IMG/VR virus record: IMGVR_UViG_3300021375_001810
Origin: a virus
Direction: 5' to 3' (one strand)
Length of the DNA stretch: 64,000 nt
Part shown: positions 1 to 64,000 of the stretch, one piece after another
How positions within the stretch are numbered: position 1 is the first letter of the stretch
Layout of the letters: each line of letters opens with the position of its first letter
The notes under the pieces: model-generated
Database searches by the model: none
What the model was told of the DNA's origin: nothing
What the model saw: the letters and a program-made list of their open reading frames with translations, nothing else
Translations under genes and position numbers: made by a program

Positions 1-29
1 CGGCATTCTAAATAAAGGAATAACCTTGA

Positions 30-2786
30 ATGGCGAACATCTGGACAGTACAAAATAACCTAAGTTTAGGAACATATAACGAATCAGTATCATTAAGTGG
101 TGCTAACGCAATTCAGTTAGCAGTTCCTGTTGGTACTACAATAGCACTGATTAGCGGAAACATTCCTCCAGGTTTAAGAATTGACGGTACAACTCTTAGA
201 GGTACTCCGCTAGAAGTTGCAAGAGAAACAGAATTTAAATTTGTACTAAGAGCAACACTTAACAACGAAGTTGAAGATAGAACTTTTAAAATTACGATTG
301 TAGGTGCTGATGCTCCTGTGTGGGTTACACCACAAGGCGAATTAGCACTTGGTAACAATGATGCATTATATGTTTTAGACTCAAGTCCAATAAACTATCA
401 ATTGCAAGCCACTGATAAAGATTTAGCAGCTGGACAAAATTTAGAATACTTTATAGCATCGGGGGACGGACAATTACCACCGGGTATTACATTATCATCT
501 ACAGGCTTAATTAGTGGAGTTGTTGATCCAGTATTAGCGTTAGACAAATTAGCAGCTCAAGGTTATTATGATGATAACGCATACGGAGCATATGCATTTG
601 ACTTTGGTACAAGACCGGCAAACGGTTATGATAGTTATTTTTATGACGTAGACACATATGACCTAAGTGTACCAACAAAGTCACCTAAAAAACTTAATAG
701 GAATTATCAATTTACTGTAAGTGTATCAGACGGTGATACCGTGGCTAAACGTAAATTTAGAATTTATGTAGTCGGTGATGATTTCTTAAGATCAGACAAC
801 ACTATATTACAAATTGGTGATGCGACATTTAGTGCAGATAATACACACGTTAGAACTCCTATATGGCTAACACCAGGAAACCTTGGATACCGACGTGCAA
901 ATAATTATGTTACTTTATTTTTAGACATTGTTGATAAAGAAACACTGTCAGGATTTGTTGGGTTTACATTAGAAGATGTAAACGACGACGGTACTCCTAG
1001 TGTTATTCCTCCAGGATTAGAACTTGATAGTGCTACAGGTGAATTAGCAGGTGTTGTTCCATATCAACCAGCGGTTACAAAAGAATACAAATTTACTGTA
1101 AATGCTGTTCGTTATGCAGCAACAGGAACAACTACATTTGAAAATGTAGATATTGTTATACACGATAATGCTGTAAAAGGTGACACAGTAATTAAAATTA
1201 AGAAAAACAATAGACTTCTTGATTTATTAGATCAAACTATCACTATTAAAGGACAAACGTATTTGATAACAGAAGTTAATAATGCTATATTAGCATTTGA
1301 TACTATTACTATCAATAGACCTTTAGAAACATACACAAGAGCAGGTCTTGTGTTTACAGAAGAACTTACTGATAGCACAACTAGTACACTCGAAGCAAAC
1401 AAAAAGAAAACATTTACAGTAACATTACTAGGCGAAGTTGATTCAACTATTACATGGTTATCAGGTAGTAATTTAGGTATTATTGGAGCAAACTATACAA
1501 GTGTATTTGCTGTTAAGGCTAAAACATCTGTACCAAATGCTGTTATAAGATATACATTGACTAGTGGTAGATTACCGCCCGGACTTACACTTGCACTTGA
1601 TGGTGAAATATTTGGTAAGGTAAGACAGTTTGGTGAAAACTATTATAGATCTTTTTGGAAATCAGGAAGGGTATATAACGCTGGAGATGTTGTAAATTAT
1701 AATGGAAACTTGTATCTTGGAAATAGTACACATACTTCAAGTGGATCTTTTAGCACTGATTTAATTACTAAATGGGAGCCTTACAAATTTGTTAAATCAG
1801 GATTACCAACTTTTGATTCTGGTGAATTAGTACTTGACGGAGACAGTACAACTGTTGATAAGTCTTATACATTTACAGTTAATGCAGAAGACCAATTTGG
1901 ATTTAGTGCAACAACAAAATCATTTACTATTAATGTTGACGATCCAAATGATTTTGTGTACAGTAATTTAATTGTACAACCAATGATGAAAGAAACACAA
2001 AAAGCACTCTTTAATAACTTTATTAGTGATCCTACTATCTTTACTCCGAGTGATATTTATAGACCAAGTGACATACAGTTTGGTATACAGAACCAAATTA
2101 AAATGTTAGTGTATGCAGGAATTGAAACTAAGTTTATACAAGACTATGTTGCAGCTGCTTCTAAAAACCATAAACGTAAGAAATTTAAATTTGGTAATAT
2201 AAACACGGCTATTGCAAAAATACCAGGAACAAATGATTCAGTATACGAGGTTGTATATGTAGATATAATTGACCCAGCAGATACTAACAAAGGTGTTGTT
2301 AGAGAAAGTATAAAAATTAAAACTAATAATGCACTTAAAATTAATCAATCAAATTTTGAAACACAGGATAACTCATCAGGAACAATAGATCAAAACAGTG
2401 ATAGATTTAGACCTAAAACTAATCCTATAGACATAAGCAGCGATGCTGTCAAAATTAGTGAAAATTTAGATAACAAACGATACATAAGTAACATAACGAA
2501 TATGAGAAACCAACTTGCTAAAGTCGGTGTTTCAGATGGGAACTTCTTGCCATTATGGATGAGAACCCCACAAGAGAACAGTATTGAAGAACTAGGATAT
2601 ATTACAGCAGTTCCGTTGTGTTATTGTAAGCCTGGTCAAAGTGCTGACATAATTATAAACATTAAAAACAGTGGATTCGACTTTAGTACATTAGAGTTTG
2701 AAGTTGATAGATATGTAATTGATTCAACTAAAGGTAATAGTGAGGAACAATACATCCTTTTCGCAAACTACGAGTTTAATATTTAA
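30..2786 (+). CDS. Virion structural protein with several putative Ig (He_PIG-like) repeats and a CBM5/12-like segment
   Basis: 918-aa ORF; repeated LPPG(L/I)xL...G motifs (IPPGLRIDG, LPPGITLSSTG, IPPGLELDSATG, LPPGLTLALDG); WKSGRVYNAGDVVNYNGNLY resembles CBM5/12. Confidence 0.7.
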   Translation: MANIWTVQNNLSLGTYNESVSLSGANAIQLAVPVGTTIALISGNIPPGLRIDGTTLRGTPLEVARETEFKFVLRATLNNEVEDRTFKITIVGADAPVWVTPQGELALGNNDALYVLDSSPINYQLQATDKDLAAGQNLEYFIASGDGQLPPGITLSSTGLISGVVDPVLALDKLAAQGYYDDNAYGAYAFDFGTRPANGYDSYFYDVDTYDLSVPTKSPKKLNRNYQFTVSVSDGDTVAKRKFRIYVVGDDFLRSDNTILQIGDATFSADNTHVRTPIWLTPGNLGYRRANNYVTLFLDIVDKETLSGFVGFTLEDVNDDGTPSVIPPGLELDSATGELAGVVPYQPAVTKEYKFTVNAVRYAATGTTTFENVDIVIHDNAVKGDTVIKIKKNNRLLDLLDQTITIKGQTYLITEVNNAILAFDTITINRPLETYTRAGLVFTEELTDSTTSTLEANKKKTFTVTLLGEVDSTITWLSGSNLGIIGANYTSVFAVKAKTSVPNAVIRYTLTSGRLPPGLTLALDGEIFGKVRQFGENYYRSFWKSGRVYNAGDVVNYNGNLYLGNSTHTSSGSFSTDLITKWEPYKFVKSGLPTFDSGELVLDGDSTTVDKSYTFTVNAEDQFGFSATTKSFTINVDDPNDFVYSNLIVQPMMKETQKALFNNFISDPTIFTPSDIYRPSDIQFGIQNQIKMLVYAGIETKFIQDYVAAASKNHKRKKFKFGNINTAIAKIPGTNDSVYEVVYVDIIDPADTNKGVVRESIKIKTNNALKINQSNFETQDNSSGTIDQNSDRFRPKTNPIDISSDAVKISENLDNKRYISNITNMRNQLAKVGVSDGNFLPLWMRTPQENSIEELGYITAVPLCYCKPGQSADIIINIKNSGFDFSTLEFEVDRYVIDSTKGNSEEQYILFANYEFNI

Positions 2787-2790
2787 TAAC

Positions 2791-2798
2791 GATAAATA
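2791..2798 (+). promoter_or_regulatory. Putative late promoter GATAAATA
   Basis: TAAATA motif recurring upstream of structural genes; followed by SD AGGAG and ATG 2819. Confidence 0.6.
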
Positions 2799-2818
2799 GT
2801 TGTAGGAGAACATAAAAC

Positions 2819-3445
2819 ATGGCAAGTAATATAACCAACGCAAATATAGACGCTGACTTTCCAATAGCAGGTCAGGATAACGATAGCCAAGGCTTTCGTG
2901 ATAACTTTAGTGAAATTAAAACAGGCTTAGGTACAGCGGCTACAGAAATAACATCTTTGCAAACAACTACTGCAAAGTTAAATGCAAACAATACTTTTTA
3001 CGATAGTGAAAATGCTGTTCCAGTCGAATTAATTAATCCAAGATTAAGAGAAATTACTAAAACTTATCATCAAACAGGTTCTCAAGGTAGTGCTCAACAA
3101 GTATCACCGTTTGATGTTTCTTTTTCAGGTATTGAAGGCGGACATTATCATAAAATTACAGTTGGTGCAGTATCGCCAAGTGTTAGTGCAAACATGACAG
3201 TAAATGTTAGTGGTTGGCCAGCATCAGGTGAATATGCAGAGATGCGTTGTGAAATTTTTGCTCAATCAGGACATGCTATAACAGTTACTTGGGCAGCAGG
3301 CTTAGGTAGCGTTTTAAAAACTGACGGTAACGCAATATGGGATTCATTTGTTGTTAACAGTTCAGCTAATCCGCACATTGTTGATTTTTGGACAACAGAT
3401 GGCGGTAATACTGTATATGGCAGATATCTAGGACAATATTCTTAA
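2819..3445 (+). CDS. Putative virion structural protein
   Basis: 208 aa, MASNI...FPIAGQDNDSQGFRDNF N-terminus, beta-rich; late promoter and SD upstream. Confidence 0.55.
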   Translation: MASNITNANIDADFPIAGQDNDSQGFRDNFSEIKTGLGTAATEITSLQTTTAKLNANNTFYDSENAVPVELINPRLREITKTYHQTGSQGSAQQVSPFDVSFSGIEGGHYHKITVGAVSPSVSANMTVNVSGWPASGEYAEMRCEIFAQSGHAITVTWAAGLGSVLKTDGNAIWDSFVVNSSANPHIVDFWTTDGGNTVYGRYLGQYS

Positions 3446-3447
3446 GA

Positions 3448-3675
3448 ATGACACACCCTCTAACAAAAGTTGGAACATTAAAGGATAACGAGTTAGAAGA
3501 TAAAATTATTGATCTAAGTTCTCGTTATTGGAAAACAACTAATCCAGAAGTACAACAACAAATCATGCTAATTCTTGATGATTATAGACAAGAACTTAGT
3601 GCTCGTCGTGCAAAACAGCAAGTTAAAGAACAAAATGGCGAAAATGATCTTGACAATTTAATTAATATCAGTTAA
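3448..3675 (+). CDS. Hypothetical helical protein
   Basis: 75-aa ORF tightly packed after previous gene. Confidence 0.6.
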   Translation: MTHPLTKVGTLKDNELEDKIIDLSSRYWKTTNPEVQQQIMLILDDYRQELSARRAKQQVKEQNGENDLDNLINIS

Positions 3676-3678
3676 ACT
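3650..3678 (+). promoter_or_regulatory. sigma70-type promoter TTGACA-N17-TAAACT
   Basis: Consensus -35, 17-nt spacer; ATG 3685 lies at the expected start site. Confidence 0.6.
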
Positions 3679-3684
3679 GTATAC

Positions 3685-4215
3685 ATGCTTATGAAAACTG
3701 ACGAACTCGGTATACCACGATTCTCTAACAAAGATTTAGTCGATATGATCTATACAGGTCATATGGATAAAGTTCATGTGGTTTTGTGCGATGCAAACGA
3801 CGATGTAGATAAGTTTAACAAGGCTATGGAAGAACAGGGTCTAGACAAACTACAAAAGTATATTCCACTAGATGTAGATCAAAAGACTTTTGACGGTGTA
3901 TGTCAAGGTGAATGGTTTATGCCTGATGAATACAAAGACATTAATGTATATGAATATGTGCTGGGCAAAGCAGAAACACCTTGTCCGCAACACATACAAG
4001 ACCGTATATGGGAAGAATTAGATGCTTTTAAAGAACGTGATATGCACAACTTATTACGTTATATGATCTATCTAGTAGACTTTATGCGTGAGAATGATAT
4101 TGTATGGGGTGTAGGTAGAGGTAGTTCAGTAGCAAGTTATGTGTTATACTTAATAGGTGTACACAAAATTAATTCAATTCAGTTTGACCTGGATTGGCGC
4201 GAGTTCCTTAGATAA
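3685..4215 (+). CDS. DNA polymerase III alpha (DnaE)-like fragment
   Basis: RIWEELDAF...YMIYLVDFMRENDIVWGVGRGSSVASYVLYLIGVHKIN matches the DnaE GxGRGS segment; only 176 aa, no PDxD catalytic motif. Confidence 0.75.
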   Translation: MLMKTDELGIPRFSNKDLVDMIYTGHMDKVHVVLCDANDDVDKFNKAMEEQGLDKLQKYIPLDVDQKTFDGVCQGEWFMPDEYKDINVYEYVLGKAETPCPQHIQDRIWEELDAFKERDMHNLLRYMIYLVDFMRENDIVWGVGRGSSVASYVLYLIGVHKINSIQFDLDWREFLR

Positions 4216-4218
4216 ATA
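4211..4218 (+). promoter_or_regulatory. Putative late promoter GATAAATA
   Basis: Motif upstream of SD AGGAG and ATG 4241. Confidence 0.55.
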
Positions 4219-4240
4219 CGTATATAATAGGAGAATTATA

Positions 4241-4654
4241 ATGGCAATGAATAAAAACGCAAACAAAGTTTACAAGACTATGAAGGGTAAAACCGTAGAC
4301 TTAGAACTTTTAAGACAAAAAAATGAAATGACTCCAGCTGTCGGTAATGCTAGAGTTAATGCACGTGGCGACGAATTAGGCCCAGGTGGCAAAATTATAC
4401 GTAAAAAAGAAGATGTACTTAGAGATTACTATGCAGATAATCCAGCAACTGTACCTGACGAAAGTGTAGGAAAAATTGTTGCAGATGAACCTGCGGCAGT
4501 AGAAGAATCAACATCTAAGCCTAAAACAACTAGAGCTCAAAAGAAAGCAGCATCTAAAGAAGTAGTAAATGAACCTACCGAAGCTGAACTTGCTGAGTTT
4601 GATGACGAATGGGTAGAAGATGAAGATGGCAATTTTGTTAAAAAAGGTGACTAA
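4241..4654 (+). CDS. Hypothetical protein with acidic C-terminus
   Basis: Start reassigned to ATG 4241 behind AGGAG; translationally coupled to groES. Confidence 0.65.
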   Translation: MAMNKNANKVYKTMKGKTVDLELLRQKNEMTPAVGNARVNARGDELGPGGKIIRKKEDVLRDYYADNPATVPDESVGKIVADEPAAVEESTSKPKTTRAQKKAASKEVVNEPTEAELAEFDDEWVEDEDGNFVKKGD

Positions 4655-5100
4655 TGTCTGAATATATTGATTATGACCGATTAACACAAGGTCAAAAAGG
4701 TGTCAAAATGACACACAAGGGGAAGCCTAGAGCAATAGGTAATCGTGTACTTGTTACCGGTATGGACTTTGGTGAACAAAAAACTGAAGGCGGAATTATT
4801 ATTGCAAGTGACGATGGAAAAACTAGAGGCATCTATCCTCGCTGGGGCCAAGTATATTCAAAAGGCCCAAAGAACAAAGATGTCTATAATGTAGGACAAT
4901 GGGTTCTAGTCGAACACGGTCGATGGACTAGAAGTTTTGAATGCGACACTGGCGAAGAAGTTTTAGTACTTAGAATGGTTGAAGCAGAAAGTGTGCTAGG
5001 CTATGCAGATGAAAAACCAAATGACTTACGTCTAGGTGAAGAATACAGTGACGGTCCAGACACCGTTGACCCACAATCGTTTATACCAGAAAAGGACTAG
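4654..5100 (+). CDS. groES: Co-chaperonin GroES-like
   Basis: RAIGNRVLV...EQKTEGGIII...GQVYSKGP...VGQWVL pattern of Cpn10. Confidence 0.8.
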   Translation: MSEYIDYDRLTQGQKGVKMTHKGKPRAIGNRVLVTGMDFGEQKTEGGIIIASDDGKTRGIYPRWGQVYSKGPKNKDVYNVGQWVLVEHGRWTRSFECDTGEEVLVLRMVEAESVLGYADEKPNDLRLGEEYSDGPDTVDPQSFIPEKD

Positions 5101-5103
5101 TAA

Positions 5104-5409
5104 ATGAACTACGTAGAAAAAATTGCCGAATGGCATCATGACCGTAATTTAATTGACGGAAGTACTGATAAAGATCAGTATATGAAGTTGATACAAGAAG
5201 CAGGTGAACTAAGTGATAACATCTGCAAAGGAAAAGATATTCGTGACGATATTGGAGACATGATGGTTGTACTAATTAACATCATGACTAGAAACGGTAT
5301 TACAATGGAAGAATGTCTTTCCGTAGCCTATGACGATATTAAAGATCGTAAAGGAATGATGGTAGACGGTGTGTTTATTAAAGAAGCAGATCTAACCAAA
5401 CTTTCTTAA
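5104..5409 (+). CDS. MazG-like NTP pyrophosphohydrolase
   Basis: KLIQEAGEL...DDIGDMMVVL...AYDDIKDRKG motif. Confidence 0.8.
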   Translation: MNYVEKIAEWHHDRNLIDGSTDKDQYMKLIQEAGELSDNICKGKDIRDDIGDMMVVLINIMTRNGITMEECLSVAYDDIKDRKGMMVDGVFIKEADLTKLS

Positions 5410-5428
5410 ATAATTCTTCCAAAAGAAC

Positions 5429-5457
5429 TTGACTCTTTAATGCTTATACAGTATAAT
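5429..5457 (+). promoter_or_regulatory. sigma70-type promoter TTGACT-N17-TATAAT
   Basis: Near-consensus elements with 17-nt spacer in intergenic DNA. Confidence 0.75.
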
Positions 5458-5479
5458 GTAAGCATTAAGGAGTTTTTTT

Positions 5480-5641
5480 ATGAAATTACCAACACAATTA
5501 ACAGGCTTAGGTACAATGGGGTTAACCGGAATTGTATTAATGTACCTGCATATTACTGGATCATTAGTAGGATGGGCTTGGCCTATTTTATACCTGTTTT
5601 TAATTATTGGCGGAATTGGCCAGGAGAATACTAAAAAATGA
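5480..5641 (+). CDS. Small two-TM membrane protein (53 aa; not in ORF track)
   Basis: Hand translation MKLPTQLTGLGTMGLTGIVLMYLHITGSLVGWAWPILYLFLIIGGIGQENTKK; SD AAGGAG upstream; ATGA overlap with next gene. Confidence 0.7.
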   Translation: MKLPTQLTGLGTMGLTGIVLMYLHITGSLVGWAWPILYLFLIIGGIGQENTKK

Positions 5642-6174
5642 GCATACATGCTTCTATTGATCTTGAAACAATTGACACAAAACCAAGTGCTACAGTTTTA
5701 AGTTTAGGTGGTGTTAAGTTTGATCCTAAATCAAACGACGAACCACATTCAGAATTTTATATTAAAATTTGCATCGAAGACCAAGATAAGTTAGGTCGTA
5801 GTGCAAGTGATGATACAATAGAATGGTGGGGCAAACAAGATGAACAAATACGTAATGAAGCATTTGATCAAACCGGAGCCGTTAGCGTAGATGAGGCTTT
5901 AAAACAGATTAGTAAGTTTAGTGTTGGTGTTGATACATTTTGGGGACAAGGATACGGTTTTGACTATACCATAATGGAAGACATGTTCCGCCAAGGCGGA
6001 AGACCTATTCCGTGGAACTTCTGGCAAATACGGGATTCTAGAACACTTTTTGGGTGTTGTAAACAAGATCCACGCAAAGCAATACAAAATGATTTACATA
6101 ATGCATTAGCAGATGCATACTATCAATCAAAAGCAATTCAGGTTGCTTACAAAGAATTAGGAATTCAGCGTTGA
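5638..6174 (+). CDS. DEDDh 3'-5' exo(ribo)nuclease, Rv2179c-like
   Basis: IDLETI, WGQGYGFD, RDSRT, HNALADA motifs. Confidence 0.85.
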   Translation: MSIHASIDLETIDTKPSATVLSLGGVKFDPKSNDEPHSEFYIKICIEDQDKLGRSASDDTIEWWGKQDEQIRNEAFDQTGAVSVDEALKQISKFSVGVDTFWGQGYGFDYTIMEDMFRQGGRPIPWNFWQIRDSRTLFGCCKQDPRKAIQNDLHNALADAYYQSKAIQVAYKELGIQR

Positions 6175-6199
6175 CAAATTGTACAAACAATGTTAAACT
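6171..6199 (+). promoter_or_regulatory. sigma70-type promoter TTGACA-N17-TAAACT
   Basis: 17-nt spacer, upstream of clamp loader. Confidence 0.6.
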
Positions 6200-6223
6200 A
6201 ATAGAAACAATACGGAGAAGAAC

Positions 6224-7138
6224 TTGAAAGAACTATGGGTAGAAAAGTATCGTCCTAAGACGATAGACGGTTATGTGTTTCGTGACGAGGCACAACGCAA
6301 TCAAGTAAAAACTTGGATTAAAGAAAAAACTATTCCACATTTGCTGTTTAGTGGTAATGCAGGCATTGGTAAAACTACACTTGCAAAATTACTATTCAAC
6401 GAACTTGAAATACAAGAATTAGATATTCTTGAAATAAACGCATCGCGAACAAACTCAGTAGATGATGTACGTGATAAAATTGTAAACTTTGTACAAATGA
6501 TTCCATTTGGGGAATTTAAGGTTGTATTATTAGATGAGGCTGACTACTTATCTCCAAACGCTCAAGCGGCGTTGCGTGGTGTTATGGAAGAGTATCATAC
6601 TACTGCTCGTTTCATTCTTACTTGTAACTATCCAAATCGTGTTATTCCCGCTTTGCATAGTAGGTGTCAAGGTTTCCACATTGCTAAAATTGACCAAACT
6701 GAGTTCACAGCTCGAGTCGCTGAAATACTTATCACTGAAGGTGTTACTCCTGATTTGGATACGCTAGATACATATGTAAAAGCAACATATCCAGACTTGC
6801 GTAAATGCATTAACACAGTACAAATGAATGTACAAGACAACAGTTTGCTAAAGCCCAATGAAGGCGATACAGGTGAAGCTGACTGGAAACTTGACATGGT
6901 TGAATTGTTTAAGGCAGGTAAAATTCAAGAGGCACGTAAGTTGTTATGTGGTGCTGTACGTCCTGAAGAGATGGAAGAAATTTATCGCTGGTTGTATGAC
7001 AACATTGAACTGTTTGGCGACAATCCGCAACAGGATAGAGCTGTACTTGTAATTAAACAAGGACTAGTAGATCATACACTAGTTGCAGATCCAGAGATTA
7101 ATTTAGCGGCAACACTTATTAGATTGGCTTCTCTTTAA
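6224..7138 (+). CDS. Sliding-clamp loader ATPase subunit (RFC-small / T4 gp44-like)
   Basis: LWVEKYRP, GNAGIGKT Walker A, LDEAD Walker B, SRC motif. Confidence 0.92.
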   Translation: MKELWVEKYRPKTIDGYVFRDEAQRNQVKTWIKEKTIPHLLFSGNAGIGKTTLAKLLFNELEIQELDILEINASRTNSVDDVRDKIVNFVQMIPFGEFKVVLLDEADYLSPNAQAALRGVMEEYHTTARFILTCNYPNRVIPALHSRCQGFHIAKIDQTEFTARVAEILITEGVTPDLDTLDTYVKATYPDLRKCINTVQMNVQDNSLLKPNEGDTGEADWKLDMVELFKAGKIQEARKLLCGAVRPEEMEEIYRWLYDNIELFGDNPQQDRAVLVIKQGLVDHTLVADPEINLAATLIRLASL

Positions 7139-7710
7139 TGCAGATCCTTGATAATATATTTCCTACAAGGCTAGTAGATGAAATTGAAAAGGCAATGTTG
7201 CATGTAGATACTCCATGGCAATATTCTGATCATACATACGGTAGAGGAAAACAACTTAGAAAAGGCGAAGTTGAAGAACATCAACTAGTACATGCCGCAT
7301 TTTATGAAGGTGACGGAACATATCTTTGGCCGTTGCTAAATGTTCCTTTGTACTTTATTGAAAAAGAACTTAGTCGAAAAATTATTAGTATACAGCGATG
7401 TAAAGTAAATACATTAATGTATACTCCACTATACGAAGATGGGTTGAATCATCCTGTACATGCAGATAGACACGAGCCAGGTTGGCATTCTATTATATAT
7501 TATGTTACAGACGGTGACAATCCTACAGTGTTTACAGATGTAAAATATCCTAATCTAGAACACGAAGAATCATCGTATAATATTGTTAACAAAGTAGAAC
7601 CACGTAAAGGTCGAGTTGTTATATTTCCAAGTGAACTATATCATGCAAGTACACCGACACAACTAAAGAAACGTGTGGCTGCTAATTATGTTGTAAAATT
7701 TGAAAAATAA
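7138..7710 (+). CDS. 2OG-Fe(II) oxygenase superfamily protein
   Basis: HAD...IIYY...[17 protein letters not shown]...R pattern. Confidence 0.75.
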
Positions 7711-8060
7711 TGAGTTACTTAGTTACAGAAGATTGTATTAATTGTAAGCATATGACATGCGTAGAAGTATGTCCTGTGGATTGTTTTTACGAAGGTAAGA
7801 ACATGTTAGTAATTGACCCAAACGAGTGTATCGACTGTGGTGTTTGTGTACCAGAATGTCCAGTAGATGCAATCATTGGTGATCAAGAACCCGGATGGGA
7901 TCCAAATAGAATAAAGGCATTAGAAATACATAATGAAAAATATGCACAAAGATGGCCAAATATTACTGAGGCTAGAACGCCTCCAGAAGATGCAGAAGAC
8001 TGGGCTGGTGTAGAAAATAAAATGGATCTGTTTTCGGAGGAACCAGGACTTGGAGACTAA
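7710..8060 (+). CDS. fdxA: 7Fe/8Fe ferredoxin, FdxA-type
   Basis: [18 protein letters not shown] and [12 protein letters not shown]. Confidence 0.9.
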
Positions 8061-8283
8061 ATTAATTTCACCGTGTATTTCCGAGTGCGACAATAACGGA
8101 GAGTTTTGTCCTGCTTGTGGAAGAACAATGGAAGAAAAGTTTGAATGGAAAGGCGGAGCAGATATAGCTCGACAAAAACAAATTTTGGAAAACTGTGCAA
8201 ACCGTTTACCAAGACAAGACTTTGAGTATTGGGAGGAGATGTACGAGCTCAAAGTTGCTGAAAAAACAAGAGAGAATAATTAA
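8050..8283 (+). CDS. DUF1289-like Cys-rich protein
   Basis: SPCISEC...[13 protein letters not shown]. Confidence 0.7.
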
Positions 8284-8284
8284 A

Positions 8285-8476
8285 ATGGCTACCCGAAACG
8301 ATATTACTGGAGACAGTATACAATCAAAAAGTAACTCTAAAAAGTTTAGAGATAATTATGATGCAATCTTTAACAAAAAAGATTACAAACATAAACAACA
8401 AGACCTAACTGAATTAAACAGTGACGGTAACAGAGAACGTGGACGCTACGGCGAAGATTTAAAAAAGGAAAAGTAA
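8285..8476 (+). CDS. Hypothetical protein
   Basis: Start reassigned to ATG 8285 (MATRNDITGD...). Confidence 0.6.
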   Translation: MATRNDITGDSIQSKSNSKKFRDNYDAIFNKKDYKHKQQDLTELNSDGNRERGRYGEDLKKEK

Positions 8477-9162
8477 TGACAGAAGTAAAACTAATATCAT
8501 ACAGCATGGTATCAAAAGAAATGTTTGATGCAGATAGTAGCCTACGTGACTTACAAGGTCTTGTTGCGTATTGTGCTAGAGTCAGTAATCCTGCAAACCA
8601 AATGAACAGTGAAACTAGTGAAAAACTTATCAAGTATTTGATTAAACATGCCCACTGGTCACCACTAGAAATGGTCAATGCTTGTTTGCAAATTGATACC
8701 ACACGTGACATTGCACATCAAGTTGTACGTCATCGTAGTTTTGCATTTCAAGAGTTTAGTCAACGTTATGCTAATCCAGAAGAAATGGGCGAACAATTTG
8801 TAATACGTGAAGCACGTTTACAAGACACTAAAAATAGGCAAAACAGTATTGCACTTGATTTAGAAGATCCTGCACAGGCTGCTATTGCCGATAGATGGGT
8901 ACAAGAACAGCAAGATGTAATATGGAGAGCTCAACAAGCATATAATTGGGCTATTGAAGCAGGTATTGCAAAAGAACAAGCCCGAAGTGTATTACCAGAA
9001 GGAAATACAAAAACAAGACTTTATATGAATGGTACACTTAGAAGCTGGATACATTATATCGATCTAAGAGGCGCTAATGGAACTCAACAAGAGCATATGG
9101 ATATTGCACATGCTTGCGCCAAAGTCATCGCAGACATCTTTCCTTTAATGAAAGAAATTTAA
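8476..9162 (+). CDS. thyX: Flavin-dependent thymidylate synthase
   Basis: HWSPLE, RHRSFAFQEFSQRY, EQARSVLP. Confidence 0.95.
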   Translation: MTEVKLISYSMVSKEMFDADSSLRDLQGLVAYCARVSNPANQMNSETSEKLIKYLIKHAHWSPLEMVNACLQIDTTRDIAHQVVRHRSFAFQEFSQRYANPEEMGEQFVIREARLQDTKNRQNSIALDLEDPAQAAIADRWVQEQQDVIWRAQQAYNWAIEAGIAKEQARSVLPEGNTKTRLYMNGTLRSWIHYIDLRGANGTQQEHMDIAHACAKVIADIFPLMKEI

Positions 9163-9164
9163 TT

Positions 9165-9198
9165 AAAAATGCCCTGCACTTAAAAAAGTTACAGGGCA
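9165..9198. terminator. Hairpin between convergent thyX and phoH
   Basis: TGCCCTG...CAGGGCA stem with A-tract on left (U-tract for minus strand). Confidence 0.6.
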
Positions 9199-9222
9199 CA
9201 AATTAAGGATGTCTATTCTATA

Positions 9223-9948
9223 TTATTCATCTCCATATAGTTGTAATATTTCTTTGACTGCATTATGTCTTTCAATATCTCCTTGTTCAAAGCGGACTAT
9301 GTCCAAATGATTCGCCTTAGAGGCTTCTAGTAGTTTCACAAAGTCTAGTAAGCCGTTATCTAGTAGTCTATCAGCCTGAGCTAAGTCGCCTGTGACTGCC
9401 ATTCTAGATCCTTCTCCTAAACGTGTAAGTAACATTTTCATCTGATTTGGCGTAGCATTTTGCATTTCATCTGCCAGTATATAAGAATTTTTAAATGTTC
9501 GCCCACGCATAAATGCTAACGGAGCAATCTCAATTATGCCTTCTTCGATCATGCCTTCAATTTCTTTTGCATTAAAGTATTCTCTAAGAACATCAAATAT
9601 TGGTCTTGTCCAAGGAGCCATTTTTTGTTCTAATGTGCCTGGTAGAAAACCTAAATCTTCGTCGACCGATACCGCTGGTCTTGTTACGATAATTTTATCA
9701 ATAGCACCTTCTTTAAAAAGTTTTACCGCTACTTGCACAGCCAAAATGGTTTTGCCTGTTCCTGCTGGACCAATACCGAAGACTATGTCTTTCTTTTGAT
9801 CTAACAGTCTTAACACGTAGGATTCTTGGTTTAAATTTCTTGGAAGTATGTTTACTGAAGTTTTCTTTTGATAAATGTTTATGTCTACTACATTGTTACT
9901 GTAGTTGTTTACGCTTTGTCTCTGACGAGACTTCTTTTTTGCACCCAT
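9223..9948 (-). CDS. phoH: PhoH-like ATPase
   Basis: GPAGTGKT, LGFLPG, MRGRTF, DEMQN, GDLAQAD; SD GGAGG upstream. Confidence 0.95.
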   Translation of the reverse strand: MGAKKKSRQRQSVNNYSNNVVDINIYQKKTSVNILPRNLNQESYVLRLLDQKKDIVFGIGPAGTGKTILAVQVAVKLFKEGAIDKIIVTRPAVSVDEDLGFLPGTLEQKMAPWTRPIFDVLREYFNAKEIEGMIEEGIIEIAPLAFMRGRTFKNSYILADEMQNATPNQMKMLLTRLGEGSRMAVTGDLAQADRLLDNGLLDFVKLLEASKANHLDIVRFEQGDIERHNAVKEILQLYGDE

Positions 9949-10007
9949 TAAGTCCTCCCTATGGATTTATTAAGTAAGGCCTGTGTCGGGACACCGCCCT
10001 ACAAAAA

Positions 10008-10015
10008 TATTTAGC
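10008..10015 (-). promoter_or_regulatory. Putative late promoter GCTAAATA for phoH
   Basis: TAAATA on minus strand ~60 nt upstream of phoH. Confidence 0.5.
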
Positions 10016-10058
10016 AATCTAACGCAAGGTAAAAATACATTGTTAACTGCTTAAAACC

Positions 10059-10066
10059 GATAAATA
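10059..10066 (+). promoter_or_regulatory. Putative late promoter GATAAATA
   Basis: Divergent from phoH; upstream of the operon containing the lysis genes. Confidence 0.6.
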
Positions 10067-10094
10067 AGTATACAAAGATATCAAGGATACCATC

Positions 10095-10616
10095 ATGCAA
10101 GACATAATGAACATTGTAAAGAACATTGACAACATCTACAACAGCAATACATCGTTTAATATTTTAAAGGATTTTGAACGTGTTTTAGATGAATTAGATC
10201 TATATGTGTATAAAAACTGGAAGGATGGCGAATTATGTGCTGGTCCTATTATAGATCGTCATTGGGTTACATGCTCATTTATGTGGGATAAAGATAACAT
10301 GCCAGATCCAATGGGCGGCAAACGTTTACTTGATTATGATTGCAAAGTATCCTACGGTAAAGACTATCTTATTCAACCACGTAAAATTAAAGTACCAGAC
10401 GATATTCGTCCTGGCACTAAGAAGGGTAAATTAGATAGAAAAGATATTTGGGTAGTAGAAATACAGATGCCTAAGAAACTTATAATAGATATTTACGGTG
10501 GTAAGTTTGCTACAGAAGAATATCAAGAAGAACCTGCTGTAGCACCAGATGTTGCACCAGCGCCGCAAGCGGCTGACGAAGCTGTACCTACGGCTCCAGA
10601 AGGAGAAACAGTATAA
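10095..10616 (+). CDS. Hypothetical phage protein
   Basis: 173-aa ORF with SD AAGGA; Pro/Ala tail. Confidence 0.7.
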   Translation: MQDIMNIVKNIDNIYNSNTSFNILKDFERVLDELDLYVYKNWKDGELCAGPIIDRHWVTCSFMWDKDNMPDPMGGKRLLDYDCKVSYGKDYLIQPRKIKVPDDIRPGTKKGKLDRKDIWVVEIQMPKKLIIDIYGGKFATEEYQEEPAVAPDVAPAPQAADEAVPTAPEGETV

Positions 10617-11332
10617 TGGGATTACAAGCAGGAGATTTAAAAAACATGATGTATGATATCTTCGAAGTTGATTCGTATGCGTCTAAAATGGGCGATGATA
10701 AAAATATTGTTACACTAAGTTTTAGTGTAATGGAAAAGGCAGCGGCAGATGACTTAATGAACTTTTTAGAAAAAGGTTATTCATTTGTGTTAGATGCAGA
10801 TGCAACACCAGGTGAGCAAAGTGACGGAACTTATAAAGTGTTTGTTGAAATGGAAAGAGACAGGGATGTCCACAATAACATTTTAGAAATCGTTGACGGC
10901 GTAAAAGAACTTTCAAACATAGATGATTTTAAATTCCGTTACTATAAAGGATTTAAATCAAAGTCAGTAACAGAAGAAGAATTAACAGCAACTATACCTA
11001 ATGATCCAGCAAACTATGGACTTAGAGTAGATGAAACAAATTTAGACAATTATAAAAACTTCTTTAGTAATAGTTTTGTTGAAAGTGTCAATTTATTAGA
11101 AAACAAATTAACAATTAAAAAAGCATTTGCAGACCCGATTAAATTTGAACTTATTGACTTTGGCGAAAGAACTGAAGTGTATTCAAATATTAAAGAAACA
11201 TTAGACATTATGGAATCGTATCCTGAAGTACTCTATTTGACAAAGTACTTAGGTGACTATAATATAAGTAAGTATGGAGACAAACTTATCTTTGAAAATA
11301 AAGATAAGGCTCTCGTTTTAAAAAGGATCTAA
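10616..11332 (+). CDS. Hypothetical phage protein
   Basis: 238-aa ORF coupled (TAATG) to previous gene. Confidence 0.7.
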   Translation: MGLQAGDLKNMMYDIFEVDSYASKMGDDKNIVTLSFSVMEKAAADDLMNFLEKGYSFVLDADATPGEQSDGTYKVFVEMERDRDVHNNILEIVDGVKELSNIDDFKFRYYKGFKSKSVTEEELTATIPNDPANYGLRVDETNLDNYKNFFSNSFVESVNLLENKLTIKKAFADPIKFELIDFGERTEVYSNIKETLDIMESYPEVLYLTKYLGDYNISKYGDKLIFENKDKALVLKRI

Positions 11333-11334
11333 AA

Positions 11335-12222
11335 ATGAGTTTTGAATTACAAAAAGAACAGTTAGCACAACTAATACCAGGTAACAACGATGTCGATTCG
11401 TGGCACGAAGCACTGGTTGCTATTATGCCCAAGTATGGTATTAATACTGTAAGACGTGCGGCACACTTTATAAGTCAGTGTGCTCATGAAAGTAACAACT
11501 TTCGTTCATTGCAAGAAAACTTAAACTATAGTGAAAAATCACTTAATGCTGTATTTGGCAGGTACTTTGGTACTGGCGTTCATCCAGCAGGACACACAAG
11601 ACGTAATGCAGCTGAGTATGCTCGCAACCCAGAAAAAATTGCAAACTATGTATACATGGATGAATTCCGTAAGTACAAAATGGGTAACGTCAATGAAGGC
11701 GACGGTTGGTTATTTAGAGGCCGTGGCTTAAAACAATTAACAGGACGCGAAAACTATACACGTTTTGGTAAAACTGTAGATATGACAGCAGAAGAAGCTG
11801 CTGAATACGTTGCAACACCTAAAGGTGCTGTTGAGTCAGCATGTTGGTTTTGGGACGCAAATAATTTAAACTCAATTGCAGACACTGATGATGTTGTAAA
11901 AATGACTAAAAAGATTAACGGTGGTAACATTGGTCTTGAGTCACGTCAGAAGCGTTATACAAAAGCAATGGAAGTATTTGGTAACCCTGTATCATTAGCA
12001 GACGATCATGGAGATGATGATTTTGATGTAGATGATATCGGCGTACTACGTAAAGGTTGCAAAGGCGAAGGTGTTAAATTAATGCAGGAAGCATTAGGCA
12101 TTGGAGCAGATGGAATCTTTGGCCCAGGAACAGAACGGGCATTAAAAGAGTGGCAGTCTAGCAAAGGCTTAGTAGTAGACGGCATTGCAGGCCCTGCAAC
12201 ACTCGGCGAACTTTTGGGGTAA
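11335..12222 (+). CDS. Endolysin: GH19 chitinase-like domain plus C-terminal peptidoglycan-binding domain
   Basis: AHFISQCAHES, FRGRGLKQLTGRENY, TKKINGG; ADGIFGPGTERALKEWQ...VDGIAGPAT. Confidence 0.9.
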   Translation: MSFELQKEQLAQLIPGNNDVDSWHEALVAIMPKYGINTVRRAAHFISQCAHESNNFRSLQENLNYSEKSLNAVFGRYFGTGVHPAGHTRRNAAEYARNPEKIANYVYMDEFRKYKMGNVNEGDGWLFRGRGLKQLTGRENYTRFGKTVDMTAEEAAEYVATPKGAVESACWFWDANNLNSIADTDDVVKMTKKINGGNIGLESRQKRYTKAMEVFGNPVSLADDHGDDDFDVDDIGVLRKGCKGEGVKLMQEALGIGADGIFGPGTERALKEWQSSKGLVVDGIAGPATLGELLG

Positions 12223-12227
12223 TAATT

Positions 12228-12455
12228 ATGTGGAAAGAACAAGTTATGCAAGTACTGGAAGGTCATTTCGGTACTAAAAAAGAGATCACTGAAACAAGTC
12301 ATTTTTTAGATGACCTAGACGGTGACGAGATTGATATAGTTGATGTAACAGTTCAAATATGTGAAAAGTTAGATATCAATATACCTGAAGAAGAAACATT
12401 TGATATAGGAACTGTACAAGAATTACTTGATGTAGTGGAGAAACACGTTGTTTAG
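12228..12455 (+). CDS. Acyl-carrier-protein-like protein lacking the phosphopantetheine serine
   Basis: FLDDLDGDEIDIVDV...LDINIPEEE...IGTVQELLD aligns with ACP (LGADSLD...IPDEE...TV) but DSL is DEI. Confidence 0.75.
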   Translation: MWKEQVMQVLEGHFGTKKEITETSHFLDDLDGDEIDIVDVTVQICEKLDINIPEEETFDIGTVQELLDVVEKHVV

Positions 12456-12933
12456 CTCTATTCGTATAGCACTTGTATTAGTGCTACTTGCATCTGCCGG
12501 TGGCGGCTATTTGTATGTTAAAAAATTACAAGGCGACCTTGATACAGCAAAAGCTAATATTATAAAACTTGAAGATGGTATCAACGAACAAAAGGCTGTA
12601 ATTGCACAACAAGAAGCAGACTTCGAAGCCATTATTAAGGTCAGAAATGATCTTGAAGATGTAAATAGAATGCTGGAGACTGCTAATAAAAACTTAAATG
12701 AAAAGTTTAATAAGTTAAATGCATCCGGTGAAAGACGTGACATTGGTGCGTTATCAACATCAAGACCAAAGTCGATAGAAAGAATTTTAAATAAAGACGA
12801 AGTTAACGAAAGACGTTGTTTTGAAATCATACAAGGTTCGGAGTTAACTGAAGAGGAACTAAATGCTACAAAAAAGTCAAAGATCAATACTGTATGTCCT
12901 GAGCTTGCTAATCCTAACTACATTCCTTACTAG
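12448..12933 (+). CDS. Inner-membrane spanin (Rz-like)
   Basis: N-terminal TM helix, long coiled coil, C-terminal Cys; overlaps lipoprotein gene. Confidence 0.7.
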   Translation: MFSSIRIALVLVLLASAGGGYLYVKKLQGDLDTAKANIIKLEDGINEQKAVIAQQEADFEAIIKVRNDLEDVNRMLETANKNLNEKFNKLNASGERRDIGALSTSRPKSIERILNKDEVNERRCFEIIQGSELTEEELNATKKSKINTVCPELANPNYIPY

Positions 12934-13258
12934 TTGTAGTACGATTCAGCCATTAGAAGTTTTTAAGACAGAAGTAGAACGACGTCCTCTTAATTTGCCT
13001 TTACCTGCACCAGCAGAACTTGAACAAGTCCGTTGGATAATAATTAATCGAGAAAATGCTGAAGAAGTATTTGCAGATTTAGAAAAGAAAAATATTGATC
13101 CTGTTATAATAGGATTAACAGATGAAGATTACGAGAACTTCAGAAAAAATTATGCACAGATCCGTGCATATATGATAAAACAAAACTCAATCATTGACGC
13201 TTACAAAGAGTACTATGAAGGTGAGCAAGATGACCAAAAGGTTGACAACAACCAATAG
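12863..13258 (+). CDS. Outer-membrane spanin lipoprotein (Rz1-like)
   Basis: Signal peptide ending in lipobox FLTSC, Pro-rich segment, overlapping i-spanin 3' end. Confidence 0.7.
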   Translation: MLQKSQRSILYVLSLLILTTFLTSCSTIQPLEVFKTEVERRPLNLPLPAPAELEQVRWIIINRENAEEVFADLEKKNIDPVIIGLTDEDYENFRKNYAQIRAYMIKQNSIIDAYKEYYEGEQDDQKVDNNQ

Positions 13259-13270
13259 TTTTGTTATAAT
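13242..13270 (+). promoter_or_regulatory. sigma70-type promoter TTGACA-N17-TATAAT
   Basis: Perfect consensus upstream of iscS. Confidence 0.8.
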
Positions 13271-13290
13271 ACATTTTTAACTAAAAATTT

Positions 13291-14508
13291 ATGAAAAGGA
13301 TATACCTAGACTACGCATCGACCACTCCATGCGATCCGAAAGTTGCTAACTTAATGGCAAAATACCTCACCTTTGAAGGAGAGTTTGGTAACCCTGCAAG
13401 TAGAAGTCATAGTTTTGGTTGGGAGGCTGATCAAGCAATTGACACAGCAAGACAACAAGTAGCAGACCTTATTGGTGCTGATCCAAGAGAAATTGTATTC
13501 ACAAGTGGTGCTACTGAAGCAGATAACCTTGCTATCAAAGGCACAGCACAATTCTACGAAACAAATGGCAAGCACATTATCACAAGTAAAATCGAACACA
13601 AGGCAGTACTTGATCCTTGCAGAGAACTTGAACGCGACGGATTTGAAGTTACATATCTTGATCCAAATGATGACGGTATAATTACAGCAGATATGGTTGC
13701 TAATGCAATCAGAGAAGATACTATACTTGTAAGTATTATGTTTATTAATAATGAACTTGGTACTCTTAACGATATAGAAGGCATTGGTAAACTATGCTTC
13801 GATAAGAAAATTACATTTCATGTAGATGCAGCTCAGGCTACAGGCAAGGTTGAAATTAACTTAGCAGAACTTCCTGTAAATTTAATGAGTTTGTCCGCAC
13901 ACAAAACATATGGTCCAAAGGGTGTAGGAGCATTGTATATCAGACGTAAACCACGTGCAAGAATAAGAGCACAAATGCACGGTGGTGGTCACGAAAGAGG
14001 CAATAGAAGTGGAACATTACCTACACATCAAATAGTAGGAATGGGCGAAGCATACAGGATTGCTAAAGAAAGATTTGAACAAGACAAGGCTCATGTAAAT
14101 ATGTTGCATGATCGCTTGTTAGAAAGAGTCAACGAAGTTGACGAAGTGTATTTAAACGGAAGTCTTAATCACAAAGTTAAAAACATTCTAAATGTTAGTT
14201 TTAATTTTATTGAAGGCGAAAGTTTGATTATGGCTTTAGAAAATGTTGCTGTTAGTAGCGGTAGTGCATGTACAAGTGCAACACTTGAACCAAGTTATGT
14301 ATTACGTGCTTTGGGCAGAGCAGACGAACTAGCACACAGCAGTATACGATTTAGTTTTGGAAGACAAACTACAATCGAAGATATTGACCAAACAGCAGAT
14401 ACATTATTAGACGTAGTTGAAAAATTAAGACAACTATCACCATTATGGGACATGTACCAAGACGGCGTTGACATGGAAGCGTTCAACTGGGACGAGTACA
14501 TGCATTAA
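13291..14508 (+). CDS. iscS: Cysteine desulfurase IscS
   Basis: [26 protein letters not shown] (PLP Lys), [15 protein letters not shown]-terminus. Confidence 0.96.
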
Positions 14509-14518
14509 GGAAATTATT

Positions 14519-14944
14519 ATGGCATATTCAGAAGAAGTAACAAAAAGGTTTAAAGGTGTATTATCAGATCCTGAAGGATTTAATGTAGGAAAGTTTGATC
14601 CAAAAGATCCTAAAGTAGCAACAGGAATGTCTGGAGCACCGGCTTGTGGTGACGTAATGCGTCTACAACTTAAATTAGACGAAGATGATAAAATTGAAGA
14701 TGTAGTTTTTAAAACATATGGTTGTGGAAGTGCTATAGCAAGTTCAACAATGTTTGTTGAAATGCTTAAAGGTAAAACAGTAGACGAAGCAAGACAAATT
14801 AAAGATAAAGATATTGCAGAAGCATTAGATTTGCCGCCGATCAAAATACATTGTTCTGTACTAGCAGAAGATTCAATCAAAAAAGCAATTGACGATTGGG
14901 ATAAAAAGAGAGAAATAAGACAACACAACGGAGGACCTAAATAA
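14519..14944 (+). CDS. iscU: Fe-S scaffold IscU
   Basis: GAPACGDVM, YGCGSAIAS, LPPIKIHCSVLAED; start reassigned to ATG 14519. Confidence 0.95.
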   Translation: MAYSEEVTKRFKGVLSDPEGFNVGKFDPKDPKVATGMSGAPACGDVMRLQLKLDEDDKIEDVVFKTYGCGSAIASSTMFVEMLKGKTVDEARQIKDKDIAEALDLPPIKIHCSVLAEDSIKKAIDDWDKKREIRQHNGGPK

Positions 14945-15126
14945 TGCCAGAAAAATTTAAACCATCACAAGTTATTAGAGACAAGGCCTCTGGTAAAAAG
15001 AAAACACAACACTTCTATATAAAGTCTACACCAAAGCAAGAACTTTTAGACTATTTAGATAATCATAATGCAAAGCCCAAAATAAAAACTAAAGTTAAAA
15101 AAGAACTTATTCGAAGAGGGGTATAA
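14944..15126 (+). CDS. Small basic hypothetical protein
   Basis: 60 aa, coupled to neighbours. Confidence 0.6.
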   Translation: MPEKFKPSQVIRDKASGKKKTQHFYIKSTPKQELLDYLDNHNAKPKIKTKVKKELIRRGV

Positions 15127-15404
15127 TGAACTGGTGGGATCGATTCTTAGAGTGGAGTTGGCAAAGAGAAGCCGACAGGCAATTTGCTCAGGCCCAAACA
15201 ACTATAGATGATATAGGTCACATTACTAAGCCTGCAAAAAAAGTAATTGATGTCATGGAAGATGATATCGATCCAAATGAAGTTACAATAGAGAACGCAT
15301 ACAAAACAAGATGGATATGGTATCATACAATACTAGCAATAGGTATTTTTATGACAAACATATTATTAATAGCCATTTTAACAGCATTAATTATTAAGTT
15401 ATGA
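15126..15404 (+). CDS. Hypothetical protein, C-terminal TM helix
   Basis: Hydrophobic C-terminus. Confidence 0.6.
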   Translation: MNWWDRFLEWSWQREADRQFAQAQTTIDDIGHITKPAKKVIDVMEDDIDPNEVTIENAYKTRWIWYHTILAIGIFMTNILLIAILTALIIKL

Positions 15405-15598
15405 GTATACCAGAAATAATAGGATTTAGTTTTTTATTTGTAATAGTAGCAACTGTATTGGTAATACTATCTTGGTTTATGGCAGAACTAATACACGGTA
15501 AAGGTCTTGGTACAAAAGGAATTGAAACAAAGCCTTATAGATCTAAATCAGGAAAGATTCGCACAGCGAGAAAATCTAGACAAAACCACATAGTATAG
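15401..15598 (+). CDS. Small membrane protein
   Basis: N-terminal TM, basic tail. Confidence 0.55.
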   Translation: MSIPEIIGFSFLFVIVATVLVILSWFMAELIHGKGLGTKGIETKPYRSKSGKIRTARKSRQNHIV

Positions 15599-15819
15599 TG
15601 TCTTGTCCAAACCCAACCCCAACAAAACCCAACACTATAAGAATGACTGTTGAAGTTGAAATACCTTATGACCTTGAAGTAGTACAATACGTTGATAAGG
15701 GTAAACAAAAAATTATTGATTATATTAACAGTGACAAATTTCAGTCATACGAAATGATAATAGGACCTCATAATGAAGAAAGAAAAAGTACTCCAATACG
15801 CAAATCTAGCACCAAGTGA
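15598..15819 (+). CDS. Hypothetical protein
   Basis: 73-aa ORF, GTG start; overlaps next ORF by 47 nt. Confidence 0.4.
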   Translation: MSCPNPTPTKPNTIRMTVEVEIPYDLEVVQYVDKGKQKIIDYINSDKFQSYEMIIGPHNEERKSTPIRKSSTK

Positions 15820-15943
15820 ATCTATAATAGAAAAACTAACAGAAATTCACCCAATGAAGCAAGTCTTTTGGGCTTCAATTCTTCAAATATCTGTGTTTGG
15901 GTTCATGCTTCTAGCCTTCTTTATTATAGATAAAATCAGCTAA
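15773..15943 (+). CDS. Small membrane protein (56 aa; not in ORF track)
   Basis: Hand translation MKKEKVLQYANLAPSESIIEKLTEIHPMKQVFWASILQISVFGFMLLAFFIIDKIS; AGGA upstream. Confidence 0.6.
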   Translation: MKKEKVLQYANLAPSESIIEKLTEIHPMKQVFWASILQISVFGFMLLAFFIIDKIS

Positions 15944-15978
15944 ATAATAGTACAATATAATAAACACGAGGGCACTTT

Positions 15979-16263
15979 ATGTGGGAAATGATTGAGAGAA
16001 TGGCGGACGACCGTCTATGGATTTATACAGCAATAGCCGGTAGTATATTTGGTGCATTGTTCATTGCATACATGCGTGATACTAAAATGGCATTATGGGC
16101 ATACAGTAAATGGGACTGGTTACTTGATTCTCTTAGAGACAGGTATGGATGGACTTGGTTAGATCAAGATCCTGATGCATGGAAGACGATCAATCCTAGC
16201 ATAGCAAACAAGATCGAAGAGATCGATGCTCGCTTATCTAAACTTGAGGGAAAGAAAAAATGA
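15979..16263 (+). CDS. Hypothetical membrane protein
   Basis: One TM helix; TAAATA at 15941-15946 upstream. Confidence 0.65.
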   Translation: MWEMIERMADDRLWIYTAIAGSIFGALFIAYMRDTKMALWAYSKWDWLLDSLRDRYGWTWLDQDPDAWKTINPSIANKIEEIDARLSKLEGKKK

Positions 16264-16553
16264 GTGAAGACACACAAACTAAGAAAGTTAATATTGAGCT
16301 AGAAGTAGATACTAGCACTGTAGACAGTTCTAAAAACAGATATCAAGGGCTTATTGACATGGCAAGAGCTGTTGATGCTTGGAGAATATTCCCAAGATTA
16401 TTCTTAACAGTTTATATTATTTTACTTTACAAATGTGTAATTTGGTATATGGACTTAGCGGCTCCTACTATGGAACAATCAGGTTTAATTAGTATTGTTG
16501 TTGGTGCAGGTGCAGCATGGTTTGGACTATACACCGGAACTAGCAAGAAGTAG
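16260..16553 (+). CDS. Two-TM membrane protein, possible holin
   Basis: DAWRIFPRLFL...GLISIVVGAGAAWFGLY; size and topology holin-like. Confidence 0.5.
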   Translation: MSEDTQTKKVNIELEVDTSTVDSSKNRYQGLIDMARAVDAWRIFPRLFLTVYIILLYKCVIWYMDLAAPTMEQSGLISIVVGAGAAWFGLYTGTSKK

Positions 16554-16576
16554 CTCACTAACAAATAAGTACTAGT

Positions 16577-17407
16577 ATGGACTATTATGACGTACTAGGC
16601 GTTCCTAAAGGCGCTTCTGCCCAAGAACTTAAAAAAGCATACAAGAAACAAAGTATGAAACATCACCCTGACAGAGGTGGTGACGAAGAACAGTTCAAAA
16701 AAGTTAACGAAGCATACGCAACACTTAAAGACCCTAAAAAGAGATCTGAGTACGATAATCCAAGTCCGTTTGGACAAGGTGGACAACAAGGATTTAATGG
16801 CGGACAAGGGTTTGCCGGTTTTGAAAATATTAATGATGTTTTCAATAATATGTTTAGTGGAGGATTTCAGCCTAGAGGAAACATGGACGTAACCTTAGGC
16901 ATTAAGTTAACACTAGAAGAATCTTTTAGAGGTAAAAGTTTAATTGCTAATTACCAATTAAACACAGGCAAACAAGAAACAGTTACTATTGATATTCCTA
17001 AAGGTGCAAAGGACGGCGATACAATTAGATATCAAGGACTTGGTAATGAGTTTCCTGGACGAGGTAGAGGCAATTTAAACTGTAGGGTACAAATACAACC
17101 GCATAGACTTTATAGACGTGACGGTGACAACTTGTATACTCTACACAAAGTAGATGCACTAGGCATGATTGCTGGATGTAAAACTATAGTACAAACAATA
17201 GACGGTCGTAAGTTAGAACTAAAGATACCTAAAGGCACACAGAATCAAACGACATTCAATATTACAGATAACGGCATGCCTAATATAAACACAGGTAGAC
17301 GTGGAAACTTATATATAACTATAGAAGCAGAAATATTTAAAACTGACAGTGAAGAACTACTAAAATTGATTAGAGAGATAAATGAGAAAAGAAATGAAAT
17401 TAGTTAA
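16577..17407 (+). CDS. dnaJ: DnaJ-class (type II) chaperone
   Basis: DYYDVLGV, HPD motif, G/F-rich linker, C-terminal domain, no Zn finger. Confidence 0.92.
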   Translation: MDYYDVLGVPKGASAQELKKAYKKQSMKHHPDRGGDEEQFKKVNEAYATLKDPKKRSEYDNPSPFGQGGQQGFNGGQGFAGFENINDVFNNMFSGGFQPRGNMDVTLGIKLTLEESFRGKSLIANYQLNTGKQETVTIDIPKGAKDGDTIRYQGLGNEFPGRGRGNLNCRVQIQPHRLYRRDGDNLYTLHKVDALGMIAGCKTIVQTIDGRKLELKIPKGTQNQTTFNITDNGMPNINTGRRGNLYITIEAEIFKTDSEELLKLIREINEKRNEIS

Positions 17408-17897
17408 AAGCCCAGATCCGTGGTTAGAAAAAACAGTAAAAGAGTTTGATTTTAATGTATTAGATGCTAAGTCTATTGCAGAAGAAATGATTACACTTAT
17501 GACTACAGAAGGCGGAATTGGACTTAGTGCTAACCAAGTTGCATTAGATGCTCAAATTTTAGTAATGAAACCGCACCTGTTAGAAAATAAAGAACCGTTT
17601 GCAATGATCAATCCTACAATTGAAAGTGTAACAATTAATATGGAAAATATGCCAGAAGGATGTTTAAGTTGGCCTGGGTTAATATTATCGGTAAAACGTC
17701 CTAGAGGAATCATAGTCAAATATCTTGACACAGACGCTAAAGAGTGTATAATAGAATTATACGATTTAGATGCTAGATGTTTTTTACATGAATACGATCA
17801 CTTACAAGGGATTGAATTTGTAGATAGAGTATCGAGATTAAAATTAGATTTAGCTAAGAAAAAAATGAGAAAACAGAGGAAAAAACAGTATGGTTGA
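17394..17897 (+). CDS. def: Peptide deformylase
   Basis: GIGLSANQ, EGCLS, HEYDHLQG. Confidence 0.95.
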   Translation: MKLVKSPDPWLEKTVKEFDFNVLDAKSIAEEMITLMTTEGGIGLSANQVALDAQILVMKPHLLENKEPFAMINPTIESVTINMENMPEGCLSWPGLILSVKRPRGIIVKYLDTDAKECIIELYDLDARCFLHEYDHLQGIEFVDRVSRLKLDLAKKKMRKQRKKQYG

Positions 17898-20133
17898 ACC
17901 AAGTAAGGAACTACAGTTAGTTTTTGATAAAGCAATAAGTGATGCTAAGTCGCTTCAGCATGAGTATGTTACACTGGAGCATATCATGTTTGCCATGCTT
18001 TGTTCTGAGAACTTTTACAATATAGTTCAAGGATACGGAGCAGATCCTGATTTTGTAAAATCAAACTTAGAACATTACCTTAAAGAAAAACTTGGTGATA
18101 TTAAAACTGAAGAAACAAAATATAAGCCAAAGAAAACATCATCTGTAGAACGTGTTCTTAATAGAGCATTTACACAAGTGTTATTTAGTGGCCGTCCTGA
18201 AATTACACTTCCTGACGTTATGTTAAGTTTGCTTAGTGAAAAGAAATCAATGGCTACTTACTATCTTGAAGAAGTAGGTATTACAAAAGAAAAATTTGCT
18301 GAATATATTAATTCAGAGTTCGAAGCTGAATACGAAGACGAAGAAATAAGCGGAGCTGCACAAAAGGCTTTACGTGCATTTACTACAAACTTAAATGACG
18401 ATGTTAAAAAGAACAAAGTTGATCCTGTTATTGGGCGAGCTGAAGAACTAGAATCGCTTGCATTGGCACTAGGTCGTAGAAGTAAAAACAATGTTCTTAT
18501 GGTAGGTGATCCTGGTGTAGGTAAAACAGCAATCGCCGAAGGCCTTGCATATAACATCGTTAATGACAATGTACCTGATTTCTTAAAAGAATTTAGTGTG
18601 TACAATCTTGACATTGGTAGTATGCTTGCTGGTAGTAAATATCGAGGCGACTTCGAAGAGCGTTTTAAACTTGTATTGACAGGCTTAAAAAGCAAAGGCA
18701 AAACTATTATGTTTATTGACGAAGCTCATATGATGAGTGGAGCAGGAGCTGCAGGTAGCAATAGTGCAAACGACTTAGCAAACATGCTAAAGCCTGCTCT
18801 TGCTAAAGGTAACATTAAAGTTGTTGCGTCAACTACGTGGGAAGAATATCGTAAATATTTTGAAAAGGACCGTGCATTAATGCGTAGGTTCCAACGTGTA
18901 ACAATTGACGAGCCTAGTAATGAAGTCACTAAAGATATTTTGCGTGGTATTAAGAAATACTATGAGGACTATCATGCAACTACTATTACAGACTCAGCAA
19001 TTGATGCGGCTGTAAAATTAAGTGTAAAGTATCAATCAGATAAGAAATTACCTGATAAAGCAATTGACTTGCTTGATGTAGCATGTTCAAGATTTAAACT
19101 GTCTAATACTCCTGAAGGAGAGCGTACAGTTAGCGAAGAAGAAGTACAATTTGAACTTAGTAAAATGATTAACATTCCAACTGAACAAGTTGCTGAAAAA
19201 GAATCTGGAAACTTAGTTAATCTTGATAAAAATATTAAGAAAGTTGTATATGGGCAAGACACTGCTGTAGACGAAGTTGTTGATAAGATACTTGTTAGTC
19301 AAGCAGGACTAAAGTCAGAAGATAAGCCTGTGGGTTCATTTGTGTTTATGGGACCAACTGGTACTGGTAAAACAGAAACAGCAAAAGCACTATCAAACGA
19401 ATTAGGTGTTAAACTTGTTAGATTTGATATGAGTGAATATCAAGAAAAACATGCTGTAGCAAAACTAATTGGTTCTCCTCCAGGTTATGTAGGACACGAA
19501 GAAAATGCAGGTTTGTTAATTACAAAACTTCAAGAAAATCCTAACTGTGTATTACTACTAGACGAGATCGAAAAAGCACACCCTGATGTTTCACAACTGT
19601 TGTTACAAATTATGGACAACGGTAAAGTTACTGGTTCAAATGGTAAAGAGGCAGACGCCCGTAATAGCATTATTATCCTTACAACTAACTTAGGTGCTAA
19701 ACAAGCAGAAAAGAATTCAATCGGATTTGGTGACGAACAAGAAGAAGTTTACGAAGATACTGAATTGAAAAAGTTCTTTGCTCCAGAGTTTAGAAACAGA
19801 CTTGACGGTGTAATTACATTTAACAAACTTGGTAAACCTGTAATGATGAAAATTGTTGGCAAGTTTCTTGTTGAACTTAAAAATATGGTTAAGGACAAAG
19901 GAGTTGTTATTAACATTACAGATGAAGCACTAGACTACTTAGTGGATAAAGGCTTCGATCCAAAGATGGGGGCAAGGCCATTACAACGTGTTATTGATAA
20001 AGAAATTAAAAGACCTTTATCAAGAGAATTGTTATTCGGTAAATTAAAAACTGGTGGAACACTAACAATCGACATTGTAAACGGTGAGGTCTCTCTAAAT
20101 GTATTAGAGGAATCGACAGTTGAAAACACATGA
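17890..20133 (+). CDS. clpA: Clp protease ATPase subunit ClpA
   Basis: Clp N domain, two AAA modules (GDPGVGKT, GPTGTGKT), IGF ClpP-docking loop, no ClpB M-domain. Confidence 0.92.
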   Translation: MVEPSKELQLVFDKAISDAKSLQHEYVTLEHIMFAMLCSENFYNIVQGYGADPDFVKSNLEHYLKEKLGDIKTEETKYKPKKTSSVERVLNRAFTQVLFSGRPEITLPDVMLSLLSEKKSMATYYLEEVGITKEKFAEYINSEFEAEYEDEEISGAAQKALRAFTTNLNDDVKKNKVDPVIGRAEELESLALALGRRSKNNVLMVGDPGVGKTAIAEGLAYNIVNDNVPDFLKEFSVYNLDIGSMLAGSKYRGDFEERFKLVLTGLKSKGKTIMFIDEAHMMSGAGAAGSNSANDLANMLKPALAKGNIKVVASTTWEEYRKYFEKDRALMRRFQRVTIDEPSNEVTKDILRGIKKYYEDYHATTITDSAIDAAVKLSVKYQSDKKLPDKAIDLLDVACSRFKLSNTPEGERTVSEEEVQFELSKMINIPTEQVAEKESGNLVNLDKNIKKVVYGQDTAVDEVVDKILVSQAGLKSEDKPVGSFVFMGPTGTGKTETAKALSNELGVKLVRFDMSEYQEKHAVAKLIGSPPGYVGHEENAGLLITKLQENPNCVLLLDEIEKAHPDVSQLLLQIMDNGKVTGSNGKEADARNSIIILTTNLGAKQAEKNSIGFGDEQEEVYEDTELKKFFAPEFRNRLDGVITFNKLGKPVMMKIVGKFLVELKNMVKDKGVVINITDEALDYLVDKGFDPKMGARPLQRVIDKEIKRPLSRELLFGKLKTGGTLTIDIVNGEVSLNVLEESTVENT

Positions 20134-20767
20134 TACAACTAAACTTTTTTACGATCAATACGTATACAAACTAGTAATCAATAACGGTTTAGCCGACATA
20201 TTTCGGAATAAAAATCTAACTCATGCAAGAATGGTACTTGACAAGTTAGATAGTGCCGAGCAAGACGGTGAACCGTTAGTTGTACAACGTATGCGTAGAG
20301 AGATTCCTGTAACAACAGCTCACTTTAATGACGCAAAAAAGTTAATTCGATTCTTGTATAACTTTGACGACTATACATTACGTATTGAATTATCTCATAT
20401 GAGTATATATTCTAACTCAAAAGAATGGCTTACATCTATTAAGAATACACTAACTCCTGAGTGTTTTAGAGAGTTTTGGGAGCCTAACTCAGCATATACA
20501 CTTAAACCTAATGTTATTATAACTGACTCGTATCCTGACTTTGATTATAAAGTTACTTTAGGCAGAGCTAAAGGTACTCCTGAATTTGCTAAATTTGTAC
20601 ATAATAACCCTAATTTAATTAAGGCAGGTCCTACTCTAATTAGAAAGTGTGAAGAAAGCAGTTATGTAGACGGATATTATTTTTTTGTTAGAGATGAGAA
20701 AAGTCTTGCATTAATTAATCTATTTCTAAGTAATATTCGCCGCATCGACAAAATTGTAGCTATGTAG
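20120..20767 (+). CDS. Hypothetical protein
   Basis: 215-aa ORF. Confidence 0.65.
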   Translation: MKTHDTTKLFYDQYVYKLVINNGLADIFRNKNLTHARMVLDKLDSAEQDGEPLVVQRMRREIPVTTAHFNDAKKLIRFLYNFDDYTLRIELSHMSIYSNSKEWLTSIKNTLTPECFREFWEPNSAYTLKPNVIITDSYPDFDYKVTLGRAKGTPEFAKFVHNNPNLIKAGPTLIRKCEESSYVDGYYFFVRDEKSLALINLFLSNIRRIDKIVAM

Positions 20768-20774
20768 TATTTTA

Positions 20775-20782
20775 GATAAATA
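20775..20782 (+). promoter_or_regulatory. Putative late promoter GATAAATA
   Basis: Motif 5 nt before ATG 20788. Confidence 0.6.
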
Positions 20783-20787
20783 CTTAT

Positions 20788-21156
20788 ATGGCACAGAGCG
20801 AAACAATATTATCAAATCAATCACATCCAGGTGATAGTACAATAGAATCTCACACAGGTGAAAAGTACAAGGGTGACGGTTATTATGGCCGTGCAGACGG
20901 TTTACATACCGTACAATATAACATAACTGGGTTCCAAGGTAAGATTAAAATGCAGGCAACACTTGCAATTGACCCAACTTCTAATGATTGGTTTACATTA
21001 GATTCAACAGAACACGAAACTATTGGATTTGCTAACGATAGTGCAACTGCAACAGGTTCACATATAAAAAACTTTACAGGAAACTATGTATGGGTAAGAG
21101 CTGTTGTAAGTAGTTGGACAGATGGAACAGTTACTAGCATTCAATTAAATCATTAA
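20788..21156 (+). CDS. Beta-rich hypothetical (possible virion) protein
   Basis: 122 aa, NFTGNYVWVRA C-terminus. Confidence 0.6.
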   Translation: MAQSETILSNQSHPGDSTIESHTGEKYKGDGYYGRADGLHTVQYNITGFQGKIKMQATLAIDPTSNDWFTLDSTEHETIGFANDSATATGSHIKNFTGNYVWVRAVVSSWTDGTVTSIQLNH

Positions 21157-21165
21157 GGAAGCATC

Positions 21166-21762
21166 ATGGAACATTTTATAAGAGTAGTAATGGAAAAACA
21201 GGACACACTAAGCGAAGGCTTAAATGAATCAGTATTTCCAGGAAGTTATGTATTTGAATCAGAGCAAGGTGCTACAATATTTGAAATGCCTTTAGCAAAA
21301 GAACTTACATCAGAAGAAGCAGACGAATTTGCACAAAAATTAAGTGAATATGTATTTGATCAAGGTTACAATGATTTTGACATTGAAATATCTACAAATG
21401 ATAAACTTGACGAAGACGAAGAAACATACGAAGACGATGATGACTTTTTTGAAGAATATGGTGTTTTGTGGTACAACGAAGATGATGACCCGATAGACGA
21501 AGCAGAATACCGAGGACGTAAAGTTAAATTAGGCAAGCCTATGCAAGGTGATGTTAAGAAGTTTAAAGTTTATGTTAAAGACCCAAAGACAGGTAATGTT
21601 AAAAAAGTAAACTTTGGACACGGTGGTAGTAGTGTTAAAGGTAAGTCAATGAAGATTAGAAAAAATAATCCGGCTGCAAGACGTTCATTTAGAGCAAGAC
21701 ATAATTGCGACAATCCGGGCCCAAGAACAAAAGCAAGATACTGGTCATGTAGGAAGTGGTAA
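21166..21762 (+). CDS. Putative internal head protein: acidic pro-region plus basic C-terminal domain
   Basis: Acidic stretch ending IDE, then KVKLGKP...KKVNFG...RRSFRARHNC...YWSCRKW. Confidence 0.55.
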   Translation: MEHFIRVVMEKQDTLSEGLNESVFPGSYVFESEQGATIFEMPLAKELTSEEADEFAQKLSEYVFDQGYNDFDIEISTNDKLDEDEETYEDDDDFFEEYGVLWYNEDDDPIDEAEYRGRKVKLGKPMQGDVKKFKVYVKDPKTGNVKKVNFGHGGSSVKGKSMKIRKNNPAARRSFRARHNCDNPGPRTKARYWSCRKW

Positions 21763-21763
21763 T

Positions 21764-22120
21764 ATGCGTATTGACGAGTTAGGAAATAATAATAGTAATT
21801 TAAGATTAGATTTTGATAACGTAGAAGACTTATGTATTTTTATACGTAATAATCCTATGTTTTATCGTAAGCAATTTTTCCCATGTATGGCTAATATATC
21901 TGATAAACTTGATGCAGGTAAAAAATGTGATCCAGTTAAAGACATAGGTCCATGCGTTGATAATGCTTGTGACGCTTATTGTGATACATATGATTTGCCA
22001 CATGACTCTAAGACATTATTTCCGGTAGACGACAGACGTGCTGCAATAGAAAAACTATATGCAGAAGAAATGCCTAATGTTAAAAAAGGAATGTATAAGG
22101 CTGAATCATCATGTTCGTAA
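21764..22120 (+). CDS. Hypothetical protein (MRIDEL N-terminus)
   Basis: 118-aa ORF. Confidence 0.6.
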   Translation: MRIDELGNNNSNLRLDFDNVEDLCIFIRNNPMFYRKQFFPCMANISDKLDAGKKCDPVKDIGPCVDNACDAYCDTYDLPHDSKTLFPVDDRRAAIEKLYAEEMPNVKKGMYKAESSCS

Positions 22121-23043
22121 GAGAATTATTTGAAGCAGAAAAGAAAGTAGCGGTTGCGGCATTTGGTCGTATGAATCCACCTACTATTGGACATGAAAAA
22201 CTTGTAAACAAAGTAAAAAGCCAAAGCGGCGATCATTATATCTTCCTAAGTCAAACACAAAAACCAAAAGATAATCCACTACCGTTCGATGAGAAATTAA
22301 GATTTGCCAAAGAATTTTTTCCCGGTGTTAACGTAGGACATCCGCAAGTACGTACACCAATTCAAATGTTACAACTATTAGAAAAGTTAGGATATACTGA
22401 TATTGTATATGTTGCAGGTTCTGATAGAGTAGAAAGTTTTGATAAACTGTTTAACGATTATAACGGTAAAGAATATAACTTCAATAGTATTAAAGTAATA
22501 AATGCAGGCGAACGTGATCCGGATGCAGAAGGTGCTGAAGGCATGAGTGCAAGTAAGATGAGAGCGGCTGCCGCTCAAGGAGACTTAGATTCATTTACTC
22601 AAGGTGTTCCTAAACTAGCAGCTGCAGAAGAAATGTATAATGCTGTACGTAAAGGTATGGGAATTAAAGACGAAGTTCCTGCAAACGAAATATTAGGCTT
22701 TGCTACCAAAAGCCCAAAACGTGCAACTATAAAAGTTAAAAAACGTCCACCAGAAGAAGATAGTGTAAAAGATAAAATTGCAAAACGTAGAGCAATGGCT
22801 GCTAAAGGAAATTCTCGTGCGTTTAAAGCAGGCGCACTAGATGAAGGCGACTTAGTAGTAGATAAAGGATCATTAATATCATACCTACGTGATATGATAC
22901 AAAAATACGTTATGGAAGAAAACGATGTTGAAAAACTTTCTCAACTATTAAAATTTATGGTAGGTAAAGAGATTAAGTCGCACGGTGATAAAAGATACCG
23001 TATTACTTCTGAAGATATAGTTGAGGCTTTAGATCGTGGATGA
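22111..23043 (+). CDS. Phage cytidyltransferase-like (HxGH-family) protein with C-terminal extensions
   Basis: FGRMNPPTIGHEKL, VAGSDRV, GMSASKMR. Confidence 0.8.
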   Translation: MFVRELFEAEKKVAVAAFGRMNPPTIGHEKLVNKVKSQSGDHYIFLSQTQKPKDNPLPFDEKLRFAKEFFPGVNVGHPQVRTPIQMLQLLEKLGYTDIVYVAGSDRVESFDKLFNDYNGKEYNFNSIKVINAGERDPDAEGAEGMSASKMRAAAAQGDLDSFTQGVPKLAAAEEMYNAVRKGMGIKDEVPANEILGFATKSPKRATIKVKKRPPEEDSVKDKIAKRRAMAAKGNSRAFKAGALDEGDLVVDKGSLISYLRDMIQKYVMEENDVEKLSQLLKFMVGKEIKSHGDKRYRITSEDIVEALDRG

Positions 23044-23251
23044 ACTTGCACAAATAGTAAAGTTAGCCGGGGTTAATGAGTTTAAAGGATATCAAGAATA
23101 TACTTTAGAGAACATGAGTCATACTGCTACTGAACTAAAGCAAAAAGAAAGAGAAATGGGTATAAAGCCCGGAGACCAAGAATGGTTTAAATTATGGTTT
23201 AGTTTACCTTATATGAACGGACCAGTAAAGTTTAGAGGACGTACAAAATGA
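23036..23251 (+). CDS. Hypothetical protein
   Basis: IKPGDQEWFKLWFSLPY motif; 71 aa. Confidence 0.6.
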   Translation: MDELAQIVKLAGVNEFKGYQEYTLENMSHTATELKQKEREMGIKPGDQEWFKLWFSLPYMNGPVKFRGRTK

Positions 23252-24270
23252 ATCTTCGTCAGTTATTTGAAAGAGGAAGAATTGTTCCAGGTGTTAACAC
23301 TACGCCTGATGTTGGTCCTAACGAAATTAAAAAACAAGCTGCAAAGTTTGGATTTAAAGTAGACAAAGACGGCAGACCACAAAATCATCCTAAAAAAGTA
23401 AAAGGTTCTAAAACGAATGTTGCATTTAACTTAGGCATGACTGAAGGCAACATGCTTGCTAATCCTAAAAATACATTCCTTACAAAAGCAGATACAGCAT
23501 ACGACTTTATTAAAGTAGGTACAAACTTAGCAAACTTAAAAGATGTTCCAGCAGGCGGAAATATGGACGAGCCAGACATAATGATTGCTCCATACGCAGG
23601 TGCTAAAGAAATGAAGTATCTTATGAAGCAACTTAATCGTATTGGTTATAAAACACAAGATGCTCAAGGCTACCAAGATGCACACTATGACGAAGAGCCA
23701 ACTGGTGGAGAAGCACCTCCACAAATGAAGGGGCAAGGTCCATTAGGTAAAATTAAAATATCTAAGTTACGTGGTGTGCAAAAAGAAAGAACATACGAAA
23801 AGTTAGCAAAGCAACTTGAACGTGTATTAGAAGACGACTATGCTCCATTACAAATTGACCGTAAAGGTAGAGTGATTAACGGACATCACAGACTAGATGC
23901 ATTGCGTTTAGTAGGCGAAGAATATGCTCGTGTGCATATGATTGATGACGTAGTAGAAAACGTAAAAGAAACTTATGCTGATGATCAAAGAGAGAAAACA
24001 AAACGTCAATTAGCTAAACACGATAAAGCAATGGTTAAGTCAGCTCGTGATTCTATTAAGAAATACGAAAAAGATAAAGAACAAAAAACAGATGAAAACT
24101 TTGCTGACGGTAAGAAAAAAGGCAAAAGCAGACCTGGTAGAGTTAAGAAGTCAGGTGCTAGTTGTAACGGTAGTGTTACCAGTTTAAGAGCAAAAGCAAA
24201 GAAATCTAGTGGAGAACGTGCTAAAATGTACCACTGGTGTGCTAATATGAAGAGTGGAAAGAAGAAATAA
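23248..24270 (+). CDS. Mosaic putative head protein containing a ParB/Srx-like domain
   Basis: PLQIDRKGRVINGHHRLDAL; basic C-terminal module ENFADGKKKG...HWCANMKSG. Confidence 0.55.
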   Translation: MNLRQLFERGRIVPGVNTTPDVGPNEIKKQAAKFGFKVDKDGRPQNHPKKVKGSKTNVAFNLGMTEGNMLANPKNTFLTKADTAYDFIKVGTNLANLKDVPAGGNMDEPDIMIAPYAGAKEMKYLMKQLNRIGYKTQDAQGYQDAHYDEEPTGGEAPPQMKGQGPLGKIKISKLRGVQKERTYEKLAKQLERVLEDDYAPLQIDRKGRVINGHHRLDALRLVGEEYARVHMIDDVVENVKETYADDQREKTKRQLAKHDKAMVKSARDSIKKYEKDKEQKTDENFADGKKKGKSRPGRVKKSGASCNGSVTSLRAKAKKSSGERAKMYHWCANMKSGKKK

Positions 24271-24272
24271 TA

Positions 24273-24473
24273 ATGTTTAGCAAACAATGTAAATTACACT
24301 TAGATGAAAAAGGCGAAACAGGACTAGAACACATGAAAGAAGCACTAAGAGCTGCTGTTAGATTACAATTACTTGTACCAGCACTAGTAGTACACAGTGT
24401 TGCACCTAGGTTCTTTACAGATACAGCAACAAGAGTAATGAAAGATATTTTGCACGAGCGTAAAGATGCATAA
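24273..24473 (+). CDS. DUF6356-like small protein
   Basis: HLDEKGETGLEH...HSVAPRFFTDTAT. Confidence 0.55.
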   Translation: MFSKQCKLHLDEKGETGLEHMKEALRAAVRLQLLVPALVVHSVAPRFFTDTATRVMKDILHERKDA

Positions 24474-24502
24474 ATACAATATAAGTTAATTCGGGATTTA
24501 AA

Positions 24503-25249
24503 ATGAAGATATACGAAATTACATCAATTAAAAATAAGTCAAATCAATTAGACGAAGCATTACCTGCATTATTAATACCCGGTATTATTGCAGGAGCAAG
24601 AATTGCTGGTCCTTGGTTAGCAAAACAGGGTGCAAAGATAATTGCAAAAAGAGGTGCGGCAGCCGCAGGCGCAAAAGAATTAGGCAAACAGGCTGCTAAA
24701 CAAACTGCTAAAGGCGCAGGTGCTGTTGCAAAAGGTGTTGCTAAAGCACCAATTAAGCACCCAGTTGCAACTGCTACAGTAGGTGGCGGAGCATATGTTG
24801 CTAAGAAAGCAGGCGATGCAATTGACGCTGTTGGTGATAATATTGACGAGTTAATAGCAAAAGGTGCAGATAGTATCGATGCTATAAAAGATCAAATAAC
24901 TGCCGCATTGGGTGGTCCAGGATTTGCTAAAGTTGCAGCTTTTGCATCTAAATATGCAATTCCAGGGTTAGCTGCTGTTGCTATACTATACGGTGGTAAA
25001 AAGATTTGGGATTATGCTACTAAAGCTGGTGAATCAGATCTTGCAACAGAGAGTGCTACTGTAGGTGCTACAGCATCAGGTAACGTGGCATCAGTTGCTA
25101 ATCCAATTGCAGCTAATGCTAAAATAAAACGTGATAAAAATGGCGTTCCAATAGCGCCACAAAAGAAAAATAAAGACGGAACCGCTATTAATGCACTTGA
25201 TATGAAAAATAATATCATGGGCGGCAAAGCAATTAAGAGGGTACAATAA
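24503..25249 (+). CDS. Ala/Gly-rich putative internal virion protein
   Basis: MKIYEI...LDE N-terminus; TAAATA at 24471-24476 upstream. Confidence 0.55.
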   Translation: MKIYEITSIKNKSNQLDEALPALLIPGIIAGARIAGPWLAKQGAKIIAKRGAAAAGAKELGKQAAKQTAKGAGAVAKGVAKAPIKHPVATATVGGGAYVAKKAGDAIDAVGDNIDELIAKGADSIDAIKDQITAALGGPGFAKVAAFASKYAIPGLAAVAILYGGKKIWDYATKAGESDLATESATVGATASGNVASVANPIAANAKIKRDKNGVPIAPQKKNKDGTAINALDMKNNIMGGKAIKRVQ

Positions 25250-25250
25250 A

Positions 25251-26027
25251 ATGGCTAAAGTAGATCCAGACAAAAAACCTAAAGGAGCATTTGCTCAAGG
25301 GTTTGCAAAAGGTTACCAAGTAACAGGTAAAGTAACAGATCCTGACTCATTACGTAAAGGTATTACAGGGTTAGGTAAAAGCATAACAACTCCAGATGAT
25401 GAGAAAAACAAAATGAAAGTTACTGCCGCAGACAAGAGAATGAATACTGTTGCATATCAAAGATTAATGAAAGGCGACCCACGCTATGTGGATGCCATTA
25501 AAGAAGGTCTTGCTGATAAAGCAGACATGGCTGAACGTGACCATGAAGTACAAATGGCTCGTGCAGACTTATACAAGATTGCAAAGTATGCTATTGAACT
25601 ACACGACATGATGAAAAAAGTTACAGAAGCAGAAGGTATTGAAGGTTGGCAACAGGCTAAAATTACTAAAGCGGCAGACTACATGAGTAGCGTTTTCCAT
25701 TCATTAGATTATGATTTAAGATTTAACGAACCTCAAGAACCTACAGTTGAAGGCAAAAGCCCACACAAAAAAGGTACTAAAAAATATAAAGCACACATGG
25801 CTGCTATGCATGCCGAAAGTGTAAAAGATCCGTATAAAAAAGGATTAATGGATAAACTACACGAAGCAAAACAAAGTGTTTGTAAAGAGTGCGGGAATCC
25901 AAGTTATACTACACTCCCAGAAGAAAAGCAAAAAGGTGTTGATGGCAAAGTATGCTGGAAAGGCTACAAGCGTATGGGCACTAAGAAAAAAGGCGGTAAG
26001 ACTGTAGATAACTGCGTGAAGATGTAA
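25251..26027 (+). CDS. Mosaic putative internal head protein
   Basis: Modules DHEVQMARADL...EGWQQAKITKAADY, EGKSPHKKG, CWKGYKRMGTKKKGGKTVDNCV. Confidence 0.55.
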   Translation: MAKVDPDKKPKGAFAQGFAKGYQVTGKVTDPDSLRKGITGLGKSITTPDDEKNKMKVTAADKRMNTVAYQRLMKGDPRYVDAIKEGLADKADMAERDHEVQMARADLYKIAKYAIELHDMMKKVTEAEGIEGWQQAKITKAADYMSSVFHSLDYDLRFNEPQEPTVEGKSPHKKGTKKYKAHMAAMHAESVKDPYKKGLMDKLHEAKQSVCKECGNPSYTTLPEEKQKGVDGKVCWKGYKRMGTKKKGGKTVDNCVKM

Positions 26028-26029
26028 TT

Positions 26030-26596
26030 ATGGCAGACGACTTTTACAAAATGAGTTCAATGATGAAGGATTTATTTCCTTCAAATCCTCAAGCAGATAG
26101 AGAAGCACTAATGGGTATGGCTAATGGCGGGCAACCGCAACAAAGTGCTGAATCCACAAAAAACTATGTGCAAGAAAGTGTAGATGTACCACAGGGTAGT
26201 TTACAAATGGATAAGAACTATAGTGTAAACGATTTTGCTGCTCTTGCAGGTGTTACTAAAGCACAACCAAATCGTGTAGTAGAAACAATAACAGATCAAG
26301 ATTATCAACCAATTCCAGAAACATCAGACAAAGATTTACGTATTCAACAACTTGAAGAACGTGTATCTAAACTAGAGGCATTAATAAAAGAAAGACCATT
26401 ATCAAAAGGCGAAGAAAAGAAAAAGGAAAAGATTGTAAAAGGCATGAAGAAAAATAAAGGCGATTTTGAGAAGCGTTACGGCAAAGACGCAGAAGCAGTT
26501 ATGTACGCAACTGCTACTAAAAATGCCAAAAAAGAGTCATTTATCAGAGATGAACTTTATCGTAAATTAAAAGAATACGAATTTAAATCAAAATAA
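26030..26596 (+). CDS. Mosaic putative internal head protein
   Basis: KIVKGMKKNKGDFEKRYGKDAEAVMYATATKNAK module. Confidence 0.55.
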   Translation: MADDFYKMSSMMKDLFPSNPQADREALMGMANGGQPQQSAESTKNYVQESVDVPQGSLQMDKNYSVNDFAALAGVTKAQPNRVVETITDQDYQPIPETSDKDLRIQQLEERVSKLEALIKERPLSKGEEKKKEKIVKGMKKNKGDFEKRYGKDAEAVMYATATKNAKKESFIRDELYRKLKEYEFKSK

Positions 26597-26600
26597 TTGC

Positions 26601-26629
26601 TTGACTTCTAAGCAAATTTCCTATATAAT
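26601..26629 (+). promoter_or_regulatory. sigma70-type promoter TTGACT-N17-TATAAT
   Basis: Heads the replication operon. Confidence 0.75.
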
Positions 26630-26663
26630 ATACTAATTACAAACTAAACTCAAAGGAGAACTT

Positions 26664-26924
26664 ATGAGCAGTAGGACCTACGGCCCCGAAGAGAAGGCCA
26701 AATTAGAGCGGCTGGTAAACGAAGGCGTTACCGTGATGCAGGAAATAGAAGACTTGAATTTGGGTCTTAAAGAAACAGTTAAGGCTGTTGCAGAAGAACT
26801 AGACATTAAACCGTCTATGATTAATAAAGCAATTAAGATTGCACAAAAAGGTGATTGGGAGAAAGTAGCGAATGACTTTGACGACTTGGAAACATTGGTC
26901 GTTACTGTCGGTAAGGACAAATAA
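26664..26924 (+). CDS. Small helical dsDNA-binding protein (T4 DsbA/GapR-like)
   Basis: 86 aa; EIEDLNLGLKETVKAVAEELDIKPSMINKAIKIA pattern; SD AAGGAG. Confidence 0.55.
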   Translation: MSSRTYGPEEKAKLERLVNEGVTVMQEIEDLNLGLKETVKAVAEELDIKPSMINKAIKIAQKGDWEKVANDFDDLETLVVTVGKDK

Positions 26925-26925
26925 A

Positions 26926-27204
26926 GTGCAAAGCATAAGAGACTTTTACACAGATAGTCTTAAATCCGACCCCATTGCACACTATGCAGAAATGATTGGT
27001 GCTGTTGCTGTTATTATTGGAAGTAGCATACTAACATGGACTGTACTTACTCCTAGACCGGATATTTTTATACCGTTCTATTTTGTAGGTAGTTGTGCAA
27101 GTTTTTTTGGAGCATATCGACGTGGACTACCTTGGGTACTAGTACTTACAGGTTGGTTCATTATTATGAACATGATAGCACTAAGTAGGCTATATATTGT
27201 ATAA
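26926..27204 (+). CDS. Three-TM membrane protein
   Basis: GTG start; three hydrophobic segments. Confidence 0.6.
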   Translation: MQSIRDFYTDSLKSDPIAHYAEMIGAVAVIIGSSILTWTVLTPRPDIFIPFYFVGSCASFFGAYRRGLPWVLVLTGWFIIMNMIALSRLYIV

Positions 27205-27270
27205 CGCCAAAGACAATTGTCAGGCATGTATGAAGGTTAAGTTGGCCATAAGCAACAGGAGAAAATATAA

Positions 27271-29940
27271 TTGAGTTACGTAGACGCACTATTTGATCGC
27301 GACTCTGACATTATCAGAGTTGTCGAACGCAAAGATGGAAAAAGACATTTCCATGAATATCAAGCAAAATATACATTTTACTATAAAGACCCTCGCGGTA
27401 AGTATAAGAGCGTTTATGGCGATCCTTTAAGTCGTATTGTTTGTAAGAATACAAAAGACTTTCGAAAAGAAGTAGCAATTAATCGAGACAAACAACTTTT
27501 TGAAAGCGACATCAATCCTATTTTCCAATGTTTAAGCGAAAACTATCTTAACCAAGATGCTCCTAAACTAAACATTGCTTTCTTTGATATTGAGACAGAC
27601 TTTGATCCAGAGCGTGGATTTGCCGATCCTGCTGATCCATTTATGCCTATTACTTCTATATCTGTATACTTACAGTGGTTAGAAACAATGGTGTGTTTAG
27701 CAGTTCCGCCTAAGACACTTACAATGGAACAAGCTGAAAAAGAACTAGAAGGTATTGATAATGTAATGCTGTTTGAACAAGAAAGTGAAATGATTGATAC
27801 TTTCTTAACACTAATTGAAGATGCTGATATTTTGTCAGGTTGGAACAGTGAAGGTTATGATATTCCGTATACTGTAAACAGAACTAGTCGTGTACTAAGC
27901 AAAGACGACACTAGACGTTTTTGTCTGTGGGGCCAGTTACCTAAAAAACGTGAATATGAAAAGTATGGCAAATCAGCTGTAACCTTTGACCTAATAGGTA
28001 GAGTGCATTTAGATAGTTTAGAATTATATCGTAAATACACATATGAAGAACGACACACATATAGACTTGATGCCATTGGCGAAATCGAAGTTGGTGAAAA
28101 CAAAGTCCCTTATGAAGGCACTTTGGACCAGTTGTACAACAATGACTTTAGAAAGTTCATCGAATACAACATACAAGATACCGCACTACTGGACAAGTTG
28201 GACAAAAAACTAAGATTTATTGATCTTAGTAACGAACTTGCACACGCAAATACTGTTTTGCTACAGACCACAATGGGTGCTGTTGCTGTTACAGAACAAG
28301 CGATTGTAAACGAAGCACATCACAGAGGACTACAAGTTCCTAACAGACCTAAGCGAGATGACGAAAACACACAAGCCGCTGGTGCATATGTAGCATTTCC
28401 GAAAAAAGGATTGCATAAATGGATTGCATCAATGGATTTGAATTCACTGTATCCGTCAGTAATTCGTGCATTGAATATGGCACCCGAAACTATTATTGGA
28501 CAAATACGTCCTGAGATGTCAGATGCTCGTGTACAAGAAGATATGGGCTTAAAGAAAAAGTCGTTTGCAGGAAGTTGGGAAGGACGTTTTAGTACAGAAG
28601 AATATGAAGCAGTCATGGAACAGAAACGTGACGTTGCTCTTACTGTTGACTTTGAAAACGGACAGACTGAAGTGTTTAGTGGTGCTGAACTGTACAAGAT
28701 TATTTTTGACAATAACAATCCATGGATGCTTAGTGCTAATGGTACAATCTTTACAACAGAGTTTGAAGGTGTTATTCCGGGTATTCTTGCAAGATGGTAT
28801 AGTGAACGTAAAGACTTACAAGCACAACTTAAGAAAGCAAAAGATGCCGGTAATGCTGTTGAAACAGAATATTGGGATAAGCGACAGTTAGTTAAAAAGA
28901 TTAACTTAAACAGTTTGTATGGTGCTATTCTTAATCCTGGTTGTAGGTTCTTTGATAAACGTATTGGTCAATCAACAACACTAACAGGTCGTACTATTGT
29001 TAAACACATGAGTGCAGAAGTTAACAAAGTTATTACAGGCACATATGACCATGTTGGTGAAGCAATGATATATGGTGATACTGACTCTTGTTACTTTAGT
29101 GCTTATCCAATCTTAAAAAATGACATTGACGCAGGAAAGATTCCTTGGGATAAAGATAATGTAATTACCCTTATGGATCAGGTGTGCGAAAAAGCAAATA
29201 CAACGTTTGGCGACTTTATGATGAAAGCATTTCATTGTCCAAAGAGCCGTTCAGATGTTATTGCTGCAGGACGTGAAATTATTGCACAGTCTGGGTTATA
29301 TATTACTAAGAAGCGTTATGCGGCATTAGTTATTGACAACGAAGGCTTTAGAACAGATATTGACGGTAAAGCAGGTAAGGTTAAAGCAATGGGCTTAGAC
29401 TTACGTAGATCAGATACACCTGTGTTTATGCAAGAGTTCTTAAGTGAGATATTACTTATGGTACTAACAGACGTACCGCAAGATGAAATACTTGAACGTA
29501 TTACTGTATTTAGAAAAGAATTCAGTGAACGTCCTGGTTGGGAAAAAGGTAGTCCGAAACGTGCAAACAAAGTAGGTCACTATAAGCGATTAGAAGAAAA
29601 GCAAGGTAAGGCAAATATGCCAGGCCATGTACGGGCAAGCATTAACTGGAATACGCTGAAGCGTATGAACGGAGACAAATACTCACAAGAGATTGTTGAC
29701 GGTATGAAAGTTATTGTTTGTAAACTAAAACAAAACCCTTTAGGATATACAAGTGTTGCTTATCCAACTGATGAGCTAAGACTTCCTGAATGGTTTAAGG
29801 ACCTGCCATTTGACGATGCGGCAATGGCAGAAACTATTATTGATAATAAGTTAGACAACTTAATTGGTGTGTTAGATTATCCTTTAGAAGATACTAAACG
29901 TAATAATACATTCAATAGTTTGTTTGACTTCGGAGAATAA
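27271..29940 (+). CDS. Family-B DNA polymerase with 3'-5' exonuclease
   Basis: FDIET, GWNSEGYD, YNIQD, DLNSLYPS, KINLNSLYG, YGDTDS, KKRY; TTG start with SD AGGAG. Confidence 0.97.
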   Translation: MSYVDALFDRDSDIIRVVERKDGKRHFHEYQAKYTFYYKDPRGKYKSVYGDPLSRIVCKNTKDFRKEVAINRDKQLFESDINPIFQCLSENYLNQDAPKLNIAFFDIETDFDPERGFADPADPFMPITSISVYLQWLETMVCLAVPPKTLTMEQAEKELEGIDNVMLFEQESEMIDTFLTLIEDADILSGWNSEGYDIPYTVNRTSRVLSKDDTRRFCLWGQLPKKREYEKYGKSAVTFDLIGRVHLDSLELYRKYTYEERHTYRLDAIGEIEVGENKVPYEGTLDQLYNNDFRKFIEYNIQDTALLDKLDKKLRFIDLSNELAHANTVLLQTTMGAVAVTEQAIVNEAHHRGLQVPNRPKRDDENTQAAGAYVAFPKKGLHKWIASMDLNSLYPSVIRALNMAPETIIGQIRPEMSDARVQEDMGLKKKSFAGSWEGRFSTEEYEAVMEQKRDVALTVDFENGQTEVFSGAELYKIIFDNNNPWMLSANGTIFTTEFEGVIPGILARWYSERKDLQAQLKKAKDAGNAVETEYWDKRQLVKKINLNSLYGAILNPGCRFFDKRIGQSTTLTGRTIVKHMSAEVNKVITGTYDHVGEAMIYGDTDSCYFSAYPILKNDIDAGKIPWDKDNVITLMDQVCEKANTTFGDFMMKAFHCPKSRSDVIAAGREIIAQSGLYITKKRYAALVIDNEGFRTDIDGKAGKVKAMGLDLRRSDTPVFMQEFLSEILLMVLTDVPQDEILERITVFRKEFSERPGWEKGSPKRANKVGHYKRLEEKQGKANMPGHVRASINWNTLKRMNGDKYSQEIVDGMKVIVCKLKQNPLGYTSVAYPTDELRLPEWFKDLPFDDAAMAETIIDNKLDNLIGVLDYPLEDTKRNNTFNSLFDFGE

Positions 29941-29941
29941 A

Positions 29942-30052
29942 ATGAAAGTTAATATACAATTGGAAATAGATACTGACAATAGTCAAGACCTAAATACCAT
30001 TGAAGAATTAATTGCAATGCTAAGACAATTAGCAGAAAATTACGAGGATTAG
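29942..30052 (+). CDS. Small hypothetical protein (36 aa; not in ORF track)
   Basis: MKVNIQLEIDTDNSQDLNTIEELIAMLRQLAENYED; GGAG upstream; fills gap exactly. Confidence 0.55.
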   Translation: MKVNIQLEIDTDNSQDLNTIEELIAMLRQLAENYED

Positions 30053-30054
30053 TT

Positions 30055-30249
30055 ATGGAATGGGTATTAGTATACATCACTCTTACATTTCACGGTCATC
30101 CAATAGCTGAAGAACAGGGTCGTTTTGACTCAATGGTTGAGTGCTTTAAGGCTAGAGAATACTTATCTTTAGAACTAGGTAGTACTGATGGATATTATCC
30201 TGTAGGCTCACAGGCTGTGTGTGTAACAAACTTAAAGGAAATGCACTAA
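30055..30249 (+). CDS. Hypothetical protein
   Basis: 64 aa, MEWVLVYI...F.SM.EC pattern. Confidence 0.55.
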   Translation: MEWVLVYITLTFHGHPIAEEQGRFDSMVECFKAREYLSLELGSTDGYYPVGSQAVCVTNLKEMH

Positions 30250-30665
30250 TGGATAGAGTAGGATTCACATGTAGTACATTTGATTTATTACATGCAGGTC
30301 ATGTACAAATGTTACGTGAAGCAAAAGAACAATGTGATTATCTAATTGTTGGATTGCAAGTTGATCCAAGTATGGACAGACCTGAAAAGAACTGTCCTAT
30401 ACAAACTATTGTTGAACGATATACTCAATTAAAAGCAGTAGGATATGTAGACGAAATCATTCCTTACGGAACTGAACAAGACCTAGAAGATATTTTAAGT
30501 ATGTATACCATACATGTACGTATCCTAGGCGAAGAATATAGAGATAAAGAGTTTACCGGCAGAGATATCTGCAGAAAACGTGATATTGAAATATTCTTTA
30601 ACAAACGAGATCATAGGTTTAGTTCGAGCGACCTACGAAAACGTGTTTCTGACAGACAGAAATAA
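30249..30665 (+). CDS. TagD-like (glycerol-3-phosphate) cytidylyltransferase
   Basis: TFDLLHAGH, CDYLIVGL, YVDEIIPY, RDHRFSSSDLR. Confidence 0.88.
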   Translation: MDRVGFTCSTFDLLHAGHVQMLREAKEQCDYLIVGLQVDPSMDRPEKNCPIQTIVERYTQLKAVGYVDEIIPYGTEQDLEDILSMYTIHVRILGEEYRDKEFTGRDICRKRDIEIFFNKRDHRFSSSDLRKRVSDRQK

Positions 30666-30674
30666 AATTAATGC

Positions 30675-30703
30675 TTGACAAAAACCTAAATATACTTTAT
30701 AAT
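30675..30703 (+). promoter_or_regulatory. Composite promoter TTGACA-N17-TATAAT with late TAAATA in spacer
   Basis: ttgacaaaaacctaaatatactttataat; upstream of clamp-dpdA. Confidence 0.8.
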
Positions 30704-30727
30704 AGAACTTAACATAGGAGAATATAA

Positions 30728-31456
30728 ATGAAAGATATATTACAAGACGTAGTCGCACACACACATGCACTAGGTTTTCTATCACTGGTTAAAGTTAACG
30801 CTGAAACAGAAACGGCTATTGATGCAATGGCAGAAGACAGATCAGTTATTTTAACAGCAACTACACATAACCCTGTATCAGAGTTTATTGGAACGTTTGG
30901 TATGCCTAACTTAGACAAACTAAGTTTGCATTTAAAGAATCCAGAATACAAAGATAACGCAAAACTTGAAGTAGTTCAAGCAGACCGCAATGGCGAAACT
31001 ATCCCAACACACATCCACTTTGAAAATGCAACAGGTGACTTTGAAAATGATTATCGCTTTATGAACAAAGCAATCATTGAAGAAAAACTAAAGACTGTTA
31101 AGTTTAAAGGTGCATCATGGGACGTAACATTTGAACCAAGCATGGCAAGTATTGCACGTATGAAGTTACAAAGTGCTGCACACGCCGAAGAGCCTACATT
31201 TAATGTAACAACTACTGATGGTAATCTTGTGTTTAGTTTTGGTGATGCAAGTACACACGCAGGTAGTTTTATCTTCCAACATGCTGTTGAAGGTGAATTA
31301 AGTCATACTTGGAGTTGGCCTGTAGCACAAGTACAGTCTATCTTAAACTTAGATGGTAATATTACAATGAGTATTTCCAATCAAGGTGCTATGATGATTA
31401 CTGTAGACAGTGGCTTAGCAAAATACGATTACATTTTGCCAGCACAGAGTAAGTAG
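30728..31456 (+). CDS. Probable DNA sliding clamp (gp45/PCNA-like)
   Basis: 242 aa (clamp protomer size), alpha/beta pattern, DAMAEDRSV and C-terminal YDYILPA recall PCNA; PolB and RFC loader in window. Confidence 0.6.
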   Translation: MKDILQDVVAHTHALGFLSLVKVNAETETAIDAMAEDRSVILTATTHNPVSEFIGTFGMPNLDKLSLHLKNPEYKDNAKLEVVQADRNGETIPTHIHFENATGDFENDYRFMNKAIIEEKLKTVKFKGASWDVTFEPSMASIARMKLQSAAHAEEPTFNVTTTDGNLVFSFGDASTHAGSFIFQHAVEGELSHTWSWPVAQVQSILNLDGNITMSISNQGAMMITVDSGLAKYDYILPAQSK

Positions 31457-31459
31457 AAT

Positions 31460-33025
31460 ATGCGTAAAGACTTAACAGCAGAACAAAATGACTATGCACA
31501 TTTTCTTCCAGCATTAAGTGGTTTTTATGCAACGTATGTAGGCAAGCAGAGATTTCTAGATCCTGTAAAAGGTCCATATATTGAAGATGCTCGTATACCT
31601 GCTAATTGGAATAATGGTGTAGAAAGTCTAAACTATCTTAATAAAAAAGAAGGTGCGTTTACATACAAGTGGACACTATATTCAGCAGGTCATGCTGACT
31701 TAGATACAAATAAAATCGTCCCAAAAGAAGATATGGTGCGTAATAGAGACAGAGCAAACACATGGATACTTGGAGACTCAGGTGGTTTCCAAATTGGTAA
31801 AGGTGTTTGGGAAGGAGACTGGAAAGATCCTAACTGTCCAAAGGCACAAAAGAAACGTGACGGTGTTTTACGTTGGATGGATGCATATATGGACTATGGT
31901 ATGGTCCTTGATATTCCAGCCTGGGTAGCACGTTCACCCGAAGGTGCAAAAGCCACTGGCATTAGTACATATGATGAGGCTGTAAAAGCAACACGTATAA
32001 ACAATGACTATTGGATGAAGCATAGAACAGGTGCTTGTAAATTCTTAAATGTATTACAAGGCGAGAATCATGCTGATGCAGAAGATTGGTATCAGCAAAT
32101 GAAAGACTATTGTGATCCTAACATATATCCAGACAAACATTTTAATGGCTGGGCAATGGGTGGTCAGAATATGTGTGATGTACATTTGGTTCTTAAACGT
32201 CTAGTTGCATTGAGATTCGACGGACTACTGGAACAAGGCGTACATGATGTAATGCACTTCTTAGGTACAAGTAAACTAGAATGGGCTACATTACTAACAG
32301 ACATACAAAGAGCTGTTCGTAAGTATCATAACCCAAACTTTATGGTTACATTTGATTGTGCTAGTCCTTTCCTTGCTACAGCAAACGGGCAAGTATACAT
32401 TCAAAACGAAACACCTGATAGAGGTAAGTGGACTTATCGAATGGTGCCTAGTATAGATGATAAAAAATATGCAACTGATACTAGAACATTCCGCGATGCT
32501 GTATTACAAGACGGTATCTTTAAAAACTTTGAAGATAGTCCAGTAACTGACGGTATGCTTGTAAATGATGTATGTTACTATAAGCCCGGTGATCTAAACA
32601 AAATAGGTAAAGAAGGTAAAACATCTTGGGATTCATTTAGTTATGCAATACAAATGGGTCACAATGTATGGAGTCATATCAATGCTGTACAAGAAGCAAA
32701 CAGACAGTATGATGCAGGTATAACTCCTAAGATGTTAGTAGACGAACGTTTTGATAGAGTTTACTTTAAAGACATAGTCGAAGCAATCTTTATGACAGAT
32801 GATAGAGATGAAGCAAATGCAATTATCGAAGAGTTCAGTAAATTTTGGATGAGCATACCTGGTACTAGAGGTGCTATTGGTAAAAAGACTGTAAATTCTA
32901 GTACATATTTTAACGCATTGTTTGATGTAGAAGAATCGTCACAACAAGAAGAATTAGAAGCTGGCGAATATACTGAAGAACAAGAAAGTAAGTTAGGAGA
33001 ACTTGAGGATGAGCAATTACAGTGA
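31460..33025 (+). CDS. dpdA: DNA 7-deazaguanine transglycosylase (TGT fold, DpdA family)
   Basis: ILGDSGGFQ, MVLDIP, NVLQG, GWAMGG, MHFLG, TFDCAS, HN motifs of the TGT barrel; lacks the tRNA-TGT CxCxxC Zn site; folE/queE nearby. Confidence 0.85.
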   Translation: MRKDLTAEQNDYAHFLPALSGFYATYVGKQRFLDPVKGPYIEDARIPANWNNGVESLNYLNKKEGAFTYKWTLYSAGHADLDTNKIVPKEDMVRNRDRANTWILGDSGGFQIGKGVWEGDWKDPNCPKAQKKRDGVLRWMDAYMDYGMVLDIPAWVARSPEGAKATGISTYDEAVKATRINNDYWMKHRTGACKFLNVLQGENHADAEDWYQQMKDYCDPNIYPDKHFNGWAMGGQNMCDVHLVLKRLVALRFDGLLEQGVHDVMHFLGTSKLEWATLLTDIQRAVRKYHNPNFMVTFDCASPFLATANGQVYIQNETPDRGKWTYRMVPSIDDKKYATDTRTFRDAVLQDGIFKNFEDSPVTDGMLVNDVCYYKPGDLNKIGKEGKTSWDSFSYAIQMGHNVWSHINAVQEANRQYDAGITPKMLVDERFDRVYFKDIVEAIFMTDDRDEANAIIEEFSKFWMSIPGTRGAIGKKTVNSSTYFNALFDVEESSQQEELEAGEYTEEQESKLGELEDEQLQ

Positions 33026-33209
33026 CGAACACGAAAAAATAGCGAATCAATTAGATATTTTATATAAGCGTCATAGAGAACTTGACGATAACATAATTAA
33101 TCGTTATAATAAGTTTGCAACCGACACTGAAATTAATATGTTAAAGACCAAAAAGTTATGGTTCAAAGACGAAATATATAGATTAGAAAAGAGGCTGAAA
33201 GAGACATGA
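33009..33209 (+). CDS. DUF465/YdcH-like coiled-coil protein
   Basis: LYKRHRELDDNI...LKTKKLWFKDEI. Confidence 0.65.
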   Translation: MSNYSDEHEKIANQLDILYKRHRELDDNIINRYNKFATDTEINMLKTKKLWFKDEIYRLEKRLKET

Positions 33210-33727
33210 AACGAGATTATGATGAAGGCGTTTTAGAAACACCTGTTTTATTTGTAGGTGTAGAAGTTGAAAAGACCCCGGCATTTGGTATGCAAACACT
33301 GTTTGTAGACGGCATCCAAGACATCGAAACTATACTTGAATACTATAACAAGTTAGAGTGTAAGCACATATTCTTTGGTGCAAATCATTCATATAGTCCA
33401 AAAACAGCAGACGAGTTCGAACAGTGGGACAAATACATTTTAGAATTTGTAAAAGAAGGCTACTTATGTAGTTTAGATATTCCAAGTACTATTAACTTAG
33501 AATGGTTCTTAGAAGGCGGATTAGTAGAGTATGATAACTTTATTCCGCAAATACGTGTTGTAGTACCTTATGTGAAACAGTGGAACTATAATACTATGGT
33601 TAAGATTGACGACAAAGACTTTAAAGCAAGTAACCCAGGTGTTTGGTGTCATAGTCTACATGACTTAATGGATAGAGAAAAATTTACCGATTGGGGCAAA
33701 TATGGCCTTGACAAAGTTATTAAATGA
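33206..33727 (+). CDS. Hypothetical protein in dpd cluster
   Basis: 173 aa between dpdA and the QueD paralogue. Confidence 0.7.
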   Translation: MKRDYDEGVLETPVLFVGVEVEKTPAFGMQTLFVDGIQDIETILEYYNKLECKHIFFGANHSYSPKTADEFEQWDKYILEFVKEGYLCSLDIPSTINLEWFLEGGLVEYDNFIPQIRVVVPYVKQWNYNTMVKIDDKDFKASNPGVWCHSLHDLMDREKFTDWGKYGLDKVIK

Positions 33728-33736
33728 AAGTATAAT
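33708..33736 (+). promoter_or_regulatory. sigma70-type promoter TTGACA-N17-TATAAT
   Basis: Perfect consensus; ATG 33744 at expected start site. Confidence 0.75.
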
Positions 33737-33743
33737 ATAAACA

Positions 33744-34211
33744 ATGCAAGAACGTTATTACGACTACATGGTACGTAGAATGAGAGAGGAAGATAATAAA
33801 ATGGCTGAAGAAAAAGCAATAAATAATGCACAAAAGAGTATATGGGTAACCTTTAGAAAAGAAGGTATTCATAAATATCCGGCGGCACTAGATGACCCAA
33901 AACTTGCAACAGGCGATGACATGGACGTTTCGTTCCTTGGTTATCCTCATCGTCATATTTTCCACTTCAGGGTGCGTATCGAAGTGTTCCATGACGATAG
34001 AGACATCGAATTCATCCAGTTCAAAAGATGGCTCGAAAAGCTCTATAATGATTCCGACGGTGCGGTGCTCGTACTAGATTACAAATCGTGTGAAATGATC
34101 GCAGACGATCTATATTCACAAATTTCAGCAAAGTATCCCGGCCGCTTTGTTGAGATTGATGTCTCCGAAGATGGAGAGAATGGCTGTCAAATCTTTTACC
34201 CAAAACCCTAA
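33744..34211 (+). CDS. QueD/PTPS T-fold paralogue, DpdL-like (putative CDG decarboxylase)
   Basis: EGIH, LGYPHRHIF (LxxxHRHxF instead of QueD CxxxHGH), DRDIEF, SCEMIA, VSEDGENG. Confidence 0.7.
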   Translation: MQERYYDYMVRRMREEDNKMAEEKAINNAQKSIWVTFRKEGIHKYPAALDDPKLATGDDMDVSFLGYPHRHIFHFRVRIEVFHDDRDIEFIQFKRWLEKLYNDSDGAVLVLDYKSCEMIADDLYSQISAKYPGRFVEIDVSEDGENGCQIFYPKP

Positions 34212-34237
34212 ATGCTATTATCAAAAGGAAAACTACA

Positions 34238-34447
34238 ATGGCAAAGAACTTTCCGAAAGTTATGGATATCTATGACGATCTTGACAAGTTTCGCGACTAC
34301 TGTCGCTTTGAAGGTAAAGTCTTTAATGAAAAAGACTTATACAAAGAAGGTGCACCTGTATGGGAAGCATATAAAAAATACCAAGGCTGGCTTCGTGCAA
34401 AAGCTCGCAATGCAGGACGTAACAATATAAACAACCGGAGGAACTAA
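34238..34447 (+). CDS. Hypothetical protein
   Basis: 69 aa; AAGGA SD; coupled to glycosyltransferase. Confidence 0.65.
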   Translation: MAKNFPKVMDIYDDLDKFRDYCRFEGKVFNEKDLYKEGAPVWEAYKKYQGWLRAKARNAGRNNINNRRN

Positions 34448-35511
34448 TGACTATCTATATCGTAGACATTGAAGCAGTTGATACACGCTATACTAAACAA
34501 TGGAAAGAACATCTTCCAAAGCAACTGCAACGAGCTACGAATGAAAAAGTAGAAGTTGTTAGTGGTGGAGATACTCCTCAGGCTACAACACCCGGGGCGT
34601 TTCTTAACTTCGGCGGTACAAATGTTTATAAAAGCAAACAGTTAGAAAAAATAGGGGAAATGTTTTGTAACGGAACTATTAATGATGGTGATTATTTCCT
34701 ATACACTGATGCTTGGAATCCTACTGTTATACAACTTCGTTACATGGCAGAACTATTAGGCGTTGATATTTGTGTTGGCGGCTTGTGGCATGCTGGCAGT
34801 TATGATCCACAAGATTTTCTAGGCAGACTTATAGGAGATAAACCTTGGGTCAGACATGCAGAATATTCAATGTTTGAATGTTACGATGACAATTTTTTTG
34901 CAAGTGAATTTCATTGGGATATGTTTGCAGAAACGTTTGCACTCGAAATGGGTGTAGTTGATCAAACTAAAATGAAACGTGTAGGATGGCCTATGGAATA
35001 TCTAAAGAACAGTTTAGATAGTTACAAAGGTATGGAGAAGAAAGATTTAATCTTATTCCCGCATCGAGTTGCTCCTGAAAAACAAGTTGATATTTTTAGA
35101 GACTTAAAAGAACGTTTACCTCAATATGAATTTGTAGTATGTCAAGAACAACAACTTACAAAAAATGAATATCACAATTTACTAGGCGAAGCTAAAATTG
35201 TGTTTAGTGCTAACCTACAAGAAACATTAGGTATTAGTTGGTATGAAGGAGCATTAGTTAATGCTATACCTATGGTGCCAGATAGACTAAGTTACAGTGA
35301 AATGGCACTGCCTGAATTTAAATACGACAGCAAATGGACTGAAGACTTTGATGCATACTTACATCACAAAGACAAAGTCGTTGCCCAAATAGTTGAATAC
35401 ATAGAAAACTATGAGTCTTTCCTTCCAAGTATTGCAAAACAAGTATCTAAACTTAATAAAGAATTCTTTAGCGGTAAAGACTTGTATACGGTGATTAGTA
35501 ATGAACGATGA
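34447..35511 (+). CDS. GT-B (GT4-like) glycosyltransferase
   Basis: FPHRVAPEK, ETLGISWYE (E-x7-E), PMVPDRLSY. Confidence 0.8.
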   Translation: MTIYIVDIEAVDTRYTKQWKEHLPKQLQRATNEKVEVVSGGDTPQATTPGAFLNFGGTNVYKSKQLEKIGEMFCNGTINDGDYFLYTDAWNPTVIQLRYMAELLGVDICVGGLWHAGSYDPQDFLGRLIGDKPWVRHAEYSMFECYDDNFFASEFHWDMFAETFALEMGVVDQTKMKRVGWPMEYLKNSLDSYKGMEKKDLILFPHRVAPEKQVDIFRDLKERLPQYEFVVCQEQQLTKNEYHNLLGEAKIVFSANLQETLGISWYEGALVNAIPMVPDRLSYSEMALPEFKYDSKWTEDFDAYLHHKDKVVAQIVEYIENYESFLPSIAKQVSKLNKEFFSGKDLYTVISNER

Positions 35512-35881
35512 TACAGAAACATATACAATTGACCTTGGATCAGGTGCAGATACCTTACAAACAATTTATACTAATGACACATTGTATACTGATAACAGTA
35601 TTACTATAAACACTTCTAGTTGGGATGATAGTTTTAGTACTGATCCTTCATCAATTTATACTACTGGCATAAACAATGGTAATGTTAGTATCGAAGGTGA
35701 ATTAAAAGTAGGCGGTGTAGACGTTATGCAGTCTATTAAAGATCTACAACGTGTACTAGGTGTTGTAAGTAGAGATATTGAAAAAGAAGAAAAGTATGCA
35801 GGACTAAAACGTGCCGCAGAAGCATACGAACGCGAACTAGCAAAAATTGAAACATTAGAAACTATAAAGGGTTCGACCTAA
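35501..35881 (+). CDS. Hypothetical protein
   Basis: 126 aa, Thr/Ser-rich N-terminus, coiled C-terminus. Confidence 0.6.
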   Translation: MNDDTETYTIDLGSGADTLQTIYTNDTLYTDNSITINTSSWDDSFSTDPSSIYTTGINNGNVSIEGELKVGGVDVMQSIKDLQRVLGVVSRDIEKEEKYAGLKRAAEAYERELAKIETLETIKGST

Positions 35882-36345
35882 TGCTAAACTTTTTTAAAGG
35901 ACGTAAACGTGTAATTAAAGACAGAGACAGTAACGAACCATACTTAGTTCGCTACTATCTTTTCTTAAAAGACAGAAAGAACTTTCCGTTTAATATCACA
36001 TTACACAAAGTTTTAAAAAGCGATGAAGACGTTCTCCATGATCATCCGTGGAGTTATGCAACATTAATTCTTAAAGGTGGCTATTGGGAAAATCTTCCTA
36101 TATATGCTCGTGAAGGACATGTATGCGGTTCCCATAAAGTATGGAGAGGACCAGGACACTTTCGATATCGTAAGTCAGACGACTTACACTTTTTAGAATT
36201 AGAAAAAGACGCCAATGGAAATGAGATTCCATGTTGGAGTTTATTTTATATGGGTAAGAAAGCCAAGAGTTGGGGATTTTTACCTTGGATTAAAAATACC
36301 GGTTATCGGTGGATAGATAGTGAGACATACCTCACTAAGGATTAA
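35881..36345 (+). CDS. Cupin-like metalloprotein
   Basis: LHDHPWSYATLILKGGYWE and downstream His. Confidence 0.6.
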   Translation: MLNFFKGRKRVIKDRDSNEPYLVRYYLFLKDRKNFPFNITLHKVLKSDEDVLHDHPWSYATLILKGGYWENLPIYAREGHVCGSHKVWRGPGHFRYRKSDDLHFLELEKDANGNEIPCWSLFYMGKKAKSWGFLPWIKNTGYRWIDSETYLTKD

Positions 36346-36346
36346 T

Positions 36347-36619
36347 ATGATGAGTCAATATAATGATGTTGTTGAAAGGCAAAGAGTGAAATTGGAAGCA
36401 GAAGTTTGGGCTAAACAAGTCAAATCTATACATGCACATACTACAAAAAGTATGTGGTATGAAACTAATCCTGAGGATTTTGAACACGGGCCTGTAACTG
36501 ATGTTGAATACAATAGTGGTGTTATAGAAAGAACACTTGCAAATGGTGACAAAAGAACAATTGGCAAGAGATTAAGTTCAGATGAACTAGTTGATGAATA
36601 TAAAAGGAATTCTGTTTGA
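36347..36619 (+). CDS. Hypothetical protein
   Basis: Start reassigned to ATG 36347 after AAGGA. Confidence 0.6.
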   Translation: MMSQYNDVVERQRVKLEAEVWAKQVKSIHAHTTKSMWYETNPEDFEHGPVTDVEYNSGVIERTLANGDKRTIGKRLSSDELVDEYKRNSV

Positions 36620-37203
36620 AACATACTAATTACTTTAATGGCGACATACAAACATATGACGACATATTTACAGAAGAGCAACTAAATGCAATAGCGGCTG
36701 AAGTTACAACACTGAACTATGGCTATGGAAGTATTGATCAAATGTCATTACAAAACTTTCAAGCACCTACTGGGATGGTTAACGTAGGTAAAGGTAACGA
36801 CAACTGGTATAAAGTAGTTGAAGACTATTGCCGTAAAAACATTCCGGAACTAAAAGATATTCCAGAAGGCAGGCATCACGTTAATTTATTTGGACCACGT
36901 GAAAATGCAATGTATCACGAAGATTCCGAAGACGGGTGGACTGCTATTTTTTATGCAAACCAGTATTGGGACATAAACGAAGGCGGCGAAACTAAATTTA
37001 TAATGCCCGCTGATATGTTAGATGATAGTAAAGAAATTAAAACGGACACATTAGATTATCCTGTTGTACTTTCAATAGCACCTATACCAGGAAGGTTAGT
37101 GATATTTAAAGGTAACTTACTACATTCAGCAACTGGGTTTAGAAATACATGGCGTTTTACACCTACTATACAATTTTATAAGACCGGAGATAAAGAAGAA
37201 TGA
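36616..37203 (+). CDS. 2OG-Fe(II) oxygenase
   Basis: HED, W...GGET, PGRLVIF...HSA...R. Confidence 0.8.
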   Translation: MKHTNYFNGDIQTYDDIFTEEQLNAIAAEVTTLNYGYGSIDQMSLQNFQAPTGMVNVGKGNDNWYKVVEDYCRKNIPELKDIPEGRHHVNLFGPRENAMYHEDSEDGWTAIFYANQYWDINEGGETKFIMPADMLDDSKEIKTDTLDYPVVLSIAPIPGRLVIFKGNLLHSATGFRNTWRFTPTIQFYKTGDKEE

Positions 37204-37757
37204 AGAAACATTATTACACATGGGGACACGTTGAAAAAATGTGTATCGATATCGCAATGCAGATGCAGAAAGATAACTGGAAGCCAGACTATATTGTAGG
37301 TATTACACGTGGTGGTAATGTGCCTGCTACAATACTGTCGCATATGTTAGGCGTTCGTTGTGAAGCACTTAAAGTAGCATTACGTGATGGAGATAGTCAT
37401 CAGGAAAGCAACTGTTGGATGTCTAGTGATGCGTTTGGTTACGTTGACGAAGAAGAACGTGCTGTAACTAAAAGCCGTTGGGACGTTAACAAACGTAAAA
37501 ATATTTTAATTGTAGACGATATTAACGATACAGGTGCAACACTTGAGTGGATCAAACAAGATTGGCAGGCAAGTTGTTTACCTAACGAAAGTAGTTGGGA
37601 TACTGTATGGAATAAAAATGTAAGATTTGCTACACTAACTGAAAACCTTGCAAGTAATTTTGACGGTGTTAATTATTCGGCACACGAAGTTAACAAAGCA
37701 GATGAAGATATTTGGTTAGTTTATCCTTGGGAAATAGTAGGCACGTATGATGCATGA
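37200..37757 (+). CDS. Purine phosphoribosyltransferase (Gpt-like)
   Basis: IVGITRGG, LIVDDINDTGATL, WLVYPWE. Confidence 0.88.
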   Translation: MKKHYYTWGHVEKMCIDIAMQMQKDNWKPDYIVGITRGGNVPATILSHMLGVRCEALKVALRDGDSHQESNCWMSSDAFGYVDEEERAVTKSRWDVNKRKNILIVDDINDTGATLEWIKQDWQASCLPNESSWDTVWNKNVRFATLTENLASNFDGVNYSAHEVNKADEDIWLVYPWEIVGTYDA

Positions 37758-38121
37758 TACATTAGAAAAAGCTCAGCAAGATGGCAGAGCACCATGGAGT
37801 AAAGTTTTTTTAGACACTAGAGACTTTGTAGTGTTTGAAGATAAGTATCCGGTAACCGAAGGACACTTATTGATAGTACCAAAAGAAGCAACACAAGACG
37901 AAATTAATAAATGTTTTAAGTTTGCTTTATCAATGGGAAATGACAATGTTGAGTCAGATAAGACTACTATAACAGGTTATAACATTGGCTTAAATATAGG
38001 TACTAGTGCGGGACAGACAGTTATGTATCCGCATGTACATTTAATCTTCCGTCGTGATGGAGACATGGAAGATCCGAAAGGCGGCGTACGGGGCGTCATT
38101 CCATCTAAACAAAAATATTAA
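37747..38121 (+). CDS. HIT-family hydrolase
   Basis: DKYPVTEGHLLIVPK, AGQTVMYPHVHLI. Confidence 0.88.
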   Translation: MMHDTLEKAQQDGRAPWSKVFLDTRDFVVFEDKYPVTEGHLLIVPKEATQDEINKCFKFALSMGNDNVESDKTTITGYNIGLNIGTSAGQTVMYPHVHLIFRRDGDMEDPKGGVRGVIPSKQKY

Positions 38122-38132
38122 GGAAAGGAACT

Positions 38133-38339
38133 ATGGACTTGAAGGAACAAATGATTAAAGCGGCAAGGCTACACGCTGAAGCGGAGATAGAATTGCACAA
38201 AACTAATATTGAAGTATACATGCAAAAAGTTGTAGGCATTGGAGAACATTCTGATATTATCGAAACGATACAAAAAGAATTAGATCAAATGGCTACAGCA
38301 CATGATCGCTTAGAAATGTTAGAAAAGTATTTTGCATAA
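38133..38339 (+). CDS. Hypothetical helical protein
   Basis: VGIGEHSDIIE motif; SD AGGA. Confidence 0.65.
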   Translation: MDLKEQMIKAARLHAEAEIELHKTNIEVYMQKVVGIGEHSDIIETIQKELDQMATAHDRLEMLEKYFA

Positions 38340-38344
38340 AATAC

Positions 38345-38373
38345 TTGACAAAAACCTAAATACAATGTATAAT
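38345..38373 (+). promoter_or_regulatory. Composite promoter TTGACA-N17-TATAAT with late TAAATA in spacer
   Basis: ttgacaaaaacctaaatacaatgtataat; upstream of folE-queE. Confidence 0.8.
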
Positions 38374-38435
38374 GTAAATTATATTGTACATTGTATTTTA
38401 AACGGCAATCCACTGCCTTAACATCGGAGATTAAA

Positions 38436-39125
38436 ATGGGTAAAGTAAGACAAATTAGAGCAAAGTTAGAAGATGCTGGCATTCGTTATTGGGCGGGTGA
38501 CAACATTTCAAAAGTGCTACAAAAACACGACAAAGAAGAATTAATTAACGAAGCAACTAGAGCTTTTGAAGGTGTGTTAGATGCACTGTTAATTGATCGA
38601 ATTAATGATCCTAACAGCCAAGGTACAGCAAGGCGTCTTGCTAAAATGTACTACAATGAAATTATGGCAGGACGTTATGATCCAGCACCAAGTGCAACAT
38701 CATTTCCAAACGATTCAACAGACCGTTATGAAGGTATGCTAGTAGTGCGTTCGGAACTAAAAAGTATGTGTTCACATCATCACCAGCCAGTAGCAGGTGT
38801 TGCATACATTGGTATTATTGCCGCAGACAAATTAATTGGTCTAAGCAAGTACACACGTATTGCACAGTGGTGTGCTAGACGTGGAACACTACAAGAAGAA
38901 CTTGCAAACGAAATTGCACGTGAAATTCAAAAAGTTACAGATGCAGAACACTTAGGTGTTTATATTCAAGCAACACACGGTTGTTGTGAGAATAGAGGCA
39001 TTATGGCAACTAGCAGTCTTACACAAACAACTGTGTTGCGTGGTGCGTTTAAGGATGACGCTGGTACAAAGAAAGAGTTCTTTGACAATATTAAATTACA
39101 ACAAGAATATGCTTGTGGAAAGTAG
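38436..39125 (+). CDS. folE: GTP cyclohydrolase I
   Basis: SMCSHH, IGLSK, RRGTLQE, HGCCENRG; start reassigned to ATG 38436 after GGAG. Confidence 0.95.
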   Translation: MGKVRQIRAKLEDAGIRYWAGDNISKVLQKHDKEELINEATRAFEGVLDALLIDRINDPNSQGTARRLAKMYYNEIMAGRYDPAPSATSFPNDSTDRYEGMLVVRSELKSMCSHHHQPVAGVAYIGIIAADKLIGLSKYTRIAQWCARRGTLQEELANEIAREIQKVTDAEHLGVYIQATHGCCENRGIMATSSLTQTTVLRGAFKDDAGTKKEFFDNIKLQQEYACGK

Positions 39126-39130
39126 ATAAT

Positions 39131-40015
39131 ATGAAATTAAGATATTCAGAAGCGTTTTATAGCGTACAAGGTGAAGGCAAGTTTGTAGGTGTGCCTAGTG
39201 TATTCCTACGTACATTCGGTTGCAACTTTCGTTGTATGAACTTTGGACTAGAACGTGGGACACCTGCTAGAGCAGACGGTGTAAAACATAATCCCGAAGT
39301 AAAAGAATTACTTGACAGCAATATAATTAACACTGTTGAAAAATTTACAGACTTACCTGTAATACATACAGGCTGTGATACATATGCAAGTATCTATCCA
39401 GAATTTAAAAAGTTTATGATGGATAGAACTGTAGATGAAGTAGTTGAACACTTATTGAGTTTGACTCCTAACGGACAGTGGACATTAGATAATGGACAAG
39501 ATATTCATTTAATATTCACAGGCGGAGAACCTTTGTTAGGGTGGCAAAGATTCTATACAGAGCTATTAGAACACCCGCGTATGAAGGACTTAAAAAATGT
39601 TACATTTGAAACAAATACTTCGCAGAAGTTACGACCTGATTTTAGAGACTATCTTAACAATCAAGACAGATTTGAAGTCACTTGGAGTTGTTCCCCAAAA
39701 CTTAGTGTCAGCGGAGAACGCTGGGAGGATGCTATTAACCCTGATATTGCTAGTGAGTATTTCAGTGTTCTTAATAGTAAACTTTATCTTAAGTTTGTTG
39801 TGGCTGATAGCATTGACGTTGAAGAAGTTAAAAGAGCTGTTGCTGAGTATAGGAGCGCCGGGGTCGAGTGTCCGGTATATCTTATGCCGCTCGGAGGACG
39901 CTCTGAAGAATATAAACTTAACGTTAAAGAAGTGGCTGAATTATGTATGGCGCAAGGATGGAGGTTTACACCAAGACTCCATATCGACCTTTTCGGCAAT
40001 GCATGGGGGACTTAG
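39131..40015 (+). CDS. queE: 7-carboxy-7-deazaguanine synthase (radical SAM)
   Basis: FYSVQGEG, FLRTFGCNFRC...GCDT, TGGEP, FETN, SPKL, RLH. Confidence 0.9.
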   Translation: MKLRYSEAFYSVQGEGKFVGVPSVFLRTFGCNFRCMNFGLERGTPARADGVKHNPEVKELLDSNIINTVEKFTDLPVIHTGCDTYASIYPEFKKFMMDRTVDEVVEHLLSLTPNGQWTLDNGQDIHLIFTGGEPLLGWQRFYTELLEHPRMKDLKNVTFETNTSQKLRPDFRDYLNNQDRFEVTWSCSPKLSVSGERWEDAINPDIASEYFSVLNSKLYLKFVVADSIDVEEVKRAVAEYRSAGVECPVYLMPLGGRSEEYKLNVKEVAELCMAQGWRFTPRLHIDLFGNAWGT

Positions 40016-40115
40016 TCGAAATGAACTTGATAGGTACCATAATAAACAACATGAACGTGCAATGAATGCACCAATTGAAACACCAGAGCATAGAGCTCGG
40101 AAGGCAGGACTGTAA

Positions 40116-40505
40116 ATGAAAGATATAATTAATAAATTAAATCCTTTTGCCACAAAAGAAAAAACTGTAGAAGATGTAAAAACTACAGAACAAGAGCGTA
40201 GAGCTATTCTTGATAAAGAAAAAGCAGCCGCTACAGCAAAAGGCAAACCTTGGGTTGCTGTATTAGATACACAAGTCAATCCTGAAAACATTAGAAATGG
40301 GTTTTTTGAACTTGATTGGAATAACGAGTTTATTGAACAACTATTGGATGCAGGATATAAAGGCGAAACTAACGAAGAAATTATCGACAAGTGGTTTAGA
40401 AGTATTGTAATTCAAATGCTTGAAGAAGAAGGCCAAAGTATTGATAGAGATATGGGCTATATTAACGTAGTTCCGTTAGATAAAGACAAAAGCGAAGTAT
40501 CTTAA
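40116..40505 (+). CDS. Hypothetical phage protein
   Basis: NGFFELDWNNEF motif; 129 aa. Confidence 0.7.
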   Translation: MKDIINKLNPFATKEKTVEDVKTTEQERRAILDKEKAAATAKGKPWVAVLDTQVNPENIRNGFFELDWNNEFIEQLLDAGYKGETNEEIIDKWFRSIVIQMLEEEGQSIDRDMGYINVVPLDKDKSEVS

Positions 40506-40508
40506 TGC

Positions 40509-40537
40509 TTGACTTTGTATGCAAAAGAGCGTACAAT
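40509..40537 (+). promoter_or_regulatory. sigma70-type promoter TTGACT-N17-TACAAT
   Basis: 17-nt spacer. Confidence 0.7.
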
Positions 40538-40569
40538 ATAGTTATTAACACAACACTAAAGGCAATATA

Positions 40570-41556
40570 ATGGCAACTTATGTATTAGTAGATACAGCAA
40601 ACACTTTTTTTAGAGCTCGACACGTAGTTCGTGGCGACTTAGATACTAAAGTAGGCATGGCTTTACACATCACACTTAGTGGTGTTAAAAAGGCATGGCA
40701 AGACTTTGAAGCAGATCATGTTGTATTTTGTTTAGAAGGACGTAGCTGGCGTAAAGACTTTTACGAACCTTACAAGCGTAATAGACAAGTTACACGTGAT
40801 AAGATGACTGTTACTGAGTCTGAAGAAGATAAAGTGTTTTGGGAGATCTTTGACGAGTTTAAAAACTTTGTAGATACTAAGACTAATTGTACAGTTATGC
40901 AACATCCGCAATTAGAAGCAGATGATCTTATTGCAGGTTGGGTACAATCACATCCTAATGATAATCATGTTATTATTAGTACTGACGGTGACTTTGCACA
41001 ACTTATTGCACCTAATGTAAAACAGTACAATGGCATTCAAGACGTTACTATTACACATGAAGGTTACTTTGATAAGAAAGGTAATCCTGTAATTGACAAG
41101 AAAACTAAAGAGGCTAAGCCTGCACCTGACCCTGCATTTATGTTGTTTGAAAAGTGTATGCGTGGCGACACTAGTGACAACGTGTTTAGTGCATATCCAG
41201 GTGTACGTAAAAAAGGCACTAAGAACAAAGTAGGTCTTATAGAAGCGTTTGAAGACAAAGACAGCAAAGGCTTTAATTGGAATAACATGATGTTACAACG
41301 TTGGACTGATCATGAAGGTACTGAACATCGTGTACTAGATGATTATACTCGTAATGTTGTACTATGTGACTTAACAGCACAACCTACAGACATTAGAGAG
41401 ATAATTAATAACACTATTGAAGAAAACGCAAAGCCCAAAGAAGTACAACAAGTAGGTATGCGTCTTATGAAATTTTGTGCTAAGTGGGATATGCAACGTA
41501 TTGCAGATCAAGCACAATACTTTGCAGAACCGCTAAATGCAAGGTATCCGGAGTAA
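40570..41556 (+). CDS. RNase H / 5'-3' flap exonuclease (T4 rnh-like)
   Basis: LVD, SWRKDFY..YKRNR, EADD, STDGDF.QL, GDTSDN. Confidence 0.9.
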   Translation: MATYVLVDTANTFFRARHVVRGDLDTKVGMALHITLSGVKKAWQDFEADHVVFCLEGRSWRKDFYEPYKRNRQVTRDKMTVTESEEDKVFWEIFDEFKNFVDTKTNCTVMQHPQLEADDLIAGWVQSHPNDNHVIISTDGDFAQLIAPNVKQYNGIQDVTITHEGYFDKKGNPVIDKKTKEAKPAPDPAFMLFEKCMRGDTSDNVFSAYPGVRKKGTKNKVGLIEAFEDKDSKGFNWNNMMLQRWTDHEGTEHRVLDDYTRNVVLCDLTAQPTDIREIINNTIEENAKPKEVQQVGMRLMKFCAKWDMQRIADQAQYFAEPLNARYPE

Positions 41557-41563
41557 GGAATAA

Positions 41564-42037
41564 ATGATGAAAGCAAAGACTATTTTAAAAGATAAATTTT
41601 GGATTGTTGAAAGTGATGGAGAACGAGTAGGAACTCTTTCATTATCAGAAGACAAGTATCTTTTCAGTTCGGGTGCCGCAACTCAATATTTTGATAGCGA
41701 ACGTGCCTTAAAGAAAACATTTGGTAAAGATGTTTTTGTAGATGCTATTACACAAGTTGTACCAGAAGAAGTTCCAACTAAAGAAGTGTATAACTTTCCA
41801 ACAAGTTGTGTTCCTTATAATAGTTTGTATGATGTAAAAAATAAATTACCATTGTTTACTAAAAGTAATAAAAGTAAAAGTCTGTATTGTGCAGGTTATT
41901 ATATTATACATTTTGATAAGGGATGGGTCAAAAGTTTTTGTCCTAAACTAATTACAATTGAGCGTTACGACTTTAAAGGTCCATTCAAAACAGATATTGA
42001 AATGCGTCAAGCATTGAGTATTGAAAATGCAAAATGA
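41564..42037 (+). CDS. Hypothetical phage protein
   Basis: 157 aa, SLYCAGYY...FCPK. Confidence 0.7.
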   Translation: MMKAKTILKDKFWIVESDGERVGTLSLSEDKYLFSSGAATQYFDSERALKKTFGKDVFVDAITQVVPEEVPTKEVYNFPTSCVPYNSLYDVKNKLPLFTKSNKSKSLYCAGYYIIHFDKGWVKSFCPKLITIERYDFKGPFKTDIEMRQALSIENAK

Positions 42038-42272
42038 ACCACTAAACACATTCCCTATTCAGCAATTCTTACAAAAGGTAAAGGTTGCTGACAGCGGGAA
42101 CGCTAAAGAAGTTAAACTTAGTATAACAGAAGCAAAGGCATTAGCGTATACATTAGGTATCACTATGTCACGCTTAGAAGGCGATTTAGAGCGTCTTATA
42201 GCGTCATACAGCAAGGGTAATGACGAAGTTATACAAGTGAGCTTAGATGGCGGAAGTGGCGACTGGAAGTAA
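42027..42272 (+). CDS. Hypothetical protein
   Basis: Coupled ORF ending DGGSGDWK. Confidence 0.6.
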   Translation: MQNEPLNTFPIQQFLQKVKVADSGNAKEVKLSITEAKALAYTLGITMSRLEGDLERLIASYSKGNDEVIQVSLDGGSGDWK

Positions 42273-42297
42273 ACTACGTAGTTTACCAATAAAAAGA

Positions 42298-42335
42298 GAT
42301 AAATATATGCGTACATAATTAAGGATTACGCATAT
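42298..42335 (+). promoter_or_regulatory. Late promoter GATAAATA overlapping an RBS/start-sequestering hairpin
   Basis: ATATGCGTA (42305-42313) / TACGCATAT (42327-42335) stem encloses AAGGA and includes AT of ATG 42334. Confidence 0.65.
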
Positions 42336-42624
42336 GAGCAGACCTAAACCAAAAATACTTTTAGAGCATATAGATAAGAAAACTTATCGTGCTGAACAAA
42401 TTTTAGATGCAGAAGCAATATGGGCTGTATTTTATAAAAACAAACCTTTTAATCTTAAAAGTCTAAATGCTATCACAAATTATCCTGGACCAAAATATAA
42501 AAAAGTTTCCTTTTCAAATCCAGGACATGCAATAAACTTATCAAAAAAACTTAACGATCTATTCAACTGTGAGGACTTTACAGTTGTAATGTTAACCTCT
42601 GGTGAGATTGTTACGACAGAATGA
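42334..42624 (+). CDS. Hypothetical phage protein (MSRPKP family)
   Basis: 96 aa, GPKYKKVSFSNPGHA. Confidence 0.7.
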   Translation: MSRPKPKILLEHIDKKTYRAEQILDAEAIWAVFYKNKPFNLKSLNAITNYPGPKYKKVSFSNPGHAINLSKKLNDLFNCEDFTVVMLTSGEIVTTE

Positions 42625-43004
42625 ACTGGAAAGAGACATACACTAAGGTCTTTCTAAAACAACTTGACAAAACTGTGAACGATGCAGCTGTAGCCGAGTA
42701 CATGCCGTTGTGGTGGCAAAATACAAGAGAAAAAACAACCGGAGGTTTGCGTCTTACTGAAACAGGCTTTGATGTTATTAACACTATACAATTAGCCACA
42801 TACGAAATACCTTATCCTGCCGATATGCCTATAACTACACAAATTATTATATTCTTAGACAAATTTTATGACTGTCCTTACTACATATCAAGACATAGTA
42901 TCTTTGTTACAAGCGAACGAAAGGCTGTCGAATTGGGTCTCTTTTCAGGAGATCTACGCAAGTACGGACTAGCCAAAGCATTATCTAGACAAGAAAAAAA
43001 TTAA
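42621..43004 (+). CDS. Hypothetical phage protein
   Basis: 127 aa, GGLRLTETG. Confidence 0.7.
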   Translation: MNWKETYTKVFLKQLDKTVNDAAVAEYMPLWWQNTREKTTGGLRLTETGFDVINTIQLATYEIPYPADMPITTQIIIFLDKFYDCPYYISRHSIFVTSERKAVELGLFSGDLRKYGLAKALSRQEKN

Positions 43005-43021
43005 TTATCTGCCAAAAAAGG

Positions 43022-43050
43022 TTGACTTTGTCCCTTATTGAGCGTATTAT
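43022..43050 (+). promoter_or_regulatory. sigma70-type promoter TTGACT-N17-TATTAT
   Basis: 17-nt spacer; upstream of MoxR. Confidence 0.65.
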
Positions 43051-43108
43051 ATATACATAGTTAGAAATTAGCACTGATAACTGAAATACACCAAGAGAGG
43101 TAATACAT

Positions 43109-44197
43109 ATGGAAAACGTAGCTATTCGACAAATCACTCCTAACAGAGCAAAGAGCAGTATTTTTCACGCAATGAAAAAGAAGCGTCCGATCTTTTTATG
43201 GGGTCCCCCAGGTATTGGCAAATCAGAGATTGTACACCAAATTGGTAATGACCTTGATGCCCATGTAACTGACATTCGTTTGTCATTATGGGAGCCAACT
43301 GATATTAAAGGTATTCCTTACTTCAATAGTAATGAGAATACAATGGTTTGGGCTCCGCCTGCAGAACTTCCTACAGAAGAATTTGCAAAGAAGCACAAAT
43401 ATATTATTCTTTTCTTAGATGAAATGAATTCTGCGGCACCTAGTGTACAGGCGGCTGCATATCAACTTATTCTTAATCGTAAGATTGGCACTTACAAACT
43501 GCCAGACAATGTACTAATTGTTGCGGCAGGTAACCGTGATGCAGATAAAGGTGTAACATACAGAATGCCAGCACCGTTGGCAAACCGTTTTGTTCACTTA
43601 GAACTTACTGTATCATTTGACGATTGGTTCCAGTGGGCTGTAGAACACAATATCCATGCTGATGTTGCAGGTTACTTACAGTTTGCAAAGAAAGACTTAT
43701 ATGACTTTGATCCAAAAAGTCCAAGCCGTTCTTTTGCAACTCCACGTTCGTGGACTTTTGTATCCGAGTTGTTAGATGATGACTTAGATGCAGAAACTAC
43801 AACCGACCTTGTATCAGGTGCCATTGGTGAAGGTCTTGCTGTTAAGTTTATGGCACACCGTAAAGTAGCGTCAACTATGCCTAACCCATCAGATATTTTA
43901 GATGGTAAGGTAAATGAGTTGAAACAGAAAGAAATCAGTGCTATGTATTCCCTCACTGTTTCACTTTGCTACGAACTAAAAGAAAGCTCGGATAAAAACG
44001 ATAAGAAGTTTAACGATAAAGTTAATAACTTTTTACGTTTTGCAATGGATAACTTCGAAACTGAACTGGTAGTTATGGGTATGAAATTGGCGTTGACACA
44101 ATATGAATTGCCTATTGATCCAGACGAAATTGATTGTTTTGATGAGTTCCATGAGCGTTTTGGAAAGTATATTAAGGCCGCTCAAACAAGGTCTTAA
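43109..44197 (+). CDS. MoxR-like AAA+ ATPase
   Basis: GPPGIGKS, LFLDEMN, AAGN, PLANRF, TPRSW. Confidence 0.9.
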   Translation: MENVAIRQITPNRAKSSIFHAMKKKRPIFLWGPPGIGKSEIVHQIGNDLDAHVTDIRLSLWEPTDIKGIPYFNSNENTMVWAPPAELPTEEFAKKHKYIILFLDEMNSAAPSVQAAAYQLILNRKIGTYKLPDNVLIVAAGNRDADKGVTYRMPAPLANRFVHLELTVSFDDWFQWAVEHNIHADVAGYLQFAKKDLYDFDPKSPSRSFATPRSWTFVSELLDDDLDAETTTDLVSGAIGEGLAVKFMAHRKVASTMPNPSDILDGKVNELKQKEISAMYSLTVSLCYELKESSDKNDKKFNDKVNNFLRFAMDNFETELVVMGMKLALTQYELPIDPDEIDCFDEFHERFGKYIKAAQTRS

Positions 44198-44210
44198 GGT
44201 GTGTTGGGTT

Positions 44211-44246
44211 TGGACGTTCCCGTACAAAAAACGTCCATTTCTTCTT
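44211..44246 (+). terminator. Intrinsic terminator after moxR
   Basis: TGGACGTT / AACGTCCA stem followed by TTTCTTCTT. Confidence 0.6.
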
Positions 44247-44273
44247 GACTTTTATGTCGATTTACTATATACT
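44245..44273 (+). promoter_or_regulatory. sigma70-type promoter TTGACT-N17-TATACT
   Basis: 17-nt spacer; upstream of VWA gene. Confidence 0.65.
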
Positions 44274-44306
44274 AACAGTATAAACAATGCAAAGAGGATA
44301 TAGCAC

Positions 44307-45593
44307 ATGAGCGTTGCAGGAACTAAACACTGGACACCCGACCCGGATATTACACCCGAAGCATTAGAAGAAATGCGTAAAGATGTAATGGATAGGATTA
44401 TTGTTGCACGTATTGGTCTTTTGTTACGTCATCCATTCTTTGGTAATATGGCTACACGTTTACGTATTCAATCCGCAGACGATTGGTTGCCTACTGCCGC
44501 TGTAGACGGTAGAAACTTATTTTTTAACACACAATTCTTTAATGCAATGTCAAATCAAGAAATTGAATTTGTTATTGCACACGAAATCTTACACTGTGTA
44601 TTTGATCACTTAACACGTAGAGAAGATAGAGATCCTCAAATACATAATATTGCCGCCGACTATATTGTAAACAATTTACTTGTTCGTGATCGTATTGGAC
44701 AGAAGCCTACCTTTATTGATTGTTTCCAAGACTTTAAATATGACGGTTGGTCTTCTGAAGAAGTATATGATGACATTTATGAACAAGCAAAAGAAAACGG
44801 TAAAGAGTTACTTGAACAACTAGGCGAATTGCTTGATGAACATTTAGACTGGGAAGGCGAAGACGGAGAAGCTGAAGAAGAAAGCGGTGGTAACGGTAAT
44901 AAATCTACAAAACAACCTAAGTACTCAAAAGAACAATTACGCGAAATCCGTGATGAAATTAAAGAAAATATGATGACAGCGGCTCAGTCGTCAGGTGCTG
45001 GAAACACACCTAAAGAAGTTGAAAGAATGATTACTCAACTTACAGAGCCTAAAATGAATTGGCGTGAAATTTTACGTCAGCAAATTCAGAGTACTATTAA
45101 AAACGATTTTACATTTATGCGTCCTTCACGTAAAGGTTGGCATATGAGTGCTGTACTACCTGGACAGAACTTTGACGAAACAATTGACATTTGTGTTGCT
45201 GTTGATATGTCTGGTTCAATTGGTAATAAACAAGCAGAAGACTTCTTAGGTGAAGTACAAGGTATTATGGATGAGTATCAAGACTATAATATTAAATTAT
45301 GGTGTTTTGATACAGCCGTTTATAACGAAGCAGAGTTTAGTGCAGACGGTGGTGAAAGATTAGAAGACTACGAAATTATCGGTGGCGGTGGAACTGAATT
45401 TGACTGCAACTGGGAATACATGAAAGAACATGATATACAACCTAAAAAGTTTATTATGTTTACAGATGGTTACCCATGGGGTAGTTGGGGTGACGAAGAT
45501 TACTGTGAAACAGTATTTGTTATTCATTCAAATCATGAGAGGAGTTTACAAGCACCGTTTGGTATAACTACTCACTATGAGGATGCCGCTTAA
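44307..45593 (+). CDS. Metallopeptidase-VWA protein (DUF2201-like)
   Basis: HEILH zinc motif; DMSGS MIDAS, GGGGT, FTDG. Confidence 0.88.
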   Translation: MSVAGTKHWTPDPDITPEALEEMRKDVMDRIIVARIGLLLRHPFFGNMATRLRIQSADDWLPTAAVDGRNLFFNTQFFNAMSNQEIEFVIAHEILHCVFDHLTRREDRDPQIHNIAADYIVNNLLVRDRIGQKPTFIDCFQDFKYDGWSSEEVYDDIYEQAKENGKELLEQLGELLDEHLDWEGEDGEAEEESGGNGNKSTKQPKYSKEQLREIRDEIKENMMTAAQSSGAGNTPKEVERMITQLTEPKMNWREILRQQIQSTIKNDFTFMRPSRKGWHMSAVLPGQNFDETIDICVAVDMSGSIGNKQAEDFLGEVQGIMDEYQDYNIKLWCFDTAVYNEAEFSADGGERLEDYEIIGGGGTEFDCNWEYMKEHDIQPKKFIMFTDGYPWGSWGDEDYCETVFVIHSNHERSLQAPFGITTHYEDAA

Positions 45594-45874
45594 TGGTAAA
45601 ACTTAAAGAACCAAATCCATTGAATGTGTTTGGCCTTAGGAGAACTAAGATTCAGCCTAAGCACTTTGAGTCTATAGCCATTAATTATACCTATAATATG
45701 GAAGAAGCATTAAATAAATGGATACGAAAAAACCTTAAAGGAAGGTTTTACGTAGGTAAAGTTTTAAAGGTAGATGAGCAAAATCAAGTCAACTCTATGC
45801 TTAATGTAGCGTTTGAAGACGGTAAAGAGCTTGCATACTTTATGCTGGCTTGTCCACTTTTAAAATACAAATAA
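45593..45874 (+). CDS. Hypothetical protein
   Basis: 93 aa coupled ORF. Confidence 0.65.
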   Translation: MVKLKEPNPLNVFGLRRTKIQPKHFESIAINYTYNMEEALNKWIRKNLKGRFYVGKVLKVDEQNQVNSMLNVAFEDGKELAYFMLACPLLKYK

Positions 45875-45914
45875 ACAACGACAGTTAAATACTACTATTA
45901 TTAAGGAGATAATT

Positions 45915-46190
45915 ATGTCAGAAGAAACTAAAGTAAATGAAGCAGCAGCTCCAGAAGCAACAGGTGAAGCACCTCAAGCAGCTCCGGATCTTACTGTTCA
46001 AGACCTAAATGCATTAAAAACTATTATTGATGTTGCTAGTCAACGTGGTGCATTTAAACCAAACGAAATGACCACTGTAGGACAAACCTACACTAAATTA
46101 GAAAACTTCTTGCTTGCTGTACAAGCCCAACAAGCACAGCCAGAAGGCGAAAAAGCGGAAACAGCGGCTGACGCTCCCGCAGGAGAATAA
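45915..46190 (+). CDS. Hypothetical protein
   Basis: IIDVASQRGAFK motif; TAAATA (45886-45891) and AAGGAG upstream. Confidence 0.7.
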   Translation: MSEETKVNEAAAPEATGEAPQAAPDLTVQDLNALKTIIDVASQRGAFKPNEMTTVGQTYTKLENFLLAVQAQQAQPEGEKAETAADAPAGE

Positions 46191-46191
46191 T

Positions 46192-46788
46192 ATGGCCCAG
46201 TCACTAAAGCATATCGGAAGACACGTAGGCTCTAAGAAAAAGGTTGCTGTAGCATTTAGAGTGCTACCAGGTGAACCTGATAATTGCTTAGTAGTTCCTA
46301 CTGAGTCATTGGATGCGGCAGAACACGATTCATTAATGTCATTGATTGAATCAAATGCAGCACAAAATGCTGACGAACTAGCGGATGCAATGAATAGAGT
46401 TACATTGCCCAACGGCATAAACATGCTAAAAGGTTTTCACAAGTATGGTAAACTATACAAAATGAAAACTGAAGAAATTGAAATGACTCCAGATAATAAA
46501 AGTTCAGTCATGCTAAATGAACTTAATAAACTGATTGCAGATCAAAAAGGAATTACAGTTGAAGATCTTGCTGTTACAGGTGGAAGTGGACAAGCGGTTT
46601 CTGCTACAACAGATACAGTTGCTCCTACAACAGTAACAGATGAGACAGTGTTAGACGATGCTACACTAGCTGCTCAGTACCGTTCACAAGCAGACACTTT
46701 GTATAAAGAGGCAAAGAGACTGAGAGAACAGGCAGAGGAGTTGGTCCCTACGAAAAGGAAGACCAAAGCCAGTGCCAAAGCAACCTAA
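46192..46788 (+). CDS. Hypothetical phage protein
   Basis: Start reassigned to ATG 46192 after AGGAG. Confidence 0.7.
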   Translation: MAQSLKHIGRHVGSKKKVAVAFRVLPGEPDNCLVVPTESLDAAEHDSLMSLIESNAAQNADELADAMNRVTLPNGINMLKGFHKYGKLYKMKTEEIEMTPDNKSSVMLNELNKLIADQKGITVEDLAVTGGSGQAVSATTDTVAPTTVTDETVLDDATLAAQYRSQADTLYKEAKRLREQAEELVPTKRKTKASAKAT

Positions 46789-47092
46789 AAAGAAGAAGTT
46801 ACCTCCCGAAGTAATAGGTCATTGGCCAGAAGTTTTTGACGAAATTGATATGAATGTAGTACCTTTAGAGTATCTACATTCTATCAGAGTTACGTTTAAA
46901 GACGGCAAGGTATGGGATATTGATCTTAATAGTCCTAAAAATAAAGAGATTACTAGCGTTCAAGACAGTTTAGATGAGCTATTTAACGAGTATGAAGATG
47001 CTATCCAAACTGTAGACTTTAGACTGGATACTGACCGTGTTAAGAAAGATATCACCAAAAGAACTCGCCGATTTCTTAAACTTGGAAAGTAA
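46772..47092 (+). CDS. Hypothetical protein
   Basis: 106 aa. Confidence 0.65.
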   Translation: MPKQPKKKKLPPEVIGHWPEVFDEIDMNVVPLEYLHSIRVTFKDGKVWDIDLNSPKNKEITSVQDSLDELFNEYEDAIQTVDFRLDTDRVKKDITKRTRRFLKLGK

Positions 47093-47151
47093 TTGTTTCT
47101 GTGTAAAAGGCATAAATACTAGTAGAAACTATTATTACTAGGAGTTAACGA

Positions 47152-48744
47152 ATGGCTTTACAGATCAGACGAGGTATTGAGTCAGAACGCACAGGTGTTG
47201 TATTTGCCGAGGGCGAACTGGTCTACATTACGGATACCGACAAATTATATATTGGTGACAATACTACAGCAGGCGGTATTGAAATTGGACCAAAGACTTT
47301 ATCCGAACTAGGAGCTGCTTCATTAGGCGGTGACTTAACACTAGGCGGAAACAATATTATAGGAACTGGTAATATTAATATTACTGGTGACATCCAAGCA
47401 ACAGGAAGCATTACAGCAGGCGGCAATATTGACATTGGCGATGCTGCAGGCGACACACTTACAATCACAGCACAAGTTGATAGCGGCATTACTCCTAACG
47501 CTGATTCAACTTATGACTTAGGTTCAACTTCATTAAAATGGAATACTGTACACGCCGCTAAACTAGACGGTGATGTATCCGGTAGTGTGTTTGCAGATGA
47601 CTCAACACTATTAGTAGATGCTGTTAATAATATTATACCTAGTGCAGTTGTTTCAGGTACAGAAGCAACTAACTGGAACACAGCATATGGTTGGGGCGAC
47701 CATTCAACACAAAACTATATTGTCGACGGGACCGCTGATGCTATTACAGCAAACATGGTAAATGAAAATGTTATTACATCACGAGAACTTGCTGATGGAA
47801 ATAGTTACAACGGTACATTTGACGGTGATATTACAGGCTCTGTATTTGCAGATAATTCAACATTATTAGTAGACGGTGTAAATGGTACAATACCAGCAAC
47901 GGTAATAAGTGGTACACTTTCTAACGATACATCAGGTACAGCGGCTATAGCAACTGCAGTTGATGTAAATGACGAAAGTACAGATGCAACTTGTTTTCCA
48001 ATGTTTGGAACTGGCGCAACTGGTACTTTAACTATAAAAACAGATCAAAGTGCATACACATATAATGCCTCTACTGGTACACTATACGCAACCGCATTTG
48101 TTGGAAATATCACAGGTGATGTAACAGGTGACGTTGCAGGTAATTTAACTGGTAACGTGTTTACTAATTTAATTGATAGTGCTGACTCGTCAGCTATTGT
48201 TGTAACTCCTTCTTTGCAAACATTATCAGATGTACAAGTAGATCAAGATTTAAGAGTTGGTAGTGGAAATACTCAAGGTCCTAATGGAACAGATGTAAGA
48301 ATTGTTCCTGCAACAGGTAGCGGAGTTGGTAGAGTCTTAACAGACACTATTGAAGTAAAAACTATTGAAATTGCAGACGGCGATGGTGGTGAAATATTTG
48401 TAAAAGGTAACTTAGACATATCAGGTTCGTTAACTACAAATGGTGGACATTTAGGGTTTGGTGATAATGACTTACTAACCTTTGGTGGAACATCTGCAAG
48501 TTTAAGAGTTGCTGAGTTTACTGGTGATTTTGATACACCAGGAGACTTTGAAAATAGTGCAAACTTTAATAACTATATGACTGTTAATAGTACAGTTGCA
48601 GACTTTGGTACTGCTGTTCAGTTTGCTAGTATGACGACTACACAACGTGATGCACTAACAGCGGCAGCTGGTATGGTAGTGTTTAACACTACAGATACAA
48701 AATTACAAGTATACACAGGCTCTACTTGGGCAGACTTACATTAA
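47152..48744 (+). CDS. Tail-fibre-like protein with Mtd-N-like N-terminus
   Basis: LQIRRG...AEGELVYITDTDKLYIGD; GSVFAD(D/N)STLLVD repeats; TAAATA at 47113-47118. Confidence 0.7.
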   Translation: MALQIRRGIESERTGVVFAEGELVYITDTDKLYIGDNTTAGGIEIGPKTLSELGAASLGGDLTLGGNNIIGTGNINITGDIQATGSITAGGNIDIGDAAGDTLTITAQVDSGITPNADSTYDLGSTSLKWNTVHAAKLDGDVSGSVFADDSTLLVDAVNNIIPSAVVSGTEATNWNTAYGWGDHSTQNYIVDGTADAITANMVNENVITSRELADGNSYNGTFDGDITGSVFADNSTLLVDGVNGTIPATVISGTLSNDTSGTAAIATAVDVNDESTDATCFPMFGTGATGTLTIKTDQSAYTYNASTGTLYATAFVGNITGDVTGDVAGNLTGNVFTNLIDSADSSAIVVTPSLQTLSDVQVDQDLRVGSGNTQGPNGTDVRIVPATGSGVGRVLTDTIEVKTIEIADGDGGEIFVKGNLDISGSLTTNGGHLGFGDNDLLTFGGTSASLRVAEFTGDFDTPGDFENSANFNNYMTVNSTVADFGTAVQFASMTTTQRDALTAAAGMVVFNTTDTKLQVYTGSTWADLH

Positions 48745-48762
48745 TAATTAAAATGTATTCAT

Positions 48763-48793
48763 AAAAAAAGCACCATAAAGGTGCTTTTTTTTT
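48763..48793. terminator. Bidirectional intrinsic terminator
   Basis: AAAAAAAGCACC-ATAAA-GGTGCTTTTTTTTT between convergent genes. Confidence 0.9.
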
Positions 48794-48813
48794 GGCTTTA
48801 ATTTGTTAGTGTA

Positions 48814-51405
48814 TTACAATTTTAGTATACATTCAACTAGTTTAGTACCTTCTTCTTCGCTTGATTCTAACGCTACGCCTACTATTTGTTGTCCGTTAAA
48901 CTGTGTACTAGCAATTCCGTTATCATGCACGTAAACCGCCTGTCCTTTGCTTACAGAGCCCGTTACAAGCACTGGAACTCGTCCTTTAAGTGCTAGTGGT
49001 TGTCCGTCTGCTTCTGCATTCATTAAGAACGCTGGTTTTGCAGATATAACACCTACTGGTATTGCTCCAAATACAGCTCTTTCTGCTTCAAAACTTGACT
49101 GTGCGCCAATTGCCATTACTGTACCTGTTGGATGTTTTTCGTTAGTTGTATATTTCTCTGCTAAGTCAGCATAGTTTGCAGTTACAGCATTACCTGATAG
49201 GTTGCCTACAAAAGTACCTACGGATAATTCAATTCCGTTTGCTGTAAATTCAGCATGAGTTGCACCTGATCTTGTTACAGTAATATCGCCGCCTGCACCA
49301 GTTATTGCTACACTACTAGTACCATTAGATATTGAAGTTGTACTTACACCTCCTACACCTGTTGAAATAGCACTATCAATTTCTGCTTGTGTATATGTTT
49401 CTGCTTTAGAATAAACATCTAAGTTAGTTCTTGCTTCTGCAGCTGTAGTACCAGCAGTACCACCTTCGGTTATTGCTAGTGTACCTGTTGCTCCTGCTAA
49501 GTTAAGTGAAGCAGAAGTAAGTGTTCCTACAGTTAAGTTATCAAAGTAACCGTCATTTGCTGTTCCTGATTCATTAACTTGTCCTATAAATTTACTTGCT
49601 GTTACAACATTAGCTGCAAAGTCACCTGAAGCATCTCTAGCAACTACATAGTTTGCTGTATTTGCAGAAGCTGCATTTAAGCCTAACTTAATAGAAGCAT
49701 TTTCTGCTGAGGAAGGATAACTTGAAGGATTAACACTATTATTAACTGTTACATTTAAATATGTTTCACCAGTATCACGTATAACACGCTCAACAAAATT
49801 ACCTGTTGTGTCAGTACCTAATGTTACTGAATCTCCTGATGTTGTTAGTGCAATATCTAATGATCCTTCATCACCATTAAATGTTACTGAACCTGTTGCA
49901 TCGCCTGTGAAGTTAAGTGTTAAATCATTCTGCCATTTAGTAGCATTGTCTGCTGTTCCGTCTAATGCTCCGTAGAATGTTGAAGCATTAATTGCACCAG
50001 TTGCGTCTCTAACTACTACTGTATCTGGTGTTGGTATAACTGCCGCCGATCTGTTTTCGCTACCTTCTTGTAACGTAGCTGCTCTAGTAGCAACACCATT
50101 AAATTGATTTGCTGTTAAGTTACCACTGGCGTCTCTAACCGCTACAGAGCTTGCTGTAGCACTTGCAGAGCCTGTTGCGTAACTAGACCCATCAACAGCA
50201 ATATTTGTTGCGTTAACCGCTAAATCTGCGTTTGTAGCGGTACCTTGGAAATAGTTTGCATATAAGTCGCCTGAGCCATCTCTTGTTGCTATTGTGTTCG
50301 CTGTAGCCGCTGTTGATGCACTTCTATAGTTTACACCTACTTTTAATAAGTCTGCTTTTTCACTAGTACCCGTAAAGTTTACAGCATGTACAGTACTCCA
50401 TCTATTTCCTGAAGTACCTAAACTATAAACTCCGTCACCGTCAGGTCTAATACTTGCCGGTGTGCTGTTTGGATCAATAATAAGTGGAGTATGCTTAGTT
50501 CCTGTTCCATCATGTGCAGCTATTTTAATTAAGCCGCCATGTAGGTTGTGTGTAACTTGTGCATTACCGCCTGATGTGTTTAATACAAATTCTGTTGAAC
50601 TACCAATACGTAGCCCGTCTGCATCTGCAATATCAACTCTATCAGTAAATACGGCTGTTGCACGTTGTACAAATTCTGCAGCATCAGTGCCACCTAATCT
50701 ATCTGAGTTAGATGCTGTACCGTGGAATCTTTCTACACCATTTTGAACACCTGTTGAATCGTCTGAATCAACTAACGTAATCCCTTGATGTATATAATTA
50801 AATCCTTGAATAGAACTTCCAGTATCAAGTGTAAATGCATCTTTCGATGCAACAAACATTACTTTGTTATCAACAACACCCTTTAATACATAGTGTTCAT
50901 GTGGTTCTTTTAATTCTGCTGTTGTGTCGCTTGGGGATAATAAGTTATCATAAACTAGTGTTTCTACCCATTCTGTTTGGTTCGCACTTGCTTGCTTAGG
51001 ACCAACTAGTACAAACGCAGAGCCGTTATAAACGTGTAACTGTTGTTGTACATCATCAAACCATAGGTCGCCTTTATTTACATTAGACGCTGATGGAGTT
51101 CCTGGCAATACTCCAATTCTTAAATTTGCTAAAGGGTTGAAAAACTTATTTGCGTTACCGTCATATACTTTTAATCTGCCTTGACCATCGTCGTCTGTAT
51201 CAAACCAAAGTTGACCTGCAATTGGTCTTGGAGGTTGATTTGCCGAAGCAAAGTTTTCTAACAATGATACAAAGTTTTCGTTTTGTATTTCACCGTACCC
51301 TGAATAGTTTTTACCAACTAGTTTTAAGTCAGTTGTATTATCAATGGTACCGTCTTCTATTATTGTTAGAATGGTATTATTTGTTTTTTCAATAGTATAT
51401 GCCAT
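48814..51405 (-). CDS. Tail fibre protein with C-terminal intramolecular-chaperone-like domain
   Basis: N-terminal GKNYSGYGE..NENF..LLENFA domain; RDASG repeats; YADLAEKY...ALKGRVPV. Confidence 0.75.
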   Translation of the reverse strand: MAYTIEKTNNTILTIIEDGTIDNTTDLKLVGKNYSGYGEIQNENFVSLLENFASANQPPRPIAGQLWFDTDDDGQGRLKVYDGNANKFFNPLANLRIGVLPGTPSASNVNKGDLWFDDVQQQLHVYNGSAFVLVGPKQASANQTEWVETLVYDNLLSPSDTTAELKEPHEHYVLKGVVDNKVMFVASKDAFTLDTGSSIQGFNYIHQGITLVDSDDSTGVQNGVERFHGTASNSDRLGGTDAAEFVQRATAVFTDRVDIADADGLRIGSSTEFVLNTSGGNAQVTHNLHGGLIKIAAHDGTGTKHTPLIIDPNSTPASIRPDGDGVYSLGTSGNRWSTVHAVNFTGTSEKADLLKVGVNYRSASTAATANTIATRDGSGDLYANYFQGTATNADLAVNATNIAVDGSSYATGSASATASSVAVRDASGNLTANQFNGVATRAATLQEGSENRSAAVIPTPDTVVVRDATGAINASTFYGALDGTADNATKWQNDLTLNFTGDATGSVTFNGDEGSLDIALTTSGDSVTLGTDTTGNFVERVIRDTGETYLNVTVNNSVNPSSYPSSAENASIKLGLNAASANTANYVVARDASGDFAANVVTASKFIGQVNESGTANDGYFDNLTVGTLTSASLNLAGATGTLAITEGGTAGTTAAEARTNLDVYSKAETYTQAEIDSAISTGVGGVSTTSISNGTSSVAITGAGGDITVTRSGATHAEFTANGIELSVGTFVGNLSGNAVTANYADLAEKYTTNEKHPTGTVMAIGAQSSFEAERAVFGAIPVGVISAKPAFLMNAEADGQPLALKGRVPVLVTGSVSKGQAVYVHDNGIASTQFNGQQIVGVALESSEEEGTKLVECILKL

Positions 51406-51434
51406 TATTTTTCATTCCCTATGTGCGGTATATG

Positions 51435-51442
51435 TATTTATC
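51435..51442 (-). promoter_or_regulatory. Putative late promoter GATAAATA
   Basis: Minus-strand motif upstream of 48814..51405. Confidence 0.6.
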
Positions 51443-51446
51443 AGTA

Positions 51447-53696
51447 TTAAGTCCAATTAGTCTCTGACTGTTTGGTCCATACTTTACCACTACCAGGATC
51501 AGTAACTTTCCAAACTTGTTGCTTACGTGTAACTGACAATGATACTGTACCTGTCGCACTGTTAAAGTTAATATCTTCTAATAAGGCTTGCGGATTTTGC
51601 CCTCCATCTGCCCCACCAATACCAGTAAAGTCTACTGATATAGTTTCTTTTGTTGCAGAACCTGCAACATCAATACCTGTAACTGCACCGCCATACTGTG
51701 TAGTAATAACGTTTGCTACAGCATTAAGTGTTTTTGCTGTTGGATCTTGATAGAATGTAAGCATTGCTTGTACTTCTTCATCAACACTTGAATAATTTGT
51801 TGTCGGTAACCCAGTAACATCAATTTGTAACATGACTGGTGAAAATGCTACTTCAGTATCTACATATCCTTTAGTTACTACATGATCGTCTGTATCTTCA
51901 GTATCACTAGGATTATCTACAACGTGTCTAGCACTTAGCGGAGTAGTAACATTTTTAATTTTTGTGTCATTAAAGTCAACTGATGATTGACTTACTATTT
52001 TTAGTCCTGCATTATACGTAGTTATTGTAGGTGTTGCAGGATTTGTTCCTTCATCATAAGTAATTGTTAATCCTGGTCCAGGTAATGCACTACTTTGTCT
52101 TACTCTTACAGTATCTAAAATACCAACATTTGCTAATCCTGATGCTGTTGTAATTTCTGCAGCAAGTGCGGCTGACGATATTACATCATGACCATTAATT
52201 TTATATGTTTCGCCTGTAGGAATATTAACACTATCATTTAATTCAAAATATGGACCATTAGTTAAGTCATTAGTCCATTTAATAGTTTTGTCGTTAGCAT
52301 TAGTACTGCTTGGAGCACCTTTAATAGTAATACCTGCACCAGTTGCAGTTGCGTCTGAACGCTGTATTATATTAGTTGCTGTAATGTTTACACTACCACT
52401 TGTTTGTAAATCACCTTTGCCAACTACTGTTATTTCATCACTACTAACAAGAAAACTATTGTTTGTTGGTTCAATAACTAATTTGTATACGTTGTTAACA
52501 GTATCAACTTGATATTCTTTAAATGTACCTGTTGCTAATACAGTATCACCTGTATGGCTTTGTGTTATTTGGTCGCCTACAGCAAGTGTGTCAGCAAATG
52601 AGCTATCAATTTGTCCTGATAAAGTTATAATTGTATCTGCATGTCCAAGTTCAATATTATAATCATCAACCGTTAATGTTGCTGTTTCTAAAGTAGTATT
52701 ACTACCTTCAATAGTAATATCGCCTCTAACTCTCATATCACCAAATACATCTAACGTTGCTGTTGGTTCGTCAACCGTTACATTAATACCCATATAGCGA
52801 TTAACAGCATCAACACGTATTGGATCAAACTGTCCAGATATGTTTGAAGCAACTAATCTAAATCCTTGGTTAACAAGGTTACTTGATAAGTTAAGGAACT
52901 CACCTGATATTGCCAATCCTGCTTGACCAGTATCACCAATAGTTAGTCCGCCTTTAGTTTGAATATTTAAAATACCAGTAGTTGTACCTTCTGCATCTGA
53001 CGGTAAAAACTGTGATGCTGTTTTTCTTCTTAGTAATCCTGTATTAGGATCAGTTTCTGAAGTAATCAAACTGGTTGCTGAGTCAGAAACACCATAAATT
53101 CTAAAGTTATCTTTATCAACAATATTAATACCTTTTAACACATCGCCAGTTAATCCTGGTAATAAGTCAACATCATCTGCTCTTGGTGTAAATGTATCGT
53201 TACTAATATAAGCAAACACAGCATTACCAACTGACCATTTAATAACTGTATATCCTAAACTTCTTGTATCAACAATTCTTAAAGTTTCAAATCCACTTTT
53301 ACCTTGTGCTGATGTATATGGAGGACCTACAAGTACTATATCACTTCCGTCAAAGAAGTATAACTGGTTGTCATCGTTGTTTATCCAAAGGTCGCCTGCA
53401 ACCATTTGCGGTTGTGAAGCACTAATAATTGGACCGTTTGCTTTAAATGTTGTACCGTCATATACTTTTAATCTATTTTCGCTAGTATCAAACCATAGTT
53501 GTCCTGTAATAGGTGTACCTGGAGTTGCTGTACCGCTAAAGTTTTCTAAAAGTTTAATAAAGTTTTCATTTATAACTTCACCAAACCCTACATAGTTTCT
53601 TCCTATTAGTGTAATGTCCGATGATGTAGTGTCAATCTGTCCGTCAACTAGTTCTACTAGCAATGAACCATCTGTTTTGTTTAGTTTATAACTCAT
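51447..53696 (-). CDS. Tail fibre/baseplate protein
   Basis: Paralogous N-terminal NENF..LLENF...GQLWFD domain. Confidence 0.7.
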   Translation of the reverse strand: MSYKLNKTDGSLLVELVDGQIDTTSSDITLIGRNYVGFGEVINENFIKLLENFSGTATPGTPITGQLWFDTSENRLKVYDGTTFKANGPIISASQPQMVAGDLWINNDDNQLYFFDGSDIVLVGPPYTSAQGKSGFETLRIVDTRSLGYTVIKWSVGNAVFAYISNDTFTPRADDVDLLPGLTGDVLKGINIVDKDNFRIYGVSDSATSLITSETDPNTGLLRRKTASQFLPSDAEGTTTGILNIQTKGGLTIGDTGQAGLAISGEFLNLSSNLVNQGFRLVASNISGQFDPIRVDAVNRYMGINVTVDEPTATLDVFGDMRVRGDITIEGSNTTLETATLTVDDYNIELGHADTIITLSGQIDSSFADTLAVGDQITQSHTGDTVLATGTFKEYQVDTVNNVYKLVIEPTNNSFLVSSDEITVVGKGDLQTSGSVNITATNIIQRSDATATGAGITIKGAPSSTNANDKTIKWTNDLTNGPYFELNDSVNIPTGETYKINGHDVISSAALAAEITTASGLANVGILDTVRVRQSSALPGPGLTITYDEGTNPATPTITTYNAGLKIVSQSSVDFNDTKIKNVTTPLSARHVVDNPSDTEDTDDHVVTKGYVDTEVAFSPVMLQIDVTGLPTTNYSSVDEEVQAMLTFYQDPTAKTLNAVANVITTQYGGAVTGIDVAGSATKETISVDFTGIGGADGGQNPQALLEDINFNSATGTVSLSVTRKQQVWKVTDPGSGKVWTKQSETNWT

Positions 53697-55711
53697 TAGC
53701 CCCCAACTCCTGTGTATATGATATAATTAACTGTTAAGTATGGATTCATTAAGTTTACAGCATCGCCGTTTCCGCCAATTTCCATGCCGCCCGTTCTTGG
53801 ATATTTTAATCCGTTTGCTGTACCTACCAAGTCTGTATCAATAATTGCATCACTATCGCCTGAAACAGTTGAGTCCGGATTAATGACATAGTACTGTTGT
53901 GGTGTTGCTCCATCATCTTTAAGTTCGTGTTTGTGATCTGGTAAGTTGTCAACTGTAATAGTTGCTGTTTCAGCACCACTTTTAGCACCTAATGTATCTG
54001 CTGACGGAACAATGTTTGCCGCTGTGCCGCCCATGTTGTCTGCACCTAGTGGCATTCTACCTCTTAAATCAGGTAGTGTAAAGTATCCTGTTGGAGCAGA
54101 GTTATCATATGTATTGCCAATAACTTGTTCAAGTTTTTCATACGCTGATGCTAACTCATTTTGTCCATGACATAGTAGCCATCCATCTGGTGCTGTACTT
54201 CCTGCATAAGGAACAATAGTACCTACCGGTGTTAATCCTGTTATTTGATCAAATATAGTTGAGCGTCTTACTTTGTAAATACCAATTTCGCCGCTAACTC
54301 TGTTAACTAAGAATTCATCATCTGTTTGTGAATTCTCTTTTATAGTTTTTTGAGATATAAATTCGTTTGTAACTTGTGTTTGGAAAGTAACTGTACCTTG
54401 TTGTCCGTCAAAGTCAATATCAAGTAGACTTTCAACATCACCTGTCATTCTAAATACACTTGGTGATGACAGTTTATCTGCACTACCTGCTCTACCACTT
54501 ACACTACCTTGTACGTTACCGTTCAACGATCCTATAAACTCAGTAGCATACATTGCTTTCCATTTGTCTGTTGTACTACCAATTGATCTTAAATTACTAT
54601 CTTGTGGTAATATATCATTAAATGTTGAACTTCCAAGTACACTAATACCTGATCCAACTGTTAGATTTTTTGCTACAGCTGCGCCACCCGCAACTATTAA
54701 TGAACCTGTGCTAACTGATGTACTATCTGTTAAACCGTTTACAAGTAAATTAGAATCTGTTTGGATGTCTCCGCCTACATCTAATGATTTTTCAGGATTT
54801 AAATTATTAACACCGATATTAGTATTACTATTAATTCTTAATGGAGTTGCTGTTACACCAGCATTATTAGTTTTAAAGTCAATACTTGAGCCACTAATAT
54901 CGTGGCTAATAACACCTGCTTGTCCAGTAATTCTTAATCTTAATGAGTTACTAAGACCAACACTTATTCCTCCGTCATTTTTAATATTAAGTTCTTGCTC
55001 TGCAATATTAATTGCACTTTTTCTCATAAAGTCTGTTGCAGGAACTGACGCACCACTAATAACTAAGTTTTCTGCTTTTTCTGCTGTACCAATATACCTA
55101 GGAATACCATCGCCTGTAATATCTGCTGTAGATAAATTGTATCCTGGTTTGATAATATCAAAGCCTTCAATGTCTGTTTTAGGAATAAATGTATCTTTTG
55201 CTAGAATAGCAATAACTTTACCGCCTATTTCAACTTGTAAAATGTCAAATACCGCATCAGTAGTTGAAGTAACTTTTACAGGTTTAGTACCTGTTGCTAA
55301 TCCTTCAGCAAACTCAGGACCTACTAATAACCAGTTTGAACCTGCAAACAAATATAACTGTTGGTTGTCTGTATCAACCCAAAGGTCGCCAACAACTGAA
55401 TTGGCTGCTTCTGGTGCTAAATTTGCTTTCTTAAGTCCGCCTGCTGCAACCCATGTAGTACCATCATAAAGTTTAAGTTGGTCAACACCTGGTGTAGTGT
55501 CGTACCATAATTGTCCTTCAGTAGGATTAGTAGGTGATACAGTGTGTGCAAAGTTTTCTAATAAGTGTAAAAAGTTTTCCGATATTGCTTGTCCGTATGC
55601 TGTTATATTTCTTCCTGGTAAACTTAAACTGGTTTCTGTATTAAGTGTACTGTCCTCAATAACAATTACACCTTTGTTAACCTGATCTGAATATCTAATA
55701 TTATATGCCAT
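53696..55711 (-). CDS. Short tail fibre-like protein with tail collar domain
   Basis: Same N-terminal domain; PVGTIVPYAG..APDGWLLCHG...LPDLRGR; NPYLTVNYII. Confidence 0.8.
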   Translation of the reverse strand: MAYNIRYSDQVNKGVIVIEDSTLNTETSLSLPGRNITAYGQAISENFLHLLENFAHTVSPTNPTEGQLWYDTTPGVDQLKLYDGTTWVAAGGLKKANLAPEAANSVVGDLWVDTDNQQLYLFAGSNWLLVGPEFAEGLATGTKPVKVTSTTDAVFDILQVEIGGKVIAILAKDTFIPKTDIEGFDIIKPGYNLSTADITGDGIPRYIGTAEKAENLVISGASVPATDFMRKSAINIAEQELNIKNDGGISVGLSNSLRLRITGQAGVISHDISGSSIDFKTNNAGVTATPLRINSNTNIGVNNLNPEKSLDVGGDIQTDSNLLVNGLTDSTSVSTGSLIVAGGAAVAKNLTVGSGISVLGSSTFNDILPQDSNLRSIGSTTDKWKAMYATEFIGSLNGNVQGSVSGRAGSADKLSSPSVFRMTGDVESLLDIDFDGQQGTVTFQTQVTNEFISQKTIKENSQTDDEFLVNRVSGEIGIYKVRRSTIFDQITGLTPVGTIVPYAGSTAPDGWLLCHGQNELASAYEKLEQVIGNTYDNSAPTGYFTLPDLRGRMPLGADNMGGTAANIVPSADTLGAKSGAETATITVDNLPDHKHELKDDGATPQQYYVINPDSTVSGDSDAIIDTDLVGTANGLKYPRTGGMEIGGNGDAVNLMNPYLTVNYIIYTGVGG

Positions 55712-55713
55712 GT

Positions 55714-56337
55714 CTACGCCTCATTAAATCCGGTTAAACTTTGAACTCTTACAGTATAGTCAATTTGTATAAGTCTGTTTAAACTCTTTTGTACAGGGTG
55801 GAAAATAACATGTGTTAATAGTTTACCTGTGCCTGTGCCTGCCGCTGAACTTACTAGTCCTAATTCATCAAACACATATAAACTTTCAGTATCAGATGCT
55901 GTATCAAATGCATCTTGCCCACTTGGCTCACCGTAATCTAGTAAACAACTTACCAATATGTCAGTATAGTTTGTACCACTTACGTGCCTTGTTTCAATTT
56001 TGTTTCTTACAGGATCAGTATTGTTTGGATCAACAGCAACTATTTTTTCAAATGTTTGATTGTATAAACTTGCGTTTGAACCAGTTGAGTTAGGAGTTAG
56101 ATAGGTAATAATTCCTGTCGGATCTACTGATGTTCCGCCGTTACCAAATGCCATTTTATATATTGGCCCTTGCCCTGCTGATGCTAAACTTTCAGCAAGT
56201 GCAATACTCATGTTCTCATAGTGGATAGCGTTCCTTTTATCAATAAGAACTTCTCCAGATGCTGGGTCTGTAATTTTAATGTGTCCTTGTAAAAGTACAC
56301 CATTCATGTCTTTAAATTTGTCTGTCATAATATCCAC
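55714..56337 (-). CDS. Virion (baseplate) structural protein
   Basis: VFDELGL...LLTHVIFHPVQKSLNR; start may be 56328. Confidence 0.65.
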   Translation of the reverse strand: MDIMTDKFKDMNGVLLQGHIKITDPASGEVLIDKRNAIHYENMSIALAESLASAGQGPIYKMAFGNGGTSVDPTGIITYLTPNSTGSNASLYNQTFEKIVAVDPNNTDPVRNKIETRHVSGTNYTDILVSCLLDYGEPSGQDAFDTASDTESLYVFDELGLVSSAAGTGTGKLLTHVIFHPVQKSLNRLIQIDYTVRVQSLTGFNEA

Positions 56338-56348
56338 CTATACTGTAT

Positions 56349-59300
56349 TTATTTTGGTAAGTCAATTGTTTGATCTCTCAAGAACTCTGCAATTGGATTT
56401 TGTGCAACTCTTAGTGATTCTCCTGACTCTTGCCATGTTTTTCCTATCTTTCTTATTATAAACACTTTAGTTCCTGCTACTGGAATGGTGTTCAATGTTA
56501 TTGCATTGTTACTTATCGTAAATTCTGCATCTACGGTAATATCTGCTTCTGGGCTATCTTGATCAATAGTGGTGTCAAATACACTTATTGCTTGTTTTCT
56601 TAGTCGTCTACCTGCAACAAACACTTCAAACTCATTAATATTAGTTGTAGCCCAATCTAATGCATATGTTGCTGTTGAACCGTCTGCTTCAAATTGCAAT
56701 GTTCTTATCTCATCAGTATAAGGAACTGTTTGATAAGCACTTTGATCCATTAATTCGGTGCCTGCATTGTATGTTGTTTTAACACCTGTTCCTAATGTAC
56801 CACGTCTTAATTGTGATAAAACATTATCTTCTACTTTAAAGTATTCAATCCTTTCACCGTCAATAAACACTACTCCTGGAACATTAATGCTAGGATCTGG
56901 TTGACTAATTCCTGTAGCATTAACTAGTTTAATATCCTTATCAAAATAATTTAATTCTTGATCTAGCACAAATATCTTACTACTATTTAAGCGTTTATAA
57001 TGAGTACGATTTAACATATCCTTAAATATTCTAAATCCAAATCTATCATTAACTCTATTACCTGCAAAGTGTACAACATCTAACCTGTCATCTTTTACTA
57101 AAGGTTTAGTAACTTTTAAATATCTTAAATCTTCAGTTATAGTATAATCTACGTTAGCACTTAGTAGTTGTCCATTTAATGATACCCAAAGATATGCTGG
57201 ATCAACTGCTGGTAAACGAAGTTCTACTAAACCTTGTGTTAACTTGTTATATTCGTAATAATCATCACTGCCTAATACTAGTGTACTTCTTGAAACAACG
57301 TCTTGTGTTACACGTTCTATATTTTGTATATCGTGTTTGTTAAATTTGTAAACATCTACTTTAGCATCAAGTGCAGGGGTATCTGTTAATATAATTCTAT
57401 CACCAGATTCTACACCTTTAAATCCTGTTACAGAAGTTGCTATTGCGCCACTTAGTAAGCCTTGAATTTGTATTGTTGGATCAGTAGTTAACGAAGCAAT
57501 TATATTAGCCGAGTCGCCAATTACAACAAGTATATTACCTGCAAAAGTTTTTACTGTTGCTTCAAACTGTGTACTATCCGCTGAACCTATACGAACTTCT
57601 TCACCTTGCGAGAACTGGCCTGTAATACTATCCGAGTCTAATGTTAGTTCAACGTTTCTATCAAATTCATATTCACCGTCATTAAGAACAAATACGTCTA
57701 ATGTATCTCCATTTACGCCTACGTTATCAAATAATACAACAGCACTATTATTAAAGTCCCAGTTAAAGTCCTGTAAGTAACTTAACTGTACGTCATTTAG
57801 ATAAACTGCAATATCTTCTGGACTTACTGATGCCCTTGCTACTTGATGTAGATCAAATGTATATTCTCTGCTTGGAGATATTATAAATTGTTGATTATAT
57901 CCTGGATATAATATTTTGTTATCTACTTTAACAACTACATTATGGCTTAATGGTAAAGAACTAGATGGTGGTGTACTTAAAGTAAATCCAACACTACTTC
58001 CGTCGCCTTCAAATCTATCTACAGTTACTTCACTATAACTTAAACTAGATGAAGCATATACAGCATAGTATATAAATGCACCAGGAGCAGGTGGTGTAAT
58101 AAATTTAAGGCCTACTAATCCTGCTCTACCGTCATATGTTGAATCTGTTTCAAATATATCTGCAACTGCTTTCTTTCCGTCAACACTAATGTATGTTGAG
58201 ATATTATCATTCCATAATACGTTAGTTACAAATATTTGTGTACTACCGTCTGCAACAAAGTTATCAATGTCAAGTATGTTTTCACCGTTACCACTCATTG
58301 ATATAATTGATACACGCTGACCAACTGTTAATGCCTCATTAAATGTTAATGTTTTTTCAACAAAGTCAATTTCATATGGATAAGATGAGTCATCTATTGG
58401 TCCTTGGATCACATTATCTACTTTAACAATTAATGATTCTATGTTGTGCGGTAATAAACTTAAATCAAACGTTTTATTTTGTGTTGCTGATGCTGTATAA
58501 TTTCTTACAGCAATAGTACTTCCGCCGTCTGCTACTTTATCATAAACTTTAATATCTAGTGTATCAAGTACTTGTCCAGGAACTAATTCTTCAGGTCCTT
58601 TAGATGTAGTTAGTGTAACAAATCCGTCGCCATCAATTGTTATATCTTCTGATTTTAATCCCGTTGCTGTACCATATGCTAAATTTCCGCCTTCAATTAC
58701 AGTATCAAGTGTGAAAGTATCAGGAAGGAAACTACCATCACTAGATGCTTTCCTAACAATAATAGTGTCTCCTGCACCAACTTCGTCGCCTGATGAAATT
58801 ACATCAACAACATAACCCGACACGCCTGTGTCATTTTCGCCAAAGATACTTTCTATTGTGGCAAAATCTGGTTTGCTCAACACTGGAGCAAAGTATGTAT
58901 TGAACAATGCATAACCTAATGGGTTATTTGCCAACATACCTGCTGGTGTCTTTAAACTATCATCCCATTCAGGACTAAGGGAGCCGCCATCCCAGTATAC
59001 ACTCATATCCCACATTGACCAGTTTACCAAGTAAGTGTATTCTGTGTATGCCACTGCAGCTTTCTCTGGATCTGTATTCCAATCAGTAGCATAACCACTC
59101 GGATCATATAATCCTGCGTCAATTGCTTCTTTCATAGCAAGATGTAATGCTGTGGTTTTCCAATCGAAACTTGGTTCATTACCAATTCTAATATCTGGAT
59201 TCATTTCCACTGCGTCTGAACTACCAGGCACTGCACCCGGAATACCAAATGCGTGTATGGTGTGAAATATGTGTTCAAATATTTCTTCTATATCTCTACG

Positions 59301-62300
59301 CTGTGTTGGAGGATTGTTTCCGTTAATATTCTTATACCATACCATATCCTTTTGAGCAACACTGTCATTGAATGCTTGTAGTCCTGCATAACTTGGTATG
59401 CCGGCATCTTCTAACCAGTTAGGTGTATATGTACTTCCGCCGCCATAGCCAACTCTTTGTATTGTAGGTATTCCTGCGTGTTTCGTTCCAGCGTCACCTT
59501 TTAGTGTTTTAAGAAAATTGCGTTGATGTGTAGTGTTAATGCCAGCACCGTTAGGATCAGTCATTAATTCAAATGTTCTTGCAGTTTTCTTTGCCCATTC
59601 ATTTGGTACTGCTAGTTGTCCGCCTACTGCTCCTGCAACAACAAGTTTCAATCCGTTAACAGTTAATGCCCTGTCAAACACTGTACCATTGTTCTCAGCA
59701 ATTAATGCACCGTTGTTGTATTCTGAGTCTAACGAACTTCCTTCTCCATTAATATTAAGTCCGTCATTGTCTAAGAATATAGTTGTTTGAACACCATCAC
59801 CTGTTAAACTTTGTGTTATTGCATTTGGATTTGCTACAGGATTACCTGTGCCAAAGTTTGGATCATCAATTCTTACACCATTTAGATATACATTATACAC
59901 TACATCGTTTTCTAAAGGTTTAGAAAGAGTTATTTGTATTGTACTTCCGTCTAGTGTAATTATTTCATCTTCAAATCCGTCATCGTAACTATCCCAAGTA
60001 GTTGCATACCAAGGATCATTATCCCAACCTAGTTTGGCACCAAATTCAAAACTCTTAACTTGTACTCCACCGTAGTCAACACCATCCATTAACTGTGCAA
60101 AATCTTTTCCGTATAATCCTGATTGTGCTTCATATAAGAATTGTATGCGTTCTGCAGCATTTAGTAAGTCTAATGATCTGTTGTATGTTATTAATACAGT
60201 CGAATCTTTTGCTGGAGCAAAACTAAACTCAATTTGCCCTGTTTTTCTAGTATACCCCTTTGTCGAATCCTCAACATTTTTATATTCGTATTGGCTACTT
60301 AATGCTTGTATACCATCTATAGTTACGTTAATTGTATTAGTACTCAACTGTAAAGGCCATTTAGTATTAAATTTAAGTTGGCTGCCTGATGCTACAAACG
60401 TTTCTTGTTCTTGTATATCTGCTAGTACAATATCTGTTGTAATCCTATCAAACTTTTGGGCAATTTTTGTTGCTCGAACTTTACCGTTGCCTATTATTAC
60501 TGATACTACAGGTTGTGTACCTTCTTGTGTTTGTGTTCCTTCAAACTGTATTAACGGTGCTGAGTAATATCCTGTACCTGGATTTGTAATTTCAATCTTT
60601 TTAATAACACCGTTACCAATAAACGCTTTTGCTGTTGCGCCTGTTCCGCCGCCACCTACAAATGTTACTAGAGGAGTTTCAGTATATCCTGATCCTCCGT
60701 CTTTAATAAGTACTGAATCAATAAAGTATGAAGAATTATCTACCCAATGTCTTGCAGGATAGTCTGATACGTCTGTAAGTACACTTGATAATCTGTCATT
60801 CTCCACAATAAAGTCTGATGGTACAATTTTACCAATATTACTATTATACACAGCAGGTAAATCATAATCAGTTATAACCGAACTAGTATTATCTTTACCT
60901 TCGTATGCACTTAAATATTCACGTATATTAGTCTTATAAGGTTTAACTTCGTTAACATACTCTTCAAAACTAGGTAAGTTGTCGTTTTGATAATTTGTTT
61001 TCTGTACTAAATTACCAACATTATGTTTTGCTTTGATGAAACTTGTTTTGAACGCCCAGTCTACATATGATTGCTCTGAGAATACATATCGTAAACATGC
61101 AAAGAATAAATTGTTATATTCTAACTCTAAATTACCTACAAAAATGTTATCTCGTAATGCTGTTAATATTTTGCGTAATGCAATCTTGTTAGTTGAATCA
61201 GAGCTAATTGTAGTTACAAATTGCAATGTACCATCTTGCCTACCAATTGTTCTATAGTTAACAGTATAGTCTGGAACGTCAGCATTTAGTGTTTTTTCTA
61301 ATAGTAACCAACCGCCTGTGCCAACATTTTCAACTTTAACAATATCACCAATTTTATCATCAATTTCATTTAATTCGTATGTTTCTTGTACAAGGTAATC
61401 AATTGATGTTAATTGACTAAATCCTGTATCGTACCAGTCAATGTAATTCCAATAATCAGATACATCATACTTTTCTTTTGATGTAATTGTAAATTCTTGT
61501 GTTTCTAAATCCCATCCGTAAATAGCCCAATCACCGTCAAGTGTTGAATCAGCACCAACAAGTACACTTAGTGGACGTACTATTAGTGTTAACGAATCTG
61601 CATAATTTCTACCGCCGTTAACAACTGTTACAGATGTAATTTGACCTAGTGCATTAATTGTACTTTCTAATTCTAATCCTTCACCCGTTCCAATTGCTGT
61701 AATTTTTGGACCTTTTCTTATTCCACCTATTGTTGTGTTGTAAGATGGGTCTGAATAACTATAACCCTTATTAATGATGTTTACTTGTGTTACTATTCCG
61801 TTAACAACTACAGGTTCTAGTATTGCAACTTGTGCTTTGGCAGTACCAATAATACTTAACTCAGCATCTGTGTCAACTCGACGATCCCATGTTGCAGAAA
61901 TTGCACTAGGCTCTGGATCTTTTTCTAATAAAGTAGTAATATTATAATTGTCATCAATTAATTCTTGCTTAATAACTTTATTAATTCTAGTAAATGCTTG
62001 ACTTACTGCTTCTTCTCTATTTACAAACCAACTTTGTCTTGGTCTATTTAATACGCCATATTTTTGTTTTGCACTCAGAGCTGGATCTGGAACCGGTCTA
62101 CCGTATGCATCTTGGCCAATAAGACTATCAAACCATTTAAGTTCTAATGTAGACTTAGGCTTACTAGTGTAAAGTCCTTCACTAATAATTTGATATTCGT
62201 TGTGTACGTTAATACTCTGATCGTCAATTGTCCAATATCTAAAGTTTACTGCAATATCTTGATTTTCAAGTAACTTGTCGCAATTTCTAATTACTAAACT

Positions 62301-64000
62301 ATTAGTAGTGAGCAAATTAGCAAACTTTAAGTTTTGTGAAACAGGATCTATTATTATTGCCGCAACATCAAATGCTGATTTATTACGGTTTTCAATATTA
62401 GGCGTTGTTTTCTTATCTTTAACCCAGTAATAATACTTTGTAGTAAATGTACCAGATATTTTATCATAATCCTGTCTAGTACAGTATGCAGATTCACCGT
62501 ATTTTGTTTTGCCACTAATGCCTAAACGTATTCCTGCAGGAGTATCTGCTTGTGTGTCCCATTGTGTAGGTGTTAGTGTAGTTTCTACCCATTCATAAAT
62601 GTCTACTGACGCACCTGGTGCTAATGTATTCCAACTATTTGCACTATAAATTGCATCTCCTTGATACGCATTTAAAAACTTAACTGTACTTAAATCCCAC
62701 CAAAGTTTTCCAATATTTTTTACACTCCAACTATTATACTGATCAACAGTAACTGCTGTATTTGTTGCTGTTGTGTAAGTTGCTGGATCATAATATGTTT
62801 TAAATGATAATTCTTGTTCTGCAAGACCTGATATCTTACCTTGTACTGGATCAATTAAATCTAATGATGTTAGGTATTCATTTGATGACGTATTGTACAT
62901 AAACGAACCTTTAAATTTATCAAGATTAATTTGATCATTTGGTGTTCTGTGTTCTGTCCAAGTATTAACGCCATCTTTTTCAAACTGTACTACTTTACCA
63001 ATTGTTCCATCAATATTATCATTTATTAATCCAACATAAATTTTATCATTCTTAACAATAATGTCTCTACCAAAGTCTTTAACATCAAAGTCTCTATAGG
63101 ATAATTGCTGTCCATATACTAATGCATCTCTAACTCTTTCATATAGATATATTGATCCACTGTCAATAAGTGTTCTACTAAAGTTAGTAAATCCGTTATC
63201 GAATACTGTACCATCGTTATCATATGTAGTATCTAATTCTATGTTTCCGTTGGCACTTGATACCGCTAACTGATTGCCGTCGAAACTTAACTGGTATCCG
63301 AAGTTTTCAATTGGTTCACTATTCTGTGCAACTAGTGTTTGAATTAATTCGTATCCTGTTTCTTTTTGTGCATAAACAAAAACTTGTCCTTGTCTAGCAG
63401 ATAAGTATGTTGATCCAGGGGCACCTACTGCAATTAGTTTACCGTCGTCGGCTACGCTAACAGTTTCTCCAAACTCCATTGACGAATTAGGTATTTCTAA
63501 TATTTGGAATAACTCGTAATGTTCGTCATGATATTTGTAAACAGCAATACGTTTTAAATCTCCGTATGCTGAAATTGAAGCAATAGTTTTCCCGTCATCA
63601 CTAACATCAAACGATGTGCCAAATGCTGTAACATCATTTTCTAATACAGAATCATCTGCAAACTTATAACCTATTGTATTAGGAATAGCTCCAATAAAGT
63701 CAATATGATCTTTAAGTTGTGTCCATTTAGTTGCTGTAAATTCTTCGCCTTGTATATTAGTTAATGCTTTATAAAAATTACCATTATAATATACAACATC
63801 ATCTATGTAATAAATTACTGAATTATTATATATGCCTCTAAACTTAACGTCTTTTGAAAGTTGCCAATCATAAACTGTACCTGTTTCGCTAGTACCGTTT
63901 AGTACTGTATAAATTTTACCAGCACCTTCTTTACTGTTTATTAATAATTTGTATAAGTTGCCAGTTTTGATTATTTTTATTTGCTGGCCTAGTCTTCTAC
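56349..64000 (-). CDS. Giant baseplate-wedge-like protein (probably 5'-truncated by window end)
   Basis: >2376 aa; frame stays open upstream of 63479 in the codons checked; FG-GAP-like repeats, GGSGY...P repeats, VKPYKT motif. Confidence 0.7.
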   Translation of the reverse strand, partial: RRLGQQIKIIKTGNLYKLLINSKEGAGKIYTVLNGTSETGTVYDWQLSKDVKFRGIYNNSVIYYIDDVVYYNGNFYKALTNIQGEEFTATKWTQLKDHIDFIGAIPNTIGYKFADDSVLENDVTAFGTSFDVSDDGKTIASISAYGDLKRIAVYKYHDEHYELFQILEIPNSSMEFGETVSVADDGKLIAVGAPGSTYLSARQGQVFVYAQKETGYELIQTLVAQNSEPIENFGYQLSFDGNQLAVSSANGNIELDTTYDNDGTVFDNGFTNFSRTLIDSGSIYLYERVRDALVYGQQLSYRDFDVKDFGRDIIVKNDKIYVGLINDNIDGTIGKVVQFEKDGVNTWTEHRTPNDQINLDKFKGSFMYNTSSNEYLTSLDLIDPVQGKISGLAEQELSFKTYYDPATYTTATNTAVTVDQYNSWSVKNIGKLWWDLSTVKFLNAYQGDAIYSANSWNTLAPGASVDIYEWVETTLTPTQWDTQADTPAGIRLGISGKTKYGESAYCTRQDYDKISGTFTTKYYYWVKDKKTTPNIENRNKSAFDVAAIIIDPVSQNLKFANLLTTNSLVIRNCDKLLENQDIAVNFRYWTIDDQSINVHNEYQIISEGLYTSKPKSTLELKWFDSLIGQDAYGRPVPDPALSAKQKYGVLNRPRQSWFVNREEAVSQAFTRINKVIKQELIDDNYNITTLLEKDPEPSAISATWDRRVDTDAELSIIGTAKAQVAILEPVVVNGIVTQVNIINKGYSYSDPSYNTTIGGIRKGPKITAIGTGEGLELESTINALGQITSVTVVNGGRNYADSLTLIVRPLSVLVGADSTLDGDWAIYGWDLETQEFTITSKEKYDVSDYWNYIDWYDTGFSQLTSIDYLVQETYELNEIDDKIGDIVKVENVGTGGWLLLEKTLNADVPDYTVNYRTIGRQDGTLQFVTTISSDSTNKIALRKILTALRDNIFVGNLELEYNNLFFACLRYVFSEQSYVDWAFKTSFIKAKHNVGNLVQKTNYQNDNLPSFEEYVNEVKPYKTNIREYLSAYEGKDNTSSVITDYDLPAVYNSNIGKIVPSDFIVENDRLSSVLTDVSDYPARHWVDNSSYFIDSVLIKDGGSGYTETPLVTFVGGGGTGATAKAFIGNGVIKKIEITNPGTGYYSAPLIQFEGTQTQEGTQPVVSVIIGNGKVRATKIAQKFDRITTDIVLADIQEQETFVASGSQLKFNTKWPLQLSTNTINVTIDGIQALSSQYEYKNVEDSTKGYTRKTGQIEFSFAPAKDSTVLITYNRSLDLLNAAERIQFLYEAQSGLYGKDFAQLMDGVDYGGVQVKSFEFGAKLGWDNDPWYATTWDSYDDGFEDEIITLDGSTIQITLSKPLENDVVYNVYLNGVRIDDPNFGTGNPVANPNAITQSLTGDGVQTTIFLDNDGLNINGEGSSLDSEYNNGALIAENNGTVFDRALTVNGLKLVVAGAVGGQLAVPNEWAKKTARTFELMTDPNGAGINTTHQRNFLKTLKGDAGTKHAGIPTIQRVGYGGGSTYTPNWLEDAGIPSYAGLQAFNDSVAQKDMVWYKNINGNNPPTQRRDIEEIFEHIFHTIHAFGIPGAVPGSSDAVEMNPDIRIGNEPSFDWKTTALHLAMKEAIDAGLYDPSGYATDWNTDPEKAAVAYTEYTYLVNWSMWDMSVYWDGGSLSPEWDDSLKTPAGMLANNPLGYALFNTYFAPVLSKPDFATIESIFGENDTGVSGYVVDVISSGDEVGAGDTIIVRKASSDGSFLPDTFTLDTVIEGGNLAYGTATGLKSEDITIDGDGFVTLTTSKGPEELVPGQVLDTLDIKVYDKVADGGSTIAVRNYTASATQNKTFDLSLLPHNIESLIVKVDNVIQGPIDDSSYPYEIDFVEKTLTFNEALTVGQRVSIISMSGNGENILDIDNFVADGSTQIFVTNVLWNDNISTYISVDGKKAVADIFETDSTYDGRAGLVGLKFITPPAPGAFIYYAVYASSSLSYSEVTVDRFEGDGSSVGFTLSTPPSSSLPLSHNVVVKVDNKILYPGYNQQFIISPSREYTFDLHQVARASVSPEDIAVYLNDVQLSYLQDFNWDFNNSAVVLFDNVGVNGDTLDVFVLNDGEYEFDRNVELTLDSDSITGQFSQGEEVRIGSADSTQFEATVKTFAGNILVVIGDSANIIASLTTDPTIQIQGLLSGAIATSVTGFKGVESGDRIILTDTPALDAKVDVYKFNKHDIQNIERVTQDVVSRSTLVLGSDDYYEYNKLTQGLVELRLPAVDPAYLWVSLNGQLLSANVDYTITEDLRYLKVTKPLVKDDRLDVVHFAGNRVNDRFGFRIFKDMLNRTHYKRLNSSKIFVLDQELNYFDKDIKLVNATGISQPDPSINVPGVVFIDGERIEYFKVEDNVLSQLRRGTLGTGVKTTYNAGTELMDQSAYQTVPYTDEIRTLQFEADGSTATYALDWATTNINEFEVFVAGRRLRKQAISVFDTTIDQDSPEADITVDAEFTISNNAITLNTIPVAGTKVFIIRKIGKTWQESGESLRVAQNPIAEFLRDQTIDLPK

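Follow-up and report, generated by a model that had tools for sequence, protein, structure and literature searches.

A DpdA-like protein in a group of jumbo phages bears the putative clamp-docking peptide of the phage DNA polymerase

Introduction

The 64-kb window analyzed here, i.e., the whole stretch of 64,000 nucleotides from the viral record IMGVR_UViG_3300021375_001810, carries the replication genes, grouped in one module, of a marine jumbo phage with Pseudomonas phage PA5oct among its relatives. This raises the question whether an enzyme exchanging guanine in DNA may be held on the same sliding clamp as the replicative polymerase. A sequence-only reading had proposed that a DpdA enzyme encoded directly behind a probable clamp gene shares a peptide with the DNA polymerase PolB, rides the clamp and modifies nascent DNA behind the fork.

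In phage RB69, the gp45 clamp is bound by the C-terminal tail of the polymerase gp43 (PMC3012046; PDB 1b8h). [quoted passage not shown] Publications on DpdA place base insertion after replication and mention no contact with the replisome (PMC6884629, PMC10516641, PMC10164549), and our literature search found no paper tying DpdA to a clamp.

Results

Replication genes and the clamp-dpdA gene pair

Features of the locus are compiled in Table 1. PolB was assigned to phrog_262 of the PHROGs collection (2.8e-198), and RB69/T4 gp43 were its top sequence matches in the PDB (E 6.9e-62). Its translation ends in NNTFNSLFDFGE, where FNSLFD is followed by FGE. The same peptide type, located one to nine residues from the C-terminus, was found in PolB orthologues of 216 related loci.

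The 242-aa protein encoded downstream of PolB adopts a PCNA/clamp fold, as had been expected from the sequence: its AlphaFold2 (AF2) model reached a pLDDT of 92.8, and the top Foldseek matches in the PDB were all PCNA (E 2e-11, TM 0.66–0.70). Homologues in phages PAC2 and Phosso carry PCNA or beta clamp annotation, and searches of Pfam, NCBIfam and PDB sequences returned no match. The clamp gene is preceded by an AGGAG ribosome-binding site and followed after 3 nt by dpdA, with no terminator-like site found between the two genes. The proposed close spacing of both genes was confirmed, and all 12 positions of the sigma-70-like promoter consensus are matched upstream of the pair.

Table 1. Position of replication, base-exchange and 7-deazaguanine features within the window.
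Feature	Position	Strand	Evidence
Clamp-loader AAA+ subunit (RFC/gp44-like)	6224..7138	+	Pfam AAA, DNA_pol3_delta2, Rad17
PolB, family B DNA polymerase, T4/RB69 gp43 type, 889 aa	27271..29940	+	Pfam DNA_pol_B and DNA_pol_B_exo1
PolB peptide FNSLFD (F881-D886), putative clamp-binding motif	29911..29928	+	Translation; 3 residues before stop
Sigma-70-like promoter match TTGACA-17-TATAAT, upstream of the clamp-dpdA pair	30675..30703	+	Consensus match only, 12/12
PCNA-type sliding clamp protomer, 242 aa	30728..31456	+	AF2 model, Foldseek
TGT-fold, DpdA-like candidate DNA transglycosylase, 521 aa	31460..33025	+	AF2 model, Foldseek, invariant Asp; subfamily missed by all sequence models
Disordered acidic C-terminal tail of the DpdA-like protein (residues 471-521)	32870..33025	+	pLDDT <50 at residues 471-502
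DpdA peptide FNALFD (F484-D489), putative clamp-binding motif	32909..32926	+	Conservation, shuffle enrichment, predicted clamp contacts
Second conserved tail element, acidic amphipathic helix (residues 506-520)	32975..33019	+	Helix in AF2 model, pLDDT ~57-71
DpdL-like T-fold protein, predicted 7-carboxy-7-deazaguanine decarboxylase	33744..34211	+	34% identity, E 1e-19, to phiST gp040
GTP cyclohydrolase I (FolE), first step of 7-deazaguanine synthesis	38391..39125	+	Pfam PF01227, 2.3e-38
Divergent QueE-like radical-SAM protein, 7-carboxy-7-deazaguanine synthase	39113..40015	+	Five NCBIfam QueE models, E 4.5e-13 to 5e-7

The DpdA-like protein and the 7-deazaguanine pathway

The 521-aa protein was modelled with a pLDDT of 90.3 and matched TGT structures in Foldseek (E 6.8e-7, prob 1.0); superposition on 2ash_B aligned 306 residues (VIA Z 18.0, rmsd 4.4 Å). 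Exactly three Asp residues are invariant, namely D106 (within DSGGFQ), D151 and D299, and three Asp are likewise invariant in TGTs and DpdA (PMC10164549). Since TGT fold and Asp triad agree with TGTs/DpdA and the gene context fits, the protein is regarded as DpdA-like, with DNA as its probable substrate. The original assignment to DpdA held in these respects only; the Pfam TGT, NCBIfam, PHROGs, PADLOC and PDB sequence models gave no match. Membership in DpdA3, in which G is known to be replaced completely, was rejected: likeness to the candidate DpdA3 of phiST (gp042, 260 aa) was marginal in hhalign (prob 65), and the protein is twice as long (approximately 520 aa).

Genes for 7-deazaguanine synthesis are located downstream. 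The DpdL-like protein bears LxxxHRHxF, which is the DpdL signature (PMC10516641). FolE was also matched by the corresponding NCBIfam model (1.4e-40, under the curated cut-off), and the QueE-like protein, for which all five model matches were under their cut-offs, has an orthologue in PA5oct annotated as QueE. The scan of window ORFs revealed no QueC. Since FolE, QueE and DpdL are present and QueC is missing among the scanned ORFs, the inserted base would probably be 7-deazaguanine itself or a derivative thereof.

The DpdA tail carries a conserved short linear motif

The 521-aa ORF ends in the tail SSTYFNALFDVEE. Both hexamers, FNSLFD in PolB and FNALFD in the DpdA-like protein, lie where the sequence-only reading had placed them, and the shared peptide is real. 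The tail is acidic and disordered as described: 13 acidic residues and one basic residue occur among the 32 residues following the motif. Moreover, the linker is short, since in the AF2 model the domain ends at about residue 468 and the motif, starting at 484, lies approximately 15 residues past the catalytic domain.

Within the real ORFs of the window, strict F..LF[DE] occurs in PolB and the DpdA-like protein only, a third match being an antisense ORF inside dpdA; these two matches alone are not significant, because about 0.3 are expected by composition. In an alignment of 44 sequences, F488 never varies, and conservation reaches at least 90% at F484 and L487. Homologues with 30–60% identity keep the motif while the surrounding tail diverges in length and sequence, and in some relatives the motif forms the very C-terminus, the acidic tail being lost. 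Among 92 tail representatives, one from each of as many separate 50%-identity clusters, 26 contain [FYW]xx[LMF]F compared to 4.7 ± 2.0 after shuffling (maximum 11 in 1000 shuffles); enrichment was also observed relative to the protein's globular part. Judged from these alignments, conservation of the motif is significant. It is exposed rather than buried, conserved far beyond its flanks, and behaves as a short linear motif. Furthermore, L512 and L515 of the second tail element are conserved to at least 90% in the same 44 sequences; this helix is not within the clamp interface predicted by the complex model.

Gene order in related loci

Profiles of PolB, clamp and DpdA matched 216, 236 and 241 loci, respectively, and the order PolB, clamp, zero to two small ORFs and DpdA is kept in about 200 viral contigs. 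In most related loci, the clamp gene lies between the genes of both clients. PA5oct, a cultured member of the group, possesses an orthologous module (gp311/313 PolB, gp314 clamp, gp316 enzyme, gp322 QueE), and according to a preprint its DNA shows G-site restriction resistance.

Copies lacking the motif were also recorded. The tail-less homologues P0229 and P0237 reside in bacterial islands that are flanked by an integrase and encode neither PolB nor clamp; they represent a natural negative control for a clamp tether. In a sub-clade of five loci (L209, L217, L233, L246, L247), DpdA tails end in ...MDFDEFE or similar without the motif; PolB and clamp are present in four of these (L217, L233, L246, L247), and L209 shows neither. 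The Phosso homologue, encoded away from the clamp gene and next to primase and helicase genes, has a tail ending merely in ...EGLF.

Complex model and co-variation with the clamp pocket

Modelling the clamp trimer with the DpdA peptide and analyzing conservation and co-variation of FNxLF had been suggested as checks, and the outcomes of both agree with a clamp contact. For a complex of three clamp copies and DpdA residues 462–521, an ipSAE of 0.74 was obtained versus 0.18 for the best control, and 0.00 when the clamp was replaced. Of 80 solved complexes, 58 attained the calibrated mark for this score, as did two of 110 mismatched pairs; the present job differs from that calibration by its own alignments and three clamp copies. 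Contact agreement of the runs was at least 61% and partner pLDDT at least 49. DpdA residues 476–492 are predicted to sit in a PIP-type pocket formed by clamp residues 37–41, 122–129, 196–198, 219–221 and 236–242. The value of 0.74 may reflect memory of, or likeness to, solved PCNA-peptide complexes instead of binding of this particular pair, because such complexes are abundant among solved structures.

Pocket residues were compared with both client peptides in 207 loci (36 clusters). Clamp residue A221 is replaced by L in six loci (four clusters), which are exactly those loci where PolB and DpdA both read xxxFF and not xxxLF. In a further clade (L094, L095, L185, L186), V or I replaces F at position -4 in both clients, and the clamp, whose pocket residues were tabulated for these four loci, shows I41T, W197L and deletion of G220. 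L188 likewise has V/I at -4 in both clients, as read by eye. The complex model predicts contacts at residues 221 and 41, and 197 sits between contacts 196 and 198. Exceptions are L229 and L237 (PolB FF and DpdA LF with a V221 clamp) and several DpdA with FF on A221 clamps. In the aligned sequences, clamp pocket and both client peptides thus change together in two clades, corresponding to few independent events.

Discussion

Based on these results, the reading of DpdA as a clamp-riding enzyme is supported. Each in-silico refutation test named in the sequence-only reading was run, and none refuted it; we assign the clamp-tether explanation as a whole a probability of roughly 0.7. In the proposed mechanism, clamp and dpdA would be expressed from the same promoter, and the phage clamp loader would place the clamp on DNA. 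The F-x-x-L-F-[D/E] peptides of PolB and DpdA would both dock in a hydrophobic pocket that each clamp protomer offers, with the interdomain connector loop on one side and the C-terminal LPA tail on the other. Polymerase and transglycosylase would be held by different protomers or, alternatively, the clamp would hold the transglycosylase once the polymerase has left. The base-exchange enzyme would replace guanine by a 7-deazaguanine in duplex DNA, and the tether would keep it on newly replicated DNA of the phage. Tethering would raise local concentration and processivity of the enzyme and limit it to DNA bearing the phage's own clamp. Binding to the clamp itself is a prediction of the structure model.

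The closest known arrangement is that of T4/RB69 gp43-gp45 (PDB 1b8h; PMC3012046), which shares the gp43-type polymerase, the trimeric PCNA-fold clamp and a hydrophobic-acidic peptide at the polymerase C-terminus, expected to occupy a hydrophobic pocket of the clamp face. It differs in that here a second, non-replicative enzyme, the base-exchange transglycosylase, has the same peptide. Bacterial DpdA and DpdA1-4 (PMC6884629, PMC10516641, PMC10164549) share the TGT fold, the three invariant Asp, genetic linkage with FolE, QueE and DpdL and the expected replacement of G in DNA by a 7-deazaguanine, whereas the 521-aa protein is missed by the respective Pfam, NCBIfam and PADLOC models. Bacterial DpdA requires the ATPase DpdB (PMC10164549), and no DpdB-like partner was seen here. 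The phiST candidate gp042 is without the clamp-motif tail.

The FNALFD motif is at odds with the canonical PIP consensus Qxxhxxaa, having neither the Q nor the aromatic pair. The bacterial beta-clamp-binding motif QL[SD]LF is likewise a pentapeptide ending in L-F, often C-terminal or in a disordered linker and with several clients per clamp, but here an aromatic residue (F or Y) takes the place of Q at position -4, and the clamp is a two-domain PCNA-type rather than a three-domain protomer. In concept, the arrangement resembles DNMT1 and UNG2, eukaryotic PCNA clients acting on DNA bases that are recruited to newly replicated DNA by a clamp-binding peptide located within disordered sequence; enzyme family, chemistry (TGT-fold base exchange) and setting (phage counter-defence) differ.

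Several other explanations were weighed. The tether may be real with targeting, not processivity, as its main role, so that a sequence-unspecific transglycosylase would be limited to clamp-bearing DNA, leaving host DNA and the cell's pool of free guanine untouched, or modification would be timed relative to replication and packaging. We consider this possible, though only tentatively: disorder, conservation, shuffles, complex model and co-variation serve it equally, the motif is confined to phage copies, being absent from the two bacterial island copies, and the linker is short; the present data do not discriminate between targeting and processivity, and the two may apply together. It is doubtful that the shared peptide binds another replisome partner such as a single-strand-binding protein, helicase/primase or the clamp loader. 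Short hydrophobic-acidic C-terminal peptides do mediate other replisome contacts, e.g., SSB tails, the second conserved acidic helix has no assigned partner, and the Phosso gene adjoins primase/helicase genes and not the clamp gene. However, the clamp-binding element of gp43-type polymerases is the C-terminal tail, the motif was modelled in a PIP-type pocket with the score vanishing upon clamp replacement, changes at pocket residues 221, 41 and 197 go along with changes in both peptides, and in most related loci the clamp gene lies between its two presumed clients.

That the 521-aa protein acts off DNA or inserts no 7-deazaguanine, for instance as a tRNA-guanine transglycosylase or a TGT fold with other activity, its tail motif serving something unrelated to DNA modification, appears quite unlikely. 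The failure of all DpdA and TGT sequence models would fit such a role, but the gene lies inside a replication module of conserved order across viral loci, FolE, QueE and DpdL co-occur, the three Asp are invariant as in TGT and DpdA, and DNA of the relative PA5oct resists restriction at G sites. Coincidental resemblance of two low-complexity acidic tails sharing a hexamer, to which the chance expectation for a single pair in 64 kb would point, is very unlikely indeed, since motif position and sequence are conserved over deep divergence while the flanks change, the motif is enriched over shuffled tails and the globular part, and it co-varies with PolB and clamp.

Conclusions

Returning to the clamp tether, the putative docking peptide of the phage DNA polymerase recurs in the presumed guanine-exchange enzyme of a large jumbo-phage group. 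Because DpdA shares this peptide with PolB and its gene adjoins that of the sliding clamp, a physical coupling between DNA modification and the replication machinery is probable in these phages. Such coupling would allow processive modification behind the fork and may bring a gain in extent or selectivity of modification.

Gene Arrangement and Two Related Peptides

Directly behind the genes for a family B DNA polymerase (PolB, 889 aa) and a 242-aa putative sliding clamp (hereafter, the clamp), the phage encodes a 521-aa DpdA-like protein (hereafter, the enzyme). The sequence-only reading had proposed that PolB and the enzyme, here termed clients, carry the same putative clamp-binding peptide (FNxLF). 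Both peptides were recovered from the ORF listing, namely FNSLFD as F881-D886 at the PolB C-terminus (sequence end ...NNTFNSLFDFGE) and FNALFD as F484-D489 of the enzyme (in ...SSTYFNALFDVEE). Among real proteins of the whole 64-kb window, the strict pattern F..LF[DE] was limited to these two. Furthermore, the close linkage that had been described was found again: a gap of 3 nt follows the end of the clamp gene, and the clamp and enzyme genes lie behind one putative promoter, with no terminator-like site between them. The ATG of the clamp gene is preceded by AGGAG. The 173-aa, DpdL and glycosyltransferase genes have a further promoter-like match upstream of them. When the region was compared with cultured phages by megablast, no match resulted; a near-identical IMG/VR fragment is 39.7 kb long.

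Features of the polymerase, clamp and enzyme region and associated genes
Feature	Position	Strand	Basis or remark
RFC/gp44-like AAA+ clamp-loader gene	6224-7138		
PolB	27271-29940	+	889 aa
FNSLFD of PolB	29911-29928		F881-D886
RfaE/TagD-like cytidylyltransferase	30219-30665	+	between PolB and clamp
Sigma-70-type match	30675-30703	+	consensus match, perfect TTGACA-17-TATAAT
Clamp	30728-31456	+	242 aa
Enzyme	31460-33025	+	521 aa
FNALFD of enzyme	32909-32926		F484-D489
Amphipathic helix E-x-x-L-x-x-L-E	32975-33019	+	enzyme residues 506-520; L512 and L515 at least 90% conserved
Second near-consensus sigma-70-like match	33082-33110	+	11/12; inside DUF465 ORF
DpdL-like T-fold protein	33744-34211	+	34% identical to phiST gp040, E 1e-19; LxxxHRHxF signature
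GT1-like glycosyltransferase (lead)	34447-35511	+	Atlas features only
2OG-Fe(II) oxygenase (weak match)	36616-37203	+	
Xanthine/hypoxanthine-guanine phosphoribosyltransferase-like gene	37200-37757	+	
FolE	in window		Pfam/NCBIfam search
Divergent QueE-like	in window		NCBIfam search

Identity of the Polymerase and the Clamp

PolB contains Pfam family B polymerase domains, and its closest solved relatives are the gp43 polymerases of RB69/T4 (E 6.9e-62). In RB69, the C-terminal tail of gp43 sits in a hydrophobic pocket of the gp45 clamp (PDB 1b8h; PMC3012046); based on this homology, the PolB tail studied here is expected to represent a clamp anchor.

The clamp fold previously suggested for the 242-aa protein is supported by its AF2 model (pLDDT 92.8), for which the top Foldseek matches were all PCNA (E 2e-11, TM 0.66-0.70). 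The model comprises two repeated strand-helix units with a lower-confidence connector around residues 120-132, corresponding to the two similar beta-alpha-beta-beta-beta domains and interdomain connector loop of the PCNA/gp45 type (AF2, Foldseek). Clamps of this type encircle DNA as closed trimers and are loaded by an AAA+ clamp loader; here, three copies modelled together reached a mean pLDDT of 91, and an RFC/gp44-like AAA+ gene is present in the window. No match to the clamp was obtained in Pfam, NCBIfam, PADLOC or PDB (phmmer), and PHROGs assigned it only to the unnamed family phrog_12062. In PA5oct, the clamp orthologue (gp314, L088 7921-8667) bears the annotation 'structural protein', based on its detection by ESI-MS/MS, an unexpected label for a replication clamp, and an intein or homing-endonuclease insertion interrupts the PolB gene (L003/L088 2614-7840). 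At L007 (5744-9493), PolB is represented by two ORFs, one for the exonuclease and one for the polymerase, and the clamp is likewise divided into ORFs of 82 and 168 aa; a frameshift or an assembly error may be the cause.

A Transglycosylase Fold Outside Existing Sequence Models

The AF2 model of the enzyme was matched to tRNA-guanine transglycosylases (TGTs) by Foldseek (probability 1.0, E 6.8e-7), and VIA aligned it with 2ash_B (Z 18.0, rmsd 4.4 A, 306 residues) and with the archaeosine TGT 1j2b_A (Z 17.7, rmsd 4.8 A, 296 residues); both tools indicate the TIM-barrel TGT fold. Among 49 divergent sequences of the family, exactly three aspartates are invariant, D106 (DSGGFQ), D151 and D299 (FDCASP). 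TGTs and DpdA possess three invariant active-site aspartates serving as general acid/base, in base recognition and as nucleophile, which in DpdA are Asp95, Asp130 and Asp256 (PMC10164549). As judged from the alignment, the enzyme's residues match this triad in number and order. An obvious CxCxxC...H pattern of a structural zinc site was not found in the enzyme sequence; C372 and H401 are conserved in the alignment.

The enzyme had no match in Pfam (including PF01702), NCBIfam, the PADLOC DpdA models, PHROGs or PDB (phmmer), and PF01702 had none across the whole PA5oct record. Screening PDB sequences with the family profile retrieved no solved TGT, only a chance match (E 0.3). The earlier designation as DpdA is supported by fold, the three invariant aspartates and pathway genes, and is not mirrored by the sequence models (Pfam, NCBIfam, PADLOC), which are silent. 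We infer that the enzyme works like a DpdA, with DNA as the presumed substrate, although no existing sequence model places it in that family.

Assignment to DpdA3, the subfamily known for complete G replacement, with phiST CGPG_00065 and Campylobacter phage proteins as members (PMC10516641), was considered and rejected, since neither the family HMM (at E up to 1) nor Pfam TGT detected anything in phages CP220 or phiST, and hhalign against phiST gp042 was marginal (probability 65 over 82 columns; lengths of 521 vs. 260 aa). This phiST protein is a candidate DpdA3, presumed from gene order and TGT-like motifs to be CGPG_00065, and has no tail motif, whereas the enzyme described here does.

Conservation of the Motif in the Enzyme Tail

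The acidic, disordered character ascribed to the enzyme tail is reflected in its composition (13 of the 32 residues beyond the motif are acidic) and in the predicted structure, in which residues 471-502 show pLDDT values below 50 and the remainder appears folded (overall pLDDT 90.3). Within this exposed segment the motif is not buried and is conserved: F488 never varies across 44 aligned sequences, and the conservation of F484 and of L487 is at least 90%. Among divergent representatives, tails are otherwise unalignable and most contain a [FY]xxLF[DE]-like peptide, which is frequently the very C-terminus and occurs in two copies in some tails. In some close relatives the acidic tail has been lost and the protein stops directly after the motif. 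Across 92 full-length representatives, [FYW]xx[LMF]F was present in 26 tails, while shuffling the tails gave 4.7 +/- 2.0 (at most 11 over 1000 shuffles); only 2.4% of equal-size windows from the globular part contained it. Low pLDDT (below 50), conservation amid variable flanks and occurrence in two clients are the features of a short linear motif. At the sequence level, conservation, enrichment, synteny and tail-less bacterial copies agree that the motif exceeds chance.

The canonical PIP box reads Q-x-x-[LIM]-x-x-aromatic-aromatic (PMC3012046). In contrast, the motif [FY]-x-x-L-F-[DE] has no Q and, in most lineages, no aromatic pair, and rather resembles the LF peptides of the gp43 and beta-clamp types.

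The amphipathic helix at the end of the acidic tail lies outside the predicted clamp interface. Moreover, enzyme tails of one sub-clade (L209, L217, L233, L246, L247) end with ...GMNADNN.VMDFDEFE or similar and are without F-x-x-L-F. In four of these loci, PolB keeps its own peptide and the clamp was found, and L209 has neither gene. Loss of the tether, or its replacement, is possible in this sub-clade.

Predicted Complex and Co-Variation of the Clamp Pocket

In order to model the complex, three clamp copies were combined with enzyme residues 462-521. The enzyme tail was placed on the clamp copies with a score of 0.74 vs. 0.18 for the best control, in a set-up differing from the tool's calibration; since many PCNA-peptide complexes have been solved, this score shows likeness, not proof that this pair binds, and may derive from those solved structures. 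The mark applied is reached by 58 of 80 solved complexes vs. 2 of 110 mismatched pairs. Runs share at least 61% of contacts, and partner pLDDT is at least 49. The predicted interface involves enzyme residues 476-492 and clamp residues 37-41, 122-129 (connector loop), 196-198, 219-221 and 236-242 (C-terminal LPA tail), in the model the equivalent of the PIP pocket. As the motif is placed in this equivalent pocket, it is expected to act like a PIP box. Overall, the peptide probably binds the clamp.

Co-variation was followed in 207 loci with all three genes, representing 36 rough clusters. Tail motifs were picked strictly, not counting a helix of the globular domain (..EELF), and the exchange between FF and LF peptides is given by clusters and clades, since per-locus counts overstate independence. 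Most loci have A at clamp residue 221; six loci of four clusters have L (L005, L090, L181, L231, L239, L249), and these six are exactly those where both PolB and the enzyme have xxxFF, not xxxLF. At L006, the clamp has M221, PolB has FF and the enzyme has both FF and LF peptides. Furthermore, in L094, L095, L185 and L186, both clients carry V or I, not F, at position -4 relative to the last F of the motif, and the respective clamps show I41T, W197L and a deletion at G220, with P238M also in L094 and L095; judging by eye from the client tails, L188 appears to be part of this clade. Positions 41 and 221 are predicted to contact the motif, and 197 is flanked by contact residues 196 and 198 in the model. 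Exceptions exist: L229 and L237 combine an FF PolB with an LF enzyme, several FF enzymes occur with an A221 clamp, and the sub-clade with motif-free enzyme tails also departs from the pattern. The conservation and joint variation anticipated for the two clients are seen in the sequences and extend to the pocket, as two clade-level events, i.e., few independent ones.

Distribution and Gene Order

Among cultured phages, relatives of the enzyme were found only in PA5oct-like Pseudomonas jumbo phages, Sinorhizobium phage Phosso and one Vibrio jumbo phage; clamp relatives reach further, to Atu_ph07, SCTP-2 and Rak2-like phages. Metagenomes contain more than 7,700 homologues of the enzyme, all labelled hypothetical, and 976 representatives of 50%-identity clusters. 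In three IMG/VR scans and contig look-ups, PolB is consistently followed by the clamp, 0-2 small ORFs and the enzyme, and a peptide of the same type is always located at the PolB end, 1-9 residues from the C-terminus. In about 200 loci, the peptide is common to the enzyme and PolB.

In Phosso, the homologue (L089 6989-8638) adjoins primase and DnaB-like helicase genes, with the clamp about 174 kb away, and its C-terminus, ...VEGLF, is a minimal form of the peptide. A 240-aa gene upstream of it ('virion structural protein') was considered as a second clamp and rejected by BLAST. Two tail-less homologues that were examined (P0229, P0237) are encoded in integrase-flanked islands of bacterial chromosomes with no polymerase or clamp nearby. 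At L173 (8367-11419) and L174 (7343-10360), small integrase-flanked islands in bacterial chromosomes, each tail-less homologue is located beside an unknown protein of 502-535 aa, with DUF6626 genes nearby; a 222-aa gene adjoins this protein gene in L174, and in L173 some 400 bp separate it from an upstream gene of 310 aa. These islands may represent a bacterial DNA-modification or defence module.

Pathway Genes and the Predicted Base

The signature LxxxHRHxF is that of DpdL, the predicted CDG decarboxylase (PMC10516641). FolE, QueE and DpdL-like genes are present and no QueC was found among the window ORFs scanned, which suggests, from gene content, that the base is a 7-deazaguanine (dDG type) or derived from one, and not of the preQ0 type. 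This module co-occurs with the enzyme in the window and is also present at L002 and in PA5oct (gp311/313 PolB, gp314 clamp, gp316 enzyme, gp322 QueE). The DNA of PA5oct is resistant to G-site restriction enzymes, from which a modified G was deduced and for which QueE and PTPS genes were noted, with no transglycosylase named (PMC12191111).

Further leads surround the module. Genes of similar length to the glycosyltransferase gene, which lies close downstream of the enzyme gene, occur in PA5oct (gp317) and L002, matched by position and length. Together with the cytidylyltransferase and oxygenase leads, its product might decorate the modified base further. The phosphoribosyltransferase-like gene recurs in L002, PA5oct (gp321) and phiST (gp064) and could salvage guanine freed by base exchange.

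Proposed Mechanism and Implications

Computationally, the clamp-tether interpretation is well supported by folds, motif, conservation, synteny, co-variation and the complex model. In the proposed scheme, the enzyme, which displays the same peptide as PolB in an exposed tail about 15 residues past its catalytic domain, would most likely dock on whichever protomer is free in the loaded clamp, or on clamps that remain on finished DNA. Once docked, it would exchange guanines in newly made duplex DNA, and the tether would raise efficiency and limit the reaction to DNA carrying the phage clamp. Binding, DNA as substrate, the inserted base and the functional gain are all conditional elements of this scheme.

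That the tether yields replication-coupled, near-complete and phage-selective modification is given a probability of roughly 45%. With the same reserve, in this widespread lineage of jumbo phages an enzyme without sequence specificity, held on the phage clamp by the PolB peptide, might rewrite most or all G of new phage DNA and spare clamp-free host DNA. Insertion of 7-deazaguanine by DpdA has been called post-replicative, with efficiencies ranging from below 0.1% to complete G replacement and the differences unexplained (PMC10516641). Full-text literature searches retrieved no paper linking DpdA with a sliding clamp, none describing a transglycosylase in jumbo phages of this group and none using the name 'DpdA5'. 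In eukaryotes, clamp peptides recruit DNA-modifying enzymes such as DNMT1 and UNG2; the concept is thus already known there.

The results define a large DpdA-like subfamily missed by current annotation, and a clamp peptide on a transglycosylase provides a concrete mechanism, open to testing, by which high efficiency and discrimination between phage and host DNA could arise. The same module is carried by PA5oct and its relatives, whose growth on P. aeruginosa PAO1 makes the idea accessible to bench work. If true, the enzyme would represent a replisome accessory altering the chemical identity of a base directly after synthesis, and its evolution would have been coupled to that of the clamp pocket and of the polymerase tail. 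A DNA-hypermodification enzyme would then join the replication and transcription proteins among the clients of phage sliding clamps, much as a DNA methyltransferase and glycosylases are tethered to PCNA in eukaryotes.

Follow-up and report, generated by a model that had tools for sequence, protein, structure and literature searches.

The window, by which we mean the whole 64-kb stretch of viral DNA analysed here, carries on its plus strand a set of genes of the dpd (7-deazaguanine) type. A sliding-clamp-like gene (30728–31456), without a Pfam match and recognised by tblastn and jackhmmer through the PCNA of the PA5oct group and the Phosso clamp, lies before the gene for a long DpdA-like DNA transglycosylase of the DSGGFQ type (31460–33025; motif LGDSGGFQ). 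Between DpdA and DpdL is a 173-aa protein with no assigned function (33206–33727), for which Pfam, PHROG and NCBIfam gave no family match and the Atlas leads were weak; its homologue precedes the DpdA of ACP17. DpdL (33744–34211), a QueD paralogue and proposed CDG decarboxylase, is followed by the glycosyltransferase (GT) on which this work centres (34447–35511) and, further downstream, by a 126-aa protein (35501–35881), a cupin (35881–36345), a 2OG-Fe(II) oxygenase (36616–37203), a xanthine/guanine-type phosphoribosyltransferase (PRTase, 37200–37757; Pribosyltran, 8.3e-13) and a HIT-family protein (37747–38121; HIT, 1.3e-9). Next come FolE, or GTP cyclohydrolase I (38391–39125; PF01227 at 2.3e-38), and QueE, the radical SAM CDG synthase (39113–40015; NCBIfam QueE models, down to 4.5e-13). 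The scanned ORFs of the window included neither QueD nor QueC, and a phage-type QueD (CxxxHGY) was found in the MAG containing the 335-kb contig of a relative. A megablast of positions 33000–39000 against phages gave no match.

DpdL proteins carry the signature LxxxHRHxF in place of the QueD motif CxxxHGH (PMC10516641), and the window protein fits it with LGYPHRHIF, in which both histidines (H69 and H71) never vary and R70 hardly does. For the long DpdA, the best 50 Foldseek matches were all TGT or DpdA enzymes (including DpdA 7ui4), obtained with a poor model (pLDDT 55); the VIA scores of this model against ArcTGT (Z 11.8) and DpdA (Z 11.6) were barely above those of other TIM barrels, and long-DpdA profiles found no TGT in the PDB by sequence, whereas the fold search did. 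By hhalign, the window protein is linked to the long type of ACP17, X1, BCSR5 and BUCT-ZZ01 (94%).

Four perfect sigma-70 promoters occur in the 64-kb window, versus 0.04 expected, and three of them precede these genes, all on the plus strand, in a pattern that speaks for co-regulation: one before clamp-DpdA (30675–30703), one before the run from DpdL and GT to HIT (33708–33736; TTGACA-17-TATAAT) and one before FolE-QueE (38345–38373); the fourth precedes IscS-NifU. Between DpdL and HIT, successive ORFs touch or overlap, with GT following DpdL behind one promoter and the next such site at 38345, and GT thus appears to share a transcript with DpdL, as the sequence-only reading had proposed.

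The 354-aa GT had no match in Pfam, PHROG or NCBIfam searches, and phmmer against the PDB gave no useful match. Its AlphaFold2 model, built from a 45-sequence alignment (pLDDT 96, pTM 0.93), contains two Rossmann-like domains with GT-B topology, in agreement with VIA and Foldseek. The best Foldseek matches were GT4/GT5 enzymes of the GT-B fold, namely glycogen synthase, BshA, MshA and PglA (probability 1.0), and over residues 1–354 VIA gave Z 26.6 with sucrose-phosphate synthase (6kih), 26.0 with BshA (6n1x) and 23.3 with PglA (8dqd). The segment ETLGISWYE supplies the pair E259-x7-E267, in which, among the 45 sequences, E267 never varies and E259 is conserved in at least 90%, bearing out the earlier assignment of a GT-B enzyme with an E-x7-E motif. 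R207, K212 and H115 are each at least 90% conserved in the same alignment, and the basic pair R207/K212 together with H115 of the N-domain are putative NDP-sugar-binding residues. Moreover, the GT family profile matched the solved glycosyltransferase 8xsg (E 1.5e-5) in an alignment that spans the motif and places it on the E...E of 8xsg. The window GT does not reach the Pfam gathering score of Glycos_transf_1/Glyco_trans_1_4, and the Pfam GT cut-off is passed by the family member of BUCT-ZZ01 (28.3 vs 27 bits) and by the L095 paralogue (27.7 vs 26.4). From its model and motifs, the ORF is predicted to encode an active GT4-like (retaining-type, GT-B) glycosyltransferase.

The family is large, with 1174 clusters at 50% identity (E<=1e-3) and more than 8000 at 90%, and is common in ocean metagenomes; no member longer than 620 aa came up when fused forms were sought, which is weak evidence against such fusions. 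Some members are annotated by JGI as 'glycosyltransferase involved in cell wall biosynthesis'.

The acceptors of GT4 enzymes are highly varied, and several features of this GT bear on whether its substrate is a small molecule. The proteins are acidic, with a median pI of 5.6 across the family (P0001 has pI 4.96 and a net charge of -17), which fits a small-molecule acceptor, and the best structural matches (sucrose-phosphate synthase, BshA, GlgM and LmbT) are small-molecule GT4 enzymes. The enzyme might accordingly glycosylate a small molecule of the pathway, such as a pterin or a deazapurine intermediate or by-product, that never reaches DNA and is made for storage or detoxification, or to interfere with the host's queuosine or folate metabolism. 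DpdL, as a QueD/PTPS paralogue binding pterins or purines, would suit this explanation, as would the similarity to a cyanobacterial pterin glucosyltransferase (5zer, Z 20.1), but 5zer is no nearer than dozens of other GT4 enzymes, no phage is known to use such a metabolite, and the explanation does not account for the switching of GT presence with DpdA type described below; we regard it as quite unlikely.

The second-best structural match, BshA (rmsd 2.8 over 304 residues), belongs with MshA to known two-step systems in which a GT4 GlcNAc transferase is followed by a PIG-L/LmbE deacetylase (BshB or MshB). A comparable arrangement is seen in BCSR5 and PhiXhv-15, where the GT homologue is clustered with a PIG-L/LmbE-type deacetylase: in BCSR5 this gene, with a PIG-L match below the Pfam cut-off, lies two genes upstream of GT, and in PhiXhv-15 a BshB-like deacetylase and GlmS adjoin GT. 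These neighbours hint at a GlcNAc donor in the two lineages. In contrast, the window cluster has no deacetylase and identity to BshA is about 12%, and malate and inositol phosphate, the acceptors in the BshA/MshA systems, are certainly not those of the phage enzyme. Other genes that may concern the sugar are a second GT, found in BUCT-ZZ01 and in L094 and L095, and a QueC-like PP-loop enzyme of X1 and BCSR5, which might couple an amino sugar to CDG.

We then compared the surroundings of GT across phages. In Phosso, PAC2 (PA5oct group), ACP17, X1, BCSR5 and BUCT-ZZ01 it lies 0–3 genes from DpdL and/or DpdA, as it also does in a metagenomic member whose GT shares only 26% identity with that of the window, in MAG-binned contigs (L101-L105) with 62–78% identity and in 80 IMG/VR loci; DpdL was beside GT in all 85 loci examined. 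Co-occurrence of the GT family with dpdA had been set beforehand as a test of the sequence-only reading, and every core-family GT examined, in very different phages, adjoins DpdL and/or a DpdA-like gene, so that this test did not refute the link. At least eight unrelated lineages carry GT: Phosso, the PA5oct group, ACP17, X1/BUDD, BCSR5, BUCT-ZZ01, the window's own clade, an abundant one of marine jumbo phages, and a distant metagenomic clade. Among cultured phages the core family is found solely in genomes with DpdL, a gene present in 28 of 50,697 phage records. Since gene order around GT varies by lineage, the linkage is not frozen synteny, and comparative genomics gives good support to a role of GT in the 7-deazaguanine pathway. 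Even the peripheral GT of PhiXhv-15, which is no neighbour of the dpd genes, shares its genome with FolE and a DpdA-like gene; DpdL is absent from this genome.

This pattern also bears on the idea that GT is unrelated to nucleic acids, modifying the host envelope, a virion protein or another protein and lying near dpd genes through shared ancestry of an early-gene block. Phage GT4 enzymes are often used for serotype conversion or protein glycosylation, and these usual roles, the cell-wall annotation of some members and the PhiXhv-15 copy, placed with GlmS and away from the dpd genes, would agree with it. However, adjacency to dpd genes is kept despite rearrangement in phages of Pseudomonas, Acidovorax, Xanthomonas, Burkholderia, Sinorhizobium, Synechococcus and marine hosts, at 25–48% identity, whereas passengers such as the cupin and the 2OG oxygenase vary even at ~80% identity; in addition, GT and DpdL have a promoter in common and GT presence matches DpdA type perfectly. 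We consider this explanation improbable.

The match with DpdA type separates the DpdL phages into two groups. All eight GT-positive lineages have a long DSGG[FL]Q DpdA and no DpdA3 of the phiST type, and all six GT-negative ones (phiST, MA9V-3, Ahp1, RHph_I1_18, Bakedbeans and D479) have a short DpdA3 and neither GT nor long DpdA, with zero exceptions among lineages that are not statistically independent. The DpdA3 profile found nothing in GT-positive genomes and matched in all six GT-negative ones, and hhalign between long DpdA and phiST DpdA3 gave a probability of 4% with shallow profiles. In the DpdL tree GT-positive and GT-negative lineages are interleaved (PAC2, for instance, groups with Ahp1, support 97/97); GT and the long DpdA are therefore gained or lost jointly, as one module.

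The remaining neighbours were followed in the 54 close relatives that span GT to FolE and therefore all contain GT by construction. The PRTase is kept in all 54 and is also present in the PA5oct and BUCT-ZZ01 clusters, and the HIT protein occurs in 40; the cupin, in contrast, is found in 35 and the 2OG oxygenase in 4, with 18 relatives showing the bare GT-PRTase-FolE form. The 126-aa protein, which matches an 86-aa protein of the PA5oct group, is a variable accessory present in only part of the clade. The cupin belongs to the PHROG 'cysteine dioxygenase' family (phrog_4786, 2.3e-31; no Pfam match), which occurs in 95 unrelated phage records, and the 2OG oxygenase (phrog_274, 5.8e-19; NCBIfam FlmC, 6e-7; Pfam match only below cut-off, 2e-4), in which an HxD...H motif is visible, has generic cyanomyovirus oxygenases as its nearest relatives. 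Neither was found in the clusters of the other GT-positive lineages. The small nucleotidyltransferase before clamp-DpdA (30219–30665, plus strand), of RfaE-II/TagD type (CTP_transf_like, 4.4e-13; RfaE domain II, 4.5e-19; TagD, 1e-16), is a possible activator of a sugar or polyol, and is likewise absent from the clusters of the other lineages and restricted to the window's clade. By their distribution, all three genes, for the cupin, the 2OG oxygenase and the cytidylyltransferase, are clade-specific accessories that the system can do without.

These distributions divide the sequence-only reading. The genes it had named were recovered where it placed them, the cupin and 2OG oxygenase after GT and the TagD-like cytidylyltransferase before clamp-dpdA, and its tie between GT and the dpd system stood; its proposal that oxygenases make the handle for the sugar did not. 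We rejected the cupin and the 2OG oxygenase as obligatory handle-makers on their counts among relatives and the presence of their families in unrelated phages, and the cytidylyltransferase as a conserved donor-maker given its confinement to one clade. A hydroxymethyl-pyrimidine acceptor was also rejected: as had been noted earlier, the thymidylate synthase of the window is ThyX (8476–9162; Thy1, 6.5e-43), and none of the ORFs scanned in the window encoded a hydroxymethylase of the ThyA type. It speaks against a sugar on 7-deazaguanine that this base offers no obvious O or N handle and that GT-positive lineages share no conserved hydroxylase; for the acceptor atom, the CDG carboxyl, the exocyclic N2 and, by C-glycosylation, the pyrrole ring are speculative candidates.

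The lack of a conserved hydroxylase also weighs on the possibility that GT works post-replicatively on DNA in which DpdA has already placed plain DG or CDG, as T4 AGT/BGT or the HY126 arabinosyltransferase work on theirs, its co-variation with the long DpdA reflecting docking on DpdA or the clamp. Phage DNA glycosyltransferases are GT-B enzymes, and T4 alpha-GT (1y6f, Z 19.0) and the HY126 5-hydroxycytosine arabinosyltransferase (9iqz, Z 19.6) are, like the window GT, phage-encoded and set among DNA-metabolism genes; in the window, PA5oct and Phosso, the GT and dpd genes lie behind polymerase and clamp genes. This similarity is generic to GT-B, however, against Z 26 with small-molecule GT4 enzymes, and the family is acidic overall. 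The structural comparison with the T4 glucosyltransferases, which the sequence-only reading had called for, thus says little. The T4 and HY126 enzymes need a hydroxylated pyrimidine from a dedicated hydroxymethylase or hydroxylase, none of which is conserved here, while dDG in DNA has no hydroxyl. Furthermore, if DNA were the sole substrate, the short DpdA3 should serve equally. We find this order of events unlikely.

A sugar on a 7-deazaguanine derivative has precedent in animal tRNA, where a dedicated glycosyltransferase adds it to give mannosyl-Q and galactosyl-Q, although these are on RNA and the sugar sits on the cyclopentenediol of queuosine, which the phage pathway here could not make. 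Nearer in gene content is the phiST-type DpdL/DpdA3 system, which makes dDG (Cui et al., NAR 2023, PMC10516641) and shares with the window FolE, QueE, a DpdL with LxxxHRHxF and a TGT-fold exchange enzyme; no QueC turned up in the scanned window ORFs, and a phage-type QueD is in the genome of a relative. It differs in that the window-type DpdA is long (~400–540 aa, DSGG[FL]Q) with no similarity to DpdA3 by shallow profiles, and in that a GT4-like GT is always present and the PRTase often. The measured dDG comes from phiST, a GT-negative phage with DpdA3. When dpdL and dpdA of ACP17 were expressed in E. coli without GT no dDG was made, and the authors suggested missing enzymes, but the phiST pair likewise failed; since phiST has no GT, this failure does not point specifically to GT. 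PA5oct DNA is resistant at several G-containing restriction sites. We found no paper on glycosylated deazaguanine in DNA or on a GT-DpdL link.

Taking gene content and co-occurrence together, we see an even balance for and against the interpretation that we prefer, in which long DpdA, DpdL and GT form a distinct phage 7-deazaguanine system, one that probably makes a glycosylated 7-deazaguanine. In this system FolE, QueD and QueE would lead to CDG, with DpdL, the long DSGG[FL]Q DpdA and GT completing the set; DpdL might alternatively be a PTPS-like enzyme supplying QueE with a different pterin. GT would move a hexose or HexNAc from an NDP-sugar to the 7-deazaguanine moiety. We lean towards the free base as acceptor, after which the dedicated long DpdA would insert the sugar-bearing base, the alternative order being direct glycosylation of DNA after base insertion; either way, virion DNA would contain a glycosylated 7-deazaguanine in place of dDG. 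The conserved PRTase would most plausibly recycle the guanine freed by base exchange. The full version of this proposal, which we advance tentatively as possible rather than probable, is that in the marine jumbo clade, PA5oct-like phages, ACP17, X1/BUDD, BCSR5, Phosso and BUCT-ZZ01 DNA guanine is replaced by a glycosylated 7-deazaguanine, the free base being glycosylated by GT and the bulky product inserted by the long DpdA, with a second GT or a deacetylase elaborating the sugar in some lineages. If true, this would be a pre-insertion route of hypermodification unlike any known DNA glycosylation.

The class of 7-deazaguanine modifications in DNA is young and continues to expand. To our knowledge, its known DNA derivatives number eight, none with a sugar, and every known DNA glycosylation is on a hydroxylated pyrimidine; a sugar-bearing 7-deazaguanine would thus be a possible new DNA base, none so far having been described. 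The combination of GT4-like GT, long DpdA and DpdL offers a genomic marker for phages worth testing, of which PA5oct, ACP17, X1, BCSR5, Phosso and BUCT-ZZ01 are already in culture, and the "missing enzyme" whose lack may have blocked reconstitution of the ACP17 pathway could be GT. A sugar-bearing analogue of G would affect evasion of restriction and CRISPR, virome sequencing, and how the newly found anti-deazaguanine glycosylases and END nucleases recognise such DNA.

The 354-aa product of the ORF at 34447-35511 (+ strand; hereafter GT) had been read from the sequence as a GT-B enzyme with an E-x7-E motif, and its fold and conserved residues bear this out. The family libraries Pfam, PHROG and NCBIfam give no match to the protein, and an exhaustive search (E<=1e-3) places it in a family of 1174 clusters at 50% identity. 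Across a 45-sequence alignment of this family E259 and E267 (ETLGISWYE), R207, K212 and H115 are conserved, together with an aromatic and acidic set in the N-terminal half (W90, Q65, D82, D88, D123, E139 and D147). The AlphaFold2 model (pLDDT 96, pTM 0.93) is nearest in fold to GT4/GT5 GT-B enzymes in Foldseek and VIA-align, with sucrose-phosphate synthase (Z 26.6) and BshA (Z 26.0) followed by PglA (23.3), GlgM (23.1) and LmbT (23.1), and the family profile matches the solved glycosyltransferase 8xsg across the E-x7-E region. Likeness to the phage DNA glycosyltransferases stays in the generic GT-B range (T4 alpha-GT, Z 19.0; HY126 arabinosyltransferase 9iqz, Z 19.6), as does that to the pterin glucosyltransferase 5zer (Z 20.1). 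The predicted structure thus indicates that this ORF is a genuine glycosyltransferase.

The window has a GC content of ~36%. Its + strand carries the genes as far as ~48 kb, and at 56349-63479 one minus-strand ORF encodes 2376 aa. An identical GT protein occurs on a 339-kb contig, and its near relatives derive from ocean samples (JGI, ENA, Tara), so the window belongs to a marine jumbo phage. The dpd block, all on the + strand, is bounded by a family-B DNA polymerase (27271-29940) and a 5'-3' exonuclease (40570-41556). It comprises a small nucleotidyltransferase (30219-30665; closest to RfaE domain II and TagD, no match reaching the cut-off), a clamp-like gene (30728-31456), a 521-aa long DpdA with the motif LGDSGGFQ (31460-33025), a DUF465 gene (33003-33209), a 173-aa protein of no recognised family (33206-33727), DpdL (33744-34211), a small ORF (34238-34447), GT, a 126-aa ORF (35501-35881), a cupin (35881-36345), a 99-aa ORF (36320-36619), a 2OG-Fe(II) oxygenase (36616-37203), an XGPRT-like PRTase (37200-37757), a HIT protein (37747-38121), FolE (38391-39125) and QueE (39113-40015). 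The 173-aa protein, a homologue of which lies directly 5' of the ACP17 DpdA, yields weak glycoside-hydrolase-like leads and nothing more in the Atlas. ThyX (8476-9162) and a second 2OG-Fe(II) oxygenase (7138-7710) lie outside the cluster.

Perfect TTGACA-N17-TATAAT promoters occur at four sites in the window against 0.04 expected: 5' of IscS-NifU (13242-13270), clamp-DpdA (30675-30703), DpdL (33708-33736) and FolE (38345-38373), the spacers at 30675 and 38345 being near-identical (AAAACCTAAATA...). All parts of the pathway are served by one promoter class, the Fe-S assembly genes that would supply the radical-SAM QueE among them, and the presence of this promoter before IscS (13291-14508, + strand) and NifU (14468-14944, + strand) suggests a regulon providing Fe-S clusters for QueE. 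Phage-encoded DnaJ (16577-17407) and ClpB-like (17890-20133) chaperones adjoin these two genes. Since the ORFs from DpdL through the HIT gene abut or overlap, and neither a further promoter of similar quality nor a convincing + strand terminator interrupts them, GT and DpdL very probably share one transcript, as the sequence-only reading had supposed.

Co-occurrence with dpdA, proposed earlier as a check on this gene, was followed across lineages. A tblastn search with GT matched 22 of 50,697 phage records. Homologues (25-48% identity) lie among FolE, QueD and QueE in phages of Sinorhizobium (Phosso), Pseudomonas (PAC2, of the PA5oct group), Acidovorax (ACP17), Xanthomonas (X1) and Burkholderia (BCSR5), in each case directly adjoining a DpdL homologue, a DpdA-like gene or both, while the surrounding gene order varies between these lineages. 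The family profile further identified a member directly 3' of DpdL in Synechococcus phage BUCT-ZZ01, and a metagenomic GT of just 26% identity is preceded by DpdL and followed, two genes on, by a DSGGFQ protein. On MAG-binned contigs whose GT is 62-78% identical, DpdL precedes GT in L101, and DpdA is also upstream in L102-L105. These and the other close relatives of this phage in L101-L107 carry the MAG labels Neomarinimicrobiota (a 335-kb contig), Legionellales, Pacearchaeota, Crocinitomicaceae and Erysipelotrichaceae, and are almost certainly mis-binned viral contigs. The sole outlier is the peripheral PhiXhv-15/Ep032 subfamily (25% identity over 64% of the query), in which the PhiXhv-15 GT adjoins a BshB-like deacetylase and GlmS. 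The PhiXhv-15 genome encodes FolE and gives a weak DpdA-like match, and no DpdL was found in it. On this gene linkage, GT is part of the deazaguanine system.

The cupin and oxygenase had been considered as a possible source of the handle for glycosylation, an idea that finds no support here. In a set of 54 IMG/VR relatives (GT identity 77-98%, loci spanning GT to FolE) every member carries the PRTase, 40 carry HIT, 35 the cupin and only four the 2OG oxygenase; 18 of the 54 have GT-PRTase-(small ORF)-FolE alone. Neither oxygenase gene occurs in the cluster of any other GT-positive lineage. The cupin family is found in 95 unrelated phage records, chiefly of Mycobacterium and Gordonia phages, and the closest relatives of the 2OG enzyme are generic cyanomyovirus oxygenases. 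The small nucleotidyltransferase, the TagD-like enzyme noted earlier just before the clamp-dpdA operon, is limited to the window's clade. Judged by this distribution the three genes form a variable slot that cannot be required for the GT reaction, although certain strains may use them to modify the product further. The PRTase, also found in the PA5oct and BUCT-ZZ01 clusters, is a candidate recycler of guanine freed by base exchange.

DpdL and DpdA3 were defined by Cui et al. 2023 (PMC10516641), who measured dDG in phiST; full dDG substitution is also reported for another vibriophage. In the work of Cui et al., co-expression of dpdL with dpdA in E. coli, whether from phiST or from ACP17, yielded no dDG, and a need for further enzymes was raised as a possible cause. 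PA5oct DNA is reported to resist cleavage at several G-containing restriction sites. The term 'glycosyl' is absent from the main text of Cui et al., and no paper on glycosylated deazaguanine in DNA was found in the literature searched.

DpdL is present in 28 cultured phage records. Whole-record profile searches found no GT in phiST, MA9V-3, Ahp1_CNU-2021, RHph_I1_18, Bakedbeans and D479; all six carry the short phiST-type DpdA3 and, in profile searches, none has a long DpdA. Conversely, Phosso, PAC2, X1, BCSR5, ACP17, BUCT-ZZ01 and the complete 197-kb metagenomic genome G004 have the long DpdA, and profile searches found no DpdA3 in them. GT with long DpdA versus DpdA3 without GT therefore divides eight from six lineages with zero exceptions (Fisher test by hand ~3e-4, the lineages not being independent). 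The two long-DpdA sub-groups are mutually related (hhalign 94%), and similarity between long DpdA and DpdA3 is undetectable with these shallow profiles. The window's long DpdA gives a weak model (pLDDT 55); its 50 best Foldseek matches consist entirely of TGT and the bacterial DpdA 7ui4, and ArcTGT, DpdA and TGT head the VIA ranking. GT-positive and GT-negative phages are interleaved in the DpdL tree, a short alignment with some long branches, with PAC2 beside Ahp1 (support 97/97) and RHph with X1/ACP17/BCSR5. GT and long DpdA are thus gained or lost jointly on a shared DpdL background. DpdL itself makes up the C-terminal portion of a larger protein in Bakedbeans (gp176, L089 7260-8411, 383 aa) and MA9V-3 (L100 6491-7372, 293 aa), whose N-terminal part matches no Pfam family, and in the PA5oct group (L002 9147-9524) PHFHYF replaces HRHxF, so the signature Arg is not universal.

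7-Deazaguanine carries no hydroxyl and so offers no obvious atom to accept the sugar. The acidic GT family (median pI 5.6) and the switch in DpdA type lead us to lean towards a route in which GT would first glycosylate the free deazaguanine base and long DpdA would then insert it. A PP-loop (PAPS-reductase-like) protein lies beside GT in X1 (L004 6332-6865) and, upstream of it, in BCSR5 (L005 6137-6784), and could be a QueC-like carboxyl-activating enzyme. BCSR5 also has a PIG-L/LmbE-type deacetylase two genes upstream of GT (E 4.7e-5, below cut-off); the deacetylases and GlmS near GT, with its closeness to BshA, suggest by analogy GlcNAc transfer followed by deacetylation in the BCSR5 and PhiXhv-15 lineages. 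A short SDR 'epimerase' is encoded in PA5oct. Two GTs per dpd cluster occur in BUCT-ZZ01 (L099 4385-5728 and 7376-8542), which also has an XGPRT, and in relatives within the 26%-identity metagenomic clade (L095 2736-3953 and 7974-9092; also L094), a hint of either a disaccharide or a second acceptor site. GT, long DpdA and DpdL are strictly associated, the most useful of the new results, and this association defines a second, testable system type in already cultured phages.
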